The translations under genes were made by a program, and so were the position numbers. A model generated the notes under the pieces. That model worked only from the letters and a program-made list of their open reading frames with translations. It was not told the DNA's origin and made no database searches. Shown here in pieces: positions 1-64,000 of a stretch of DNA of 64,000 nucleotides. The stretch comes from Enterococcus phage vB_OCPT_CCS1. The stretch lies in the sequence record ON113170.1, one strand, 5' to 3'. Position 1 is the stretch's first letter; each line of letters begins with the position of its first letter.

Positions 1-92
1 TAGGGTCTTACTATTGAGTACTCACCGTTAGTATTGTTTTCATCAAAATAGTCCAAGAATTTTTGTTTACTTTTCTCAATATTTTTTGTCAT
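1..92 (-). CDS. partial CDS (C-terminus outside window), hypothetical; downstream of nrdD, could be the NrdG activase but the visible N-terminus is uninformative
   Basis: ATG at 92 preceded by AGGAGG at 8 nt spacing; reads MTKNIEKSKQKFLDYFDENNTNGEYSIVRP... to the window edge. Confidence 0.35.
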   Translation of the reverse strand, partial: MTKNIEKSKQKFLDYFDENNTNGEYSIVRP

Positions 93-149
93 GTTCACAA
101 CCTCCTGTACATAAATAATATAGCACAAGACGTTGTGAACCGACAGCGA

Positions 150-2321
150 CTACATATGTTTTGCTCTGTGGTCGATTTCTACTTTTCTTCCGTGTGGCAT
201 AGGTCTAGCTTGTGGATTTCCGAGATAGCCACATGTTCGTTTAACGACATCGCATGTTGCGGGGTCATTATTCCCACATTGTGGACATTCGTAGCCATCT
301 GATGTGGGGTTAAACTCTCCGTCAAAACCACATTCATGACATTTATCAATTGGAGTGTTTGTTCCTAAGTAACCAACTTTATCATAGCTGTAGTCCCAAA
401 CAGCTTCTAACGCCTTAAGGTTATGAACTAGTTTAGGATACTCTACATAGTGAATAAAACCACCAGAAGCATATTTTGGAAACTCTTTCTCAAAGTCAAT
501 CTTTTCAAAAGGTGTTGGAGCTTTACGAACATCATAGTGGAAACTATTTGTATAGTATTCTTTGTCTGTAATGTTCTCGATGATTCCATATTTTTCTGTG
601 TCCATACGACAGAATCTATCGGTTAGACTTTCACTTGGTGTTGAGTAGATAGAGAACCAGATGCCTGTCTCTTTTGTCCATTCATCCTTTTTATCATAAA
701 GCTTACGTAGAACGTCTAAAGCAAACTCTTTTGCTTCTTCATGTCTTGGGTCTGTTTTATCTTGCCAGTCACCACCATAGAACATGCTAGCAACCTCGTA
801 CAGCCCGATATAGCCCATAGAAACCGTTGCACGGTTATTTATGAACAATTGTTTTACATCGTCATCATCGGTTAAATTAGCCCCAAAAGCACCATGTTTG
901 TACAAGATAGGAGCATTCTTTGGTTGAGCTTCGTAAGTACGTTCAATTCGATAAACCAAAGCATCATGTAATACCTTAGCTCGTTCTTCAAAAATTTCCC
1001 AGAAGACTTCTTTATCCCCTTCTGATTCAATAGCAATACGTGGTAAGTTAAGGGTTACTACTCCTAAATTCATACGACCAGAGTTTACTTCGTTTCCATG
1101 TTCATCTTTCCATCCTTGTAAGAATGAACGACAACCCATAGGACATTTAAATGAACCTGTTAGCTCAACAATTTTGTCATAGTTCAAAATATCAGGGTAC
1201 ATACGTTTAGCTGAACATTCTAATGCTAACTGTTTTACTTCATAGTTAGGGTCTTCTGGTTTACGGTTAACTCCGTCTTTAATAGTGAATAATAATTTAG
1301 GGAAGATTGCTGTACGTCCTTCTGTTCCTAGACCTTGGATACGTACTTTAAAAATAGCTTTTTGGATTTCTCTTTCCCAACGACCTGTACCTAAACCAAA
1401 GCCAATAGAGGTGAAAGGAGTTTGACCATTCGATGTAAATAACGTATTGATTTCATACTCTAGGCTTTGCATTGCATCGTAAATATCTTTGTTTGTTTTC
1501 TCGATTGCATATGTTTCTGGTTCAGGAATACGGTAACGTTTAGCATCCGCCATATGTTTTTGGTAATTCATTTCAGCATAAGGGGCTAATACTTCATCAA
1601 TGCGGTCAAACGAACAACCACCATATTGACTGGAAGCCACATTCGCAATAATTTGTGCTGTTTGTGCTGTAGCTGTTTGAATGGAATGAGGTGAACCAAT
1701 TTCTGCATTACCCATTTTAAACCCGTTCTTCAACATATATTCAAAGTCAATCAAACAACAATTAGTCATTGGACGGTAAGGTTGGTAGTCTAAATCGTGA
1801 TAATGAATATCTCCACGTAAATGTGCGTTAGCTACATGAGGAGGGAGCATTTTAAGACCCTCAACTTTGTTAACTGTACCTGCTGTAAGGTCTCGTTCTG
1901 TTGCAAAGGTATTTGAGTCCTTATTTGCATTCTCATTGACAATAGTTTTGTCCTTTTCTTGTAGCTTACGTAATCTTACATTAATATCTGTATCACCTGC
2001 ACGTTCAGCATCACGTAAAGAACGAAACTCAATATAGTTTCTAGCTACGTTTTTAGCAAAAGATTTCATTAATTCCTGCTCTACAATACTTTGGAGTTTT
2101 GCAATATCGACACGTCCTGTATCGCTGTAATGCTTCACTACAAAGCGTTTAACACGTTCAGCTATAATCTCTCCTAAATCTGTTTTAGCGCCCGTAGCAT
2201 CCTTCTCAGCTCGTCCTACGGCACGTACAATCCTTCCTTCATTAAACTTGACAGTTCTTCCATCTCGTTTAACTACAAAAATCTGTTTTGTCTTAACATC
2301 TACATCTTGTGTTTCTTGCAC
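150..2321 (-). CDS. nrdD: anaerobic ribonucleoside-triphosphate reductase, class III
   Basis: 723 aa; N-terminal ATP-cone (VVKRDGRTVKFNEGRIV); C-terminal glycyl-radical motif RTCGYLG; Zn site CHECG...CPQCG; GTG start with AAAGGTGG RBS. Confidence 0.9.
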   Translation of the reverse strand: MQETQDVDVKTKQIFVVKRDGRTVKFNEGRIVRAVGRAEKDATGAKTDLGEIIAERVKRFVVKHYSDTGRVDIAKLQSIVEQELMKSFAKNVARNYIEFRSLRDAERAGDTDINVRLRKLQEKDKTIVNENANKDSNTFATERDLTAGTVNKVEGLKMLPPHVANAHLRGDIHYHDLDYQPYRPMTNCCLIDFEYMLKNGFKMGNAEIGSPHSIQTATAQTAQIIANVASSQYGGCSFDRIDEVLAPYAEMNYQKHMADAKRYRIPEPETYAIEKTNKDIYDAMQSLEYEINTLFTSNGQTPFTSIGFGLGTGRWEREIQKAIFKVRIQGLGTEGRTAIFPKLLFTIKDGVNRKPEDPNYEVKQLALECSAKRMYPDILNYDKIVELTGSFKCPMGCRSFLQGWKDEHGNEVNSGRMNLGVVTLNLPRIAIESEGDKEVFWEIFEERAKVLHDALVYRIERTYEAQPKNAPILYKHGAFGANLTDDDDVKQLFINNRATVSMGYIGLYEVASMFYGGDWQDKTDPRHEEAKEFALDVLRKLYDKKDEWTKETGIWFSIYSTPSESLTDRFCRMDTEKYGIIENITDKEYYTNSFHYDVRKAPTPFEKIDFEKEFPKYASGGFIHYVEYPKLVHNLKALEAVWDYSYDKVGYLGTNTPIDKCHECGFDGEFNPTSDGYECPQCGNNDPATCDVVKRTCGYLGNPQARPMPHGRKVEIDHRAKHM

Positions 2322-2471
2322 TCAAAGTTCCACCTTTCTTACAATATCTAGTATACTTAGTATAGCATAACAATACTTACAGTGCAAGATGTAATTGTTA
2401 ACAAAAAATAAAAGACTACAAACTAAGTTGTAGTCTTTTTCAACAAATATTACAAATTGATTAATTTTTTC

Positions 2472-2741
2472 TCAGATTAGTTCACCTAAGAAATCCTCAC
2501 CATCATCTGGTTTCTTGTTCTTATACTCGTCTGTTTTAAGCATTAAATACTTATTACCAGTTTCTACCTGTAATCTCTCAAATGCTCTACGGTACTCTTC
2601 GGCACTAGATGTAGCATCTAGTAAGAACTTAGCATTAAGAATAGCTAACACTGCTAGTAAGTCTTCTCTACTACCAGACATCTGTACCTTGACTGCACCA
2701 TCCTCAGTTGTATAAGCTCCGATTTTATTCTTAATTGCCAC
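2472..2741 (-). CDS. hypothetical protein (89 aa)
   Basis: ORF in the minus-strand early gene block. Confidence 0.45.
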   Translation of the reverse strand: MAIKNKIGAYTTEDGAVKVQMSGSREDLLAVLAILNAKFLLDATSSAEEYRRAFERLQVETGNKYLMLKTDEYKNKKPDDGEDFLGELI

Positions 2742-2760
2742 AGTTACACCTCTTAATCTT

Positions 2761-3588
2761 TTAATTTAATTTAATTTTAGGCATAGCTTCAAGAAGTTTA
2801 TTATTGAACTTTCCAGAAATAACAGCTTCCCCAAGTTCATTCGTTACCACGGAAATCCAGTAAGGAGACTTCGGTTTCAAACGATTATTGTTAACATCTA
2901 AAAATGCTCGGAACAATCGAGGGAAAGAGGTCACCCCTACTAGTTTACTAGCAAGGTCATGTGCAATAACTTTCTTAGTGAAACGCTCTGCATTAAATGA
3001 GTCTAGCGTATATAACAAGAAATAAACTCCCTGCAACTGTGTGTTTGACCTAAAATCTGTTGAATCAATAAACTTTTGATAGGACTGAGCAAACTTGACA
3101 TATTCTTTATAGTTACGGAAACGGAATGCACCATCACGTACAACATCTGTTTTTCTTCCTGCTGTACTACTATAGCCTAGCGCAGTAGCAATAGTAGAGG
3201 ACACCCGTAATGCCGGATACGTGGACATCAAGTTCAATAGTTGTTTATAACTTTGGTATCCTGATTCGGCATACTTATGGATGTAGTCTTCGACCTTCCA
3301 TGATTTACTTGTACTATTCAATTCTGCAACGTCAATGTCACTGTCATCGAACGTATAAGTAATAGGTAACCCAAGCTCACGAGCTACAGCTAAACGGTGT
3401 TGTCCGTCAATAACTTCCATCTTTCGATTTACTTTAATCTCGGTAAGAACCCCACGTTTCGCAATTGAGTCTCGTAAAGCCTTAGAAATTTTAACTGGTC
3501 TGTTTCCTTTTAGTTGTTTGAACTTAGACAAGTCTGCTGTTTCATAGACCTGTTTTACTGCTTTATCTTGCTTCTTTTCTTTAGACAC
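2761..3588 (-). CDS. ParB-like nuclease domain protein
   Basis: N-terminal ParB/Srx fold motifs: GNRPVKISKALRDSIAKRGVLTEIKV ... EVIDGQHRLAVARELGL (DGxHR). Confidence 0.6.
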   Translation of the reverse strand: MSKEKKQDKAVKQVYETADLSKFKQLKGNRPVKISKALRDSIAKRGVLTEIKVNRKMEVIDGQHRLAVARELGLPITYTFDDSDIDVAELNSTSKSWKVEDYIHKYAESGYQSYKQLLNLMSTYPALRVSSTIATALGYSSTAGRKTDVVRDGAFRFRNYKEYVKFAQSYQKFIDSTDFRSNTQLQGVYFLLYTLDSFNAERFTKKVIAHDLASKLVGVTSFPRLFRAFLDVNNNRLKPKSPYWISVVTNELGEAVISGKFNNKLLEAMPKIKLN

Positions 3589-3606
3589 CTGTCATCTCTC
3601 CCTTAA

Positions 3607-3918
3607 TTATTTTTTGTATTGAATGCTTTGACTTACCTCAGTAATCTTCTTAACCTTTTTAAATACATTAGGATAGCATTTTTCTAAGGTATTTCGGTCT
3701 ACACCAATGCGTTCATAGGCGCTAATAAGTTTGAAAGTTCCGTATTGAGATTCAACTTTTGTTTTCTTAAGTTGAATCATTTGTTCAAGAATTTCTTTTC
3801 TAAGTTCATCTCTTTGCTCGTTTAAAGAATCGAGCAATTCCTGAACACGTTTGTATTCCTTAAAGTTGCGCTCTAATTCTTTTTCTTTTACTTCTGTAGT
3901 TGTTAGTCTCATGACCAT
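3607..3918 (-). CDS. hypothetical coiled-coil protein (103 aa)
   Basis: ORF downstream of a TTGACT-17-TATACT promoter. Confidence 0.5.
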   Translation of the reverse strand: MVMRLTTTEVKEKELERNFKEYKRVQELLDSLNEQRDELRKEILEQMIQLKKTKVESQYGTFKLISAYERIGVDRNTLEKCYPNVFKKVKKITEVSQSIQYKK

Positions 3919-3943
3919 CTCTCCCTTTATTTACTATACTCAA

Positions 3944-3972
3944 AGTATATCATTACATATTATAAAAGTCAA
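3944..3972 (-). promoter_or_regulatory. sigma70-type promoter TTGACT-17-TATACT
   Basis: Motif and spacing. Confidence 0.5.
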
Positions 3973-4012
3973 CACCTATCTTACAAAAAATTGCCAAAAA
4001 AATATTTGGCAA

Positions 4013-4243
4013 TCAGTTTTTGTCATCAGGTTCTAATAGCTTGTCCGCAGGCATATCAAAAATCCGAGCTAATTTAGCTTGATTATTTGCTCTGGGTTTT
4101 TTGATTCCATGCTCCCAATAGGATACAGTTGACCAGTGTACACCTAGTTTTTTAGCTACAGAACGCAAGGATTCATGCTTTTCTTCACGAACACGTTTCA
4201 GCACCAAGGGTTTTGGCTTGCTTTCCACGATTCTCCCCTCCAT
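4013..4243 (-). CDS. HTH XRE-family (Cro/CI-type) transcriptional regulator
   Basis: 76 aa; helix-turn-helix LRSVAKKLGVHWSTVSYWEHG. Confidence 0.7.
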   Translation of the reverse strand: MEGRIVESKPKPLVLKRVREEKHESLRSVAKKLGVHWSTVSYWEHGIKKPRANNQAKLARIFDMPADKLLEPDDKN

Positions 4244-4286
4244 TCTATATGTAACTACAGCCCTAGGAAATCCTAGGGCAAACAGA

Positions 4287-5822
4287 TTATTTAAGTGCTT
4301 CTTTTACAAAGTCGTATTCTGGTTTATTTAACACAGACAACATCATTTCTTCTGGGGAAGTAACTTCTCCACCTAGTACTTGCGATAAAATATTTGTGGA
4401 GAATCCAGAAACTAACGCAACATTATCTTCGTTAAACCGTACTGGTAGATTATCATGACGAGATTGTACATTCCAGAAAATAATAGCAGGTAACTCGTAG
4501 CCATGATTTGCAAACTCCTGTTTTGCTTGCTCAAAGTTTGTTCTTTGTCCTCGTTCACAAGCAGTATTAAATTCCATATCACTGATAATAATAATCTTGG
4601 ATGGTAGTTCTTCTTGCGGTGTGTTATGCTTAACCGCAGTATCAAGAATCAATCGGAACACTGCTTGAATATTAGTAGAATAGCCAACTCTTGCACGGTT
4701 ATATACTCTCATACGGTCATACACAGTATCCTGTGGATTCAAATATACTAAACTAGGTTCTGATGCAAATGTAATGAAGTGATTAGCGAAAGTACCGTTT
4801 AATTTTTCAGCCGTGTATAATGCCAAACCTTGCGCAACATCCCAAGGGTAAACCCCGTTCGTTTCTGTCCAAGTCATTGAACTAGAAGAATCAGCAACTA
4901 CAATTGCGTTATCTTCCACATCCTTAATAACATCATCTAAAGACTGCCAAGTAGCTTCTAAAGAACGATTTACACCCTGACCTGCACGTGCTTTACGGTA
5001 TGCTCCTGTAATCTCGTGAGGTAATACCAAACTTGCATTAAGCTTTCCTTCACCCGACTCCACCTTTTCCATAAGCGCTTCATATTCATCTGGCATGTGT
5101 AATTGCAAAGCTTTACGGTATTTGAATAATGCTTTAGAGGATACTTGGTTCAAATCAATCTTATGGTATTCCTTGCTTGCTAACCGAACTTCAATTACAT
5201 TTAAGTAATCACGTAATTTAGCAATCATTTTACGATAACGAGTTAGACCTGCTTTGCCTTCAAAACCTAAATAGTTAGCAATACGAGCACCTTGATTACG
5301 TTTCTTACTATTTGGAGAACTTACATTAGCTAACCATTTACCTAGTAATGAAACAGGTTTACCCTCTGACATATTTTTAATATCTGATGTTAGTTGGTTC
5401 CCGATGATACGTGCACCTTCTGTATCCACAAAGTGGATACTACGTTTGTGTGCGTATTCCATAGTTTCAAATAAGTCTGTCCAACGACCAACATATGCCA
5501 TGTACTCCATTAAAGTAACGATTACTTGCTTGTTTTGGTTACGACCATCCACTAAGTATTTGATTGCTTCTAGGTAAGCGGAACGTTCACCCAATCCACC
5601 TAAACGGATATTACGTAAGTGTACCAAATTGCGTAATGCTAACTCTGGGTTTTCAGCATAAGCTTTAGAAAACATGTTTCGTACATCTTCTAAACGACCA
5701 CGCATAGCCCCTGCTTGTGCAAAGAAGTCTAAGTTAGCGTTTAAAGTTGATGTGTAAGTTTTAGCTCCATTTTCTGTATGTCCAACAGTTGTTTCTTCTT
5801 TTAGGTTGTCTAAAAATGACAT
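4287..5822 (-). CDS. Ro60/TROVE-like protein with C-terminal von Willebrand factor A domain (Rsr-like; DUF2828-type vWA protein is the alternative)
   Basis: 511 aa; N-terminal TENGAKTY resembles the Ro60 SEGGTYY region; C-terminal vWA MIDAS DSSSSM...T...IIIISDME; sits immediately downstream of tRNA-mimic (Y RNA-like) ncRNAs. Confidence 0.6.
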   Translation of the reverse strand: MSFLDNLKEETTVGHTENGAKTYTSTLNANLDFFAQAGAMRGRLEDVRNMFSKAYAENPELALRNLVHLRNIRLGGLGERSAYLEAIKYLVDGRNQNKQVIVTLMEYMAYVGRWTDLFETMEYAHKRSIHFVDTEGARIIGNQLTSDIKNMSEGKPVSLLGKWLANVSSPNSKKRNQGARIANYLGFEGKAGLTRYRKMIAKLRDYLNVIEVRLASKEYHKIDLNQVSSKALFKYRKALQLHMPDEYEALMEKVESGEGKLNASLVLPHEITGAYRKARAGQGVNRSLEATWQSLDDVIKDVEDNAIVVADSSSSMTWTETNGVYPWDVAQGLALYTAEKLNGTFANHFITFASEPSLVYLNPQDTVYDRMRVYNRARVGYSTNIQAVFRLILDTAVKHNTPQEELPSKIIIISDMEFNTACERGQRTNFEQAKQEFANHGYELPAIIFWNVQSRHDNLPVRFNEDNVALVSGFSTNILSQVLGGEVTSPEEMMLSVLNKPEYDFVKEALK

Positions 5823-5863
5823 CTGACATCTCTCCTTTGTATGATAGTATTTTATCTAACACC

Positions 5864-5892
5864 ACTATAACATGTAATATTATGTAAGTCAA
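5864..5892 (-). promoter_or_regulatory. promoter TTGACT-17-TATAGT for the Ro60-like gene
   Basis: Motif and spacing. Confidence 0.5.
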
Positions 5893-5989
5893 CGCCTTTT
5901 ATAAATAAAAAACCCATCCATTTAAGAATGAGTTTTTTCATCTTAACCAGTAGTTAAGCGGGGGGGGCGCAACACCTTTTATTTAACTT

Positions 5990-6130
5990 GTCATTATAAT
6001 ATCAAGAACCACAGGCTTAATAATTAGATTTGAAAGGTTTAGTCTATTAGTAGTTGATTGCTGTAGGGTTCTTTATGCTCTGGCAACCTAGTAGGTTAGA
6101 GCTATGGCAAATTGCCAAAACCTTTTTATT
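5990..6130 (-). repeat. third, degenerate copy of the Y-unit 5' module (R1) lacking a tRNA-like domain
   Basis: R1, R2 (6236-6312) and R3 (6418-6500) align as ATAAAA(A/C)GGTTTT-variable palindrome-ATAG-GTTCC/GCTCT...GGAAC/AGAGC-ATAAAGAAC..ACAGC; the outer stem shows two compensatory base-pair changes. Confidence 0.5.
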
Positions 6131-6312
6131 ATGTACAAGAATCTATTTTATACGTTGCTCTAACCAAACTGAGCTACGGGAGGATGATTCCTCCCGGCAG
6201 GACTCGAACCTGCGACCCACGGCTCCATAGGCAATAAAAATCGCTGTTAGATTCTTTATGTTCCGGCACCCATTAAGGATGGAACTATAGCTATGCTAAA
6301 ACCGTTTTATTT
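6131..6312 (-). ncRNA. Y RNA-like ncRNA unit A: permuted tRNA-like domain clamped by a 15-bp helix with a 7-nt bulge
   Basis: Minus strand reads AAGAAUCU[AACAGCG]AUUUUUAU...GCAGGTTCGAGTCCTGC-CGGGAGG-ATCA-TCCTCCCG-TA-GCTCAGTTTGGTTAGAGC-AACG-UAUAAAAUAGAUUCUU. The acceptor strands are perfectly complementary across a 4-nt loop. The 3'-half lying before the 5'-half rules out a normal or intron-containing tRNA. Confidence 0.55.
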
Positions 6313-6500
6313 ATGTAACAAGAACGCATTAACTTTAAGCTTTACCAATTAAGCTATACCACCAATGGTGGCAGTTGGATTCGAACCAACAACTCACATT
6401 TTTCAGATGTATTAGTTTTAAAAATTTGCTGTGGCGTTCTTTATGTTCCGGCTACCTGTTAGGTTGGAACTATGACATATGTCAAAACCTTTTTATCTTG
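6313..6500 (-). ncRNA. Y RNA-like ncRNA unit B: conserved 5' stem-loop module plus a circularly permuted tRNA-like domain (anticodon-like hairpin, T-arm, closed acceptor hairpin, D-arm), closed by a bulged long stem
   Basis: Minus strand reads TACATCTGAAAAATGTG-AGTTG-GTTGGTTCGAATCCAAC-TGCCACC-ATT-GGTGGTA-TA-GCTTAATTGGTAAAGC. The 3' strand GCGTTCTT pairs with AAGAACGC located 5' of the domain. TTGACA-17-TATTAT promoter at 6506-6534. Confidence 0.55.
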
Positions 6501-6505
6501 TCTTT

Positions 6506-6534
6506 ATAATAGCATAAGCTATTTAAACTGTCAA
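6506..6534 (-). promoter_or_regulatory. promoter TTGACA-17-TATTAT driving the Y RNA-like cluster
   Basis: Motif and spacing. Confidence 0.5.
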
Positions 6535-6558
6535 GTATTAATTTAAATATATTGAAAC

Positions 6559-6783
6559 TTATTTAAAAGCTCCAATATATTTAACAGTACCTTTGCATTT
6601 ACGTGCAAAAGCTTCTAGCTCTTTACGAGCACCTAAACGGTCTGGTTGAGAAGACTGTACTGTAACTTCTTTTGGCACAGTAATTTCACGAGTTTTCTTA
6701 ACTGTCTTTCCGTTTTTTAACTTTTGTTCATACTCTTCTGTACGAGTAGAAGTTGTTGAAATAATTCCATAAAATTTAGACAT
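6559..6783 (-). CDS. hypothetical basic protein (74 aa)
   Basis: GGAGG RBS 9 nt upstream of the ATG. Confidence 0.45.
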   Translation of the reverse strand: MSKFYGIISTTSTRTEEYEQKLKNGKTVKKTREITVPKEVTVQSSQPDRLGARKELEAFARKCKGTVKYIGAFK

Positions 6784-6813
6784 GTTATGTGACCTCCGGT
6801 CATTTTATTTTAA

Positions 6814-6895
6814 TGGGGAGTGATGGAGTTGCACCACCCGAGCTTTCGCAACTGATTTACAGTCAGCCCCGCTACTACTTACGGTATAACTCCCC
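6814..6895 (-). tRNA. tRNA-Tyr(GTA), class II
   Basis: Acceptor GGGGAGT/ACTCCCC; anticodon arm GCTGA-CTGTAAA-TCAGT; long variable arm; atypical T-loop TGCAACT. Confidence 0.5.
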
Positions 6896-7091
6896 GTATA
6901 AGTATGTATATATCAATACAATGTACAAGAACTTTTAGTGAGGTAGCTCTCATAGTGTATTAATGGGGTACATTGTGTAACTTCAACTAGTATTGCCTCA
7001 CACGTGACTAGTCTTATATACACAATGCCTACATACAACCCGATAGACCACCCTTGGTACGCATATTAAGAGGCGCAGGGTGGTACGAATA

Positions 7092-7162
7092 TATGGATTG
7101 CAGGATTTGAACCCGCACCTTTTTGACGGAAGCCAAAAATACTACCCTTATATTAAATCCAC
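7092..7162 (-). tRNA. tRNA-Gly(TCC), probable
   Basis: Acceptor GTGGATT/AATCCAT; loop CTTCCGT; T-arm GCGGGTTCAAATCCTGC. Confidence 0.45.
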
Positions 7163-7282
7163 ATAGTGTTAATAGGCGGGTACCCGACAGCGAAGTATCA
7201 TTCCTGTCTTGTCATTCTCCTATTAACTCCATAATACCTTGCCTAGAGTTGAGCTAGGTCTCACATTTATCGAAGGTACTAA

Positions 7283-7355
7283 TCGGGAAAGCAGGACTTG
7301 AACCTGCGACCCCACGCTCCCAAAGCGTGTGCGCTACCAACTGCGCTATTTCCCG
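7283..7355 (-). tRNA. tRNA-Pro(TGG)
   Basis: CGGGAAA-TA-GCGCAGTTGGTAGCGC-CACGC-TTTGGGA-GCGTG-GGGTC-GCAGGTTCAAGTCCTGC-TTTCCCG. Confidence 0.75.
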
Positions 7356-7370
7356 TTAACTTATACATAC

Positions 7371-7420
7371 ATTATAACACAAACTTACATGCTGTAAACA
7401 ACTATTTGTAAGTTTTTTTA
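7371..7420 (-). promoter_or_regulatory. promoter module: A-tract, hairpin, -35 TTTACA, 17 nt, extended -10 TGTTATAAT, upstream of tRNA-Pro
   Basis: Related copies at 15925-15975 and 16436-16470. Confidence 0.45.
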
Positions 7421-7433
7421 ATTTATCCATTCG

Positions 7434-7510
7434 GGACAGTGTGCTTTAACCATTCAGCCACCCGCAGGGGCAACCCGCAGGACGGGAATCGAACCCGTAT
7501 AACACTGTCC
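7434..7510 (-). ncRNA. tRNA-mimic (Y RNA-like) module: 9-bp closing stem, T-arm, closed acceptor-like hairpin, D-arm
   Basis: GGACAGTGT-TAT-ACGGGTTCGATTCCCGT-CCTGCGGG-TTGCC-CCTGCGGG-T-GGCTGAATGGTTAAAGC-ACACTGTCC. No anticodon arm; 5' and 3' ends base-pair. Confidence 0.55.
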
Positions 7511-7675
7511 TATTGGATAGGCTTGTGTACCTGTCATCTTCCGATTACACACACCTAGTCTAGTTACCGTACCAATAGATTTGACAGGAATCTAGGGTAA
7601 CGCCCAATATGGTGTTAATTCACCTCGTATTCTGTTACAGGTTTGCAACCCTGAACAAGGATGACCAATCCTAAT

Positions 7676-7742
7676 GATATGCGAGGGGATTTGAACCCCT
7701 ATCTACTTCATAGGTCACTTTATCCACTTAAGCTACGCATAC
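7676..7742 (-). ncRNA. truncated tRNA-like element (67 nt; acceptor, D-arm and T-arm present; anticodon arm reduced to about 16 nt)
   Basis: GTATGCG-TA-GCTTAAGTGGATAAAGT-GACCTATGAAGTAGAT-AGGGGTTCAAATCCCCT-CGCATAT. Confidence 0.4.
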
Positions 7743-7799
7743 CTATTTAATTTCTAGCTAGGTAACTAAATTCACTGCACCTTGCGCAGAGTACAGCTA

Positions 7800-7872
7800 T
7801 GGAGCATAGCGGACTTGAACCGCTGACATCTACCTTGCAAGGGTAGCGCTCTCCCAACTGAGCTAATGCCCC
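7800..7872 (-). tRNA. tRNA-Ala(TGC)
   Basis: GGGGCAT...CTACC-CTTGCAA-GGTAG...AGCGGTTCAAGTCCGCT-ATGCTCC. Confidence 0.75.
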
Positions 7873-7877
7873 GAAAA

Positions 7878-7950
7878 CACCTCCGCTGAGATTTGAACTC
7901 AGAATGCGGGATTAGAAATCCTGTGGTTTATCCAATTAGCCTACGGAGAT
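7878..7950 (-). tRNA. tRNA-Arg(TCT)
   Basis: Acceptor ATCTCCG/CGGAGGT; loop TTTCTAA; T-arm CTGAGTTCAAATCTCAG. Confidence 0.65.
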
Positions 7951-7954
7951 ATAC

Positions 7955-8119
7955 TTACTTAAACGGAAGATAAATTGTTTGACCAATTCTAATTTTATTA
8001 GGGTCTTTAATATTCCTATTCTGACCATGTAACCAAATTAGTCTCCATAACCAAGGCTTGCCATAATATTTTCTAGCAATAGAATACAATGTGTCACCTT
8101 TTTTAACTGTGTATTTCAT
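7955..8119 (-). CDS. stand-alone LysM-domain mini-protein (54 aa)
   Basis: Not in the ORF track (under 60 aa). ATG at 8119 with GGGGGT RBS; translates MKYTVKKGDTLYSIARKYYGKPWLWRLIWLHGQNRNIKDPNKIRIGQTIYLPFK, the classic LysM pattern. Confidence 0.5.
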   Translation of the reverse strand: MKYTVKKGDTLYSIARKYYGKPWLWRLIWLHGQNRNIKDPNKIRIGQTIYLPFK

Positions 8120-8148
8120 AACAATTACCCCCTAATTTATAAATATGG

Positions 8149-8517
8149 CTATATATAGGATACTCCTGTAAACAATTCAATTGCTTCAATTTCAGTATGG
8201 AAGTTTTCCCATTCTAAACATTCATAGAAATCTTGTAAGATATGCTTGTCTTTCCTGTAAACAGTCTCACCTTTATGGGCTTTCTCACAGATTTCTCTAA
8301 CAGCATCCACATTATATTTACCACCAGTTTTATACTGTTCTAAACCAGAATCTAGTAAAACTCGTTGTACTTCTTCACTCTTATCTCCTGCTTTCCAAGA
8401 GTCAAAAGCTTTATCATACAATGTATCTTCCATGTTTTCACCTTCTACTTCCATGATTGATTGAATAAATCTTTGCCACTTAGAAGGCTCTTTGTGTTTA
8501 CCTTTACGAAAACTCAT
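8149..8517 (-). CDS. hypothetical protein (122 aa)
   Basis: GGAGG RBS. Confidence 0.5.
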   Translation of the reverse strand: MSFRKGKHKEPSKWQRFIQSIMEVEGENMEDTLYDKAFDSWKAGDKSEEVQRVLLDSGLEQYKTGGKYNVDAVREICEKAHKGETVYRKDKHILQDFYECLEWENFHTEIEAIELFTGVSYI

Positions 8518-8544
8518 TATTAGCCTCCATTATCTTTAATGAAC

Positions 8545-8631
8545 CGAGGAGGAGGGACTCGAACCCCCAAACGCTTTTACACGTCTACATGATTTCAAAT
8601 CACGCTGAATACCAGTTATGATACTCCCCGA
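8545..8631 (-). tRNA. tRNA-Ser(TGA), class II, atypical D-arm
   Basis: Acceptor CGGGGAG/CTCCTCG; anticodon arm CGTGA-TTTGAAA-TCATG; long variable arm. Confidence 0.5.
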
Positions 8632-8741
8632 AAAAGAAACTGATTGACTAGTACTGTTAGTTGACTAGTCAACCGGAACTACTTAAACCGAACTCTTTAA
8701 ACAGCTTTAGTAGTTATTATTTAGGTTTTTAAATAAACAAC

Positions 8742-9002
8742 TTACCAAAACCAAACTAGATTTAATGCTAGTCGTTTACTAATAATAGGTGATTTTCTAT
8801 GTCTAACCGATTTAAACTTACGTACATTCCCCTTATATGGTGTAAAGTCAATCTTACAAGGTTCAACATAATTAAATTTACGGTTAGCTCGTTTAATTAC
8901 TGCTTGCTTTTGTTTAGAAGCTTTAATTTCTTTTTCAAATGCTTCTTTTTCAATGTTGTTAGCTATGGTTGCTAAATGTTCAGTCATAAAGCTCATGTCC
9001 AT
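8742..9002 (-). CDS. hypothetical basic protein (86 aa)
   Basis: AAGGAG RBS; lies just downstream of tRNA-Ser(GGA). Confidence 0.4.
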   Translation of the reverse strand: MDMSFMTEHLATIANNIEKEAFEKEIKASKQKQAVIKRANRKFNYVEPCKIDFTPYKGNVRKFKSVRHRKSPIISKRLALNLVWFW

Positions 9003-9021
9003 CTCTCCTTACACGTTCTAT

Positions 9022-9108
9022 GGAAGGCATGGGATTCGAACCCACACATGCTGTTACACATCTACTTGGTTTCCAACCAAGCCTCTTTACCGTTTGAGTA
9101 ACCTTCCG
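9022..9108 (-). tRNA. tRNA-Ser(GGA), class II
   Basis: GGAAGGT-TA-CTCAAACGGTAAAGAG-CTTGG-TTGGAAA-CCAAG, long variable arm, GTGGGTTCGAATCCCAT-GCCTTCC. Confidence 0.7.
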
Positions 9109-9202
9109 TCTTGGGAGCAGGCGGGTTTGTGTCAAGTACACAATACCTAATCTTCTGTGCATGTTGTTCCCTAGGCTTTATGCACACCCTACTATCTGCA
9201 TA

Positions 9203-9388
9203 CTAACAGACCTGCCAATTTTCTAACACTTTTTCTAATGCTTCGTATGGACACATTACTGTCTTACCGTGAACACCATGTATTCTCAAAATAATATAAT
9301 GTTCATTTATCTCAGAGGTAACAAAGTATATCTTGTCTTTCACTAAACCTAAACTTCCGTTTAAACCAATGAATTTTAAATACATCAT
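9203..9388 (-). CDS. hypothetical protein (61 aa)
   Basis: AAGGAGG RBS. Confidence 0.4.
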   Translation of the reverse strand: MMYLKFIGLNGSLGLVKDKIYFVTSEINEHYIILRIHGVHGKTVMCPYEALEKVLENWQVC

Positions 9389-9539
9389 GTTACCTCCTTA
9401 TTATGTATAACCCATGAAGCATCATGGGGGGACTGTAGTATGCCCAACCTGCGGGGATGCTCCGCTCTGAATCCGTAGAAATCAGCCACAATTCGATATT
9501 TATTTAATGAAAAAATTAGATAGGATTCGACTGCTTGAC

Positions 9540-9640
9540 AAAGGCAGTCTATGGAGTAGACGGGACTCGAACCCGTGTCCTAACGTAGAACCATACAAAA
9601 TTCTACGGGCGTAGTTACTAGTTTTAATCTACGTTAAGGT
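9540..9640 (-). ncRNA. tRNA-like/Y-like structured element: canonical T-arm (ACGGGTTCGAGTCCCGT) followed by a closed hairpin GACTGC-CTTTGTCAA-GCAGTC, preceded by a 7-bp hairpin CGTAGAA...TTCTACG; no matching 5' acceptor strand
   Basis: Hand folding; the 3' acceptor CTACTCC has no GGAGTAG partner anywhere upstream. Confidence 0.35.
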
Positions 9641-10132
9641 TACAACTAATAACTGAAATTACCTTAACTGAGTGGTAAAGCCTCTCCTGAGTTATCCACT
9701 TTTACCTCAGCGTTGTCGGTTGATGAGTCCTCTAGGTAGAACCGACCCTAGTCTAGAGGGGTAAGTGTGTAGCTAGTCTAAAACTAGGCTACAGCTAATA
9801 ATTCTTCGTTTTTAGCAGTTATATTTACTGCGATGATTAAGTCATCACTCTGCCCGCTATTCATATACTCCTTACGCCAGTCGAAACCAAAACTACCCCA
9901 ACATAAGAATTTCTTTTGACTAACCCTACCCTTCCGGCAGGGTCTAATCAAAAGTATACAATTAAAAAAATGAAAATGAGTTACGGAAAATGTAACGTCT
10001 CCACCACCGGACTATAAGGGTAAGTTGTTCCGGTCTTTAACCTAAGTACTTTACTTAAATCTAACAGGACAGCCTTCATTACGTAAACTACTTAACCATG
10101 TAAAACGTAAAGGTCAATTTCCGTTGACCTAA

Positions 10133-10206
10133 TGCAAGAGGGGGGATTCGAACCCCCACTGAATAGATTCTAAGTCTACTTCCTCTGCCAGTTGGGATAC
10201 TCTCGC
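10133..10206 (-). tRNA. tRNA with anticodon TAG (Leu-type anticodon) but a short 5-nt variable arm; atypical
   Basis: GCGAGAG...GTAGA-CTTAGAA-TCTAT-TCAGT-GGGGGTTCGAATCCCCC-CTCTTGC. Confidence 0.45.
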
Positions 10207-10290
10207 ATAATAACAGCCCTACCCAACCGCTGTTCTGCTAGCATATAGCTTGCAGGCTTTTTATCTGTGTTATAAAAACCAGAAAGGCTA

Positions 10291-10374
10291 TACGGGTAAC
10301 AGGAGTCGAACCTGCATGTCACAAGGGACAATGGATTTTAAGTCCACAGCGTATACCAGTTCCGCCATACCCGC
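10291..10374 (-). tRNA. tRNA-Leu(TAA), class II
   Basis: GCGGGTA...GTGGA-CTTAAAA-TCCAT, long variable arm, GCAGGTTCGACTCCTGT-TACCCGT. Confidence 0.7.
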
Positions 10375-10552
10375 ATAATCACTTTTTAAACTAGATTATT
10401 TATGATTTCCCACTTCTGAAAAAAATACCACTTTATATATCAACATTTTTCTTATGAATGGGTTAAGATATGTTTTAACGAAAAAGAGGCTAAAAGAGTA
10501 TTTCCTCAAAATTTTTTGTCAAGTTAATCTAGTAAGGAAAAGTGTAACCTTA

Positions 10553-10623
10553 TGTGACTGCTCAGAATCGAACTGAGATTCATGTTTCCACAGAACACTG
10601 CCTTACCGTTAGGCTACAGTCAC
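10553..10623 (-). tRNA. tRNA-His(GTG) with encoded G-1
   Basis: (G)GTGACTG-TA-GCCTAACGGTAAGGC-GTGTT-CTGTGGA-AACAT...TCAGTTCGATTCTGA-CAGTCAC. Confidence 0.75.
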
Positions 10624-10637
10624 CATCATGTGTTCCT

Positions 10638-10676
10638 TACAAGAATTACTATACAGCATCTTGTAAGGAAAGTCAA
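10638..10676 (-). promoter_or_regulatory. promoter TTGACT-17-TATAGT with the -10 box embedded in a 10-bp palindrome CCTTACAAGA/TCTTGTAAGG (operator-like), upstream of tRNA-His
   Basis: Motif, spacing and dyad symmetry. Confidence 0.45.
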
Positions 10677-10695
10677 CACTTAAATGTAATTTTAT

Positions 10696-10917
10696 TTAAA
10701 AAAGTTTTGATGAATCTAATTGAGAGAAACTTTCAGGTAGAGAACCTAGTTCTTCCATATACTCTTGGTCAATCTCATAAACAGATAACTCGGTTACTTC
10801 GTTTTCAATAGTAAGTTTCATTGCTTCTGCTGTTTGTATACTGTGTCCTTCTATTTGAAGTTTATCATCAAGATAAATACCTTCCCAGTCTTCTGCAACT
10901 ACATAGTCTGCTTTCAA
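10696..10917 (-). CDS. hypothetical acidic protein (73 aa; TTG start as in the ORF track)
   Basis: Frame offset by one from the upstream ORF, which stops 9 nt away. Confidence 0.35.
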   Translation of the reverse strand: MKADYVVAEDWEGIYLDDKLQIEGHSIQTAEAMKLTIENEVTELSVYEIDQEYMEELGSLPESFSQLDSSKLF

Positions 10918-10925
10918 GATATTAC

Positions 10926-11177
10926 CTACTTTCTTCTCAATTTCTGATAAAAATTATTATTCTTGTAATCATCCTCGTGGGCATAGAATTTTTTCATGTC
11001 ATATGTCCAACAAGTTTCTTCTACTCGTTTATGATGTGTCAATGTTACTTCGTCATCAAAACAACCTTGATTTAATTTATGCCTGTAATTTCTATTAACC
11101 ATTCTTTTTATATCTCGAACAGTTGAATCTTTCATACAAACATAACGGTAATAGGGTTTTCTGTAACTTCTACTCAT
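10926..11177 (-). CDS. hypothetical basic protein (83 aa)
   Basis: AAGGAGG RBS. Confidence 0.45.
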   Translation of the reverse strand: MSRSYRKPYYRYVCMKDSTVRDIKRMVNRNYRHKLNQGCFDDEVTLTHHKRVEETCWTYDMKKFYAHEDDYKNNNFYQKLRRK

Positions 11178-11331
11178 TGTAAGTCCTCCTTAATAGATAC
11201 TTACAATTTAGACAATACTTTCTTCACAGGAACCACTCCTTATTAATAAAAGCTACCTCCCGAAAAACGTTTCTTCACCAAAGTGTAAGACGTAAACTAA
11301 CGACAGGTCATAGTTTTCCAATTAAGGCAAA

Positions 11332-11405
11332 TACCAGTGAGAGGATTTGAACCTCTGACACCCGCCTTATCAAGACGATGCTCTAACCAACTGAGCTACA
11401 CTGGT
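11332..11405 (-). tRNA. tRNA-Ile(GAT)
   Basis: ACCAGTG-TA-GCTCAGTTGGTTAGAGC-TCGTC-TTGATAA-GGCGG-AGAGGTTCAAATCCTCT-CACTGGT. Confidence 0.7.
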
Positions 11406-11558
11406 GTGACCCATGTGTCAGGACTTTCACCTGTTCTCGGGGTGCCCCGCCTCTCTACTAATCTCCTCATTCGGTGCCCCTACTAGAGTGACTAGAGATA
11501 GTTAGCAATAAAAATTATATATCATGAATCAAATTTTTACTGCATCCTATATACACGA

Positions 11559-11630
11559 TACCGTCTACAGGATTTGAACCTGTGACATCCACCTTGTAAG
11601 GGTGACGTTCTCCCACTGAACTAAGACGGT
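11559..11630 (-). tRNA. tRNA-Val(TAC)
   Basis: ACCGTCT-TA-GTTCAGTGGGAGAAC-TCACC-CTTACAA-GGTGG-ACAGGTTCAAATCCTGT-AGACGGT. Confidence 0.7.
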
Positions 11631-11699
11631 GAAATATGGAACCCTACCAGAGGATTTCTTTCGGTATTACAGTCACCTCGGCATGAACAAAGCCAGATA

Positions 11700-11760
11700 T
11701 TGAGGTCTGGACTTCTCACGCCCCGGGAGTCGAACCCAGTATAGACAAACCATATTTTAT
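11700..11760 (-). ncRNA. tRNA-like fragment (T-arm CTGGGTTCGACTCCCGG plus 3' acceptor GGCGTGA without a 5' partner)
   Basis: Hand folding. Confidence 0.3.
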
Positions 11761-11854
11761 ACGGAAGACAGGATTCGAACCTGCGATATAGGAGTTTTAG
11801 TGCACTTATTGTCTCCACGGTATCCGTTGCGTATGCCCTACACGCCACTTCCGT
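11760..11854 (-). ncRNA. long (95 nt) atypical tRNA-like gene: acceptor ACGGAAG/CTTCCGT, D-arm and T-arm canonical, but no resolvable anticodon arm (contains GGAG...CTCC with a 20-nt insert)
   Basis: Hand folding; could be an unusual class II tRNA or a decoy. Confidence 0.35.
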
Positions 11855-11861
11855 ATGTTAA

Positions 11862-11934
11862 CCGACAGTAAAGGAATCGAACCTCTATCACTAGATTCGT
11901 AGTCTAGTATCCTATCCAATTGAACGAACTGTCG
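11862..11934 (-). tRNA. tRNA-Arg(ACG)
   Basis: CGACAGT...CTAGA-CTACGAA-TCTAG...AGAGGTTCGATTCCTTT-ACTGTCG. Confidence 0.6.
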
Positions 11935-12036
11935 CTCTAGGCTAGCAATTACGCAGACTGACTATGGGCACCTTCGTCCCGTCCCCTGTAAGTGCCCTCC
12001 TACAGGTTGTCCGTGGCACCGCAATGTACTAACCGA

Positions 12037-12110
12037 TGTCCCCACAGGGATTTGAACCCCGAACCTCCCGATTAAAAGTCGGGTGCTCTAGCCGATTGAG
12101 CTATGAAGAC
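12037..12110 (-). tRNA. tRNA-Lys(TTT)
   Basis: GTCTTCA-TA-GCTCAATCGGCTAGAGC-CCCGA-CTTTTAA-TCGGG-CGGGGTTCAAATCCCTG-TGGGGAC. Confidence 0.7.
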
Positions 12111-12159
12111 AGTTGTGTTTTTCAAGATAACCCTCTCGAAAAACCGTTACTAATAGAAA

Positions 12160-12242
12160 AACTAAGGGTCTCGACTGACAGATTTGAACTGCCTGCTCCT
12201 CCTAAGAGGCGTGTTACCAAAGCCATACACCAACTCTTCGAG
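12160..12242 (-). ncRNA. aberrant tRNA-like element (good T-arm GGCAGTTCAAATCTGTC, weak acceptor pairing 5/7, no standard anticodon arm)
   Basis: Hand folding; overlaps the 3' end of tRNA-Lys(CTT). Confidence 0.3.
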
Positions 12243-12243
12243 A

Positions 12244-12318
12244 ATATCCCCTACAGGATTCGAACCTGTGACCCCCTGATTAAGAGTCAGGTGCTACCAC
12301 CAACTGAGCTAAGGAGAT
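12244..12318 (-). tRNA. tRNA-Lys(CTT)
   Basis: ATCTCCT...CCTGA-CTCTTAA-TCAGG-ACAGGTTCGAATCCTGT-AGGGGAT. Confidence 0.65.
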
Positions 12319-12334
12319 AAGATTACCAATAGCT

Positions 12335-12412
12335 AGTTAAGCCTTACGGAATCGAACCGCCATGAGGTTATGAAGCTCACATAGACCACTAGACACAAAA
12401 CTAGCTTATTGA
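12335..12412 (-). ncRNA. aberrant tRNA-like element (T-loop TTCGATT; acceptor 5/7)
   Basis: Hand folding. Confidence 0.3.
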
Positions 12413-12510
12413 TAAAATTCTATATAGATAATTGTATGCAATGTTCGCACTAACTAACCAGATAACTAGCCAATCATTCAAAACATTAATTTGTGAGTTT
12501 CCGCTCACAA

Positions 12511-12582
12511 TGCTGATTGAGAGAATCGAACTCCCATTCCCGGGTTACAAAGCCGGAGTAATAGCCGTTATACTAAATCAGC
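12511..12582 (-). tRNA. tRNA-Thr(TGT)
   Basis: GCTGATT-TA-GTATAACGGCTATTAC-CCGGC-TTTGTAA-CCCGG-GGGAGTTCGATTCTCTC-AATCAGC. Confidence 0.65.
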
Positions 12583-12584
12583 GT

Positions 12585-12604
12585 AACCCCTCAATAGAGG
12601 GGAA
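12585..12604 (-). terminator. hairpin CCCCTC-AATA-GAGGGG after the AAA ATPase stop codon
   Basis: Stem-loop. Confidence 0.3.
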
Positions 12605-12607
12605 TTA

Positions 12608-13699
12608 TTATACTAGGTTACCATACCCGTAGGTATTTGTTTGAGCTTGTTTAAACATGATGCTCTTGATAGTTAAGTCGTTGTACTTTTCATCGTCTTC
12701 ATCATCAAGGTACACATCAACGTTAACGTTCTTACCGGAAATACCGATTGTTTCGTCTTTACCAACTGTTAAGTCTTTACTGTTGAATGATACATCAAAG
12801 TAGATGCTATCTTCTTTTGTACGACTACCGAACGAAACTCTGTCACCGAATAAATCTAAGCTTCGAGAGTTGATTACAACAGGTTGTAACCCACCTTCGA
12901 ATTGAATAGTTACTGTGTAATATTGATTTTCAATATTAAGGATGTTTAAGTCAGCAATAGCTTCACCAAATGGGATACCAAAGTTTAATTCCAACGCAAT
13001 AGCTCGTAAGCAGTCATAATTTAACTTAATTCTACGGCTAAACTTAACAACACTGTCAATTTCACCATAGTAAGCTTCGTCTAACTTATCTTGCAAGTAA
13101 GTACGAATTTCATCTGCATCAGGATATTCGAAACGTAAATGGTAATGAAAACGTCCCGGACGGTTAAGCATAAAGTCATTTACACGATTTAAGCTATTAA
13201 CAGTAAGAGCGTAGATACGTTTACGTTGTGATAAACCATCGAATAAGCTCAATAGTTTTTCTTGTGGTTCACGACCGTCACGGTCATTGAATACTTTTTC
13301 AAACTCATCGAACAGGATAAGAGACTCTTGGTCAATACTGTCAATAAATTCTGCAATCCCCGGATAAGCTTCTGTAATTAAGATAACAGGCATACCCTCT
13401 TCAATAGCTCGTTGAGATAAGATTTGAGTAAATAGTGATTTACCAATCCCTTTGTCTCCACTTAAAATGATTCCTAAGCTACGATTAATTGTTTTAAATG
13501 TGTGTAGCACTTTTTCAATTTTAGCTAAACGGTCACCGTAAACTTTAGGTTCTTTCAAATCAAAATCGTCTGTTACTACTAGCGAGAACCCTGACATTTG
13601 ATTGAACCGAACTTTATAAGTTTGCGCAGGTAACTTATCATAAGTTTTAAGGTCGTTTGCATAAATTTCATAGTTACTACCATAGTTGATTACTTTCAT
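12608..13699 (-). CDS. AAA+ family ATPase (classical AAA clade)
   Basis: Start taken at MKVINYG (AAGGGG RBS). Walker A GDKGIGKS, Walker B LILFDEFE, second region of homology NRPGRFHYHLRF. Embedded in the tRNA operon. Confidence 0.75.
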   Translation of the reverse strand: MKVINYGSNYEIYANDLKTYDKLPAQTYKVRFNQMSGFSLVVTDDFDLKEPKVYGDRLAKIEKVLHTFKTINRSLGIILSGDKGIGKSLFTQILSQRAIEEGMPVILITEAYPGIAEFIDSIDQESLILFDEFEKVFNDRDGREPQEKLLSLFDGLSQRKRIYALTVNSLNRVNDFMLNRPGRFHYHLRFEYPDADEIRTYLQDKLDEAYYGEIDSVVKFSRRIKLNYDCLRAIALELNFGIPFGEAIADLNILNIENQYYTVTIQFEGGLQPVVINSRSLDLFGDRVSFGSRTKEDSIYFDVSFNSKDLTVGKDETIGISGKNVNVDVYLDDEDDEKYNDLTIKSIMFKQAQTNTYGYGNLV

Positions 13700-13738
13700 A
13701 AATATTCCCCTTATTCGTGTTTTACTAGCATTTGCTAA

Positions 13739-13812
13739 TGGAGAGGGGTGGAATTGAACCACCGACCCCTAGGGTTTCAATCTAGTGCTCTAACCTACTG
13801 AGCTACCTCTCC
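13739..13812 (-). tRNA. tRNA-Phe(GAA)
   Basis: GGAGAGG-TA-GCTCAGTAGGTTAGAGC-CTAGA-TTGAAAC-CCTAG-GGTGGTTCAATTCCACC-CCTCTCC. Confidence 0.6.
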
Positions 13813-13933
13813 GTGTCAATTTGGACTTATCCCCCACGTGGTTACTAAGATAAGTCCTATGCCTTTGAAGTGTGGATACTCAAAAATGAGTACAGGTACT
13901 AAAAATCTGATGACAAGTCAGATTTATATCATA

Positions 13934-14004
13934 AGCAGAAGGTGAGATTCGAACTCACATTCAGGGGTTTGCAATCCCTAGCCTTAACCACTTGGCTACT
14001 TCCG
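13934..14004 (-). tRNA. tRNA-Cys(GCA)
   Basis: GCGGAAG-TA-GCCAAGTGGTTAAGGC-AGGGA-TTGCAAA-CCCCT-GTGAGTTCGAATCTCAC-CTTCTGC-T. Confidence 0.7.
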
Positions 14005-14017
14005 CAATATCAAAATA

Positions 14018-14089
14018 CACGCTGTGAAGGATTCGAACCCCCGTCTTCCGGGTTGGAGCCGGAAATGATAGCCACTACACCAACAGCGC
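14018..14089 (-). tRNA. tRNA-Trp(CCA)
   Basis: GCGCTGT...TCCGG-CTCCAAC-CCGGA...GGGGGTTCGAATCCTTC-ACAGCGT. Confidence 0.65.
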
Positions 14090-14164
14090 AAGATTCGGAG
14101 GGGAGGGACTAGCAACCCTCCGAAAGATGTAAGATAATGAGAGATTAAAACATACCACTATTAA

Positions 14165-14215
14165 AAGTGGAATAGGTAATTAAGGATTCGAACCTTACAA
14201 GCCCTTACTGCTTAC
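14165..14215 (-). ncRNA. mini tRNA-like remnant (acceptor plus T-arm only, about 48 nt) immediately downstream of a promoter
   Basis: AGGTAAG-CAGTAAGGGCTTG-TAAGGTTCGAATCCTTA-ATTACCT. Confidence 0.3.
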
Positions 14216-14226
14216 CTTGTAAACTT

Positions 14227-14255
14227 ATAGTATCATGTGTTGTACCGAAAGTCAA
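14227..14255 (-). promoter_or_regulatory. promoter TTGACT-17-TACTAT
   Basis: Motif and spacing; a CTTGTAA motif lies nearby. Confidence 0.4.
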
Positions 14256-14274
14256 CACTTTTTATAAAAATAAT

Positions 14275-14294
14275 AGGGAGAAATATTTCTCCCT
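14275..14294 (-). terminator. perfect palindrome AGGGAGAAATATTTCTCCCT followed by a U-rich tract (minus sense), between tRNA-Met and the upstream promoter
   Basis: Hairpin plus AUUAUUUUUAUAAAA. Confidence 0.45.
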
Positions 14295-14300
14295 AAAAAA

Positions 14301-14373
14301 TGGACTACTTGGGAATCGAACCCAAACCTGTCAGTTATGAGCTGACGGCTCTGACCTACTGAGCTAATAGTCC
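14301..14373 (-). tRNA. tRNA-Met(CAT) (Met or lysidine-Ile cannot be distinguished)
   Basis: GGACTAT-TA-GCTCAGTAGGTCAGAGC-GTCAG-CTCATAA-CTGAC-TGGGTTCGATTCCCA-GTAGTCC. Confidence 0.75.
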
Positions 14374-14406
14374 GTGTAATAATACCACGAAATAAACCTT
14401 AGTAAG

Positions 14407-14508
14407 TCATACAGTCCCAGAAAGGGAGGCATATGATACTAGTGTTGAGTGCCATAATCGTTTAATAAATGTGACTGAGAGAGTAATAAATTTCTTAGGC
14501 ATGTCCAT
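14407..14508 (-). CDS. possible 33-aa peptide MDMPKKFITLSVTFIKRLWHSTLVSYASLSGTV
   Basis: AAAGGAGG RBS 5 nt before the ATG; flanked by a 14-bp inverted repeat (GGGAGGCATATG / CATATGCCTCC). Confidence 0.3.
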   Translation of the reverse strand: MDMPKKFITLSVTFIKRLWHSTLVSYASLSGTV

Positions 14509-14580
14509 ATGCCTCCTTTCCAATAATGATAGTTTTAAGATATAAACAGAATAAATAAAAGAGAAAATAATAATGAATAA

Positions 14581-14652
14581 TAGCGCATGAGAGAGTCGAA
14601 CTCTCGATTCCGGTTCGAAAGACCGGTGTCTTGACCGCTTGACCAATGCGCC
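14581..14652 (-). tRNA. tRNA-Glu(TTC)
   Basis: GGCGCAT-TG-GTCAAGCGGTCAAGAC-CCGGT-CTTTCGA-ACCGG-GAGAGTTCGACTCTCTC-ATGCGCT. Confidence 0.75.
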
Positions 14653-14657
14653 ATAAA

Positions 14658-14732
14658 CGAGCTATATGGGACTTGAACCCATGACCTTCTCCGTGACAGG
14701 GAGACGAGCACTCCTGACTGCTCCAATAGCCC
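14658..14732 (-). tRNA. tRNA-Asp(GTC)
   Basis: GGGCTAT-TG-GAGCAGTCAGGAGTGCTC-TCTCC-CTGTCAC-GGAGA-ATGGGTTCAAGTCCCAT-ATAGCTC. Confidence 0.75.
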
Positions 14733-14769
14733 AATGTTTCCCCAACCACCGCCACCTAGGGGATTCGTA

Positions 14770-14890
14770 CGTCTACGTGAGTTTTTTGGTTATAGTTCCT
14801 TGTTTAAGACAAGGAAGTACGAGTGGACTACCAATTTACCACTCTGCGGTTCTGATTGCGGTAGGTGGGATATGTAAGATAAAAAGACCA
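14770..14890 (-). pseudogene. degenerate tRNA-like sequence (mutated T-loop GTACGAATCC; 7-bp anticodon-like stem TTCCTTG-TCTTAAA-CAAGGAA)
   Basis: Hand folding. Confidence 0.3.
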
Positions 14891-14899
14891 CTCTTAGAA

Positions 14900-15917
14900 T
14901 GATTTAATCTGTAAAAAACACATCGCATAAACGAGATGCAGTTATAGCTCTATCAAGCAACCTACACCGATTCCGTCGATTACTACCGACATCGCCTTGC
15001 TCGTGTACTTTGAGCGCCCATTTCCAACCCTCGGTTGCTAATGTTTCTCTCCTAACCTACACCTGAGAGTGGCACACGTCTGTGCTAGTATTTTATGCCT
15101 ATTAACTGATTCGCAGGCACACTGCTTAATTCAGCCAACCAATCGGCATCCGATAAGATTGATTGTTTCCGTAGGTTCTTTAAGTCACTGGAGTGGTACT
15201 GCCCCACTCACGCCTATTAAAGTGTTAACTTAATAGATAAAAACTACTCATAACAGGTTTACTACCATAGCATTCTCTACTTCCGCCACAGTGACATGTT
15301 TAAAAACTCAAAACTTAATAGATTAAGGGCTTTTCTTCCTGCTTCATATACACTCACTGCATTCGGTCACATACTCAGAGAGGCTGAACCATCGGGAGCT
15401 ACCCGATAGCTTCTCTCTGCCTTTAATGTATGGTCTAGCACGGTGGCTAACAACGTTCACCTAAACATTCAGCTATTAAAAGTATTAATTAACATATATC
15501 CTTATGTCTTCTATAATATTTTCATCAAAAGCTGACTTAGGCTACTTGTACCAAGGTCTCTTGTTAAACCTGTATTTCTACAGTTCTCGTCAAAGGGAGT
15601 CTTTTGAGTTTTCCAAGGTCTGCCAAGCTTCTCACACTTCCACCTAACTTGGATTCTTTTCCACAGGAACGTCTATTGTATCCCCCAAGAGTCTTGTACC
15701 TTACAATCCATGTATACTCCACATAACGCTTAACTGATATTAGCTTTTACTAATAGTTACTCCTATGTTACCATAAGACCTACCTGCAACCCAAAGCACT
15801 ATCGCACCTTCGGTTACATTCAGATTCACGCCACGCTATCCTAGCAAGCTGTTCAAACTTTCTGCACTAGGTTCAAAATCTATTAAGTTTTCAATTTTTA
15901 ACCACTAACTTGTGGTG
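14900..15917 (-). ncRNA. candidate large structured ncRNA (about 1 kb ORF-free, GC-balanced, hairpin-rich); GOLLD/ROOL-like is the suggested class from context only
   Basis: No ORF of 60 aa or more on either strand across roughly 1 kb inside the tRNA array; local stems such as GAGTGG-tactgcc-CCACTC and nested CAGAGAG..ATCGGG-AGCTA-CCCGAT..CTCTCTG; dedicated promoter at 15925-15953. Confidence 0.35.
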
Positions 15918-15924
15918 TAATACT

Positions 15925-15975
15925 AATATAGCATAACATTACAAAGTTGTAAACACCTTTTTGTAAGTTTTTTTG
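15925..15975 (-). promoter_or_regulatory. promoter module: A-tract, -35 TTTACA, 17 nt, TGCTATATT, driving the ORF-free 1 kb segment
   Basis: Motif and spacing; near-identical to the module at 7371-7420. Confidence 0.45.
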
Positions 15976-15987
15976 ATTTTTTTTTGA

Positions 15988-16075
15988 TGGAAGGTAAGGG
16001 GGTCGAACCCTTACACCGGATTTCTCCGACCTAACTGATTAGCAATCAGCCCTATTACCATTTGAGTAACCTTCC
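15988..16075 (-). tRNA. tRNA-Ser(GCT), class II
   Basis: GGAAGGT...GCTGA-TTGCTAA-TCAGT, long variable arm, AAGGGTTCGACCCCCTT-ACCTTCC. Confidence 0.65.
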
Positions 16076-16085
16076 AAAAACAAAA

Positions 16086-16108
16086 AGGGAACCCCTGTAA
16101 TTAAACAG
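16086..16108 (-). terminator. hairpin CCCCTGT-AATTAA-ACAGGGG followed by UUCCCUUUUUGUUUUUGG
   Basis: Minus-sense terminator just upstream of tRNA-Ser(GCT). Confidence 0.4.
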
Positions 16109-16184
16109 GGGTAAGAGAGATGTCTCTAAAAGCCTACAACCATTATAACATAGAAACATAGTTTGTACAGCCGTAACTGTACAA

Positions 16185-16256
16185 CTGTCAGGACAGGGTT
16201 CGAACCTGTATCGTAACTTCCAAAGAGTTATGTCCTACCTATTAGACGACCTGACA
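16185..16256 (-). tRNA. tRNA-Gln(TTG)
   Basis: TGTCAGG-TC-GTCTAATAGGTAGGAC-TAACT-CTTTGGA-AGTTA-ACAGGTTCGAACCCTGT-CCTGACA. Confidence 0.75.
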
Positions 16257-16347
16257 AAAGGTGGAACCTCCCTAAATTTGGGGAAGAGGGAGGTTATCAT
16301 GCTATTAACAAACACGAATCTGCTAACCAAGTAATCTTGACTAGCAA

Positions 16348-16418
16348 CTCACCTAGCAGGACTTGAACCTACAAGAACTGGTTAACAGCCAGTCATGATA
16401 CCGTTTCATCATAGGTGA
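16348..16418 (-). tRNA. tRNA-Asn(GTT)
   Basis: TCACCTA-TG-ATGAAACGGTATCAT-ACTGG-CTGTTAA-CCAGT-GTAGGTTCAAGTCCTGC-TAGGTGA. Confidence 0.75.
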
Positions 16419-16435
16419 ATTTTAGTTCTATCAAC

Positions 16436-16470
16436 ATTATAACACAAAAGCTGATAGAACTAGCAACTTT
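16436..16470 (-). promoter_or_regulatory. extended -10 promoter TGTTATAAT within the loop of an inverted repeat, upstream of tRNA-Asn (first gene of the array)
   Basis: Motif. Confidence 0.4.
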
Positions 16471-16658
16471 TTTACAAACTTAACAACTTTTTTCTTAACT
16501 ACTGATTCAGCAACTTACTCAATAGTTAAAGACTTAAAGAAAGAGGAAGTAATTGAGGTATGTCAATCACTAACTAAAGTATACAACATTTTTATCATCC
16601 TGACAACAACTAAATACAAAAAGTTCAAAAAAGATTATAAATAGTTAAATTATCAGAA

Positions 16659-16803
16659 TATTCAAATTAATGTCCTATTTTAAATTTTTGACCTCCTTAT
16701 ATACTTAATACTATATATTAAATATATATATCTAAATTATATAAATATTAGACTATATATTATTAATATATATAAGACTTGCAAAAAATTAAAATAGGAC
16801 ATT
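16659..16803. repeat. AT-rich element E1 bounded by perfect 15-bp terminal inverted repeats AATGTCCTATTTTAA / TTAAAATAGGACATT
   Basis: Second copy at 20853-20981 with shared internal CCTTATATA...TAATACTATATAT motifs; both sit between transcription units. Confidence 0.6.
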
Positions 16804-16852
16804 TTTCTGACAATTCACTTTTAGATAAAAAGAAAGAGAGCAAAATGCCCTC

Positions 16853-17191
16853 TTACCGTGTTTCAAAGTATTCCTTGATTGTATACTCTCTAGCTTCTTT
16901 AGCTTCATCAGTTTCATCTTTAGGAGCTAAATACAAGTCAGTAATTGTAGCAGGTACCTCTACCATCTTGTAGTCAATAAAAGTAGCTTGACGTAGATTT
17001 AAGTATCGAATACCTGTTGTTCTATCAGTACCTGTATGAACAGGCAAGAAAGTTAATTCTTTACCTCTGACAGAGCCATTAGCTTGTGTTAGTGCATCAA
17101 CTACAGTTCCGCCCATATAGCGTGGAAATAGGTAAACCTTGTCAGTACCTACTGTAATTTCTGCGACCTTTTCGTGTGTTGGATAGTTCAC
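16853..17191 (-). CDS. hypothetical protein (112 aa, GTG start)
   Basis: ORF track. Confidence 0.45.
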   Translation of the reverse strand: MNYPTHEKVAEITVGTDKVYLFPRYMGGTVVDALTQANGSVRGKELTFLPVHTGTDRTTGIRYLNLRQATFIDYKMVEVPATITDLYLAPKDETDEAKEAREYTIKEYFETR

Positions 17192-17245
17192 TTATAATTT
17201 CTCCTTTCAGAATATGCTATAATTACAGTATAAGTATAACATATT

Positions 17246-17593
17246 CTATGGTTTAAAAATGCTGAACACGTAAGTCACAACCGCACCGAGAACAATCATG
17301 AAGATGTTCTCCACGATGTCTCTTTTATGGTCAAACTCTTTATCGTTTACACCTTCGAGAGCATCAATGGTTTCTTCCAGTTTTGTAATCTGGTACGTAA
17401 GATGTGAATATTTCTCTTCATGAACAGCTAACCTTTTATCAAGACTGTTAACGATGTCCTTCAATTCACTAACTGCATTATTCAGTTCTGTGTTGTCCTG
17501 TTTAATGCCCTTCTCAGTTAGTTCTCCATGTTGGAGCTTGTCTTCCAATCGTTGCAGTCTTAATACTAGGTCACCTATTTGGTAATCGTTCAT
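17246..17593 (-). CDS. coiled-coil protein with C-terminal transmembrane anchor (115 aa)
   Basis: GGGGGAG RBS; C-terminal IFMIVLGAVVTYVFSIF. Confidence 0.5.
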   Translation of the reverse strand: MNDYQIGDLVLRLQRLEDKLQHGELTEKGIKQDNTELNNAVSELKDIVNSLDKRLAVHEEKYSHLTYQITKLEETIDALEGVNDKEFDHKRDIVENIFMIVLGAVVTYVFSIFKP

Positions 17594-17632
17594 TTGTGCT
17601 CCCCCTCTCGGTTGTATAGCTCAATCTCCCGG

Positions 17633-17890
17633 TCAGTTAGAAAACCACATGTAACCGCCTATGCCCAGAATACATCCGACAAGGTAAATAATTGGAGTAT
17701 ACAGCCCAATGAAGAGCATAACCACGCTACCAACACTAAGTCCGTATAATATCAAAAGATACTTATACGATGCCAAAGGACTTAAATCTGCTTGCAGTTT
17801 TTTGTACTGTATAGCTCGGGTGACATAGTAGGATGCTGAGTAAACGAACAACTGTAGTAATAACATAGCAATAAATGCTAGTCGGTACAT
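17633..17890 (-). CDS. small membrane protein (85 aa, two predicted TM helices)
   Basis: Hydrophobic segments LAFIAMLLLQLFVY and LSVGSVVMLFIGLY... Confidence 0.5.
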   Translation of the reverse strand: MYRLAFIAMLLLQLFVYSASYYVTRAIQYKKLQADLSPLASYKYLLILYGLSVGSVVMLFIGLYTPIIYLVGCILGIGGYMWFSN

Positions 17891-18008
17891 TCTATCGCCT
17901 CTCTTCTTTCCTAGAGCTATCTTTAATATAGTACACCAAAGCCTTTATAATCAGGTGTGCTAGATTAAATATGTAGGCTAAAAAATACAAACGGAAGAGT
18001 GAGAAAAA

Positions 18009-18278
18009 GTGAAGGTACGGAAAAAACTATTATACAAATCAATTTTTATCACCATCTCTGTTATCATCATGATTTGTGCAAGCAAGCTGATTGCAGATGT
18101 GCTAGGCTTAGAACAACATTTTACAGCAACAATGCTTGTAGGAGGTTCTTTGTGGGCTTGGATAGCTAGTATTGTCTTTGATTCTTATGAGAAGAGAAAA
18201 AAGAAGGACAATCTACAGCAACAGCTTAATGAAGCACTGCGTGATTTAAAAGAGATAAAAGCGTTAATCAAAAAATAA
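18009..18278 (+). CDS. membrane-anchored coiled-coil protein (89 aa, GTG start)
   Basis: N-terminal TM ITISVIIMICASKLIADVL. Confidence 0.45.
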   Translation: MKVRKKLLYKSIFITISVIIMICASKLIADVLGLEQHFTATMLVGGSLWAWIASIVFDSYEKRKKKDNLQQQLNEALRDLKEIKALIKK

Positions 18279-18297
18279 TTAATAAGGGGTGGAGGAT

Positions 18298-18576
18298 ATG
18301 TCCCTTACAAGAGAAGAAATAAAGCAAAAAAGGCAGTATATTTTTAGCAAAGCTCAAAAGACGACAAATATACGAAAAGGGGATAAACGCATAGCAAGTG
18401 CTACACGGATGTGTGCAGTATGTGGAAGACCGTTGTCTAGACTTGTTCTTACTAATGGTTCTGCAATAGTTACTACAGCACATGTAAGCTGTAAGATGTC
18501 AGATTTAGTACGATTGAACATGTGTGAAGACATACGGTCTTGCTATGCGTATACAAGTAAAAAGGGGGAGGAATAG
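18298..18576 (+). CDS. small Cys-containing protein (possible zinc ribbon)
   Basis: ATG at 18298 with GGGGTGGAGG RBS; CAVCGRP...HVSCKM. Confidence 0.4.
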   Translation: MSLTREEIKQKRQYIFSKAQKTTNIRKGDKRIASATRMCAVCGRPLSRLVLTNGSAIVTTAHVSCKMSDLVRLNMCEDIRSCYAYTSKKGEE

Positions 18577-18580
18577 CCAC

Positions 18581-19009
18581 ATGAGTATGGCAGACCGTAT
18601 TAAAGAAAATGCTGAACAAAAGAAAATGGAACGTACATCCGAACAACGATTACGTGACACATTTAATAATGCTTCTCTCACGTTAATTAACCAGTTCATG
18701 GCTAAAGTTATGGCAGGTTCAATAGATATAGATGACGTTGGAGATTTAACCCGTCTATTCCAAATCTACATGCAGATTAATAATATCAATGCAGGAATGC
18801 AAGAGGGAACTGGTCAGTTACCTGCTCTTAGTGCTACGCAAAAAGATATTATTGCAGACAAGGTAAGCACTGAAAAGGCTACCATAGATGGAGAGGAGGA
18901 GGAAGTTGTTTCGTTGGAGGAATTAGCTAAATTATCGGATGAAGAAATTGATAAGATGCTATTGGATAAGGAAATCCAAATGAACAAAGAAAACGAAGCA
19001 ACGTTTTAA
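18581..19009 (+). CDS. putative terminase small subunit
   Basis: ATG 18581 with GGGGGAGG RBS; about 140 aa; stop overlaps the start of the large terminase (TAATG). Confidence 0.35.
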   Translation: MSMADRIKENAEQKKMERTSEQRLRDTFNNASLTLINQFMAKVMAGSIDIDDVGDLTRLFQIYMQINNINAGMQEGTGQLPALSATQKDIIADKVSTEKATIDGEEEEVVSLEELAKLSDEEIDKMLLDKEIQMNKENEATF

Positions 19010-20844
19010 TGACAAATAAAGCACAACATATTGCTAAAATGGCAAAAGAAATGTATGGGACGGACAAAATAACAACTGCACAGCTTGCCTACATCACAGA
19101 CATGTTAACTCCGTCCACATATTTACTAAGAAACCACTCCGTTCGTAATCATCCGATTACATTTATGATTTCCGGACGTGACCAACAAAAAGCCCAAGCG
19201 CATAGACCTTGGCAAGTAAAAATTATTAATGACCAACATCGAACAAAGGCAGTTATTAAATCACGGCAATTAGGGCTTTCAGAAATGGGAGTAGGAACCA
19301 TGCTACACTTTGCAGATACACATAGTTACGATGCAGTTAAGTGTTTGTATACCTTCCCAACAAATGAACAAATGACTAAATTTGTACAAACACGTCTTGA
19401 CCCAGTATTACAACGTGGTTACTACAGTACGATTATTGACCCAGAAGTAGACTCATTAAAGGCTAAGAAGATTCGTAATAGCTTTTTATACTTCCGTTCA
19501 AGTTCTAAACCGGGAGCTGTAGAAGGGGTCGATATTGATTACCTGTCTATGGATGAGTACGACCGTGTTCCTGCATTAGCCGAAGCTTCTGCATTGGAAT
19601 CTATGTCATCTTCTCCATATAAGATTGTTACTCGTTGGTCTACTCCATCAGCTCCTGATGTAGGTATCCATGCTTTGTTTGAACAGTCTGACCAATACTG
19701 GTATCTACACAAATGTGACAAGTGCAATCATTATAACCAAATGAACTATGAAGACTATGTACCGGAGGCACCAGTGGAACGCAGAGGGAATATTCTTTGT
19801 GTAAACCCTAAAGGGGTAGACCCAATTGCCAAAACAGTTGTGGATGGCTCCTTCCAATTCGTTTGTCAAAAATGTGGAGAACCATTAGACCGTTGGTACA
19901 ATGGTATATGGGTTCCTAAATACCCAGACCGTACTAAAAATGGTCTAGGTATTCGAGGATACATGATTTCTCAAATGAATGCTGTTTGGGTATCTGCTGA
20001 CCAATTAAAAACAAAAGAATTAACATCACTATCAAAACAAGCGTTCTATAACTATACATTGGGTTACCCTTATGCTGACCAGAAACTTACAGTTAATGCT
20101 AGTGACGTAGAACGTAATAGACGTGGAGACCTCCCAGAATCTCCTAGAGACCGTGGAGATTACAAGTTTATCTCTGTAGGTATTGACTGGGGAAACAGAC
20201 ACTGGGTGTCCATTCATGGCGTTAGAACGAATGGTCAAGTAGATTTAATTAAATTGTTCTCTGTAGGTAAAGCTAACCCGTTAAACCCTGATGCAATTGA
20301 TACAGATATTCAGTCAATTCGATTACAATTAGCACCATATGAACCTGATATTATCGTTGCTGATGTTGGTGACTCTGGTGATAAAGTTGCTAAACTGATT
20401 CAGATTTATGGTAAAGACCGTGTATTTGGTTGTGTATACCCATCTACACCTAAATCTACAGGTAACTTAGTGCCTAGTTGGAATGTTCAAGGTAACAAGG
20501 TATCTGCTGATAAGCTAATGCAGAATAAACGATACATCTCAAACATGAAAGATGGAGTTATTGGTTTCTACCATAAAATGGATAGTGAACTAATGCTTTA
20601 CATTGAACACTGGGGAAATGTAGTAATTCGTGATGAAGAGGATGAAAAATCTCCTACAGGATTCCGACAAACTATTGGACGTAAAGGTGATGACCACTAT
20701 TCACAAGCTAGTGTTTATTCCATGTTAGGTTATGAACATTTGATGAACGTATTTACAGGGGCAGATGACTACGGGTTTAACTCTGATTGGATTTCTACTC
20801 AATTGAACCCTACACCTCCTGATATTTTTACTCAATTTACTTAA
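19009..20844 (+). CDS. terminase large subunit (T4 gp17-like)
   Basis: 611 aa; deviant Walker A KSRQLGLSE (T4-type SRQxGKT); C-terminal RNaseH-like nuclease motifs ISVGIDWG and IIVADVGDSGD; Zn-ribbon insert CDKCN...CQKCG; positioned upstream of the portal. Confidence 0.75.
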   Translation: MTNKAQHIAKMAKEMYGTDKITTAQLAYITDMLTPSTYLLRNHSVRNHPITFMISGRDQQKAQAHRPWQVKIINDQHRTKAVIKSRQLGLSEMGVGTMLHFADTHSYDAVKCLYTFPTNEQMTKFVQTRLDPVLQRGYYSTIIDPEVDSLKAKKIRNSFLYFRSSSKPGAVEGVDIDYLSMDEYDRVPALAEASALESMSSSPYKIVTRWSTPSAPDVGIHALFEQSDQYWYLHKCDKCNHYNQMNYEDYVPEAPVERRGNILCVNPKGVDPIAKTVVDGSFQFVCQKCGEPLDRWYNGIWVPKYPDRTKNGLGIRGYMISQMNAVWVSADQLKTKELTSLSKQAFYNYTLGYPYADQKLTVNASDVERNRRGDLPESPRDRGDYKFISVGIDWGNRHWVSIHGVRTNGQVDLIKLFSVGKANPLNPDAIDTDIQSIRLQLAPYEPDIIVADVGDSGDKVAKLIQIYGKDRVFGCVYPSTPKSTGNLVPSWNVQGNKVSADKLMQNKRYISNMKDGVIGFYHKMDSELMLYIEHWGNVVIRDEEDEKSPTGFRQTIGRKGDDHYSQASVYSMLGYEHLMNVFTGADDYGFNSDWISTQLNPTPPDIFTQFT

Positions 20845-20852
20845 AAAAGCAA

Positions 20853-20981
20853 AATGTCCTATTTTAATTTTTCTACGTCCTTATATATTAATACTATATA
20901 TCTATATACCTATATCTAGTTATTAAGTATATATAGTATAATATATTATATAAGGGAGACAAAAATTTAAAATAGGACATT
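20853..20981. repeat. AT-rich element E2 with the same 15-bp terminal inverted repeats
   Basis: See E1. Confidence 0.6.
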
Positions 20982-21087
20982 TTTATCAAATTAGCTATTG
21001 ATTGACAAAAAATAATATGCTATTATACTACTTGTCAATAATAGCACTAGTTATTTTTCTTGTCATAACAATAAAGGAGACGTTTAC

Positions 21088-21933
21088 ATGAATGACAATC
21101 AAGAATACCAAGCTCTTGTTGATAATCTTCTTAGTTCTGTTCCAGAGATTAAACCTGTAGAAGCTACAGTTAGTAAGTCCTTTTTAGAAGGTATGCTAGG
21201 TAAGAAGTTAAACTACGGGTACGTTATATCAGAAAATGAAAAATTATCAAAAGACTATTCACATATTGTGAAGGCTTATGGTTTTAACTCCTTTTATGAC
21301 CTATACTGCTACGCTGATAGTTGTGATTCACTAAATGACTATTTAATTAAAGGCGGTCAAAAAGATTTATCAAAGTTGAAGCCAGTTAAAAGACGAGTAA
21401 TGAGAAATGGTAAAATGATGACAACTACTATCTACGAAGACAGTTCCGGAGAAAACGATGATAAAAACCCACTAGATAAGGACACTCAAACAGAGGAAAA
21501 TGTTGAACCAAGAAATGCTAGAGATTTAAGCAAAACAATTATTGGGGATGACCATAATGGTATAGACCCAAAACAAATTGCTAAACTTAAAACTGAGGCA
21601 GGCAGGTTAAACGGGACATTTTCAACTGATTGTTCTTCATACTTAGTTCTTCAAGGAGAAACCGGAGAACTTGGTGGTGTGGCAGGTTATCGTAAAGAGG
21701 GTAGCTATTTATATCTAGCTTTCTATCAATCAGACGACCTTACAAGTGGAGTGGCTTATGTAGCATTTACACAACTATTGTTACGTGCTCGTAAACTTGG
21801 CTTAGGTGCTAAGATTGATGCTACTGATGACCCGTTAGCACTAGAATTATTTAAAGAATACGGACTTAAAAAAAGTGGTAGTTGTTATATAATTTCCAAG
21901 AGTTCCCTACTGGAAGCGCTTGGGGAGCCATGA
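21088..21933 (+). CDS. hypothetical protein (281 aa)
   Basis: ORF track; AAGGAG RBS. Confidence 0.5.
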   Translation: MNDNQEYQALVDNLLSSVPEIKPVEATVSKSFLEGMLGKKLNYGYVISENEKLSKDYSHIVKAYGFNSFYDLYCYADSCDSLNDYLIKGGQKDLSKLKPVKRRVMRNGKMMTTTIYEDSSGENDDKNPLDKDTQTEENVEPRNARDLSKTIIGDDHNGIDPKQIAKLKTEAGRLNGTFSTDCSSYLVLQGETGELGGVAGYRKEGSYLYLAFYQSDDLTSGVAYVAFTQLLLRARKLGLGAKIDATDDPLALELFKEYGLKKSGSCYIISKSSLLEALGEP

Positions 21934-22757
21934 TTTCAACTTTTGAGTTATTTTTAATTTTAGCCTTCTCAACAACTGTGTTTATATGCTATAATCTTTT
22001 TGTAGCTCAAACAGTCAAGACAATTTTTGATTTGAGAAAAAAGGCACAAGTTGTGCTAACTGAAAGAGCAACTGAGCTAACGAAGAAGTTAACAAACATA
22101 CTGAAAGGGGATGTACAGGAGTTGCCAGAGAAAGAAAACGTAATTATTAACGAACAAACACTCTCTGACTTGTTAGTCGAAAAAGCAAGCGATGCCGACT
22201 ACAAATTGTTCATTGAGAAACTGACAGAGATTGTAAAGGACTTATATTCAAATTATCAATTTCTTCGTCAAGACCCACAGCCCGATGACTTCATGTCAGG
22301 TTATTTTTTAGGGTTCCAAGTTTTTAGAGAGGAATACCCTGTCGAATACGAGTATTTATTCCGATTAGCTATTGACCGTGGGTTAGACGATATTAAAATC
22401 AATAAACTCTTTGTCGAAGCTTTACAAAACGGAGAGGTATTACCATTAGGGGATGCCATTGTTGACCCTAACTTGTCCGGATGCAGTTCTATCCTTCAAG
22501 CACAAGAAGTACGTGTAAACATTGTATTCGCACCTAAAGCATACATGGAGCGTAAAGAAGAGTTGATTGAAGAGAAAACTGCTGAAATGGAAAAGCAGAA
22601 GAAAGAGCAACAAGAACTAGCAATCCAAAAAGACAACGTGGTTAAATCTGCACGTCTTGCTGAGGCTGTCATTAACGAATTAGTGGATGAAGTCGCAGAA
22701 AAACACGAACTACAAGAACTCGTTAAACAAATTAAAGAAAGCATGAGGTATTTCTAA
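21930..22757 (+). CDS. membrane-anchored coiled-coil protein
   Basis: ATG 21930 overlapping the upstream stop (ATGA); N-terminal TM MISTFELFLILAFSTTVFICYNLFVAQ. Confidence 0.5.
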   Translation: MISTFELFLILAFSTTVFICYNLFVAQTVKTIFDLRKKAQVVLTERATELTKKLTNILKGDVQELPEKENVIINEQTLSDLLVEKASDADYKLFIEKLTEIVKDLYSNYQFLRQDPQPDDFMSGYFLGFQVFREEYPVEYEYLFRLAIDRGLDDIKINKLFVEALQNGEVLPLGDAIVDPNLSGCSSILQAQEVRVNIVFAPKAYMERKEELIEEKTAEMEKQKKEQQELAIQKDNVVKSARLAEAVINELVDEVAEKHELQELVKQIKESMRYF

Positions 22758-23114
22758 ATGGCAAACCCTACAACCAAAGTAACATTAAATCAAGCATTAA
22801 TCAAAGAATTGCGTGCACTTCAAGGAAAAAGAGAGTCCTTGATTGCAAGCAATCTACATGTACCAGAACCTCAGTCAGTTATGATTCCAATTCCTAATGT
22901 TTTAGTAACAGATGGTGACAAAGAGGTACTAAAATTTATTAAAAATATCGGTTTAATTCGAGCTGATAAATCTTTTGGGTTAGATGTGGCAATTGAAGCA
23001 GGAGAAAAAGTAACCCTTACAGATGGACGGTCTTCCACTATCTTGGAATGTATTTTCTATTACACAGGAGATACAAAAATTGATGAAATTGAGCAATTCT
23101 TAGAACAAAACTAA
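22758..23114 (+). CDS. hypothetical protein (118 aa)
   Basis: Translationally coupled (TAAATG). Confidence 0.5.
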   Translation: MANPTTKVTLNQALIKELRALQGKRESLIASNLHVPEPQSVMIPIPNVLVTDGDKEVLKFIKNIGLIRADKSFGLDVAIEAGEKVTLTDGRSSTILECIFYYTGDTKIDEIEQFLEQN

Positions 23115-23146
23115 TATTTCCTGATTAAAAAGAGTCTTTTTTACTT

Positions 23147-23156
23147 GTGCTATATT
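23147..23156 (+). promoter_or_regulatory. TGCTATATTA extended -10 motif (recurrent structural-module promoter)
   Basis: Same decamer, each preceded by a terminator hairpin, at 24582, 25327, 26352, 28548, 30432, 38190, 38209, 45684, 53690 and 57179. Confidence 0.4.
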
Positions 23157-23226
23157 AACATTGCACAAGGAAAGAGAACTCTTTTTTTTGTGACTTTTTT
23201 TACAGGAGGTTGCAAGATGGCAGGCG

Positions 23227-24485
23227 AAGTATTTAGTAGTTTAATTACAAGCGTTAACCCTAAACTGATGAACTCTGGTAGTCGTAATGGTATTGCTATT
23301 GACCGCATTGTTCTACATCACAACGCAACAACAAACAAGGATGTTGCTATGAACACATGGGTAGTAGGTGGTAGTGCAGGTACATCTGCTCACTATGAGG
23401 TTACTCCAACAGAGATTATCGGTTGTGTAGGTGAGCAGTACTCAGCATTCCATGCCGGAGGAACTGGTGGTGCAGATATTCCTAAGATGGCTAACCCTAA
23501 CCAACGCTCAATCGGTATCGAAAACTTAAATTCAAGTGGTGCTCCTAACTGGTCAATTGACCCTCGTACGGTTACAAACTGTGCTCGATTAGTAGCAGAT
23601 ATTTGTAAACGTTACGGTATCCCATGTGACCGCCAACATGTCTTAGGTCATAACGAAGTGACTGCAACAGCATGTCCCGGAGGTATGAACGTAGACGAAG
23701 TTGTACGCCAAGCAAAACAATTTATGGCAGGTGGAAATAACAGCGCACCTAAGCCTAGTCAAACAAACGGTCGTCAAGCATTCTTTGATATTGTGAATGT
23801 AAACTCTGGTGCATTTAACGTACAAGGATGGTTCATTCCTAGCAAGTCTACAAAAGGGCAATCTATCTGGTTATACTTTATGGATAAAGCTACAAACAAA
23901 GAAATTGGGCGTTTCCAAGGTAAACGTGTAGTTCGTGAAGACGTTAAAAAAGTATACCCATCTAACCCTAACGGGGCAGAAGTTGGTTTTAATGTTAATG
24001 GCTTAACCCCACAAAATCTTATGGGTAAAGAGTATTACTTCTTGTTACGTTATAACAACGATAGCAAAGAAGAGCTTTACGTAAAAGATAAAGTCTTTAA
24101 AGCCCCTGCATTAATTAACCGTGGTTGTTTAGACGTAATCAGAGGCGACAAAGGTCAGGTAACACTACACGGATGGCACTTATCTTCTAAACGTAGAGAT
24201 ACTGACAAACACTTCTTATTCATCATGGATAAGAAAACGAATAAAGAAATTGTACGTTTTGACGTTACAAAATCTTCATTCAAGGCTTCTCCTGATATTC
24301 AAAAACTATATGACGGAACGATTGCGCAACGAGGAAACTGTAGATTTGCTTTTGCTCATGCACTAGATGCTAAATCTCCTGCACGTGGTAAAGACATCTA
24401 TATCCTAAGTCGTTATTGCTCCGACCCATTAGGGAATACAGGAATTTCTGACCAGTTACAACTTGGTGGAACTAACAAATTGTAA
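23227..24485 (+). CDS. N-acetylmuramoyl-L-alanine amidase (Amidase_2/PGRP) with two C-terminal cell-wall-binding repeats; endolysin candidate
   Basis: ATG 23227 with AGGAGG RBS; IVLHHNATTN...HYEV...ACPG motifs; duplicated roughly 110-aa module (GWFIPSKSTKGQSIWLYFMDKATNKEI / GWHLSSKRRDTDKHFLFIMDKKTNKEI). Confidence 0.8.
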
Positions 24486-24494
24486 CAGTACAAT

Positions 24495-24520
24495 GACCTA
24501 CCTTCGGGTGGGTCTTTTTT
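24495..24520 (+). terminator. rho-independent terminator after the amidase gene
   Basis: GACCTACC-TTCG-GGTGGGTC plus T6. Confidence 0.55.
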
Positions 24521-24642
24521 ATTACTGTAATAATATGTAATAGAACTGTAATGATTTAGGACTACCTTTGTAATACTAATTTGCTATATTAGTTCCTGTA
24601 AGCAACACATAAAACTAAAACAACCCAAAGGAGAACGACAAC

Positions 24643-25269
24643 TTGAAGAAAACGACAATTGCAACATTAGGACTTTTAGGACTAGGACTATCATTAGGAT
24701 TGGGAGCTAAAGCTCACGCAGACGAAATCCAAGAAAATGGACAAACTTACTGGCAAGTAGAATCCGGAGATACATTATCAGCTATTGGTAATCGTTACGG
24801 AATTGATTTTAACCTAATTCACCAAGCAAACTCAGACAAAGTTTCAGATGCTAACTTGATTTATGTTGGAGACAAACTATTATTACCATTAAACGGTGAA
24901 GTTCAAGCTCCTGTAGCTCAACCAGTGCAAGAAGCACCAGTTGTAGAACAAGCGCCTGTAGTAGAAGAAACACCTGTAGTAGAACAGGCACCTGTAGTTG
25001 AACAGGCACCCGTTGTTCAAGAACCAGTAGAACAAGCTCCTGCCGTTACATCTAACTCAGCAAAAGAATGGATTGCACAAAAAGAATCTAGCGGTTCTTA
25101 CTCAGCAACTAACGGACGTTACATTGGACGTTACCAATTAGATGCTTCATACTTAAACGGTGACTACTCACCAGAAAACCAAGAACGTGTAGCAGATGCT
25201 TATGTTGCAGGACGTTATGGTTCATGGGAAAATGCACAAGCTTTCTGGTTAGCTAACGGTTGGTACTAA
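24643..25269 (+). CDS. secreted LysM protein with Pro/Val-rich linker and C-terminal transglycosylase-like (Apf-like) domain
   Basis: Signal peptide MKKTTIATLGLLGLGLSLGLGAKAHA; LysM (GDTLSAIGNRYGI...VGDKLLLP); QAPVVE repeats; C-terminal GRYQLDASY...AFWLANGWY. Confidence 0.7.
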   Translation: MKKTTIATLGLLGLGLSLGLGAKAHADEIQENGQTYWQVESGDTLSAIGNRYGIDFNLIHQANSDKVSDANLIYVGDKLLLPLNGEVQAPVAQPVQEAPVVEQAPVVEETPVVEQAPVVEQAPVVQEPVEQAPAVTSNSAKEWIAQKESSGSYSATNGRYIGRYQLDASYLNGDYSPENQERVADAYVAGRYGSWENAQAFWLANGWY

Positions 25270-25326
25270 AATAATAAATACTAACAGATTAAAAAAAGAC
25301 TCTCTTTTTAGGGGGTCTTTTTCTTA

Positions 25327-25336
25327 TGCTATATTA
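25327..25336 (+). promoter_or_regulatory. TGCTATATTA motif
   Basis: Recurrent decamer. Confidence 0.35.
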
Positions 25337-25371
25337 TAACTGTAACTTAAAACAAACAGGAAGTGATAGCT

Positions 25372-26316
25372 ATGAGTAACATTAACATGGAAACCGCAAT
25401 TGCGAACATGTACGCTCTAAAAGCAAGAGGTATTACTTACTCAATGAACTACTCCCGAACAGGTGCAGATGGCACAGGGGATTGCTCTGGTACTGTCTAT
25501 GATTCTTTACGTAAGGCAGGGGCTAGTGATGCAGGTTGGGTACTTAACACAGATAGTATGCACAGTTGGCTAGAAAAAAATGGTTTTAAACTGATTGCAC
25601 AAAATCAGGAATGGTCAGCTAAACGTGGAGACGTTGTTATCTTTGGTAAAAAAGGTGCAAGTGGTGGTTCCGCAGGTCACGTGGTTATCTTCATTAGTAG
25701 CACACAGATTATTCACTGTACATGGAAATCCGCAACAGCTAACGGTGTTTACGTAGATAACGAAGCAACTACTTGCCCATATAGCATGGGTTGGTATGTG
25801 TATCGTTTAAATGGTGGAAGTACTCCTCCAAAACCAAACACTAAGAAAGTAAAAGTACTTAAACATGCTACCAACTGGTCTCCATCAAGTAAAGGTGCAA
25901 AAATGGCAAGTTTTGTCAAAGGCGGTACATTTGACGTTAAACAACAACGACCAATTTCTTATTCTTACTCTAATCAAGAATACTTGATTGTAAATAAAGG
26001 AACAGTACTTGGATGGGTTCTTTCCCAAGACATTGAAGGTGGATATGGTTCAGATAGAGTTGGGGGAAGCAAACCTAAACTACCTGCCGGATTTACGAAG
26101 GAAGAAGCTACGTTTATTAATGGTAATGCTCCTATTACTACTCGTAAGAATAAACCAAGCTTATCTTCTCCAACAGCTACACCATTGTATCCGGGACAAT
26201 CTGTAAGATACCTTGGTTGGAAGTCTGCTGAGGGATACATCTGGATTTATGCAAACGATGGACGTTACATCCCTGTACGACCTGTAGGTAAGAAAGCATG
26301 GGGTACATTTAAGTAA
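25372..26316 (+). CDS. CHAP-domain peptidoglycan peptidase with C-terminal binding domain
   Basis: ATG 25372; catalytic Cys in DCSGTVYD and His in GHVVIF. Confidence 0.7.
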   Translation: MSNINMETAIANMYALKARGITYSMNYSRTGADGTGDCSGTVYDSLRKAGASDAGWVLNTDSMHSWLEKNGFKLIAQNQEWSAKRGDVVIFGKKGASGGSAGHVVIFISSTQIIHCTWKSATANGVYVDNEATTCPYSMGWYVYRLNGGSTPPKPNTKKVKVLKHATNWSPSSKGAKMASFVKGGTFDVKQQRPISYSYSNQEYLIVNKGTVLGWVLSQDIEGGYGSDRVGGSKPKLPAGFTKEEATFINGNAPITTRKNKPSLSSPTATPLYPGQSVRYLGWKSAEGYIWIYANDGRYIPVRPVGKKAWGTFK

Positions 26317-26326
26317 CATGACTTAA

Positions 26327-26352
26327 GAGGGCTATTTAGCCCTCTTTTTTGT
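26327..26352 (+). terminator. rho-independent terminator after the CHAP gene
   Basis: AGAGGGC-TATTTA-GCCCTCT plus T6. Confidence 0.55.
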
Positions 26353-26361
26353 GCTATATTA
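26352..26361 (+). promoter_or_regulatory. TGCTATATTA motif
   Basis: Recurrent decamer. Confidence 0.35.
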
Positions 26362-26444
26362 AATTAGTAGACAGTGATGAAAAATTGTTACAGGGCTACC
26401 TGTGGTATACTTAAACTAGTACAAATGCTTGGGGGTAAGAATAC

Positions 26445-26789
26445 GTGGCATACTTACAGGACGATACATGGCAAGCAGTAAAACAGTTAGCTAAACAAAA
26501 CGGTTTTGTAGGAGACTGGATTCTAATTATTCACCTCTACTATGAAAACGGTGGAAACAATGTACAAGTTCATACTGCTATAGATAATAAAAATTACCGC
26601 ATACTACGAATCTTAGATAACAAACAGGTTTTATTAGTTGATAGAGAAGGAAACGTTGCTGTAGAGGACTATGAAGTAGTCAATGACAGTCAGAAAGGTT
26701 TCTTTTATAGTGATATGCACAAAGTCGAACTAACACTTCCGGAAGGTTGTAGCTTCAACGGTAAACAAAGAATAAAAATTTATATATGA
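26445..26789 (+). CDS. hypothetical protein (114 aa)
   Basis: ORF track. Confidence 0.5.
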   Translation: MAYLQDDTWQAVKQLAKQNGFVGDWILIIHLYYENGGNNVQVHTAIDNKNYRILRILDNKQVLLVDREGNVAVEDYEVVNDSQKGFFYSDMHKVELTLPEGCSFNGKQRIKIYI

Positions 26790-26805
26790 GGTAGGTGTAA
26801 TCAAG

Positions 26806-28494
26806 TTGCCAAAATGGTTAGATAAAGTGTTGGGTGTAGAAGAAGATACTGACATCGTTAAAAGCGAAGAAGTCTACCAAACCTTGCTTAAAGAAATTCA
26901 AGCACAGCCGTTAACAGAAACGGTAGAGAAAGGTATGAATGGTAAACCAGTAGCATACATGCAACCTATAATTGGTGACATGTCAGTAAACCCCGGATTT
27001 AAGACAAAACCTTCTATTAGAAATTCTCAGGATTTACACAAAATGTTGAAGAAGTTTGGTAACAATATCATTCTTAATTCAATTATTAATACACGGTCAA
27101 ATCAGGTATCTATGTATTGTAAACCTGCAAGAAACTCTGAGACAGGTGTAGGTTACGAGGTTCGGCTGAAAGATATTGAACAAGAGCCATCCACACATGA
27201 CATTGCAAATATTAAAAGAATTGAAAGCTTTTTAGAAAATACCGCAGTATTCAAAGACCAAAATAGGGATAATTTTACTGCTTTTTGTAAGAAGATGGTA
27301 CGTGCAACTTATATGTATGACCAAGTTAACTTTGAGAAGGTATTCGATAAAGATGGTAACTTTATTAAATTTGATACTGTAGACCCCACAACAATCTTCT
27401 TAGCTACTAACGGTAAAGGAAAAATTATTGAAAAGGGAGAACGATTTGTACAAGTACTAGACAATCGAATCGTAGCCAAATTTAATGAACGTGAGATGGC
27501 TTTTGCTGTTCGTAACCCACGTGCTGATATTGAAGTAGGTCAGTACGGTTATCCAGAACTAGAGATTGCCTTGAAGCAGTTTATTGCACATGAAAACACC
27601 GAGACGTTTAATGACCGATTTTTCTCTCACGGAGGAACAACACGTGGTATCTTACATGTTAAAGCAGGACAACAACAAAGTCAGCAAGCATTAGATATTT
27701 TCCGTAGAGAATGGAGAAGCTCCTTATCAGGTATTAATGGTTCATGGCAAATCCCAGTAGTATCCGCAGAAGACGTTAAGTTCGTTAACATGACACCATC
27801 TGCTAATGATATGCAGTTTGAAAAATGGTTGAACTATTTAATCAATGTAATTTCTGCGTTGTATGGGATTGACCCCGCTGAAATTAACTTCCCGAATAAT
27901 GGGGGAGCAACTGGTTCTAAAGGTGGTTCTTTAAACGAGGGTAACTCAAAAGAGAAAATGCAAGCTTCCCAAAATAAAGGGTTACAACCATTATTACGCT
28001 TTATTGAAGATACTGTAAATACTTTCATTATTGCTGAGTTTGGAGACAAGTATCAATTCCAATTTAGAGGCGGAGACTTAAGTGCTCAATTAGACAAGAT
28101 TAAGATTCTTGAAGCAGAAGTTAAGGTATTTAAAACAGTTAACGAAGCACGTGCTGAAAAAGGGTTGGAACCAATTAAAGGTGGAGACGTAATCTTAGAC
28201 GGTGTTCTAATTCAATCTATCGGTCAGTTAATGCAACAAGAACAATTTAACTATCAAAGACAACAGGATAAGCTTAACAGGCTCTTAGAGATTTCTGGTG
28301 GCGAAGCAGATGATTCTAATGGAATTAGCTTCCAAGACAAACAACAAGGCTTAGATGGCACCTCAGCTAGCGTAAATGGTAAAGGAGAGTCATCTGTTGG
28401 TAAAGATGGTCAAATTAAAGGTAAAGGCGTAACTAACACCAATTCTGCTAAACAAGGTATGAAAGGTGATAAACCTAACGACTGGCAAAAATAA
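26806..28494 (+). CDS. portal protein (TTG start)
   Basis: 562 aa; precedes prohead protease, scaffold and capsid; Gly/acid-rich C-terminus. Confidence 0.6.
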   Translation: MPKWLDKVLGVEEDTDIVKSEEVYQTLLKEIQAQPLTETVEKGMNGKPVAYMQPIIGDMSVNPGFKTKPSIRNSQDLHKMLKKFGNNIILNSIINTRSNQVSMYCKPARNSETGVGYEVRLKDIEQEPSTHDIANIKRIESFLENTAVFKDQNRDNFTAFCKKMVRATYMYDQVNFEKVFDKDGNFIKFDTVDPTTIFLATNGKGKIIEKGERFVQVLDNRIVAKFNEREMAFAVRNPRADIEVGQYGYPELEIALKQFIAHENTETFNDRFFSHGGTTRGILHVKAGQQQSQQALDIFRREWRSSLSGINGSWQIPVVSAEDVKFVNMTPSANDMQFEKWLNYLINVISALYGIDPAEINFPNNGGATGSKGGSLNEGNSKEKMQASQNKGLQPLLRFIEDTVNTFIIAEFGDKYQFQFRGGDLSAQLDKIKILEAEVKVFKTVNEARAEKGLEPIKGGDVILDGVLIQSIGQLMQQEQFNYQRQQDKLNRLLEISGGEADDSNGISFQDKQQGLDGTSASVNGKGESSVGKDGQIKGKGVTNTNSAKQGMKGDKPNDWQK

Positions 28495-28547
28495 ATAGAG
28501 GGGTAACACCCTCTATTTACAATTGTCCAACTGTTTAGTGGTAGTTC

Positions 28548-28557
28548 TGCTATATTA
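28548..28557 (+). promoter_or_regulatory. TGCTATATTA motif
   Basis: Recurrent decamer. Confidence 0.35.
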
Positions 28558-28593
28558 AAAACAGATGTAAGTTTAGGTGGTGAATGAACAAGA

Positions 28594-29382
28594 ATGCAAG
28601 AAAAGTATAATATTTTCGTTCCCATTGACGTAGCAGGTTCTGTAGAGAAATCTGAACAGGCAAACGATGGTGAATGGTACGTACAGGGTTACGCTACAAC
28701 GCCTGACCTTGACTTGCAAGGAGACATTATTTTACCACAGGGAATTGACATTTCTTACTTTGTTACTAAAGGGTGGGTAAACTACGAACATAAACAAGAT
28801 GCGGAATACATCATCGGTGTACCAACTGACAACTGTTATGTAGACCTTAATAAAGGCTTATTCGTAGAAGCTAAACTTATGAAAGAAAGCAAGTATGCTC
28901 AATCAATGTGGCAGTTAGCTAATACCATTCAAAAATCAGGAATCTCACGTCAGTTAGGTTTCTCAATTGAAGGGGCAGTTACAAGTCGAAATGCAAGAGA
29001 CAATCGTATTATTGAGGGTGTGGCTATCAGAAACGTAGCATTAACTACACATCCTGCTAACCCACAAGCTACGTGGGAAACACTTGTTAAGTCTTGGACA
29101 ACAGGGTATGGAATTACTCCTGAGACACAGACAGATGCAGGGGCATTACGTAGAGAAATGTTTAAAGAAGACATTACAAACTTAACGTATGCAGTTAAAA
29201 CAGTAGCTAAGTTATATGGTAAAAAGCCCGAAGATAAAGAGTTTATATTGCGTGAAGTTGCTAAGAGTTTTGACCAAGAAACCTCTGAACCAGAGTTAAG
29301 TGCATTTATGTTACAATTAACTAGAGGGGTTTCCTTACAAGAAGCTAACAACTTCATTGAAAGTAGAAAGGAGCTAAAATAG
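28594..29382 (+). CDS. prohead maturation protease (putative)
   Basis: 262 aa between portal and scaffold-like gene. Confidence 0.5.
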   Translation: MQEKYNIFVPIDVAGSVEKSEQANDGEWYVQGYATTPDLDLQGDIILPQGIDISYFVTKGWVNYEHKQDAEYIIGVPTDNCYVDLNKGLFVEAKLMKESKYAQSMWQLANTIQKSGISRQLGFSIEGAVTSRNARDNRIIEGVAIRNVALTTHPANPQATWETLVKSWTTGYGITPETQTDAGALRREMFKEDITNLTYAVKTVAKLYGKKPEDKEFILREVAKSFDQETSEPELSAFMLQLTRGVSLQEANNFIESRKELK

Positions 29383-30398
29383 TGTCTAAAACAATCAATG
29401 ACATTATCGAAGATTTCGATTCAAAAGTGAATGTACAGGAAGTTTCTAAATCTATTGAAGACGAACAAGTAGAACCTGTACAGGAAGAAGCAGTTGAAGC
29501 ACCAGAAACAGTTGAAGAAGGTGTGGAAAGTGACAAGCCGGAAGAACAGCCTGTTGAAGCTGAGGAAGTTAAAGAGGATGCTAAACCAGAATCCGAACCT
29601 GCTGAGTCAGTTGAGAAGTCAGAACCAGAGTCCGAAGTCGCAGAAGAAGCTACGGAACCAGAAGTGGAAGAAGTAGAAAAATCTGATAAGGAATCCGATG
29701 AAGAAGAAAAGAAATCTTCTGACAAAGAGGACGACAAAGAGGACGACAAAGACGATAAAAAGGCTAAAAAAGATAAAGAAGATAAAAAAGAAGATAAAGA
29801 CAAGGAAGATGAAGACAAAGAAGATGTTAAAAAATCTGATGAGTCCGAAGTCTCAGAACCTGTAGAGAAATCTACTATTTCTCCACAAGATATTCTTGGT
29901 GGATTTGAAGCAGTATTCAAAAATATGGCAGGTCTTGTTGATGTCCAAAAATCTTTAACAGATACTATTACAGAATTAAAATCTGAAATTGTAAGCTTAC
30001 GTGAAGCTAGAGAAGCAATTTCTATTGAACCTGAGGAAGTTAATAAATCTATTCTTTTAGATAAAACTAGTGAAGTAACTGTAGAAGGTAAAGCAGTAGG
30101 ATTTGTTACTAAATCTGTAGATGTGCAACCAGATGTAACTTCTGAACAAGAAGACGTTGTTGAAGTAGTAGTAGAAGGTGCTGAACAACAAGAAGAAGCT
30201 CCTGATAAATCTGATGAAGAACAATTGTTTGACAGTGTTCGTGGAATCCGTGACGACTTAATGAGCACATATACTCGTGTTGCAAGTACCGGACAAGCTC
30301 CTCGTGGTGAGTTAGAGGAAATTCGTCAATTATGGGGACGTATTAAATCCCAAGACGAACTAGCTCGTGCACAAGCATTCATTGATAAATACAAATAA
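29382..30398 (+). CDS. acidic scaffold-like protein
   Basis: 338 aa, extreme E/D/K low complexity (EEVEEVEKSDKESDEEEKK...), coiled-coil C-terminus; classic scaffold position. Confidence 0.5.
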   Translation: MSKTINDIIEDFDSKVNVQEVSKSIEDEQVEPVQEEAVEAPETVEEGVESDKPEEQPVEAEEVKEDAKPESEPAESVEKSEPESEVAEEATEPEVEEVEKSDKESDEEEKKSSDKEDDKEDDKDDKKAKKDKEDKKEDKDKEDEDKEDVKKSDESEVSEPVEKSTISPQDILGGFEAVFKNMAGLVDVQKSLTDTITELKSEIVSLREAREAISIEPEEVNKSILLDKTSEVTVEGKAVGFVTKSVDVQPDVTSEQEDVVEVVVEGAEQQEEAPDKSDEEQLFDSVRGIRDDLMSTYTRVASTGQAPRGELEEIRQLWGRIKSQDELARAQAFIDKYK

Positions 30399-30431
30399 AT
30401 TTACTAAAATGTAAATTTTTTTAAGGTGTAC

Positions 30432-30441
30432 TGCTATATTA
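30432..30441 (+). promoter_or_regulatory. TGCTATATTA motif upstream of the capsid gene
   Basis: Recurrent decamer. Confidence 0.35.
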
Positions 30442-30520
30442 TAGTCAGAACCAATGAGAGACCTGACATTTCCCCCCTGAACCTCCACAGGGTCAGGTCT
30501 CATCTTTGAGAGGAATAAAA

Positions 30521-31942
30521 ATGAAAGGTGATTTATATATAATGCCAGAAGACAAAAAACAAGAAGCTAAATTAAATCCCGTTCAGGAACAAGTAATCAA
30601 AGGATTTACAACTGGTTATGGTATTACTCCTGACACGCAAACTGATGCAGCGGCTTTAAGACGAGAATTTCTAGATGACCAAATTACTATGCTTACATGG
30701 GCAGAAGGAGACTTGTCATTCTATCGTGACATCACAAAACGCCCTGCTACATCTACAGTAGCTAAATATGACGTATACTTAGCACATGGTAAAGTAGGAC
30801 ATACACGTTTCGTTCGTGAAATCGGTGTAGCTCCAATTTCTGACCCAAGCTTACGTCAAAAAACTGTTAACATGAAATACGTTTCTGATACTAAGAACAT
30901 GAGTATCGCATCTGGTTTAGTTAACAACATCGAAGACCCAATGCAAATCTTAACAGACGATGCTATCTCTGTTGTTGCTAAAACAATTGAATGGGCTTCT
31001 TTCTATGGAGATGCTGACTTATCTGAAAACCCAGAACGTGACTCCGGTCTAGAATTTGACGGTTTAGTTAAATTAATTGACAAACATAACGTTATTGATG
31101 CTAAAGGTGAAAGCTTAACAGAAGCATTGCTTAACCAAGCTTCCGTATTAATCGGTAAAGGTTATGGTACTCCAACTGATGCTTACATGCCAATCGGTGT
31201 ACAAGCTGACTTCGTTAACCAACAACTTGACAAACAAGTTCAAGTTATCCGTGACAACGGTCAAAATGTAACAATGGGATTCAACGTTCAAGGGTTCAAC
31301 TCTGCACGTGGATTCATTAAATTACATGGTTCAACAGTAATGGAATTAGAACAAATCTTGGATGAATACCAAATGGTTAGCCCTAATGCTCCACAAAAAG
31401 CTACTGTTCAAACAGCTGTAGAAACTAACAAGAAAGGTACATTCCGTCCAGAAGACATTGCTACTCCTGCTGAGTATAAAGTAGTTGTAGTATCTGACGA
31501 TGCAGAATCTGCTCCATCTGACGTAGCTACTGCTACAATTGCTAATGCTACTGACGGTGTTAAATTATCAATCACTATCAACAGCATGTACCAAGCTCGT
31601 CCTCAATACGTAGCTATCTACCGTAAAGGACATCAAACAGGATTGTTCTACCAAATCGCACGTGTACCTGCAAGTAAAGCAGAAGGCAACGTAATCACTT
31701 TCTACGATTTGAACCAACAAATCCCTGAAACTGCTGACGTATTCGTAGGTGAATTGACTCCATCTGTAGTTCACTTGTTCGAATTACTACCAATGATGCG
31801 TTTACCATTAGCTCAAATGAACGCTTCTGTAACATTCGCAGTTCTATGGTATGGTGCTTTAGCTCTTCGTGCACCTAAGAAATGGGCACGAATCAAGAAC
31901 GTTAAATACATTCCATCTGGAAACGTAATTAACGAACGCTAA
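30521..31942 (+). CDS. major capsid protein
   Basis: ATG 30521 (GAGAGGAATAAAAATG); about 473 aa; position after protease and scaffold; high codon-usage gene. Confidence 0.65.
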   Translation: MKGDLYIMPEDKKQEAKLNPVQEQVIKGFTTGYGITPDTQTDAAALRREFLDDQITMLTWAEGDLSFYRDITKRPATSTVAKYDVYLAHGKVGHTRFVREIGVAPISDPSLRQKTVNMKYVSDTKNMSIASGLVNNIEDPMQILTDDAISVVAKTIEWASFYGDADLSENPERDSGLEFDGLVKLIDKHNVIDAKGESLTEALLNQASVLIGKGYGTPTDAYMPIGVQADFVNQQLDKQVQVIRDNGQNVTMGFNVQGFNSARGFIKLHGSTVMELEQILDEYQMVSPNAPQKATVQTAVETNKKGTFRPEDIATPAEYKVVVVSDDAESAPSDVATATIANATDGVKLSITINSMYQARPQYVAIYRKGHQTGLFYQIARVPASKAEGNVITFYDLNQQIPETADVFVGELTPSVVHLFELLPMMRLPLAQMNASVTFAVLWYGALALRAPKKWARIKNVKYIPSGNVINER

Positions 31943-31979
31943 TCTTAGTTAAACTAAGAAAAATTGAATAGAAAACGGA

Positions 31980-32012
31980 ATAGGGAACGGTCTAACTGTT
32001 CCCTATTTTTAT
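31980..32012 (+). terminator. rho-independent terminator after the capsid gene
   Basis: ATAGGGAAC-GGTCTAACT-GTTCCCTAT plus T5. Confidence 0.55.
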
Positions 32013-32039
32013 TATAACGAATTAAATGGAGGAATACAA

Positions 32040-32291
32040 ATGTTAAAATCTACAGTATTACAAAATAAAAAAGTGGCAACATCTTTTGGAGAAGCTGAAT
32101 TTAACCATTTAGGAGAAAGTCATAACTTGCCAGAGGAACATCAAAAAGCTTTAGCTGAAAAGGTACCTTATTTGACACACATTCCTGATAAGAAAGAAAA
32201 ACCTAAAGAGGAAAAAGAAGTAAAAGAAGAAAAACCAAAAGCTAAAAAAGCACCTGCTAAAGCTAAAACAGCCAAAAAAGATAAAGAGTAG
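32040..32291 (+). CDS. small Lys/Glu-rich protein (83 aa)
   Basis: ORF track. Confidence 0.4.
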   Translation: MLKSTVLQNKKVATSFGEAEFNHLGESHNLPEEHQKALAEKVPYLTHIPDKKEKPKEEKEVKEEKPKAKKAPAKAKTAKKDKE

Positions 32292-32302
32292 GAGGTCATC
32301 AT

Positions 32303-33199
32303 ATGTACCCAGATTACGGTTATGATGATGGTGGAAACCAAGATGTATACCAACCATATGCACATGGTAACCCAAAACATATTGACATTGCAGACCTAGA
32401 TAAGATTACTCCTGCTGATTACGGTTGGACTCCTGACACGTTAAAGGCTTATATGTTTGGGGTATCTGTAGTTAACCCTGAAACAGGTGAACCATTAGGA
32501 GATACATTCTATGAGCATGTAATTGACACAGCAATTGCTAAAGCCGAAAAGAAACTGGATATTGCGATTTTACCTCGTTTAATTCAAGGGGAACATCACG
32601 ATTTTCACCAATCGGATTTCAACTCTTACTTATACACGCATGTGTTTAAACGACCACTAATTCAAGCTGAAAAGCTACAATTAGAAATTAATGGACGAGG
32701 AATTTATCGTTACCCTGCAAACTGGTGGAAAGTATATACCCTAGCGGGGCATATCCAAATGTACCCAACAGCAATGATGCAAACAGGTACACAATTTGCC
32801 TATGATTTTGCATTCTCTGGCTACCCACAATTAGCAGGTATGCCACCTTCATCTGGTCAAGTAGATGCTCCACAAATGATTCATATTGACTACGTAGCGG
32901 GTATGTTACCTCGTAAGAATCGTGGATACAATGCTGAGTGGGAGTGTCCTGCTGATTTAGAGCAATTAGTAATCAAATATGCTATTAAGGAAATCTTCCA
33001 ACAATGGGGACGTTTGATTATTGGTGCCGGTATTGCAGGAAAATCCTTGTCAATTGACGGTGTAACTGAAAGTATACAAACAACACAATCTGCTATGTAT
33101 GGTGGTGCTTCTGCCGACATTAAACAGATTGACGAAGATATTGATAGACTAGAACGTGACCTAGCTTCCTACTTCGGAATGAACCTAGGAATTATTTAA
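32303..33199 (+). CDS. head-tail joining region structural protein (298 aa)
   Basis: GGAGG RBS; position. Confidence 0.5.
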   Translation: MYPDYGYDDGGNQDVYQPYAHGNPKHIDIADLDKITPADYGWTPDTLKAYMFGVSVVNPETGEPLGDTFYEHVIDTAIAKAEKKLDIAILPRLIQGEHHDFHQSDFNSYLYTHVFKRPLIQAEKLQLEINGRGIYRYPANWWKVYTLAGHIQMYPTAMMQTGTQFAYDFAFSGYPQLAGMPPSSGQVDAPQMIHIDYVAGMLPRKNRGYNAEWECPADLEQLVIKYAIKEIFQQWGRLIIGAGIAGKSLSIDGVTESIQTTQSAMYGGASADIKQIDEDIDRLERDLASYFGMNLGII

Positions 33200-33212
33200 G
33201 GAGGGATGACTC

Positions 33213-34085
33213 ATGGCTAATGAACCAACACGTTTCAGCAGTTCAGGTTCTACAGGTAACCCTAAGCAATATATGAATGTAAGTAGACTAGAGTTTGAAA
33301 CAAAAGGTATGGATACCTTTGTAATGAACCGTGGTATAAACATTCTGTGGGAACGAGCTTGGCTTTGTACATGCCGAAATCCGATGACTCTTGCTCCTGA
33401 CTCTAATTGCCCTATTTGTAGGGGAAGAGGTATTGCCTATCAACCTGCTGTTAAGGACATAATGATTATCCAAAGTCAAGAAAAAGGTGTATCAAACCAA
33501 GATTTGGGGTTGTTCGATTCTGGTACAGCTATTGGTACAACTCCAATTGACTCTAAAATTACTTTCCGAGACAGAGTTACTGTCCCAGATGTGGAAATAT
33601 ACCAAAGTTTCATTTTTAATGTAAATAGTCGTAGATTAGAGACAGGTATGTTTTTAAGCTATGATGTTAAACGGCTAGAGGATGTGTATGGTGACAAAGG
33701 GCAAGTCCTTGTGGAGGGTAAAGACTTTACGATGGACTATAGCACGAATACTTTTTATCCTAAACAACATTTGTTAAACACGAACATCTCTATCAACATG
33801 GCAGTAACATTACGTTATCTGGTTATTGATTTACTCAAAGAAAGTCGTTACCAGTACACGAAATTTGGTGTAAAAGAACCGCTGTTTGAGAACCTTCCTA
33901 GAAAGCTCCTATTGAAGCGTGAGGACATCTTTGTTGATAGTGAACCTTTTGTATTAGAAGTAGATACGAAGTCTCGTCTAGAGGCACTAGAGAAAGAAAA
34001 AGAAATAACAGAATCTAAGATGGTAGACCCTAAACGTACAGGTTCAAGTGCGGGAGGATTCTTTGGAGGTAAACTAAATGGCTAA
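33213..34085 (+). CDS. structural protein (290 aa)
   Basis: GGAGGG RBS. Confidence 0.5.
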   Translation: MANEPTRFSSSGSTGNPKQYMNVSRLEFETKGMDTFVMNRGINILWERAWLCTCRNPMTLAPDSNCPICRGRGIAYQPAVKDIMIIQSQEKGVSNQDLGLFDSGTAIGTTPIDSKITFRDRVTVPDVEIYQSFIFNVNSRRLETGMFLSYDVKRLEDVYGDKGQVLVEGKDFTMDYSTNTFYPKQHLLNTNISINMAVTLRYLVIDLLKESRYQYTKFGVKEPLFENLPRKLLLKREDIFVDSEPFVLEVDTKSRLEALEKEKEITESKMVDPKRTGSSAGGFFGGKLNG

Positions 34086-34701
34086 GAAAGGACAACGACC
34101 TGCACTGTTCACCAGTCCTAAAGAAATGTTAGGTAATCTGACACGAGCAATGGTAGATGAGATTCTATCTGATGCACAAGACCAAGCATTACGTGCAGGT
34201 GCTGATGTCCAAAGAATGCCTAATTATTTACAGGTAACAGAATCAAGAATGGCTAAGAGCGGTGTAATTGATTTAAAACCGTTCTTCGCTCGTTCTAGTA
34301 AGAAGAAGTACAATAAAAAAGGTGAATGGTACTTATATATTCCTATTCAAATTAAGACAAGAAAGATGTCTAGAAGATTATATGACGATTTAAGGTCTTT
34401 TCCTACAAATGGTCGTCCTGTAACAGTTAAGATGGACTATCTTTATGATAGAAGAAAACAAAGTCCCGCTGTACAAAGTATCAACTATAGCCCTAAGTCC
34501 AAAAATGTTACAATTATACCAAGAGAGTGGGGAGAAGGTACACGGAATACATATGTTACATTCCGTACAGTAAATGCCAATTCTCCGGCTAACAGTTGGA
34601 TAATCAATCGTAGTAAAGTGAACTCGGACGATATGAGTAAAACAATGTTAGCTAACATCGACAGGTTAATGAAGTGGAAATTGAAGAATTTAGGAGGGTA
34701 A
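34078..34701 (+). CDS. structural protein (207 aa)
   Basis: Overlapping start. Confidence 0.5.
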   Translation: MAKKGQRPALFTSPKEMLGNLTRAMVDEILSDAQDQALRAGADVQRMPNYLQVTESRMAKSGVIDLKPFFARSSKKKYNKKGEWYLYIPIQIKTRKMSRRLYDDLRSFPTNGRPVTVKMDYLYDRRKQSPAVQSINYSPKSKNVTIIPREWGEGTRNTYVTFRTVNANSPANSWIINRSKVNSDDMSKTMLANIDRLMKWKLKNLGG

Positions 34702-34704
34702 AAG

Positions 34705-35550
34705 ATGATACCAAGTTTAGACACTTACTTGTATAAAGAATTTGAAGAAAGACTGAGAATTATCTTAGAAGAGTGCTATATTATAGACGAAGCTTTGAAG
34801 GAGATAGATTCCCAAGCTTTAGAGACATTTAAAAACACTTACTGTTCAATTGACGGTAAGGCTCCAAAGAAAGAAATCGAAATGTCGTATTCTTTCCCAC
34901 AGGAGAAGCAGAACTTTAATGCTCGTTATGTGATTACACTAGGTGGGAGTGATGAGGAGAATAAGTCAATGGGTGGTATACAGGGAGGCTATACTTACCG
35001 AGAAGGTGATATAGTTAATGAAGCTGTTCAACTTGTCCGTAATGGAAAAGATTTAATTATGAACACAACAAAGCCTGTAGCTGATTTTTTGAATAGCCCA
35101 GATATTAGTTTTTCAGAAAGCGACCATTTCAGAATTGAAAACAACAAGCCTGTATTTGATTATTCCGGTAATGAACATTTAGAAGGTAAATCTTTTAATA
35201 TTGTTTATACTGTGAAAGAGTCTGATGAGGATGTAGCAGGTGTTTACAAAGGGTACCAATCCTCCGATACCGTAAACATTGTCGGAATTAGTACAAATAT
35301 GGACACTGCCCGCTGTCTAGATGCCATCGCAAGATTAATTCTTATTACGATGCGTGACAGCTTAGATGAGAAAACAGGATACATGCTACAGACATTACAC
35401 TTTGGAGACATGCAACCTGTAATTGAATCAGGTGAGACAGTAGTATTTGGTAGACCTTGTACAATCGGGTATAAAGTGACTAATTCTATTAGTTTTGATT
35501 TAAACCGACAAATACGAGAAATTATTACCAAAAGGAGGATGAAAGCCTAA
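34705..35550 (+). CDS. structural protein (281 aa)
   Basis: ORF track. Confidence 0.5.
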   Translation: MIPSLDTYLYKEFEERLRIILEECYIIDEALKEIDSQALETFKNTYCSIDGKAPKKEIEMSYSFPQEKQNFNARYVITLGGSDEENKSMGGIQGGYTYREGDIVNEAVQLVRNGKDLIMNTTKPVADFLNSPDISFSESDHFRIENNKPVFDYSGNEHLEGKSFNIVYTVKESDEDVAGVYKGYQSSDTVNIVGISTNMDTARCLDAIARLILITMRDSLDEKTGYMLQTLHFGDMQPVIESGETVVFGRPCTIGYKVTNSISFDLNRQIREIITKRRMKA

Positions 35551-35789
35551 TGGCAAAAGAAACAACAAAGACTAAACAAGAGAGTCCAAAGGAACAACCT
35601 AAAAAGGTTCCAAAGCCTAAAGGGTACGTTCATGTAGATACATTTTTGGGCTATGCACAAGTACTTTACGGATTGAGTAAGTATCAAGTAGCAGGCTTCA
35701 AAGCATTCATGGCAGGGAGAGAGTATCAGCACGATGATGCCGACTTTGTTCCGTTTTTGGAAAAGTATATAGGAAAGGAAGTTAAATAA
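35550..35789 (+). CDS. small structural protein (79 aa)
   Basis: Coupled ATGs. Confidence 0.45.
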   Translation: MAKETTKTKQESPKEQPKKVPKPKGYVHVDTFLGYAQVLYGLSKYQVAGFKAFMAGREYQHDDADFVPFLEKYIGKEVK

Positions 35790-35792
35790 TAA

Positions 35793-37502
35793 ATGGCTGT
35801 AGAACAATTCCCAAGAAAAAAAGTGTCCCGTCCACATACTGAAATTACTGTAGATACTTCTGGTATCGGTGGTGCATCTAACAGTTCTGAAAAAACATTA
35901 ATGTTAGTAGGTTCTGCTAAAGGTGGTAAACCTAATACAGTTTATCGTTTCCGTAACTACCAACAAGCTAAAGCTACATTACGTAGTGGTGAACTATTGG
36001 ATGCTATTGAATTAGCATGGAACGCTTCTGATGTGAACACTGCATCCGCAGGTGACATTTTAGCATTGCGTGTAGAAAATGCTACTAACGCAAAAATCAA
36101 AAAAGGTGGTTTAACCATCGCATCTACTATTTATGGTTTAGATGCAAACGAAATGCAAGTTGCTTTGGAAGACAATAGTTTAACAAATACTAAACGTCTG
36201 ACAATTGCATTTGCAAAAGACGGATACAACAAAGTATTCGATAACTTAGGTAAAATCTTCTCTATCAAGTATAAAGGAGACCAAGCACAAGCTTCCTTCT
36301 CTATTACAGAAGATAACATTACTAAGAAAGCAAATAAACTTATTCTAAGTGCAGGTGCTGAGGCTGATTCCCAAACTCCTGTAATGGAATATAGTTTAGG
36401 ACAAGGTGTTTACTCTGATACAAACGTATTAGTAAGTGCAATTAACAGTCTACCTGACTGGGAAGCTAAATTGTTCCCTATCGGAGATAAAAATGTACCT
36501 ACTGAAACATTTGATAAAGTAGAAAAAGCTGATGTTAAAACAGGTGAGAAATATGTTGAAGCTCTAGGCGGAGACATTGCTAAACAATTGGAATACAATG
36601 ACTATGTAACAGTAGAAATTGACCGTGCAACTCCAATTCAAGACTTTGCGTTAACTAACCTTTCTGGTGGTACAGATGGAACAGTTCCAGAATCTTGGGC
36701 TGACAAATTCCCTCTACTAGCTAATGAAGGTGGTTACTACTTAGTACCATTGACAGACAAACAAGCTGTTCATTCAGAAGCTTTAGCATTCGTTAAAGAC
36801 CGTACAGACAATGGAGACCCTATGCGTATCGTTGTTGGTGGTGGAACGAATGAAACAGTTGAAGAAAGCATTGCACGTGCTACAAACTTACGTGACCCAA
36901 GAGCTTCTGTAGTAGGATTCTCTGGAACTCGTAAAATGGATGATGGACGTTTGCTTAAATTACCGGGCTACATGATGGCTTCACAAATTGCAGGTATTGC
37001 AAGTGGGCTTGAAATCGGTGAAGCAATTACGTTTAAACACTTCACAGTAACAAGTGTAGACCGTATCTACGAAAGTGGTCAGTTAGACATGCTTAATGAA
37101 AGTGGTGTTATCGCTGTTGAGTATGTACGTAACCGTTCCTTAACTGCATTCCGTATCGTTCAAGACGTTACAACTTACAACGATAAAACAGACCCAGTTA
37201 AGAATGAAATGTCTGTTGGTGAAGCAAACGACTTCCTAGTATCTGAATTGAAGATTGAACTAGATAACAACTTCATTGGAACTAAAGTTGTAGATACAAG
37301 CGCAAGCTTGATTAAAAACTTCATCCAATCATTCCTAGATAAGAAAAAACGTGCTCGTGAAATCCAAGATTACACACCAGAAGAAGTACAAGTTGTTCTT
37401 GAAGGGGATGTAGCATCTATCAGCTTGACTGTAATGCCAATCCGTAGCTTGAACAAGATTACTGTACAACTAGTGTACAAACAACAAATCTTGACAGCAT
37501 AA
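35793..37502 (+). CDS. tail sheath protein
   Basis: 569 aa, immediately upstream of the tube gene. Confidence 0.7.
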   Translation: MAVEQFPRKKVSRPHTEITVDTSGIGGASNSSEKTLMLVGSAKGGKPNTVYRFRNYQQAKATLRSGELLDAIELAWNASDVNTASAGDILALRVENATNAKIKKGGLTIASTIYGLDANEMQVALEDNSLTNTKRLTIAFAKDGYNKVFDNLGKIFSIKYKGDQAQASFSITEDNITKKANKLILSAGAEADSQTPVMEYSLGQGVYSDTNVLVSAINSLPDWEAKLFPIGDKNVPTETFDKVEKADVKTGEKYVEALGGDIAKQLEYNDYVTVEIDRATPIQDFALTNLSGGTDGTVPESWADKFPLLANEGGYYLVPLTDKQAVHSEALAFVKDRTDNGDPMRIVVGGGTNETVEESIARATNLRDPRASVVGFSGTRKMDDGRLLKLPGYMMASQIAGIASGLEIGEAITFKHFTVTSVDRIYESGQLDMLNESGVIAVEYVRNRSLTAFRIVQDVTTYNDKTDPVKNEMSVGEANDFLVSELKIELDNNFIGTKVVDTSASLIKNFIQSFLDKKKRAREIQDYTPEEVQVVLEGDVASISLTVMPIRSLNKITVQLVYKQQILTA

Positions 37503-37567
37503 CAGGTCGGGGGCTTTTAGCCCCCTATACCTTACTAAAAATAATCTAAAATAGGAGTGAAACATAG

Positions 37568-37990
37568 ATGGCTAGCGTTGGAAATCAAACAGTCCACACA
37601 GGTAACACAGTTTACTTGATGATTGGTAACAAAATTATCGGACGTGCACAATCTGCATCTGGTGAACGTCAATACGGTACACAAGGTGTATACGAAATTG
37701 GTAGTATCATGCCACAAGAACACGTATACTTGAAATATGAAGGTACAATCAACCTTGAACGTATGCGTATGAAGAAAGAAGACTTAGCAAGCTTAGGTAT
37801 TACTGCTCTAGGTGAAGATATTCTTCAACGTGACATTATCGACATCGTAATGATGGATAACTTGACTAAAGAAATCGTTGTTGCTTACCGTGGATGCTCA
37901 GCTGTATCTTATAGTGAATCATTCACAGCTAACGAAATCACTAGTGAGTCCACTCAGTTCACGTACCTAACATCAGCGAAGGTAAAATAA
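37568..37990 (+). CDS. tail tube protein
   Basis: 140 aa after the sheath gene; strong RBS. Confidence 0.6.
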   Translation: MASVGNQTVHTGNTVYLMIGNKIIGRAQSASGERQYGTQGVYEIGSIMPQEHVYLKYEGTINLERMRMKKEDLASLGITALGEDILQRDIIDIVMMDNLTKEIVVAYRGCSAVSYSESFTANEITSESTQFTYLTSAKVK

Positions 37991-38002
37991 GTAGTGTAAA
38001 GT

Positions 38003-38033
38003 AGACCCTGTTTATTTGGGGTCTATTTTTTTT
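38003..38033 (+). terminator. rho-independent terminator after the tube gene
   Basis: AGACCC-TGTTTATTTG-GGGTCT plus T9. Confidence 0.55.
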
Positions 38034-38043
38034 ATTTTAGGTA

Positions 38044-38072
38044 TTGACAATTTGTATATGTATCTATATAAT
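38044..38072 (+). promoter_or_regulatory. consensus promoter TTGACA-17-TATAAT
   Basis: Perfect hexamers and spacing. Confidence 0.5.
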
Positions 38073-38247
38073 TAGTATTGTAGTTGGTATACATTTTCGA
38101 ACTTAATCTTTCTTATCTTTATCTTACACATGACCTAGCAGGAGTGCTAGGTCTATTTTTTTTGCTATCATAGAGCCAACTAACTAGTGTGCTATAATAA
38201 GTATAGAATGCTATATTAACTTATGAAAGACATAGGAGGAATAAGTA

Positions 38248-38721
38248 ATGACTGAAAAAGAAAACAAGGTTGACTTCCCTCAGCTTAACATGACTCGTGA
38301 ACAGCTTATTGAAAAGATTAACCGTGGGGAAAACCTAACAGATGAAGAAATTAATTTACTTAAATATCATAATGCAGAAGCAGAACATAAAGAACTTAAC
38401 CGAATTATTCCGGGAGTTAACAATGTGTTCTCAAAACACTATGATTTTAAAGAATTTGGATTGGAATTTGATATTAAAATCAAAGCCCCTAACGTTGTAC
38501 AACAAGGTAAAATTCAAGCAATGCGTGAGGCTTACCTAGAAGGTATGGGTATGGCAGTAAGTAACTTTATCTTCCAATGCTATCACACGTTAGCTACTAT
38601 ACGTGTCTGTGGTGTAGAGGTTCCAAAAGAGCTAGAAAGAGATGAAGATATTTATAACATCTATATCCTAAATGTAATCGGAAAGGACTTTGCGGAGTGG
38701 TTAAACTCCTTTCGATTCTAA
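38248..38721 (+). CDS. hypothetical protein (157 aa)
   Basis: Downstream of a consensus sigma70-type promoter. Confidence 0.5.
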   Translation: MTEKENKVDFPQLNMTREQLIEKINRGENLTDEEINLLKYHNAEAEHKELNRIIPGVNNVFSKHYDFKEFGLEFDIKIKAPNVVQQGKIQAMREAYLEGMGMAVSNFIFQCYHTLATIRVCGVEVPKELERDEDIYNIYILNVIGKDFAEWLNSFRF

Positions 38722-38776
38722 TTTAGAAAGTTTAGGGGGTATAAAAACCCTTGTTAGAAACAACTATAGCCGTAAC

Positions 38777-39370
38777 ATGTGGGCTATTATGAAGAAGTTT
38801 AATGTGTTACCTAGTGACCCTGCATGGCAAAATCTGACACATGAACAAATAGAATGGATTCTGTATAACATGGAAAGAGATGTTGAGGAAGAACAACGTA
38901 GAGCTAAAGGTCTTGCTCTTGAAGGTGAATACGAAGACTTAGATGCTTCTTGGTATGAAGTGCCTCATGAAGAGTTTAACCCTATACGTGAAGGTCATGA
39001 CGAAGCCGAGATTGCTCGTAAGCTTAATGAAATCACTACAGAAGAAGACATGGCTAAACTTAAAGCTCGTTGGGAAGCTAGTCAAGAAGTCGATGCAATC
39101 CGTGCCGAAGGTGGTACAACGATTGAAGAAGATACAATCAATGAACTTATTGCTAACAACGTGCAGAAAGCTATTGAAGAAGCTAAACGTATTGAGAAAC
39201 ATGGTGGTAATAAGTGGGGAGATAAAACCCCAATTGAATTAGAGGAAGAGCGTAAGAATTTAGAGTTTAAATCCCAACTTAAGCAAGATGATATTCAAGA
39301 TGCAATTGCTCTGTTCAATGGTGAGAAAGAAATTGAACCAACATCATTAGATGATGATTTTGTAATATAG
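38777..39370 (+). CDS. acidic protein, possible tail assembly chaperone
   Basis: Position immediately before the tape measure gene. Confidence 0.4.
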   Translation: MWAIMKKFNVLPSDPAWQNLTHEQIEWILYNMERDVEEEQRRAKGLALEGEYEDLDASWYEVPHEEFNPIREGHDEAEIARKLNEITTEEDMAKLKARWEASQEVDAIRAEGGTTIEEDTINELIANNVQKAIEEAKRIEKHGGNKWGDKTPIELEEERKNLEFKSQLKQDDIQDAIALFNGEKEIEPTSLDDDFVI

Positions 39371-39419
39371 GAGGGTAGGGTAAAACCCTACCTTTTCTTT
39401 GTAAAGGAAGTGTGGAAAT

Positions 39420-42400
39420 ATGGCTAACAACTATCGGTTTTATGTTGATGCAATGACTGGGGATGCCATTGCAAAATTAGAAGAAGTTAACAAGTTGATG
39501 GATAAAATTGACTCTAAAAGTGCAAAGGGTACCCAGAAGTTTTTCCATACAACTCAACGGGAAATAGACGAAGCAGTAGCCGATATGCAACGTCTTATCC
39601 AAATGAAAAAGGAACTAGATAGAAACTTTGAAAAACAAAGTTCTATGGCGGAAGCTACAGGTAGCATGACAGACTTTAAACGTGCACGTGCAAACCTAGA
39701 ACAGTTACAAAGTGAGTTCCAAAAAACACAAAATGAGTTCCAAAAGTTAGCAAGCATGAAAGCTAACCCGAACTTTACGAATAAAACAGCTTTAAAAGAA
39801 CAAAGAGCATATAGAGAAGAGTTAACCGAGCAAGAAAAAGCCCTCCAAGCAATCAAGAAAGCTCAACAAGAATTAAACCATGTAAACTCTCGTGTAAACT
39901 ATAGAGCACGCCAAGCTACCTCCACAGGAAGAATGACCCACAATCAATCTGAAAGTATGAAGAAGGATTTAGGTGGTGTTGGTCTATATTCAGATACACA
40001 ACGAGAAAACAAGGAACGACAAGCTCAATTAAGAGAACAATACCGTAGACGACAAGAAGAACTATCGCAAGTACGTTCTGACACAAACTTAGATAGACAG
40101 GTTCGTAAGAACAGAGAGACATCTATTTTAGAGGAAATCAAAGGTATTGAACAAGAGATTGAAGCTCGTAAGAAATTTAATCAGACCTTGAATGATACTA
40201 TTGAGAACTTAAAAGCTAAAACAGAACAGTTAAACAATAGCAATGTCAAAGTAGAGGCGGATAGGAACTCCACTGCGGGCGTTATAGCTTCTCGTGCTCC
40301 ATCTATAGCCATTGCAGGTATAGGCTCTGCTATGGCGGCAATGGGAGGCTTATACGCTAAAGGAGCTACTGCTAATGCGGGTATGCGTGATTCAACTATC
40401 TCTTTAGGGCAACGTACAGGTAATGGTGACTTCCGTGCTATCCGTAAAGAAGCTCAAACGATGGGTATTGAGAAGCAACTTGGATATAAAGGGGCTGATA
40501 TGCTTCAATTCCAAGAAGATGCGTTAAGTAATATCGGATTTACCAACAAAGAAGACTTAACATCCAATACTAGAGCTTTAGCAGAAGGTTCACGTGCAGT
40601 TCCTGTTGATTCTGAAACCTTAAGCGGGTTTATGAACGACCAAATGCGTAGAGGCGCTGTGAGCGGTAAAGACCAAATTAAAGCGATTCAAGAAGGTTTC
40701 TTAGGGGCTATCCAAAAATCTGGTATGGTAGGTCGTGAAAAAGAGCAGTTAAATGCTTTGAAAACATTAAGTGACCAATCATTTAGTGGACGTAACGGTA
40801 GCAATGAGGAACTTAAACAACAAATGGCTATGCTTACGTTGTTGAATAAAACTGGTTCTCGTGCCGTTCAAGGTGAAGAGGGTGCTGAATTGATGACTAG
40901 CTTATCAGCAGGTATCCAAAACAGTATCTGGAATAACAAAGCCTCCCTACTTTTGGGTAAAGGTACAAAATACCAAGGTGGCGAGGGTATGTACGCTTTA
41001 AAAGGCAAAGTTGAAGAAGGAGCTACTGCGGAAAATGTAGGAGCTATTATTGGAAGTGTACAGCAATCTGGAGGTAGTGAGGACTATCAAAAATTTACAT
41101 TTGCTTCGGCTCTCCATGAATTGTTTGGAACTGATGCGAAAAACGACCAGATAGATGCTATGTGGAAAGCCTATGCAAATGGCAATCTAAATGAAGAAAA
41201 TATCAATAAGATTATGAATGAAAGCCAGTCTACTGGTAAGGACAAGTACAAGAAGAATGCAGATGACTATGCTAACTCTAAAGAGGGTATGGCTAACCGT
41301 TCCGAAGCAGTAACTGAGAAACAAGCTTCTGGTATTAATGATTATGGTGATGCTCTACGAGGAATTAACTCTAAACTAGGAGGAATCCCACCGGGTATGT
41401 ATGCTCTAGGCGCAGGTATGGGTGCCTTAGCAACTGCCTTGATTACTTCTGGTGGTATGTCTTTATTCTCTGGTAAAATAAAACAGGGTATAGGTACGAT
41501 GTTCTCAACAGGAACTACAACAGCCGGAGCAGGCAGTGCAGGCGGTTCATTCTTCAAAGGTGTAGGGCAAGCCTTTAAATCAGGTAAGGCTACTGGTGGA
41601 TGGTCAGCAGGTCTTAAGAATGCAGGTAGTACAGCTAAGGACTTAGCAGGTGCAAATATTGCTAGTGCTGATAGTATCGCAGGAGTTACTAAAGCAGGCT
41701 CTATGGCAGGTAAAGTCGGTAAAGTGGCGGGTAAGGTAGCTTTACCACTTGCTTTAGTAGGTTCCGCAATTGATATTGCAAGCTCAGATGACAAAGTAAA
41801 ATCTGTCGGAGAGAATGCCGGAGGTTTAGCAGGTGGGTTTGCCGGAGCTAAACTAGGTGCTTTAGCAGGTACAGCTATTATGCCGGGTGTTGGTACAGTT
41901 ATCGGTGGTGCTATAGGTGCTATCGGAGGTAGCTTAATTGGTAATAAAGCCGGTGGTGGTTTAGTAGATGGCGTTCGTAAGTTCTTTGGTGGAGAGGAAG
42001 CTTATGCAGACGAAGTAGATACAGGTACTTCCGCAGGTGGACAAAAAACGCTTAAGGGACAAGAGAACAAATCTGGTAAACAGGAAGAACGAGACATGGC
42101 AAACAAACATGTCCTTTCTGAAAAAACACGTGCTGAAAATAATGCTGAGGAAGCAACCAACTTGTCTATTTACTCAAAATTACTTGACAGAGCACAACGA
42201 ATATTAAACCAAGCTAGAAATCAAAATGGTATCTTTGGTAACTCTAAAGGTGCTAATAGTTCTAGTGATAGTGGTGGTATCGGTGATGACCCTGCAAGTA
42301 AAGATTTTGGTGGAGACTGGGAAAAAGCCATCCGTCAAGCTTCTAAGCAACTTGGGGTAGACGTTACTGACCAAGATGTGGACACATTACTTAAACTGAT

Positions 42401-43064
42401 TCAAGCAGAGTCTAATGGTGATGAAAAAGCTGTCCAACAAATCATTGATGAGAATAACTTCAATGGCTCTGGTGGTGCTAAAGGACTTCTACAATATATC
42501 CAATCTACATTCGATGCTTACAAAGTAAACGGACACGATGACATCATGAGTGGTTATGACCAACTACTAGCGTTCTTTAACAATAGTAACTGGCAAAAAG
42601 ACCTAAGCTCATGGAATAATCGTTACCAAAATGGTAGTACGGGCTGGGGTCCAACGGGTAGTAAGACTCACGCAATGGGTGGACATATCACTTCTCCGGA
42701 ACATGCCTTACTTGGTGAGGTACCGGGACAAGATGAATATGTTATTAACCCGCACCAACCTACAGCTCCTAGACTATTAGCAGAAGCTACTCGTAAAACT
42801 GCACAGAAATTCCGTTTGTTTGGTAATGGTTCTGGGGATAACTGGTCTTCTCGTGTAGGTGGAATTAGCCTATCAGGTTCCGGTAATTCAGCGCAGTCAC
42901 CAACATTAAACAATACGAACGAAGTTAAGGTTAATGTAACTGTTCAAGGTGGCGGAACTTCTGAAAGTATTGCTAATGAAATTGGTAATAAGACAGCAGG
43001 TAAGATTCTGCAATCAGTCGATGATGCAATGAGTTTCTTTACAAAAGAAATGAAACGAGTTTAA
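39420..43064 (+). CDS. tail tape measure protein with C-terminal lytic transglycosylase (SLT) domain
   Basis: 1214 aa; coiled-coil N-terminus; Gly-rich TM region; SLT motifs AESNGDEK...GAKGLLQYIQSTF. Confidence 0.8.
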   Translation: MANNYRFYVDAMTGDAIAKLEEVNKLMDKIDSKSAKGTQKFFHTTQREIDEAVADMQRLIQMKKELDRNFEKQSSMAEATGSMTDFKRARANLEQLQSEFQKTQNEFQKLASMKANPNFTNKTALKEQRAYREELTEQEKALQAIKKAQQELNHVNSRVNYRARQATSTGRMTHNQSESMKKDLGGVGLYSDTQRENKERQAQLREQYRRRQEELSQVRSDTNLDRQVRKNRETSILEEIKGIEQEIEARKKFNQTLNDTIENLKAKTEQLNNSNVKVEADRNSTAGVIASRAPSIAIAGIGSAMAAMGGLYAKGATANAGMRDSTISLGQRTGNGDFRAIRKEAQTMGIEKQLGYKGADMLQFQEDALSNIGFTNKEDLTSNTRALAEGSRAVPVDSETLSGFMNDQMRRGAVSGKDQIKAIQEGFLGAIQKSGMVGREKEQLNALKTLSDQSFSGRNGSNEELKQQMAMLTLLNKTGSRAVQGEEGAELMTSLSAGIQNSIWNNKASLLLGKGTKYQGGEGMYALKGKVEEGATAENVGAIIGSVQQSGGSEDYQKFTFASALHELFGTDAKNDQIDAMWKAYANGNLNEENINKIMNESQSTGKDKYKKNADDYANSKEGMANRSEAVTEKQASGINDYGDALRGINSKLGGIPPGMYALGAGMGALATALITSGGMSLFSGKIKQGIGTMFSTGTTTAGAGSAGGSFFKGVGQAFKSGKATGGWSAGLKNAGSTAKDLAGANIASADSIAGVTKAGSMAGKVGKVAGKVALPLALVGSAIDIASSDDKVKSVGENAGGLAGGFAGAKLGALAGTAIMPGVGTVIGGAIGAIGGSLIGNKAGGGLVDGVRKFFGGEEAYADEVDTGTSAGGQKTLKGQENKSGKQEERDMANKHVLSEKTRAENNAEEATNLSIYSKLLDRAQRILNQARNQNGIFGNSKGANSSSDSGGIGDDPASKDFGGDWEKAIRQASKQLGVDVTDQDVDTLLKLIQAESNGDEKAVQQIIDENNFNGSGGAKGLLQYIQSTFDAYKVNGHDDIMSGYDQLLAFFNNSNWQKDLSSWNNRYQNGSTGWGPTGSKTHAMGGHITSPEHALLGEVPGQDEYVINPHQPTAPRLLAEATRKTAQKFRLFGNGSGDNWSSRVGGISLSGSGNSAQSPTLNNTNEVKVNVTVQGGGTSESIANEIGNKTAGKILQSVDDAMSFFTKEMKRV

Positions 43065-43072
43065 GAAAACTA

Positions 43073-43099
43073 GGGGGACTCGTTCCCCCTTTATTTATT
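43073..43099 (+). terminator. terminator after the tape measure gene
   Basis: GGGGGA-CTCGT-TCCCCC plus TTTATTTATT. Confidence 0.45.
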
Positions 43100-43113
43100 G
43101 AAGGAGGTAAACT

Positions 43114-45633
43114 ATGGCGGTAGAATTACGTTATCCTAGATTTAACCTAGCGTTTTATACAGAAAAAGACGAATACCATATTACGTATGATGCACAGACA
43201 GGTGAATCTAATACTTCTGTAGTAAACAAAGATAACGATTCAGAAGTTTCTAATAACTTTATGATTGAGTCTGTTATTAGTTTAACAACAAAAAATGCAA
43301 TGGAAGACGATAGTGCGGTCTTTTCTTTTGTTCTAGCCGGAGATGTATACTGGGACAGAATTTTAAAAGCTAACGATGCAGTTGTACTACGACTTTATCC
43401 TGATATAACCAGTGACCTACCTGTTAACCCAGTCTTACTAGTCGGGTTAATTTCAGAAGTGCGACTTGAAGGAGACTATGGGGAGAACTCTAAGATGTAT
43501 CGTATCACAGGTCAATCCTTTGCTAAGGCTTTAATGCAGTTTGACTTAGGTGTTATCCAAGAAGTAAGTGTTGTATTAACTGATATTGGTTGGCTCCCTG
43601 ATGATGCCCAAGAAGGGGTTAAAATGACAGGTAGAAGCGCCAGTCAGCTAGCAGAAGGAATGATGAACCGTTTCTTGCAATACATGAAATTCGATTTTAA
43701 TGGTAAAGGGTTAGAACGATTTTTAGAGTGGGAGCTGGATAGTTGGACAGAAGCTGAGCGTTTGATAGATAATACCCCGTATATTAACTATGAGGGTTCT
43801 CTAAAACAACTGTTAGATGACATCACAGCTAAACCATTCAATGAGCTATTCTTTGATGCTACACCAGAAAACAGATGTCGAATGGTTATGCGTAGAACAC
43901 CATTTGATAAAGCAGACTGGGAAAACTTGACTACGTATACTGTAACGTCTAAAGAAGTTATTTCTGAGTCAGTAGCAACAAATGATACAGAAGCCTATTC
44001 TATCTTTAATATTTCTATAAATAACCTTTATGGTACAGACTCTATGATGCTTGGTTCTAAACCACAGGTATTCCCCGCTTTAGTTAACAAATATGGCTAT
44101 AAGAAGCTAGAAGTTGATAACAAATATTTACAGGGTGCAATTGTAGATAGTGGGGATAATGCAGATAGTGCTGATACAAATACAGATGGGGATACAGAAA
44201 CTAACGAAGATACCGCTACAGAAAGACGTACAACTAGAGACAAAGATACGAATGAATCTAGTGCGTTTGATACGACTTATGGCACAGTAATGAACTATCT
44301 ACGTGGTTACCCATTAGACATCTTAAGGGTGAAACGTGGTAATGTGCGAGCTAAGATACTTCAAGTAGACAGACGTATCACAGGGACAATGGCAGACAAA
44401 ATCATTGACCAGTATATCATGACACAGAGCTTGACAAAAGAGCAGTTCACGGATATAACTGGTATCAACGAAAAGAATGCTAGCAAAGGTAACGGGAAAG
44501 AAAAACCTACCTACAAAAAAATTGTAAAATTCTTAGAAGATTACAAGGATGAAGCGGATAATAAGGAAACTACTACTATTAAGAATGAGCTTATGAATAA
44601 GTTCAACTTAACAGACAATCAAGCTACATCCATTGCTAGTGAATTTGTAGGTCAAAAAAGTTTACGTAAAACTAGATACGATGAAATCATGAAAAATAAC
44701 CCAAGTGATAGTACAACAGTTTCTGGTTCTGATACAAAGTATGTAAAAGAGTTTACAAAACGGTTGGCTAACTGGTACTGTGAGAATCCTAACTTTTATA
44801 GTGGAGATATTGTAGTTAAGGGTAGCCCAGACTATCGTTTAGGTGGAAGACTATTCGTAGTAGATGAACAGAATAACGAATTGTGGGAATATTACATTGA
44901 ATCCGTAGAGCACACTTTCTCCTACACACAAGGTTACACGACAACTTTAGGAGTTACTCGTGGTCTTAAAAATGGTGGTAAAGACCGTTTCACCCATCTT
45001 TGGGGCAAGTCAGAAGACTTCTCAGGAGGTATGTTAGGTGAAAAGACTTTAGAAGCTTTACTAGAAGACCAAGAAAAGAAAAACAATGAAAACAATAGTA
45101 ATTCTGGCTCTAGCGGTGGTTCAAGTGGTAGCACAAACCCATCGAATATCCCGGGTGGTACAGTAGCTATGAAAGCTGTAAACTGGGGACGTTCTCATTC
45201 TAAGACGGAATCTTCCTTTAGGTCTGCATACGACTGGGGAGGCGGACGTACAGGTAGAGACCCATTTGAAAGCTCTCCTATTGCCACTGACTGTTCTTCA
45301 TTTGTATGGTGGTGTTTTAAACATGCAGGTGTAGAATTAAATGGTGGGGCAACTGGGATGACTACATGGAGTATTATTGCGGATACGAAACTTGAAACAA
45401 TAGCTACCCGTGGTCAAAAGAACTCTGCTATTTTTGATAAGATGAAAGCAGGAGACATTATCTGGTTCCGTAACTGTGAGCATATTGGAATTTACTGTGG
45501 TGAAGGAAAAATGGTTGCATGTAATGGTTCAGGTAATATGAATGAAAGCCCTACAGCCGGTATTATTGTGTCAGACATGACAAGTGGATACTGGTGGGAC
45601 ACATTCGATGGAGACGTAAAAAGATACAACTAA
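43114..45633 (+). CDS. tail-associated lysin with C-terminal NlpC/P60 cysteine peptidase domain
   Basis: 839 aa; DCSSFVWWCF...EHIGIYCGEGKMV (Cys/His catalytic pair). Confidence 0.7.
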   Translation: MAVELRYPRFNLAFYTEKDEYHITYDAQTGESNTSVVNKDNDSEVSNNFMIESVISLTTKNAMEDDSAVFSFVLAGDVYWDRILKANDAVVLRLYPDITSDLPVNPVLLVGLISEVRLEGDYGENSKMYRITGQSFAKALMQFDLGVIQEVSVVLTDIGWLPDDAQEGVKMTGRSASQLAEGMMNRFLQYMKFDFNGKGLERFLEWELDSWTEAERLIDNTPYINYEGSLKQLLDDITAKPFNELFFDATPENRCRMVMRRTPFDKADWENLTTYTVTSKEVISESVATNDTEAYSIFNISINNLYGTDSMMLGSKPQVFPALVNKYGYKKLEVDNKYLQGAIVDSGDNADSADTNTDGDTETNEDTATERRTTRDKDTNESSAFDTTYGTVMNYLRGYPLDILRVKRGNVRAKILQVDRRITGTMADKIIDQYIMTQSLTKEQFTDITGINEKNASKGNGKEKPTYKKIVKFLEDYKDEADNKETTTIKNELMNKFNLTDNQATSIASEFVGQKSLRKTRYDEIMKNNPSDSTTVSGSDTKYVKEFTKRLANWYCENPNFYSGDIVVKGSPDYRLGGRLFVVDEQNNELWEYYIESVEHTFSYTQGYTTTLGVTRGLKNGGKDRFTHLWGKSEDFSGGMLGEKTLEALLEDQEKKNNENNSNSGSSGGSSGSTNPSNIPGGTVAMKAVNWGRSHSKTESSFRSAYDWGGGRTGRDPFESSPIATDCSSFVWWCFKHAGVELNGGATGMTTWSIIADTKLETIATRGQKNSAIFDKMKAGDIIWFRNCEHIGIYCGEGKMVACNGSGNMNESPTAGIIVSDMTSGYWWDTFDGDVKRYN

Positions 45634-45657
45634 CCTCGTTAATAGCGAGGTTTTTTT
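45634..45657 (+). terminator. rho-independent terminator after the tail lysin gene
   Basis: CCTCG-TTAATAG-CGAGG plus T7. Confidence 0.55.
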
Positions 45658-45683
45658 ACTGTAAAAAACAAAACTAGTATGTG

Positions 45684-45693
45684 TGCTATAATA
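45684..45693 (+). promoter_or_regulatory. TGCTATAATA motif upstream of the giant tail gene
   Basis: Recurrent decamer. Confidence 0.35.
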
Positions 45694-45732
45694 TTAAGTA
45701 GAGACACATACAAGAGAAAGGATGGTATCAAC

Positions 45733-48700
45733 TTGGCAGGAGGACGTAGATTTCAGGCAGGGTTAGGTTCCGAACATAAAAGATTATACAAAGAAGGACA
45801 ACAAATTAATACTTTGTTGCTAGCCCAAGTTATCCAAGTTAATTATAAATATAATACAGTTGATTTATTAGCATTACAGCATAAAGAAGTTTTCCAAAAC
45901 TCATATGCCAATGAAGGTAGATTCTCTGCTCGTTTACCAATGGAGTTTGGTGGACGAAACCTTGCAGGACAACCATATGGTCAAGTAAACCCCATTGCCG
46001 TTGGTACTGTTGTCCTAGTAGGTTTTATTAACTCTGATAAAGATATGCCGATTGTTATTAGTGTATACAATAACAACGATGTAAATAAACAATTATCTCG
46101 TACACGTTTTGCTAATGCAGAGCCTACAGATATGGCTTTAGCAGGACAAATGTACCAAAAATTTAGTTTGTACCCATCACTGACTTACGATAGCATTGAT
46201 GGAGATGGTAACCGAATAGTTACATTCTCAGGTAAATCCTTTATCGCATTTGATACAAAAGACATGCAAAACTCTCCAATGACGGATGCTAGCTACGGTT
46301 CTCGTTATGAAGACCTAGGAACATCTTATTACAATGACGGGGAACTAATTGAACCGATGAAAGGTCGAGCACCTAATGTGTTATTCAAACACCAAGGTAT
46401 TCTTGACGATGACAATAAACCTGACACACATAACTTCATGATTCACATTAACCCAGATGGAACATACCGTACATCTATGATGGATACGGAACAAGACTGG
46501 CGGACAATGTTTGAAATGACACCAGAAGGTAAAATACGTTTACGTAGACAGGGAGATACTGTACGCTTAAACGATGGTTTTGAGATTGGTGAGCTAGGTA
46601 TTAATGAAGAAGGTATCGTTTACCTACGTAATGGGGATATGGACTTAGAAGTTCGTGAAGACGGTATCTATTCCCAAGGTAAACTAATTACAGAAAGTAT
46701 CAATCTTGATGATATTTATGAAAAGTTAGCTAATGTTACTTTTGAAATTAATAAGACAAATGAGTCCTTGCAAATTTTAGCTGGTAAATCAGAAGTCCAA
46801 GACGGTAAAATTGTAAATCTAGAAACAGAAATTACAATTGTAGCCGGTAAAGTAGAGTCTAAAGTAAGTGCAACAGAAGTACAAGACATGATTGACAGTT
46901 CTATCGTAGACATGGCAGAGGCTATTAAACAAGCCCAAGAAGATGCAGACAGAGCAAATCAAATTATTTCTGATATGGCTAGTGATAACCGTTTGACTCC
47001 TAGTGAGAAGCTAGACTTACTAAAAGAGTGGGACATTGTTAAAAATGAATACCCAACTTATTTAGCACAAGCTGAATTATACGAAGTAGACAGCACGACA
47101 TATACTGCTAAGTACAAAGCTTTAGAAACATTTGTTACTCCTTTATTGGAAGACATGGAAGCTACTAGTGTAGTAGACGGCTCTATTATGCGTAAAACAT
47201 TTAGCGCATATTACACAGAACGAATCAATTTACTAAATGCAATCACTAAAGGGTTAAAAGACGGTTTAGAAGAGGCAATGAAGAAAGCTTCTCAGGCTTC
47301 TGTAGATGCTACACAAGCTTTAGCTGATTCTGCACAGGCACAAATTGATGCAAACAATGCAAAGCAATTGATTGCAGATATTGCTAGTGACGGTAAGCTG
47401 ACTGCTTCTGAAAAGTACCAATTGAAAAAAGAATGGGATGTTATTGTTAAGGAGTATCCTACAACAATTGCCCAAGCAACAAAATACAAAGTAAATACAG
47501 ATAACTATACTGCTAAGTATAAAGCTTTAGAAACATTTGTTACTCCTTTGTTTGCGAACATGAATGAAACAAGCGTAGTTAACGGGGAACAACTACGTGC
47601 AGTATTTTCTGATTACTATGCTGTAAAGATTACTTTATTAAAAGAAATCACAGATATTGCTCGTGATGAACTGACTGATTATGGTAACCGTATTACTGTA
47701 GCAGAAACAAAAATCACACAAACATCCGAAGCTATCACGTTAATGGCTTCCCGAGTGGAAACTGTTGAAAATGATGTTAGAACAAACACAGCGCAATTGA
47801 AAGTACAAGCAGACCTAATTAGTCAGAAAGTAACTGCTAGTGAAGTAAAAGATGCTATTGATAATGCAATTGATAACATGTCTATTGGTGGTTCTAACTT
47901 ATTTGTAATCAATACTCAAACAGCAGGACTACTAAATGAAAATAATGGTACTGTAGGAACAGCCGTAGATAAATCTGTAGTATCTAACTATATCAAGGTA
48001 ACAGCTAGAATGCCTTATGTAGCTTCTTTATATGGAAACACAGGGACAAACAGTATCATCATTGCATGGTATGACACAAGCAAAACGTTTATCTCTGGTC
48101 AAGCTGTAGCTGATTCCGGAGATTTCCATAAAACGTATGTTGCACCAGAAAATGCAGTATACGCTCGTTTAAGCTATAAGAAATCTGATACTGTTAAGAT
48201 GAAATTCGAAGTAGGTACAAAACCAACTGATTACAGCCCTGCATGGGATGATATTAAGGGTGACCAAACTGCTTTAGAGGAATACATCAAACAAGTAGAA
48301 GAACAAGCTAAGCAAGCACAGCAAGAAGCGGAAAATGCTAAGAATGAGGCTGAGAATGCAAATAGTGCAATTGCTGACATGTCTAACGACAACATGTTAA
48401 CAGCAAATGAGAAACAACAAATATTACTGCAATGGGAAGAAATTAAGACGGAGTACCCAATTAATTTAGACCAAGCAACTAAATTTGGAGTTTCTGCTAC
48501 GCAATATACAACAGCGTATAATGCACTAAAAACATACTTAGACCCATTGTTGGCAGACATGACAACAACTTCTGTAATTATTGGCTCTACTATGCGCAGT
48601 ACATTCAATACGTACTATGACCGTAGAACAACATTGCTTAACCGTGTAGCTGAACTAGCTAAACAAGTAGCTGACCAAGCTAAGGATACAGCAGATAAAG

Positions 48701-51700
48701 TAGACGATGACTTAAACAACATTGGTGGATACAACTATATTGGGTTCTCTTCCGGAGACCATATGTATCCTCGTTTAATGATTAAGAATGTTGGTTACTA
48801 TTACATTCCTTCTACAACAAGCGCAGAATTTGTGAGTGACATGGTTTGTCTAAAACCAAAAACAGCAACAGTTACAAGCGTTCAGTATGACGTTGGTAAT
48901 GCCAATGCTAGTGTGGCTGATGTTGGGCTTGCTAACTATCGAATGAAAGAAGTTAAAACAGGTCAATGGCTGACTGCTTCTGCGAATTTAAAAGTTGTAG
49001 GAACAGGTACTGCGTATCTAACGATTTTTACACTTGAAAATGGTTCGTGGAAAGCTTCATATAGTGATAGAGTTAACGCAAGTCAAGGAGTAACTCGTGT
49101 AGTAGCTCAAAGACAAGTAACAGATGCAACCACAGGTATTTTAGTTCGAGTTGATGGTAGTAGCATAACCGAAGTTCATTTTGGAAATATGCAATTAGAA
49201 GTTGGTATTCGCTCTACCCCTTGGAAGAAATCAGACATTGACATTCAAGAAGACATCAATAATGTTGCGGACGATATTAAAGATTATATTGGTGCTCGTT
49301 CTGATAACTTAATCACAAATGGTTTTGGTGAACTAGGGAACAATACGAACATTGGTGGTATCTTTGATGGTGCTGATAGAATTGTAGGTAAAGGTTCCTT
49401 CCGTCAAGAAGAAGCAAATAAATCACTGCTATTTAGTGAACACATTGTTATTGATAATAAAAAAGTCTATAACTTTGACTACTACATGCACACATTAAAA
49501 GGTGTAGGTCGAAGTTTTGCAATGATTTGCCCTTATGACGTAGACGGTGTTCGTATTACTTACCCTTCTCTCGGGGGACGAAACTACAACTCTACTACCC
49601 CTGTTGAATTTACAAAACTGACAAAACCGCTGAAAGTCGGGGATACAGAGGTTTTTGTAGAAGATGTTAGTCTATGGAACGGACAGGCACCGCAAGACTA
49701 CCAACGTAGTATTATCATGTGGGGCTATAAAAACTCGTTCGGCTATACTTATCCCGATGGAACGTATAGTCAGCTAATGCAGATGAGGACATATGATATT
49801 GGTGCAGTTGACACCACAGCTAACAAGATTACGTTAAACAAGCCATGGGCAGTTGCAAATCCAAATAGTTCAGATGGGATTTTCCCAGTAGGGCATACAC
49901 TTAGCCCAACTTCTGACGGCTCCACATATTTGTATTTGAATGGTCACGTAAATATACAAGTACCTACTACGTACACCAAGTACAGCCATTTGATTAGTGG
50001 CTCTTCTGAGTTTGCTAATACAACGATTATCCCAGTAGAAACAGGTTCTATTCAACTTGGATTCTTATTGAACCGTGATACAACAGGTGAAAAATCTTGG
50101 CTAAACGGTTTACGTCTACGTGACTATACAGATACGTATAAACTAAACGATGACGTTAGAGAAACACAAGAAAACGTAGACAAAGCCCAAGCAGATGCTA
50201 ATAAAGCTAATCAGTCAATTGCCGACCTATCTAATGATAATCTAGTTACTCCGAATGAGAAATTAGACTTGAAAAAAGAATGGGAAATCATTGTTGCCGA
50301 AAAACCTAAGAATGATGCTCAGGCAGATAAGTTCGGGGTAAGCAAAGTAGCTTATGGTACTGCGTATACAGCTTTAAGTAACTACATCACACCTATCTTA
50401 GCAAGCACAACAACGAACTCAGCTATTGTAGGGCAAACTATGCGGGACACGTTTAAAGCATATTACACAGCTCGTACAGACCTTTTAAATGCTGTTGCTA
50501 CAAAAGCGAAAGACTTAGCTGATACAGCGCAGTCTGGGGTAGAACAAGTTAAAGCAAAGGCTGAAAAGGCACAAGCTGATGCTACTAAAGCTCAACAAGA
50601 TGCAAGTAAAGCACAACAAGATGCTACTAAAGCAAATCAGGCTATTACAGACTTATCTAATGATAATCTAGTTACTCCTAATGAAAAGCTAGACTTGAAA
50701 AAAGAATGGGAAATCATTGTAGCTGAAAAACCTATTAACGACACTCAAGCGGATAAATTCGGAGTAAGTAAAACGGACTACGGTACGAAGTACACAGCTT
50801 TAAGTAACTACATTACACCTATCTTGACTGATTTAACAACCAACTCTGCTATTGTAGGTCAGACTATGAGAGATACGTTCAGAGCATACTACACTGCAAG
50901 AACGAATCTACTAAACTCAATCAGTGTAAAAGCTAAGGAACTAGCAGATAAAGCCCAAACAGATGCTAACAATGCACAGAATAGTGCAAATAACGCACAA
51001 AGTTCAGCTAACCAAGCTCAAACGGATGCTACAAATGCACAAAACAGTGCAAACAAAGCTCAAGCAGATGCTACTAAGGCTAACCAATCAATTGCAGACT
51101 TATCTAATGATAATCTAGTTACTCCTAATGAGAAATTGGATTTGAAAAAAGAGTGGGAAATTATTGTAGCTGAAAAACCCAAGAACGATGCTCAAGCAGA
51201 TAAATTTGGTGTAAGTAAAACCACCTATGGTACTGCATATAATGCACTGAACACCTATCTAACTCCAATACTGGCAAATTTAACAACAAATTCTGCGATT
51301 GTTGGACAGACGATGAGGGATACGTTTAAGACGTACTACTCTGCTCGTACTGATTTATTAAATGCTATTGCATCTAAAGCTAAGGATTTAGCTGATAACG
51401 CACAAGATACAGCGGATAACATAGCTGTCGGTACTCGTAACCTTTTAATCGGGACACAGGACTTTTCCAAAGGTAAATATCCGGGGAATACGCATATTAC
51501 AATTACAGATGAAAAACTGTTTGGAAATGCAGTAATGAAAAATGACTTTACTACAGGTACAGGATACTCAGACATGTATCAACTGACTACCTCAATTATT
51601 CCAACAGGTACTCAGTATACGTTATCGTTCTATGCAAAAGCAGATATAGACAAAACAAAAATGTCTTGCTACTTCTACAACCCAAACACTACGGTAAATA

Positions 51701-53643
51701 GTGTAAACAATCAAGGAGGTAGGATTACCTCTAGTGATGGACGTTCTGTATTCGTTTTAAGTACAGAATGGACTAAATACTGGGTAACTTGGACACAGAC
51801 ACAAGCAGATAGACCTAAATCAGTAATTATTGGTCGTAAGACTGGTGGGGAAGAACCTAACTCTGCTTTCTACATGTCTTCTCCAATGCTAGTAGAAGGG
51901 AACAAACCACAAACGTGGATGAAAGCCCCAGAAGACATCGAAACGGCTATAAACGGTAAAGAAGGTGCTTGGGTTTACTCACCAACAGCACCAACAAATC
52001 CGGCTATTGGTTTAGTCTGGGTGGATTCTTCTAAGACTCCAAACCAACCAAAACGTTGGGTAGGAGGAGAAACTGGATGGGTTGCTCTAACCCCAGAAGA
52101 AGTAAAAGACTTGCCTTGGGGTGAAGACGGTTCTAACCTTGCTGACTGGGTGGCACAAGCAGAACAAAAGATTTCTTCTGATGCAATCATTAATACTGTA
52201 TTAGGTTCTGAGGACTTTACAGGTATCTTTGACAAGAAGGCTAACACAGAAGACTTGAACAACCTTGCTTCTTACGATGACTTAGATGCTATGCAAGCTG
52301 AGTATGAACGTTTGCTAAAAGAGGGTATTGCAGGAATTGACTTCTCACCATATGTAACTAATACGGAGTTAGAACAGTTGAAAGATAGCTTCACTTTCTC
52401 TGTTCAACAAGCCGGTGGGGTTAATATGTTGAAGAACTCTCTGGGATTCTCCGGACTAGATTTCTGGGATGATGACAGCGGACGAAATTTCTATCGTAAA
52501 AACAACTCCGTTACAGTTACTAACCCTAATGTTAAATTTGAGAGAACAGCCGACACACCTAATGGGTTCAAATTAACTGGCGCACAAGACCGTAGTGGTA
52601 CTGTTAGAATTAATAACGTCATCAACTCAAATGGTTATTGGACAGTTTCTTTCTGGTTAAGGGGAAGTCAAAGCGGAACTAGTAACTTCCAAATGGATAT
52701 TTGTGATTTGGGAGTTACAAATTTTGCGGTCACGGCTGATAATGACTGGCGAAAGGTATCGTTAACTGTGAATGTTACTAACTATAGTCAATCAACTTAT
52801 CACTTCGTTGATTTTCAAAACATCGCTTGGGCATACTTCTTTATAAAAGACTTCAAAGTTGAGAAGGGAATAACTGCAACTGACTGGACTCCTGCCCCAG
52901 AAGATGCTATTGTGTTTGACCCTATTGTCACCACTACACAGAACGACCAACTAGCTAAACTAGGATTTGGTTCTGGGTTTATGGTAAACCGAGCACAAAA
53001 TGCAATATTACGTCAGACAATCGAATTACCAGAAGCAAAACAAGGATTGCAATATGCCTTGTCCTTCTATATGAACGTAGCTACCTTTGGAGACACTACA
53101 GGTTTACAATGTGGGGCACGTATTTATGAAGAAGGTGTGTTGAAATACACAGTAGGAGTAACAGATGCTACACAAGGCATTCCAAGTGACTATCACTTGT
53201 ATAAACTTGTATTTGAACCGGAATCCCCAAATACTGTCATTGAGCTGTTTGTTATAAATGGGGCACAAGCAACTGTAATCATATCAGGGGTTATGTACAA
53301 CATTGGTAACATTGCGTTGAAATGGCAACCGTACCCAAGTGAAATCTATAATACGAACGTTAAGATTGATATTAACGGTATTACTGTTAAGAATAATCAA
53401 ACAGATGGTTATACAATGATTACTCCGCAAGAGTTTTCAGGTTATGCTAGGGTTAACGGGGAGATGGAACGTATCTTTACGTTAAATGGTCAGGTAACAG
53501 AGGTTAAGATGTTGAAGGCGGAAAAACGTATTACTATGGAACCTATTTCTGTGTTTGCGATGAACTCCAAGGAAACCAACACGATTGGTTGGGCGTTTGT
53601 AGCTTCCGGGGATGTTAGCCATACTACGGTGTCTAACACATAA
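45733..53643 (+). CDS. giant tail/baseplate protein (about 2636 aa) with six tandem roughly 135-aa repeats and CBM-like modules
   Basis: The track ORF starts at 45679 but overlaps the TGTGCTATAATA promoter; in-frame TTG at 45733 with AAAGGATGG RBS proposed as the start. Repeats ADLSNDNLVTPNEKLDLKKEWEIIVAEKP... Confidence 0.65.
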   Translation: MAGGRRFQAGLGSEHKRLYKEGQQINTLLLAQVIQVNYKYNTVDLLALQHKEVFQNSYANEGRFSARLPMEFGGRNLAGQPYGQVNPIAVGTVVLVGFINSDKDMPIVISVYNNNDVNKQLSRTRFANAEPTDMALAGQMYQKFSLYPSLTYDSIDGDGNRIVTFSGKSFIAFDTKDMQNSPMTDASYGSRYEDLGTSYYNDGELIEPMKGRAPNVLFKHQGILDDDNKPDTHNFMIHINPDGTYRTSMMDTEQDWRTMFEMTPEGKIRLRRQGDTVRLNDGFEIGELGINEEGIVYLRNGDMDLEVREDGIYSQGKLITESINLDDIYEKLANVTFEINKTNESLQILAGKSEVQDGKIVNLETEITIVAGKVESKVSATEVQDMIDSSIVDMAEAIKQAQEDADRANQIISDMASDNRLTPSEKLDLLKEWDIVKNEYPTYLAQAELYEVDSTTYTAKYKALETFVTPLLEDMEATSVVDGSIMRKTFSAYYTERINLLNAITKGLKDGLEEAMKKASQASVDATQALADSAQAQIDANNAKQLIADIASDGKLTASEKYQLKKEWDVIVKEYPTTIAQATKYKVNTDNYTAKYKALETFVTPLFANMNETSVVNGEQLRAVFSDYYAVKITLLKEITDIARDELTDYGNRITVAETKITQTSEAITLMASRVETVENDVRTNTAQLKVQADLISQKVTASEVKDAIDNAIDNMSIGGSNLFVINTQTAGLLNENNGTVGTAVDKSVVSNYIKVTARMPYVASLYGNTGTNSIIIAWYDTSKTFISGQAVADSGDFHKTYVAPENAVYARLSYKKSDTVKMKFEVGTKPTDYSPAWDDIKGDQTALEEYIKQVEEQAKQAQQEAENAKNEAENANSAIADMSNDNMLTANEKQQILLQWEEIKTEYPINLDQATKFGVSATQYTTAYNALKTYLDPLLADMTTTSVIIGSTMRSTFNTYYDRRTTLLNRVAELAKQVADQAKDTADKVDDDLNNIGGYNYIGFSSGDHMYPRLMIKNVGYYYIPSTTSAEFVSDMVCLKPKTATVTSVQYDVGNANASVADVGLANYRMKEVKTGQWLTASANLKVVGTGTAYLTIFTLENGSWKASYSDRVNASQGVTRVVAQRQVTDATTGILVRVDGSSITEVHFGNMQLEVGIRSTPWKKSDIDIQEDINNVADDIKDYIGARSDNLITNGFGELGNNTNIGGIFDGADRIVGKGSFRQEEANKSLLFSEHIVIDNKKVYNFDYYMHTLKGVGRSFAMICPYDVDGVRITYPSLGGRNYNSTTPVEFTKLTKPLKVGDTEVFVEDVSLWNGQAPQDYQRSIIMWGYKNSFGYTYPDGTYSQLMQMRTYDIGAVDTTANKITLNKPWAVANPNSSDGIFPVGHTLSPTSDGSTYLYLNGHVNIQVPTTYTKYSHLISGSSEFANTTIIPVETGSIQLGFLLNRDTTGEKSWLNGLRLRDYTDTYKLNDDVRETQENVDKAQADANKANQSIADLSNDNLVTPNEKLDLKKEWEIIVAEKPKNDAQADKFGVSKVAYGTAYTALSNYITPILASTTTNSAIVGQTMRDTFKAYYTARTDLLNAVATKAKDLADTAQSGVEQVKAKAEKAQADATKAQQDASKAQQDATKANQAITDLSNDNLVTPNEKLDLKKEWEIIVAEKPINDTQADKFGVSKTDYGTKYTALSNYITPILTDLTTNSAIVGQTMRDTFRAYYTARTNLLNSISVKAKELADKAQTDANNAQNSANNAQSSANQAQTDATNAQNSANKAQADATKANQSIADLSNDNLVTPNEKLDLKKEWEIIVAEKPKNDAQADKFGVSKTTYGTAYNALNTYLTPILANLTTNSAIVGQTMRDTFKTYYSARTDLLNAIASKAKDLADNAQDTADNIAVGTRNLLIGTQDFSKGKYPGNTHITITDEKLFGNAVMKNDFTTGTGYSDMYQLTTSIIPTGTQYTLSFYAKADIDKTKMSCYFYNPNTTVNSVNNQGGRITSSDGRSVFVLSTEWTKYWVTWTQTQADRPKSVIIGRKTGGEEPNSAFYMSSPMLVEGNKPQTWMKAPEDIETAINGKEGAWVYSPTAPTNPAIGLVWVDSSKTPNQPKRWVGGETGWVALTPEEVKDLPWGEDGSNLADWVAQAEQKISSDAIINTVLGSEDFTGIFDKKANTEDLNNLASYDDLDAMQAEYERLLKEGIAGIDFSPYVTNTELEQLKDSFTFSVQQAGGVNMLKNSLGFSGLDFWDDDSGRNFYRKNNSVTVTNPNVKFERTADTPNGFKLTGAQDRSGTVRINNVINSNGYWTVSFWLRGSQSGTSNFQMDICDLGVTNFAVTADNDWRKVSLTVNVTNYSQSTYHFVDFQNIAWAYFFIKDFKVEKGITATDWTPAPEDAIVFDPIVTTTQNDQLAKLGFGSGFMVNRAQNAILRQTIELPEAKQGLQYALSFYMNVATFGDTTGLQCGARIYEEGVLKYTVGVTDATQGIPSDYHLYKLVFEPESPNTVIELFVINGAQATVIISGVMYNIGNIALKWQPYPSEIYNTNVKIDINGITVKNNQTDGYTMITPQEFSGYARVNGEMERIFTLNGQVTEVKMLKAEKRITMEPISVFAMNSKETNTIGWAFVASGDVSHTTVSNT

Positions 53644-53652
53644 CAAATAGAG

Positions 53653-53680
53653 GGGAGCCTTTCCTGTAAGGCTCTCTTTT
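53653..53680 (+). terminator. terminator after the giant tail gene
   Basis: GGAGCC-TTTCCTGTAA-GGCTCT plus CTTTT. Confidence 0.45.
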
Positions 53681-53689
53681 GTTGTGTTG

Positions 53690-53699
53690 TGCTATAATT
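53690..53699 (+). promoter_or_regulatory. TGCTATAATT motif
   Basis: Recurrent decamer. Confidence 0.35.
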
Positions 53700-53732
53700 A
53701 TATTATGAGAAACAAAATAATGAGGTGAAAAA

Positions 53733-56147
53733 ATGGCTATAAGCGGTAGCAAGTATACAGCTTTTGCAAGACATAGACTTGTATTAGAATGGAGAGCTTC
53801 TCAAAATATTGCAGGTAACTATTCTGATGTAAGTATTTGGTTGTATTTGCAATCTATGGATGCCTATGGTGCAATGTATGCCTCCGCTGTAGGTCAAGCG
53901 CAGGTAACAGCCAATGGGCTAAGACAAACAGAAAATGCGACCTCGCAATTGAACGCATATCAGAAAAAATTATTATTAGCCAAAGTTTGGCGTGTCAACC
54001 ATGATGCAGATGGTAACAAATCATTTACTATTACCGGTAGCTACTTTGTAAACGTAACATTTGCAGGAGTTTATTATGGAACAATTACTATACCTGCATT
54101 TGCGGTCTATTTAGATAGAATCCCACGTAAGAGTTCTTTGAACCCTGTTCCGGATTTGAATATTCCAAACAAACTAAGTGTAAGTATTACTCGACAAAGT
54201 TCTAGTTTTAATCATAACCTAACTGTTTGGGTAGCTAACAGAGCAAGCCCTACTCTAACTAATGATGACCACTGGGTTTACCTAAATAGTATTGAGAATG
54301 TAGGAACAAGTGGTACGTTTACTTTTAGTGTAGCAAACTTTACTGAAATGTTCAAGAGGATGGGTACAAACACCGAATGGGTAGGTAAGGTGAAGCTCTG
54401 GACGAATGGTTTGAATGAGTCTGAGCCAAGCCAACAACGAACCTTCCGAATAAAACCTCCAATGAATGCGCAAGCTTCCGGTGGTAACTTAAAAGTTAAA
54501 GTAGGAGAAAAAATTACAGTTAACCTAAGTAATTTTCAATCTGATGCTAACTTTAAATATACTGGTGTATTCGACTATCGAGGAGTATCCATACCAGTAG
54601 CAACAAATGTACATGCTAATTCTATGACTCTTACATTAACCCAAGCAAACGTGGATTCTATCTTGAAAGAGTCTCCGGATGATGCAGGAACATGGGGGCA
54701 AGTACGAGTAACAAGTTACTATAATGGTGTACAATATCGTACTCCTTGGACTGGACAACATATTGATTGTACCATTCCTAAAGAAGATTATCTACCTGTA
54801 ATCAACGGGACACCGACTTATACTGATTTAAGTGCCGAAGCTACTAACGTTACCGGAAGTAATCAAGTAGCGTTACAAAGTAAGTCTAATATCCGTGTGA
54901 CTATTCCTGCTAACTTTGCCACAGGTCAAGGATTCTCAACGATTAAAACCGTTCAAGCCTCTTTAGGTGGTGCTACCAAGACAGCAAACTATGATGCTTC
55001 TGGATTTAATATTGATATTGGAGCACCAAATGAAGGAACAGCTTCTACATTAGTTGTTACTGTGTTAGATAGTCGTGGATTCAATACTTCATGGACAAAA
55101 ACAGTTCAAGTATATCCGTATACAAATCCGGATGTTGCTTACACGATTGCTCGTAGAAACAACTTTGAAGTAGACACGGAGTTAACAGTTTCAAGTAGTT
55201 GGGCACCCGTTACTATTAGTGGGGTAAACAAAAACGCAATTACTGCTGTAACTTACGCAACAAAACGAGCAGGTACTGATACTTGGGGTTCAGAAACACC
55301 CGTTACTTTTAGTACTGATGGTACAAAAGTTATTGTTCCTACCACTGTTGTTCAGATACCTAACGAATATAGTTGGAATTTCCGTCTAACTATTAAGGAT
55401 AAATTTGGTAGTTTTTCTAGGGAAGCAAATATTCCTGCCGGAAAGCCTATCATGTTCATTGATGCGGTTCGTGAATCTGTAGGTTTTGGTAATTTAACCG
55501 GTACAGGAGAAAGCCGTAATCTTAATGGTGTTATTGAGATTGAACCTGATAGATACCACAGCACAGGTAAAACTGGTATTCAGATGAATAATAGTGATAT
55601 TTCTGGTCTGAATGGTCTATTCTTCTCTAATGACGTAATGGATAATGACGGGGAAGGTCTTCACTTTATTAAGTCAGGTAAAAATATTAACTCCCCTAAT
55701 CAAAGTCAAGATTACGATCGTATGTACATGAGAGATAACGGATTCTATGTTAACCATGATGGCACTCCAATATTTAAAGTTACTGATAATGGTCGTATGT
55801 ACTATCCGGCTAACATGCTATGGTCAGGTGGTTGGTATATGTCAGCCAGTCAAGTTATAACACCATCTAAGCCTTTGTCTGAATGTAGAAATGGTTGGGT
55901 GCTTATGTGGGTTAAATACATGAATGGTGCTTCTTCATGGAACGACATGATTCAAACTTACATTGGAAAAGATATGGTAACTACTGCATCTACTTCGGGC
56001 GTTCGATTGTTGTTCGGTGGATATGGTGACGTTGTTGCTCATAAATATCTCTATGTTACTGATACGCAAATAAAAGGTAATGACAACAATTTTAAAGGTG
56101 AAAACTACGCTAACCGAGCGGTACTAGTAAGGGTACACGAATTTTAA
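53733..56147 (+). CDS. tail fibre/baseplate protein (804 aa)
   Basis: Position; Ser/Thr/Asn-rich beta-type composition. Confidence 0.55.
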   Translation: MAISGSKYTAFARHRLVLEWRASQNIAGNYSDVSIWLYLQSMDAYGAMYASAVGQAQVTANGLRQTENATSQLNAYQKKLLLAKVWRVNHDADGNKSFTITGSYFVNVTFAGVYYGTITIPAFAVYLDRIPRKSSLNPVPDLNIPNKLSVSITRQSSSFNHNLTVWVANRASPTLTNDDHWVYLNSIENVGTSGTFTFSVANFTEMFKRMGTNTEWVGKVKLWTNGLNESEPSQQRTFRIKPPMNAQASGGNLKVKVGEKITVNLSNFQSDANFKYTGVFDYRGVSIPVATNVHANSMTLTLTQANVDSILKESPDDAGTWGQVRVTSYYNGVQYRTPWTGQHIDCTIPKEDYLPVINGTPTYTDLSAEATNVTGSNQVALQSKSNIRVTIPANFATGQGFSTIKTVQASLGGATKTANYDASGFNIDIGAPNEGTASTLVVTVLDSRGFNTSWTKTVQVYPYTNPDVAYTIARRNNFEVDTELTVSSSWAPVTISGVNKNAITAVTYATKRAGTDTWGSETPVTFSTDGTKVIVPTTVVQIPNEYSWNFRLTIKDKFGSFSREANIPAGKPIMFIDAVRESVGFGNLTGTGESRNLNGVIEIEPDRYHSTGKTGIQMNNSDISGLNGLFFSNDVMDNDGEGLHFIKSGKNINSPNQSQDYDRMYMRDNGFYVNHDGTPIFKVTDNGRMYYPANMLWSGGWYMSASQVITPSKPLSECRNGWVLMWVKYMNGASSWNDMIQTYIGKDMVTTASTSGVRLLFGGYGDVVAHKYLYVTDTQIKGNDNNFKGENYANRAVLVRVHEF

Positions 56148-56161
56148 GAGGAGGTGCACAT

Positions 56162-56890
56162 GTGGTTATCTATGTTGAATTAGACGAAAACAACGTAGTT
56201 CTTGGGTGGAGTAGCAGTTACTCCGAAGGTTTAACGGAAGTAGAAATACCGGAAGACCACCCAATCATTGTTTTAAATGACTTCTTCGGAAACTACGTAT
56301 TTAAAGATGGTAAACTAATAAAAGACCCCTCCAAAGAACTAGCTAACTTAAAAGAATACGTTAAAGATACTTTAGCGGATTCTTGCTACCAAGAGACGTT
56401 AAAAGGTTTTGACTACCCATTTTCTGATAGTGAAACCTATCATGTCTCCTACTCTAAAAATAAACAACAATACTTCGAAGAGATTAAGTCGCTCTTCGAA
56501 CGTAAAGTTGTTACGCATATTAACTGGGAGTTTATTAATGCTGATGGGGGAACTATCTTAAAAGAATTAGATGAAATAAGTTTCTTAACGCTTTATACTT
56601 TTGCTAGTTTAGTAAAAACAGCTAAAATGAGCAAACTAAAAGAAAAGCTGTACCCATTAGTAGACAGTCAAACTGATAAGGACGAGCTACTTAAAATTAC
56701 GTGGGATTCTATTCCTGATGAACCGTTACCAGAAAAACCTGTAATTGATTTAGATGGAGACGGAGAAATCAGCCAAGAAGAGTTTGATGCACTGGCTAAA
56801 GAAAACAAAGAGTTAAAACAAAAAGTAGAATTAAATGAGTTAGCTCTAATGGATGCAATCAATATGCTGTCAAGCATGATTACAGGTTAA
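56162..56890 (+). CDS. hypothetical protein, possible fibre assembly/chaperone (242 aa)
   Basis: C-terminal coiled coil. Confidence 0.45.
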   Translation: MVIYVELDENNVVLGWSSSYSEGLTEVEIPEDHPIIVLNDFFGNYVFKDGKLIKDPSKELANLKEYVKDTLADSCYQETLKGFDYPFSDSETYHVSYSKNKQQYFEEIKSLFERKVVTHINWEFINADGGTILKELDEISFLTLYTFASLVKTAKMSKLKEKLYPLVDSQTDKDELLKITWDSIPDEPLPEKPVIDLDGDGEISQEEFDALAKENKELKQKVELNELALMDAINMLSSMITG

Positions 56891-56910
56891 CTTTAAAGGA
56901 GGTGATAACT

Positions 56911-57057
56911 GTGTATCCACATCTATCAATGCTATATGCAACGTATGTCATGAAAGACCCAACGGTATGGACAATGGACAAAGTTCCTGCTATGATTCGA
57001 GACGATGTACAAAGAATTGTAGACGAAATGGCAAAAAAAGAACAAACACCCGAGTAG
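56911..57057 (+). CDS. small protein (48 aa, GTG start)
   Basis: Not in the ORF track; AAAGGAGGTG RBS 7 nt upstream. Confidence 0.35.
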   Translation: MYPHLSMLYATYVMKDPTVWTMDKVPAMIRDDVQRIVDEMAKKEQTPE

Positions 57058-57178
57058 TCTTTCTAACACTGGGGATTTCCATTGGCTTAGTCGCAGGACT
57101 AGCTATTGGGTTCTTCCTATAATGCTCGGGGAGAGGAAGAGGGTGGCTTAGGCTGTCCTCTTTTTTCTTAGTTAATTG

Positions 57179-57188
57179 TACTATATTA
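57179..57188 (+). promoter_or_regulatory. TACTATATTA motif
   Basis: Recurrent decamer. Confidence 0.3.
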
Positions 57189-57211
57189 ATGGACGAAAGG
57201 ACGTGATAAGT

Positions 57212-57913
57212 GTGGGACAATCAGATGGAATGGGTGGAACATTAAAAAGAATTGCTATTCAAGTTGGGGACGACCCAAACACAGGTTGGTATAGATTTCA
57301 AGTTAACCCAACTCAATATAAATACAGCAAACCACACCGTGTAACAATCTTTAAAACAAAGTCTAACATTATCACTGAGGACTTTGGTAAAGATATTGAA
57401 ACCATTCAATTCTCTGGTACAACTGGATTTAGAAAAGACTCTAGAGGAATGAACGGTGCTGATAGATTAAGAGAACTATCAGATATGATAGACGACTACG
57501 CAAATAAAGGTGGGAATGGGAACCGTCCAAAAGTAGAAATGAAGTTCTATAATTTTACTGATGACCAGTACTTTGTGGTTCATTTAGCCCCAGAGGGTCT
57601 CATAATAGAACGTTCTGCGGAACAGCCATTACTATTTACTTATACATTAAGCTTAGTTGTATTAAGAAAAGCAGGGGAACCTGCTGAACGTGACCAAGTT
57701 AACCCAGAAATCGGAAATAAAAATCCTAGTGTAGGAGACAAAGACAAAGACACAAGAAGTGGTATAATTAGAACACCTGCACAGTTACTACATGAACAGT
57801 ATAAAAATTCTGTGTTGCCAAATATAGCAGTAAACCCTAGTGGTACATCTGGTGCCTATAACTACGGTTTAGTTGAGCTAAAAAGATTAATTGGTTACGG
57901 AGGTGGTCAATAA
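57212..57913 (+). CDS. baseplate/tail structural protein
   Basis: GTG 57212 downstream of a TACTATATTA promoter; the track ORF start overlaps that promoter. Confidence 0.45.
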   Translation: MGQSDGMGGTLKRIAIQVGDDPNTGWYRFQVNPTQYKYSKPHRVTIFKTKSNIITEDFGKDIETIQFSGTTGFRKDSRGMNGADRLRELSDMIDDYANKGGNGNRPKVEMKFYNFTDDQYFVVHLAPEGLIIERSAEQPLLFTYTLSLVVLRKAGEPAERDQVNPEIGNKNPSVGDKDKDTRSGIIRTPAQLLHEQYKNSVLPNIAVNPSGTSGAYNYGLVELKRLIGYGGGQ

Positions 57914-58449
57914 TGGCAACTGTATATCAATCTGCGGACTTGCTAAGATTCTTTCGTTACTTAAACGTAAACGTGCAAGGAGATGTCGTTAGTAATGTCA
58001 TAGACGACCAACCTAACTTTATTTCTAGATTTTACACACCGCACACAAGAGTGAATAAAATATCTAGTACCTTATTAGATATTGTGAAAGACAATAACAT
58101 TAGTGAAACAAATAAAGAGTTATCCAAGGATTCACTAACCTATAAGTTCTTGAAGAGTGGACTACGATTAACAGCTCCTGACATTTACCAGTTAGCTCAA
58201 ATCGTAGTACTTGAATCTTTTGCTTTAATTTATGCAATTGAAGAAAAACCTGAAATGTTCAAAATGATTAATGAATCAGATGTGAAACAAACACGTGAAA
58301 ACGTGAAGTATCTTGTGGACTACTTAGGGGAGAAAAAAGATTATACTGATATTGTAATGGATTTACACTCTATGGATATTGCCCTTGGTTATATTCAAGA
58401 ACAGATTCCATTAATTCAAGGAGGGTTACCAGTAAATGGCACGATATAA
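57913..58449 (+). CDS. baseplate structural protein (178 aa)
   Basis: Coupled (TAATG). Confidence 0.45.
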   Translation: MATVYQSADLLRFFRYLNVNVQGDVVSNVIDDQPNFISRFYTPHTRVNKISSTLLDIVKDNNISETNKELSKDSLTYKFLKSGLRLTAPDIYQLAQIVVLESFALIYAIEEKPEMFKMINESDVKQTRENVKYLVDYLGEKKDYTDIVMDLHSMDIALGYIQEQIPLIQGGLPVNGTI

Positions 58450-59140
58450 GAAACATACAATCGTTTATGGAGAAACCATGCAATCCATTGCTCAAATGGA
58501 GACAGGTTCTGTAAATGACTGGATAAAGATTGCTGAGTATAACTCCTTGGTTTATCCATACATAGTAGACACTATGCAGGAGAAGATGGCTAATATTGAA
58601 CACCTAGCAACACCGGGAGACACCTTAGTGATTCCTGTAGAAGCTAATCTGTTAGACATGGATATTAACCACTTAAACCAACGAGACATGGACTTCTTGC
58701 TTAGCCTCTCTTTAGGTAGAGATTTAGACATGACAAGTGAGACAGAGTACTACGAAAATCATGGTACAAGTGATGAGGTGTTCTCATTGACCCATAACGG
58801 GCACGGAGACCTTAAGACAGCCAGCGGAGCAGACAATATAAGGCAAGCTACTATCTCTCGTCTAATGACCGCTAAGGGGTCTTTAATGCTACACCCCGAA
58901 TACGGAAGTAATTTACATTTGCTTTTCGGTAAAACCACTATTGAGCAGATGAAACTAATCAGCTTAGAAGTGTGCGAAACGGTACTAAAAGATACTCGAG
59001 TAGCTGAGTGTGTATTAGTCAGTCACTACATCGAAGAAGACCATTATGTAGGGAACTACAGAGCAACCATACAATCTACAAAAGACCAGTTTGAATTTGT
59101 AGTACAAAATGATAGTGTGGGCGCAATTGTGATAGAGTAG
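58436..59140 (+). CDS. baseplate protein with N-terminal LysM-like domain (XkdP-like)
   Basis: YGETMQSIAQMETGSVNDWIKIAEYNSL. Confidence 0.45.
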   Translation: MARYKKHTIVYGETMQSIAQMETGSVNDWIKIAEYNSLVYPYIVDTMQEKMANIEHLATPGDTLVIPVEANLLDMDINHLNQRDMDFLLSLSLGRDLDMTSETEYYENHGTSDEVFSLTHNGHGDLKTASGADNIRQATISRLMTAKGSLMLHPEYGSNLHLLFGKTTIEQMKLISLEVCETVLKDTRVAECVLVSHYIEEDHYVGNYRATIQSTKDQFEFVVQNDSVGAIVIE

Positions 59141-59154
59141 AAAGGAGTATCCCT

Positions 59155-60207
59155 GTGAGACTAAAGAAAATTTCAGAAATTTTAGGTAGACTAATTGACG
59201 TAACCATGATTAACACTCATGAGTTAAACGACTTCTCTGTAGGGTCTACGATTCGTTCCATTTATGAAGCTGTATCAATGGAACTTGAACAATACTACAT
59301 TTTAGGAAGAGAAAATATTTTATGGGGGATTGAGCAGGGGGTACTAAATGCTTTCGACTTTAGAAAACGTGAAGCCAAACGAGCTTACGGTATGGTGACT
59401 CTAGAGTTCCATACTGTAACACAAACCCCTGTTTATGTCCCTACAGGTACAACTTTTGACTCTAGCTTGTCTGGTGCACCTAGTAACTTGACATTCCAAA
59501 CAATGCGAGACTATGTGATTCCTGCCGGAGTTGTTACAGCAAAAGTAGAAGTTTACTGTACGACAGTAGGTTCGAAAGGGAACATTGCTAAAGGTAGAAT
59601 CAATCGTGTTATTAACAACATCTCTAACCTGAAAAAAGTGTATAATGAATATGACATACTTACTGGTACAGATGAAGAAAGTATTGAATCTGTGAAGAAA
59701 AGGTTCCATGCTTTTGTTGAGTCCCGTGGTAGAGCTACGATTAAAGCTTTAGATTACGGTACACGACAAGTAGAAGAGGTATCCGGTGTGTATATCAAAG
59801 AGGAAGTTGGTTATGTACGTATTTACGCTCATGACTTGAACGGGGACTTAAAAGGTGAAACACTAGCTAAAATCAAAACAGCTATTGAAGACTATCGACC
59901 TGCGGGAATTAAACTAGATGTGTTCCCTGTAGTCAAACTTACAGTACCAATTGATGTAACAATCACAATTAATAATAAAAACAGAATTAACACTGCACTA
60001 GAAGAAAGAATTGAACTAACTATCAGAAACTATCTAAACAGTCGTACAGTATCTCAAACATTAGTGAAAGCTGACTTGTTACAGGCTATCATGAATATTG
60101 ATGATAACTTAATATATGACTGCGTAATTAATAACTTGGATGGTAACTTAGATATTAGAGACGAGGAAATCATTCGTGCAGGAGATGTAACAATAGAATT
60201 AATCTAG
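59155..60207 (+). CDS. baseplate J-like protein (putative)
   Basis: 350 aa; position after the LysM baseplate protein and before the fibre. Confidence 0.4.
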   Translation: MRLKKISEILGRLIDVTMINTHELNDFSVGSTIRSIYEAVSMELEQYYILGRENILWGIEQGVLNAFDFRKREAKRAYGMVTLEFHTVTQTPVYVPTGTTFDSSLSGAPSNLTFQTMRDYVIPAGVVTAKVEVYCTTVGSKGNIAKGRINRVINNISNLKKVYNEYDILTGTDEESIESVKKRFHAFVESRGRATIKALDYGTRQVEEVSGVYIKEEVGYVRIYAHDLNGDLKGETLAKIKTAIEDYRPAGIKLDVFPVVKLTVPIDVTITINNKNRINTALEERIELTIRNYLNSRTVSQTLVKADLLQAIMNIDDNLIYDCVINNLDGNLDIRDEEIIRAGDVTIELI

Positions 60208-60218
60208 GAGGTAAAATT

Positions 60219-63200
60219 GTGAGTAATTTTTTCAGAAACATACACCCACTCTTGCGAAGAAATAAACGTCCGGAGAAGTACGATGACACGAATTTCGCTG
60301 TGTTAAATGCGTTGAATTATGAATTAACACAGGCAGAGCAAGAAACCATTGCTAGTAAAATACAATCCTCCTTAGAGTCTGCTACAGATACGTACCTAGA
60401 CACTTGGGGAGATTGGTTCGGGGTGTACCGTAAGGACGGTTGGGACGATGAGTACTATCGTGCACGTATCATACGGGAACTACTTCTTAAGCGTGGTACA
60501 ATTCCTGCTATCATTGATGCACTAGTAGATTTTCTTAATGATAATGATGCAGTTGTTCAAATCTACGAACCATGGAGAAACATCTTCTATACAAATAAAT
60601 CTAAATTAAACGGTGATGACCACTTAATGGGTTATTACTACCGTTTTGCAATTATTGACATTTCAATTGACAGACCGTTTCCTCCTGAAATCGTAGAAAT
60701 TATCAAGGCTTTCAAACCTGCGGGTGTTTTATTCTATCTAAGACTAGATACAAGCTTAGACAAGAATAAAACAACTGTAGAAAGTCCTTATGTATACTTA
60801 GACGTAACAAATAAAACAGAATTAGAGTTCCTTAACGGTTTGTATTATGACCTACGAGGTAACATTAACCTGTCTGACCAACGAACACAAGTTGTGGGGA
60901 ACAACATCTTCCACACAAATAACTCTAAGCTAAACGGAGAAGACGTGCTTGCAGGGGCGTTTAACCATGGACGAGGCTATATTCACTTAGCAAGTACCAC
61001 ATTGCTTGATTACACACCAAAAGCTACTGATTCTATGAGTAACTTAAAAACAACTCTAGGTGAAGCAGGCTCTGACATGTACAATCAAACAAAAGAAAAA
61101 GACGGAAGAACAGCTTCTATTCAAGTACCTGCAACAAAAAATGTACACACCCTATACTCCAACAGTTTAGACTTTGGTGACTATGATTATTCAACCGCAC
61201 CAAACCTTTTGCCTACATTAGATTATTCTAAATTGAGTAAAAACGGCTCAGCTTTACAAACACCTTTACCATATATTAAAGACTATGGTGACTACTTTGT
61301 ACTTGACTCTAATGACGCATCAGCGGTTGGAACGTCTAGAAACTGTTTTGTACCGTTTCTAACACGTTTAACTAAAGGTAAAACGTATACACTAAGCGTT
61401 AGTATGATGGTTGATGATGAGTTTGCGAACAATCAAGGTTATTATAATTCACCATTAAATTATACAATATCCACAACAAACCCAGCTAAATCAGATATAA
61501 TAGCTAGTATATATTCGAGTGCTGATATGCGTAACCAATGGAAACGAGTGTCTAAAGTATTTACTGTACCAGCAAACCAAACAGACGGTGACTATGTATA
61601 TTTACAACTATATCAAACCGCAGGTGTCAAAGGTAAATTATACATTCGTTATGATATGATGATTCAAGAAGGAGACCAAACCAGTTCTCAAGCACCAGCT
61701 AACCAAATGCCAAAAGTCGCAACTGATGATTATATGTTTTCACACCAGAATGTTACTAAGACTGAGGAAGATGGTAATATAACTAGTTTTAATAATTTAC
61801 CAACTAGCGAACCTATTCGCAATATATACGTTAGGAACACAGAGGGTACTAAAAAACTAATTCCTTTGTTATCAGATAAAAAACAATATACCATGAGCGT
61901 TGAAATGTGGTCTGAAAAAGAAGTAACACCAGTAATAAGATACCGTGTTAATGATAGTAATAACACACCCAAGTTCCCTTTAGAAATAGCTAATAAAAAA
62001 ATACCAGCTAAACAATGGACTGAGGTGTCTGTTACGAACACGCTTGACTTACCAAGTAATCTCAATATGATTAAACCTGAGTCACAAAAACCAGTTACTA
62101 ATAGTAACTATCTTATTAAAATCTATAACATTGAACCAATGGTAAAAGGCAAGAAGTATACCATCACATTGAAAGGTACAAAGCCAGATACACAATCGTT
62201 TAGACCCTTCTTTACACGTGAAACTGGTACTCCGTGGGGTTTTGGTGATATGAAACTAGTTTCTGGTACTACAGACATTTATAGCGGAACATTCACCGCT
62301 GCTGCAGATGCTCACCCAACTAGTCCGCAAGTTCAAATATATCAAGTACCAAATACTACAGTAGATGAGTGTACGATAGAATGGTTAAAACTAGAAGAAG
62401 GTGAAACTTATACACCTGACTACCCTCAACACTGGTTGCACATTGCTATTCCACAAGCATATGAAGGTACTATTAAAATCAAAAATGATAGTATCAAAAT
62501 CCAAGAGGGAGCAACAACAACAAAACCGGCTTGGAAACCTAATTTACTAGACGCTCCATATTATTTGAGTAAGGTGCCTTTGGGTGAGAATATTGCTAAT
62601 AAAGATATTCAGTTTCCAATCAAAACCAGTGAATATCTTTCATATATCGCTAGAATGATAGAACCTTTTGTTGTAGGAGAAACTTATACAATTACCATAA
62701 AAGCAACAAAACCAACCAGTCAAACGTTTATGGTTTATAACAGCGGTGTAGGGACTACTTATTACGGAAACCTAAAACCAGTTGAGGGATTGACAGATGT
62801 ATGGTCACTAACATTCACACCAACGAATGTTTCGTCAGTTAATCCTAGCGATTTACGTATATTTCAGTATCCATCATCAACAGTAGGCGCTGTTCAAATT
62901 GATTGGTTAAAAATCGAAAAAGGAGATACAAGAACTCCTAACATTGATTCCTACGACTATGTAGGCTCTCTGATAGAAGATACGGAAACACCTACATTAG
63001 ACCCGACTAAGTATACATGGACGGTAAATGGGGATGTAACAAATAAAAAGGCATATATGATATTTGACATTAAAACATTTATCGAAGAAAATTATGCTAC
63101 AGAATTTGAAAAACTTGTTGCTGACCTAGGTGAAGACCAAGCGTTGAACGCTGTATTTGAAAATTTCAACATCTCTACAGCGCTTAAAGCTTTAGTGAGC

Positions 63201-63794
63201 CCAAGTTCACCAATTAATTTCTCAGTTGAGCTATACGACTTTTCTACAAGTGCATGGCACAAACTAAACACGGATAGTTTAGACCTACGTATGCGTACGT
63301 TTAACTTAGTAGCGAATCGTATTACAGACTATTTAAACGACTACAAGCTGTTATTTGTTCGTTACGTTTTTGATAACGAAACAGATAAAGATGTGACAGT
63401 TGAACTAGACATGCTAAACGTACTATGCAATTATCGTTTAGGTGACGGGTACAGCGTTGGTTTACAGAGCAAAGTAGAAACATTAACAGATATACCGGCA
63501 AGTAATGTAAGTTTGTCAAAAGAATCATTAGTACTAGGGATAGGCGAATCAGAGGCAGTAACTGCAACTCTTTTACCTGCTAATACAACTAATACTAATT
63601 TAGAATGGTTAATTCTAGACCCTAACATTGCTAAGGTATCCAGTTCGGGTAATATTACGGGGTTGTCCGAAGGGAAAACAAAACTTGTAGTTTACGGGGA
63701 TGACCGAAACGTAAGTGCTGAGTGTGATGTAAAAGTCGTAATTAGACCTACAGCAATTGCACTAGACAAGGAAACAATAAATATCAATATCTAG
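60219..63794 (+). CDS. tail fibre / receptor-binding protein with duplicated CBM-like modules and C-terminal Big_2 Ig-like domain
   Basis: GTG start with GGAGGT RBS; internal duplication (YTITLKGTKPDTQSF... / YTITIKATKPTSQTF...); Big_2 motif at the C-terminus. Confidence 0.7.
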   Translation: MSNFFRNIHPLLRRNKRPEKYDDTNFAVLNALNYELTQAEQETIASKIQSSLESATDTYLDTWGDWFGVYRKDGWDDEYYRARIIRELLLKRGTIPAIIDALVDFLNDNDAVVQIYEPWRNIFYTNKSKLNGDDHLMGYYYRFAIIDISIDRPFPPEIVEIIKAFKPAGVLFYLRLDTSLDKNKTTVESPYVYLDVTNKTELEFLNGLYYDLRGNINLSDQRTQVVGNNIFHTNNSKLNGEDVLAGAFNHGRGYIHLASTTLLDYTPKATDSMSNLKTTLGEAGSDMYNQTKEKDGRTASIQVPATKNVHTLYSNSLDFGDYDYSTAPNLLPTLDYSKLSKNGSALQTPLPYIKDYGDYFVLDSNDASAVGTSRNCFVPFLTRLTKGKTYTLSVSMMVDDEFANNQGYYNSPLNYTISTTNPAKSDIIASIYSSADMRNQWKRVSKVFTVPANQTDGDYVYLQLYQTAGVKGKLYIRYDMMIQEGDQTSSQAPANQMPKVATDDYMFSHQNVTKTEEDGNITSFNNLPTSEPIRNIYVRNTEGTKKLIPLLSDKKQYTMSVEMWSEKEVTPVIRYRVNDSNNTPKFPLEIANKKIPAKQWTEVSVTNTLDLPSNLNMIKPESQKPVTNSNYLIKIYNIEPMVKGKKYTITLKGTKPDTQSFRPFFTRETGTPWGFGDMKLVSGTTDIYSGTFTAAADAHPTSPQVQIYQVPNTTVDECTIEWLKLEEGETYTPDYPQHWLHIAIPQAYEGTIKIKNDSIKIQEGATTTKPAWKPNLLDAPYYLSKVPLGENIANKDIQFPIKTSEYLSYIARMIEPFVVGETYTITIKATKPTSQTFMVYNSGVGTTYYGNLKPVEGLTDVWSLTFTPTNVSSVNPSDLRIFQYPSSTVGAVQIDWLKIEKGDTRTPNIDSYDYVGSLIEDTETPTLDPTKYTWTVNGDVTNKKAYMIFDIKTFIEENYATEFEKLVADLGEDQALNAVFENFNISTALKALVSPSSPINFSVELYDFSTSAWHKLNTDSLDLRMRTFNLVANRITDYLNDYKLLFVRYVFDNETDKDVTVELDMLNVLCNYRLGDGYSVGLQSKVETLTDIPASNVSLSKESLVLGIGESEAVTATLLPANTTNTNLEWLILDPNIAKVSSSGNITGLSEGKTKLVVYGDDRNVSAECDVKVVIRPTAIALDKETININI

Positions 63795-63808
63795 ATAAGG
63801 AGTTACTC

Positions 63809-64000
63809 ATGATATATACAGCTTACGCAAATTCAGCCGATGGCACAAAAGACTTTACTAAAGTGAGACCTAAACCAAACCTGTATAATTCCAGTCTCCT
63901 AAATTCTGACTCCTCTATTATTGTAGAGGAGACAGGGTTTAAGCTTTTGGGAGGTTGGGCTAAAACAGTAATCAACCATGCAAATCTTCGGAAAATTCTG
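63809..64000 (+). CDS. partial CDS (N-terminus only), hypothetical tail protein
   Basis: ATG 63809 with AAGGAG RBS; runs to the window edge. Confidence 0.4.
   Translation, partial: MIYTAYANSADGTKDFTKVRPKPNLYNSSLLNSDSSIIVEETGFKLLGGWAKTVINHANLRKIL

Follow-up and report, generated by a model that had tools for sequence, protein, structure and literature searches.

A modular tail fibre gene of an Enterococcus Schiekvirus, probably encoding the central fibre, with a distal helical array whose unit number appears to change by in-register unequal recombination

The DNA analysed here, referred to below as the window, is a stretch of 64,000 nucleotides from Enterococcus phage vB_OCPT_CCS1 (ON113170.1) and it carries, on the + strand, a single large open reading frame at 45679..53643 that encodes a tail fibre protein. 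Read from the TTG codon at 45733 to the stop at 53643, the product has 2636 amino acids, and inspection of the sequence revealed no ribosome-binding site for the upstream ATG at 45679. The features of the gene and its surroundings are collected in Table 1. Among the closest records, which are those of Schiekvirus phages, is the EFP01 'putative tail fiber' (95.7% nucleotide identity, with 94% of the query gene covered), and the adjacent 25 kb are 98.7–98.8% identical to phiSHEF16, Porthos and 21C1; on these identities the window is assigned to an Enterococcus Schiekvirus (Herelleviridae). The fibre protein is 97–98% identical to those of EFP01 and Porthos over residues 1–2250 and 72% identical to that of EFLK1 over residues 1–1190. 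By identity and synteny, the flanking genes being the same, it belongs to a Schiekvirus/Kochikohdavirus orthologue group that includes EFV12PHI1_98, PORT_106, EFP01_072 and phiEF24C ORF31.

Immediately upstream lies a gene for a hub protein with a lysin domain, the counterpart of which is annotated as baseplate hub protein in iF6, and the preceding ORF at 39420–43064 matches, in relatives, genes with a tape measure annotation. The resulting gene order, tape measure, hub/lysin and spike, is that of a baseplate-core block. A terminator-like hairpin is present at 45632–45652, upstream of the fibre gene.

Table 1. Features of the fibre gene and its upstream region in the window, with residues counted from the TTG start
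Feature	Position (nt)	Residues	Strand	Basis
Baseplate hub gene with lysin domain, upstream	43114..45633		+	PHROG 1015 'tail protein with lysin activity', E 1e-295
Ribosome-binding site AGAAAGGA	45716..45723		+	10 nt before TTG 45733; read directly from the sequence
Probable central spike / central tail fibre gene	45733..53643		+	ORF; TTG start as annotated in 9 relatives
N-terminal region homologous to phage 812 central spike (OB and beta-prism domains and part beyond)	45748..46830		+	phmmer against PDB
Helical unit 1	46900..47268	390–512	+	unit HMM 196.6 bits; alignment
Helical unit 2	47305..47673	525–647	+	unit HMM 186.3 bits
Probable beta-sandwich module A	47866..48285	712–851	+	weak partial C1-domain HMM matches, iE 0.011 and 8e-5
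Helical unit 3	48304..48675	858–981	+	unit HMM 191.1 bits
Probable beta-sandwich module B1	48709..49278	993–1182	+	C1-domain HMM iE 8.5e-6; same start and end motifs as module A
Module B2	49279..50151	1183–1473	+	between B1 and unit 4
Helical unit 4, first of distal tandem array	50152..50523	1474–1597	+	unit HMM 201.6 bits; 75–77% nt identity to units 5 and 6
Helical unit 5	50578..50949	1616–1739	+	unit HMM 203.4 bits
21-nt (heptad-coding) repeats, unit 5–6 linker and start of unit 6	50950..51073		+	TRF period 21, 5.9 copies; alanine-zipper-like
Helical unit 6	51025..51396	1765–1888	+	unit HMM 205.3 bits
CBM-like beta-sandwich module C1	51409..51972	1893–2080	+	AlphaFold2 and Foldseek
Extra beta-sandwich module C2	52483..52926	2251–2398	+	lacking in most relatives
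Probable beta-sandwich module C3	52993..53370	2421–2546	+	C1-domain HMM iE 2e-6

The N-terminal region matched the central spike protein of Staphylococcus phage 812 in a phmmer search against the PDB (9euf_B, E 1.1e-52; fibre residues 6–366 against 4–355), and the window protein is therefore taken to be the central fibre. The domain roles of the 812 spike and its placement in the baseplate are described in PMC13433997, where the OB and beta-prism part was resolved by cryo-EM inside the hub channel, which these domains plug. From this homology, the fibre may be a homotrimer on the tail axis, and the remaining ~2270 residues would form a long extension projecting from the baseplate. The orthologues in phiEF24C and EfV12-phi1 have been stated to be peripheral long tail fibres, the phiEF24C homologue being so called in the discussion of PMC6365445, and many records carry a 'tail fiber' annotation. 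Nevertheless, a peripheral rather than central location is most unlikely for the window protein, given that its N-terminal 366 residues are homologous to that part of the 812 spike that was seen within the hub channel, that the gene comes straight after those for the tape measure and hub and that the iF6 annotators chose the name putative central tail fiber. Pfam and NCBIfam scans of the fibre protein detected no phosphodiesterase family corresponding to a glycerophosphodiester phosphodiesterase 'petal' domain, and those PHROG 'phosphodiesterase' matches for which best stretches were listed aligned with N-terminal residues of the fibre, up to about residue 728. The lack of a glycerophosphodiesterase domain implies that the distal chemistry differs from that of phage 812.

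Beyond the N-terminal region there are six homologous in-frame units of ~124 residues, with pairwise BLASTP E-values of 4e-25 to 1e-58. A preliminary description of the locus, made from the sequence, had proposed a giant tail protein with six tandem repeats, of which the last three were nearly identical DNA sharing stretches of ~300 bp. The tail assignment is borne out by the match to the 812 central spike and by the tail-fibre orthologues, and the six repeats were found at the positions claimed. They are not all in tandem, however, but arranged as 2 + 1 + 3, with gaps of about 210 and about 490 residues of non-repeat sequence, and the groups are separated by probable beta-sandwich modules. 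The near-identity of the last three did not hold at the DNA level, where units 4–6 show only 76–77% nucleotide identity with longest exact runs of 25–37 nt. Their protein identity is 80–82%, different codons are used at 34–42 of the ~89 identical residues and the synonymous sites are saturated (dS 1.7–2.6), with dN/dS values of 0.04–0.09.

Structure prediction for one repeat, which had been suggested as a check, produced for unit 5 an AlphaFold2 model of four helices (pLDDT 90.7), a monomer model in which helices 1 and 4 may be misplaced. The unit matched no family in Pfam or NCBIfam and no PDB sequence, and a Foldseek search of the PDB yielded only generic four-helix bundles, all with E > 1. 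In phages of Bacillus, Lactobacillus, Acinetobacter and Fusobacterium, predicted tail proteins have the same fold, with TM values of at least 0.9. Searching a word-indexed protein collection with the unit profile gave only 4 short matches and an exhaustive search of representative proteins was used instead; in a second word-indexed search all listed matches were at most 1284 residues long and, therefore, that collection may lack giant homologues. The exhaustive search detected 2700 representative proteins at E <= 1e-3, these being phage tail proteins, and among the 150 best profile matches the number of units per protein ranged from 1 to 11, with two or more in all but two.

Spacing between units is quantised in heptads (128+7n residues), 128 of the 323 spacings being 2 mod 7 (chi-square p 6e-38). 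Within the window, the linker between units 5 and 6 scored 24.7 bits with Pfam Alanine_zipper (PF11839), above the cut-off of 23.1, at residues 1734–1787 from the TTG, or 1752–1805 in the numbering of the scanned translation, which starts at ATG 45679; the NCBIfam Ala_zip_lipo model remained below its cut-off. Helical units and alanine-rich heptad linkers could together form rod segments, possibly with trimeric geometry, that would determine how long the fibre is and how far apart its predicted sugar-binding modules lie.

An alternative function for the units would be as ligand-binding adhesin modules, built as GA-like helical bundles, such that copy number would alter valency and not length. 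Four of the six units match Pfam GA_3 (PF22775, GA-like domain), the units 4–6 protein is under strong purifying selection, as judged by the low dN/dS, and one structural neighbour, from Bacillus phage pW4, is annotated as a receptor binding protein. The GA_3 matches all lie below threshold, however, the best reaching 20.7 bits (E 6e-4) against a cut-off of 27, and no solved structure resembles the unit more closely than do the generic bundles. Moreover, spacing in heptad steps suggests that the structure constrains the register, and the occurrence of the unit in Acinetobacter, Fusobacterium and Bacillus phages argues against one shared ligand, such that we consider an adhesin role unlikely.

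For the beta-sandwich modules, a fold of the CBM4/CBM16/CBM22 type was established for C1 only. Its AlphaFold2 model (pLDDT about 80–97 for model residues 12–188) matched in the PDB, by Foldseek, a phage 812 baseplate chain (2.7e-8), the BT_4411 sugar-binding protein (9e-7), CBM16 (5e-6, TMt 0.60), CBM4-2 (1.6e-5), CBM22 (2e-5) and CBM61 (1.8e-4), and its sequence scored 39.4 bits with NCBIfam GTA_spike_fiber (cut-off 36). Hence, of the CBM-like modules attributed earlier to the C-terminal third, C1 is supported by fold and the others by weaker sequence evidence only. Module A has both its start motif (IGGSNLF) and its end motif (EVGTKPTDYSPAWDD) in common with the C1-type modules, while module B2 gave no match to Pfam, NCBIfam or the C1-domain HMM. 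When the C-terminal 748 residues were modelled with AlphaFold2 the mean pLDDT was 50, with confidence limited to the first domain and the C3 stretch of low confidence.

Module C2 is missing in EFP01, Porthos, EFDG1, 21C1 and EA1, is 97% identical in phiSHEF16 and phage 163, and shows 40–47% identity to sequences in Lactobacillus and Bacteroides phage tail fibres. Its score against the C1 profile was inflated because MAFFT had placed C2 homologues into C1 columns, and we relied on links between C2 and C1 through the intermediate sequences P0181 and P0187. Overall, the extension would alternate the six 124-residue four-helix units with carbohydrate-binding-like beta-sandwich modules, at least one and probably five in number, and these modules may bind sugars.

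Copy number does vary among isolates, as the preliminary description had foreseen. Among 22 sequences, namely the window itself, two database proteins and 19 genomes or contigs of phages, distal arrays of 0, 1, 2, 3, 4 or 6 units were counted, with phylogeny as a confounding factor. Phages that are ~99% identical in the adjacent 25 kb can have arrays of 2, 3 or 4 units, and the natural variants differ by single units of 0.43–0.45 kb. The distal array has one unit in EFDG1, two in 21C1, three in Porthos and four in phiSHEF16. The phiSHEF16 record starts and ends within the array, with a 124-nt overlap, and its unit count is therefore assembly-dependent; naive joining of the ends generates a frameshift and removal of the terminal overlap yields an intact ORF. 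The idea that unit number is tied to the host species was dropped: every named isolate with an array of three or four units was obtained on E. faecium, but the pattern is confounded with phylogeny.

Some of the variants, with single and double arrays, carry chimeric units. Unit 5 of 21C1 corresponds to unit 5 on its left and unit 6 on its right (informative sites 21:4 and then 2:66), and in both EA1 and iF6 the only distal unit combines a unit 4 left part with a unit 6 right part. Of the three clear chimeras, two have their crossover on short identity islands, the intervals at nt 76–102 and 138–156 matching exact runs at 77–101 and 139–155 between the parental units. Such in-register chimeric units in the variants are as predicted for unequal recombination. 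The earlier proposal of recombination altering the length of the protein was correct in kind, given the chimeras and the copy-number variants, but its premise of ~300 bp of identical DNA was not.

On a stronger version of that proposal the array would be a high-frequency slippage locus, in which near-identical distal units generate length variants within every lysate. Three adjacent units with 80–82% protein identity and a copy number that varies among isolates would be compatible with such a locus, as would the appearance of duplications in EfV12-phi1 within 8 days (PMC6365445), although the latter events hit a different 1.8 kb segment. At the DNA level the units have a nucleotide identity of 76–77%, a longest exact run of 37 nt and saturated dS, TRF reported only the 21-nt heptad repeats and no unit array, and the head-to-tail near-identical DNA repeats of a slipped-strand (contingency-type) locus were not found. 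Orthologous units are also recognisable across phages, which implies that turnover is slow relative to point divergence. Since the identity islands extend over only 17–37 nt in units that are otherwise ~76% identical, frequent slippage of near-perfect repeats is not expected and we judge this account very improbable.

Differences in architecture could also arise mainly by exchange of whole segments between co-infecting phages, and not by unequal crossover within a lineage. The gene is mosaic: the window has C2 in common only with phiSHEF16 and phage 163, of which phage 163 has a single distal unit, B2 is lacking in P0006 and L021, the iF6 and window proteins share only 66% identity past the array, and units 4 and 5 of EFP01 have patches that match other units. 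However, the chimeras are in register, with breakpoints on islands between paralogues, and thus require misaligned pairing of paralogues whether in one phage or in two. Because this pairing is needed either way, segment exchange complements the main explanation and does not replace it; as the principal source of the differences we consider it rather doubtful.

We regard it as likely, therefore, that the gene encodes a central spike or central tail fibre with a module-alternating extension, the distal unit count of which is altered by in-register unequal recombination. The crossovers would use the identical islands of 17–37 nt, which encode the most conserved motifs, DLSNDNLVTP and IIVAEKP, and each event would add or remove about 142–149 residues with the reading frame kept. 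Changes in unit number, together with swaps of beta-sandwich modules, could plausibly tune adsorption to enterococcal surface polysaccharides, and unit number may in this way influence host range.

More tentatively, and as a possibility falling somewhat short of probable, the unit could represent a very widespread and uncurated length ruler of tail fibres, locked to heptads (128+7n), where conserved codon islands within copies that have otherwise diverged at synonymous sites permit a rare but invariably in-frame gain or loss of units, and the EfV12-phi1 duplications could have arisen by unequal exchange between units 3 and 4. This would offer a testable mechanism for those published duplications. 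The analysis also draws attention to a common tail-fibre module with neither a curated Pfam or NCBIfam family nor a solved structure. Enterococcal phage therapy makes use of schiekviruses, and the fibre gene is the one that changes upon adaptation to resistant hosts. Countable helical spacers, shifts in their number by in-register recombination and swappable modules, predicted to be sugar-binding, could all help in engineering or predicting host range.

Rod-forming helical repeats are known from Gram-positive surface proteins, an example being the GA and FIVAR repeats of the S. aureus protein Ebh, which are about 125 residues long, have helices arranged head to tail and are thought to form a stalk. 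To these the window unit bears a functional analogy only, the GA_3 matches being below cut-off and no PDB match occurring at E < 1. As proposed for the window protein, gp112 of phage 812 (PDB 9EUF, 9EUL; PMC13433997) has a fibre-like helical extension from the baseplate centre, and its distal domains are believed to target polymers of the cell wall. It differs in having 848 residues that comprise a single coiled coil, a TNF-like knob and a phosphodiesterase petal (PMC13433997), whereas the window protein has six helical units and several beta-sandwich modules and is about three times the length. In phage T4, a small adhesin domain of the tail fibre is recorded as expanding the host range when duplicated (Tetart et al. 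1996, as cited in PMC6365445). In both cases a segment of a tail fibre would be duplicated in frame, thereby changing host recognition, but T4 is a Gram-negative phage with a peripheral fibre where the binding domain itself is duplicated, and in the window the repeated element is a helical module in a probable central fibre.

EfV12-phi1, a phage of the same genus, provides an experimental parallel. In-frame 1.8 kb duplications evolved in its orthologue, EFV12PHI1_98, during coevolution under host resistance (Wandro et al. 2019, PMC6365445), and no repeat was linked to them in that publication. The spacing from unit 3 to unit 4 in EfV12-phi1 is 1866 nt, and the proposed tie of the duplication to these units consists of matching size and primer positions. 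A search for longer direct repeats that might explain the duplication found only the weak similarity between units 3 and 4, which are 60% identical in nucleotide sequence and have no exact run longer than 9 nt. The two phages carry the orthologous gene at the same genomic position, with 93% protein identity over residues 1–1640 and the same first four units; they differ in that EfV12-phi1 has one distal unit (four in total, 2205 residues) and the window has three (six in total) plus C2 (2636 residues). In this orthologue group the gene has been implicated in adsorption or host range, and in-frame length change has been documented experimentally. A derivative of Porthos with expanded host range and better adsorption carries a mutation in PORT_106, the host-range gains being due to point mutations and not to changes in unit number; Porthos proved independent of the variable epa locus (PMC11210271). 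For phiEF24C, a point mutation in ORF31 raised adsorption, according to the work cited in PMC10054541. The tail protein is one already linked to adsorption in related phages, and the window carries a further variant of it for which in-frame duplication has a published precedent.

The giant tail gene lies within a single open reading frame on the + strand of the window (45679-53643). The equivalent of a TTG codon at 45733 is the annotated gene start in nine annotated relatives, and the ribosome-binding site AGAAAGGA occurs 10 nt 5' of this codon; the protein is therefore taken to be 2636 aa, with residues numbered from the TTG. The ATG at 45679 lacks a ribosome-binding site. Megablast searches with the gene and the adjoining 25 kb led to Schiekvirus (Herelleviridae, Brockvirinae) phages of Enterococcus, with EFP01 showing 95.7% identity across 94% of the gene, and positions 18001-43000 were 98.7-98.8% identical to phiSHEF16, Porthos and 21C1. 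No record in the phage collection covered more than 94% of the gene and, therefore, its exact combination is new, but only as an allele. Elsewhere, a full-length tmRNA gene (142.7 bits with Rfam RF00023, cut-off 47; tag peptide AKNEELLAVA from ARAGORN) is embedded in a 24-gene tRNA cluster of this lytic phage genome.

Comparison of one repeat unit with the whole protein by BLASTP yielded six copies (E 4e-25 to 1e-58), and an HMM built from these was used to place their boundaries. The copies lie where the preliminary description had located them; its six tandem repeats proved to be arranged as 2 + 1 + 3, the groups being separated by other sequence of about 210 aa and about 490 aa. The last three units, which it had considered nearly identical in DNA, with shared stretches of about 300 bp, are 80-82% identical in protein and 76-77% in nucleotide sequence, and their longest pairwise exact runs are 25-37 nt. 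They use different codons at 34-42 of about 89 identical residues, with saturated dS values of 1.7-2.6 and dN/dS of 0.04-0.09 (Nei-Gojobori). Tandem Repeats Finder detected just two short arrays, both of 21-nt repeats.

Features of the giant tail gene and of other parts of the window
Feature	Nucleotides	Residues	Basis or remark
Cluster of 24 tRNA genes	7091-16419		
tmRNA gene, - strand	9549-9899		Rfam
ORF matching relatives' annotated tape measure genes	39420-43064		5' of spike gene
Hub/lysin gene	43114-45633		5' of spike gene
Unit 1	start 46900	390-512	HMM
Unit 2	start 47305	525-647	HMM
Unit 3	start 48304	858-981	HMM
Unit 4	start 50152	1474-1597	HMM
Unit 5	start 50578	1616-1739	HMM
Unit 6	start 51025	1765-1888	HMM
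21-nt array, unit 5 start	50578-50634		Tandem Repeats Finder
21-nt array, linker 5-6 into unit 6 start	50950-51073		Tandem Repeats Finder
Module C1		1893-2080	
Module C2	52483-52926	2251-2398	
804-aa tail protein gene	53733-56147		PHROG 372

Evidence for changes in unit number came from relatives, scored at the informative sites where units 4, 5 and 6 of the window differ. The last unit of 21C1 resembles unit 5 on its left side and unit 6 on its right (sites 21:4, then 2:66), and the single distal units of EA1 (17:1, then 9:51) and iF6 (14:0, then 11:54) both pass from unit 4 to unit 6. Units 4 and 5 of EFP01 carry short patches matching other units. The crossover intervals of EA1 (nt 76-102) and 21C1 (nt 138-156) coincide with the longest exact runs of their parental units (77-101 and 139-155), where the motifs DLSNDNLVTP and IIVAEKP, both conserved, are encoded; that of iF6 (nt 50-54) falls off any such run. 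Judged from their sequences, these chimeric units bear the mark of unequal recombination, in register, between paralogous units, and the simplest reading of 21C1, EA1 and iF6 is that one or two units were lost. The slipped recombination proposed in the preliminary description is thus right in kind and the feature itself is real, but the stated basis of 300-bp identities and six tandem units is not borne out: the recombination operates on islands of 17-37 nt. We would, therefore, expect unit gain or loss to be rare per generation.

The count of distal units covered the window, two database proteins and 19 phage genomes or viral contigs. None is present in EFLK1 (Kochikohdavirus) and one in EFDG1, EFGrKN, EfV12-phi1, UTI-EfS3, ZJGS3, A2, iF6, EA1, phage 163 and the viral contigs L018 and L019. 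Two occur in 21C1 and relative L017, three in the window, EFP01, Porthos and relatives L021 and L022, four in phiSHEF16 and database protein P0006, and six in database protein P0005. Arrays of two, three and four units are found within phages that are about 99% identical over the adjoining 25 kb. The linear phiSHEF16 record (loci L015 and L016; OL799260.1), in which the orthologue is not annotated, begins and ends within the repeat array with a 124-nt exact terminal overlap, and removing this overlap restores an intact 2785-aa ORF with seven units. For phage 113 (locus L008; MZ147816.1, 6055-13372), the annotation splits the orthologue into two overlapping ORFs; the frame changes within unit 4, near residue 1503, and this reflects either a genuine frameshift or misassembly of the repeat region.

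Length change has also been observed experimentally. In its orthologous tail fibre gene, EfV12-phi1 evolved in-frame 1.8 kb tandem duplications in varying numbers; they appeared in each of the four coevolution lines but in none of the controls, and no mechanism was given for them (Wandro et al., PMC6365445). The flanking primers of that study map to EfV12-phi1 residues 802 and 1584, and units 3 (aa 858-981) and 4 (aa 1480-1603) of this phage are spaced by 1866 nt. Moreover, the duplication was placed about 400 bp upstream of a domain predicted to bind carbohydrates (PMC6365445), which agrees with an end of the duplicated segment close to where unit 4 begins. On the basis of this size, the primer positions and the placement, we propose that the duplications are unequal exchanges between units 3 and 4, each event adding one unit together with module B1 and the following segment B2 (window residues 1183-1473); the support is confined to size and position. 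Between these two units, DNA identity is only 60% and no exact run exceeds 9 nt; the EfV12-phi1 gene showed no better repeat to account for the 1.8 kb duplication.

A Porthos derivative with a wider host range and better adsorption carried a mutation in the orthologue PORT_106, together with mutations in neighbouring genes (PMC11210271), and a point mutation in ORF31 of phiEF24C raised adsorption, as cited in PMC10054541; these mutations link the gene with adsorption. Downstream of it, the gene for an 804-aa tail protein is orthologous to EFV12PHI1_97, where N306K arose in all EfV12-phi1 lines, controls included, and to PORT_107, where all Porthos derivatives share one common missense substitution (published evolution experiments).

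An AlphaFold2 model of unit 5 (pLDDT 90.7, pTM 0.83), for which the other five units served as the input alignment, shows four helices (unit residues 2-26, 34-61, 66-83 and 94-123). Foldseek searches of the PDB returned generic four-helix bundles only, all with E > 1, no solved relative was found by sequence, and there is no curated family for the unit, with four of the six copies matching Pfam GA_3 below its cut-off (20.7 versus 27 bits). A profile search run exhaustively against 1.84 billion cluster representatives yielded 2700 proteins with E <= 1e-3, of which 533 reached E <= 1e-30. The best 150 of the 2700 carry 1 to 11 units each, tandem or interspersed, with at least two in all except two proteins, and one of them additionally has Prophage_tail and YOMG_N, which are domains of distal tail proteins in siphoviruses. 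Among predicted viral structures, the fold occurs (TM >= 0.9) in tail proteins from phages of Bacillus, Lactobacillus, Acinetobacter and Fusobacterium. One partial protein of 132 aa, labelled Arthrospira platensis SPKY2 (P0002), is 47% identical to the unit, and is probably a phage-derived or contaminant sequence in that assembly.

Among the representative proteins, 323 pairs of neighbouring units show start-to-start spacings that peak at 128, 135, 142, 149 and 156 residues, and 128 of the spacings equal 2 mod 7 (chi-square p 6e-38, a value that overstates independence because the proteins are related, although the pattern is clear). AQxxAxx heptads make up the unit 5-6 linker, which scores above the Pfam Alanine_zipper cut-off. 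We infer that a coiled-coil register is maintained across helix 4, the linker and the following unit's helix 1, and that the units serve as rod segments. Both 21-nt arrays encode alanine-rich heptads. Linker lengths among relatives step by whole heptads (11, 18, 25, 39 and 46 aa), and so the heptad arrays may provide a second, finer mechanism of length variation.

Of the modelled C-terminal 748 aa, only model residues 12-188, within C1, are predicted with confidence; they form a beta sandwich (pLDDT about 80-97). Foldseek matched C1 to a phage 812 baseplate chain (2.7e-8), the sugar-binding protein BT_4411 (9e-7) and CBM16, CBM4, CBM22 and CBM61 (5e-6 to 2e-4), and NCBIfam GTA_spike_fiber scores above its cut-off there. 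C1 and C2 are linked through two homologues, P0181 and P0187, that align with both. Weaker matches to the C1 profile occur at aa 712-851, 993-1182 and 2421-2546, and all of these modules begin with a GG-x-N-L/Y motif and end with one resembling EGxxxxDWxPAPED. The CBM-like modules of the preliminary description are thus borne out by fold for C1, and only by sequence for four others. C2 (148 aa; predicted beta sandwich) is extra relative to EFP01, Porthos, 21C1, EFDG1 and EA1, is present at 97% identity in phiSHEF16 and phage 163, and has homologues (40-47% identity) in tail fibres of Lactobacillus (L. plantarum) and Bacteroides phages, a distribution that suggests module exchange between distant phage groups.

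That the gene belongs to an established orthologue group, and that length change occurs inside it, is known; new here are the unit definition, its wide distribution and heptad-locked spacing, the chimeric-unit evidence for copy-number change, a testable explanation for the EfV12-phi1 duplications, and the assignment of the gene as a central spike. Residues 6-366 match residues 4-355 of 9euf_B (E 1.1e-52) in a PDB sequence search, an entry named 'GP-PDE domain-containing protein' from Staphylococcus phage 812, which is the central spike protein of that phage, its OB and beta-prism domains sitting as a trimer within the hub channel (PMC13433997). No phosphodiesterase domain was detected in the window protein. 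Given the N-terminal homology and the gene context downstream of the tape measure and hub/lysin genes, we conclude that the product is a central spike or central fibre, the name also given to the orthologue by the annotators of iF6. The label 'glycerophosphoryl diester phosphodiesterase' in many relatives appears to reflect the shared N-terminus only. The window protein thus has its N-terminal part in common with the phage 812 central spike and differs from it in the phosphodiesterase domain and in a distinct, much larger distal part.
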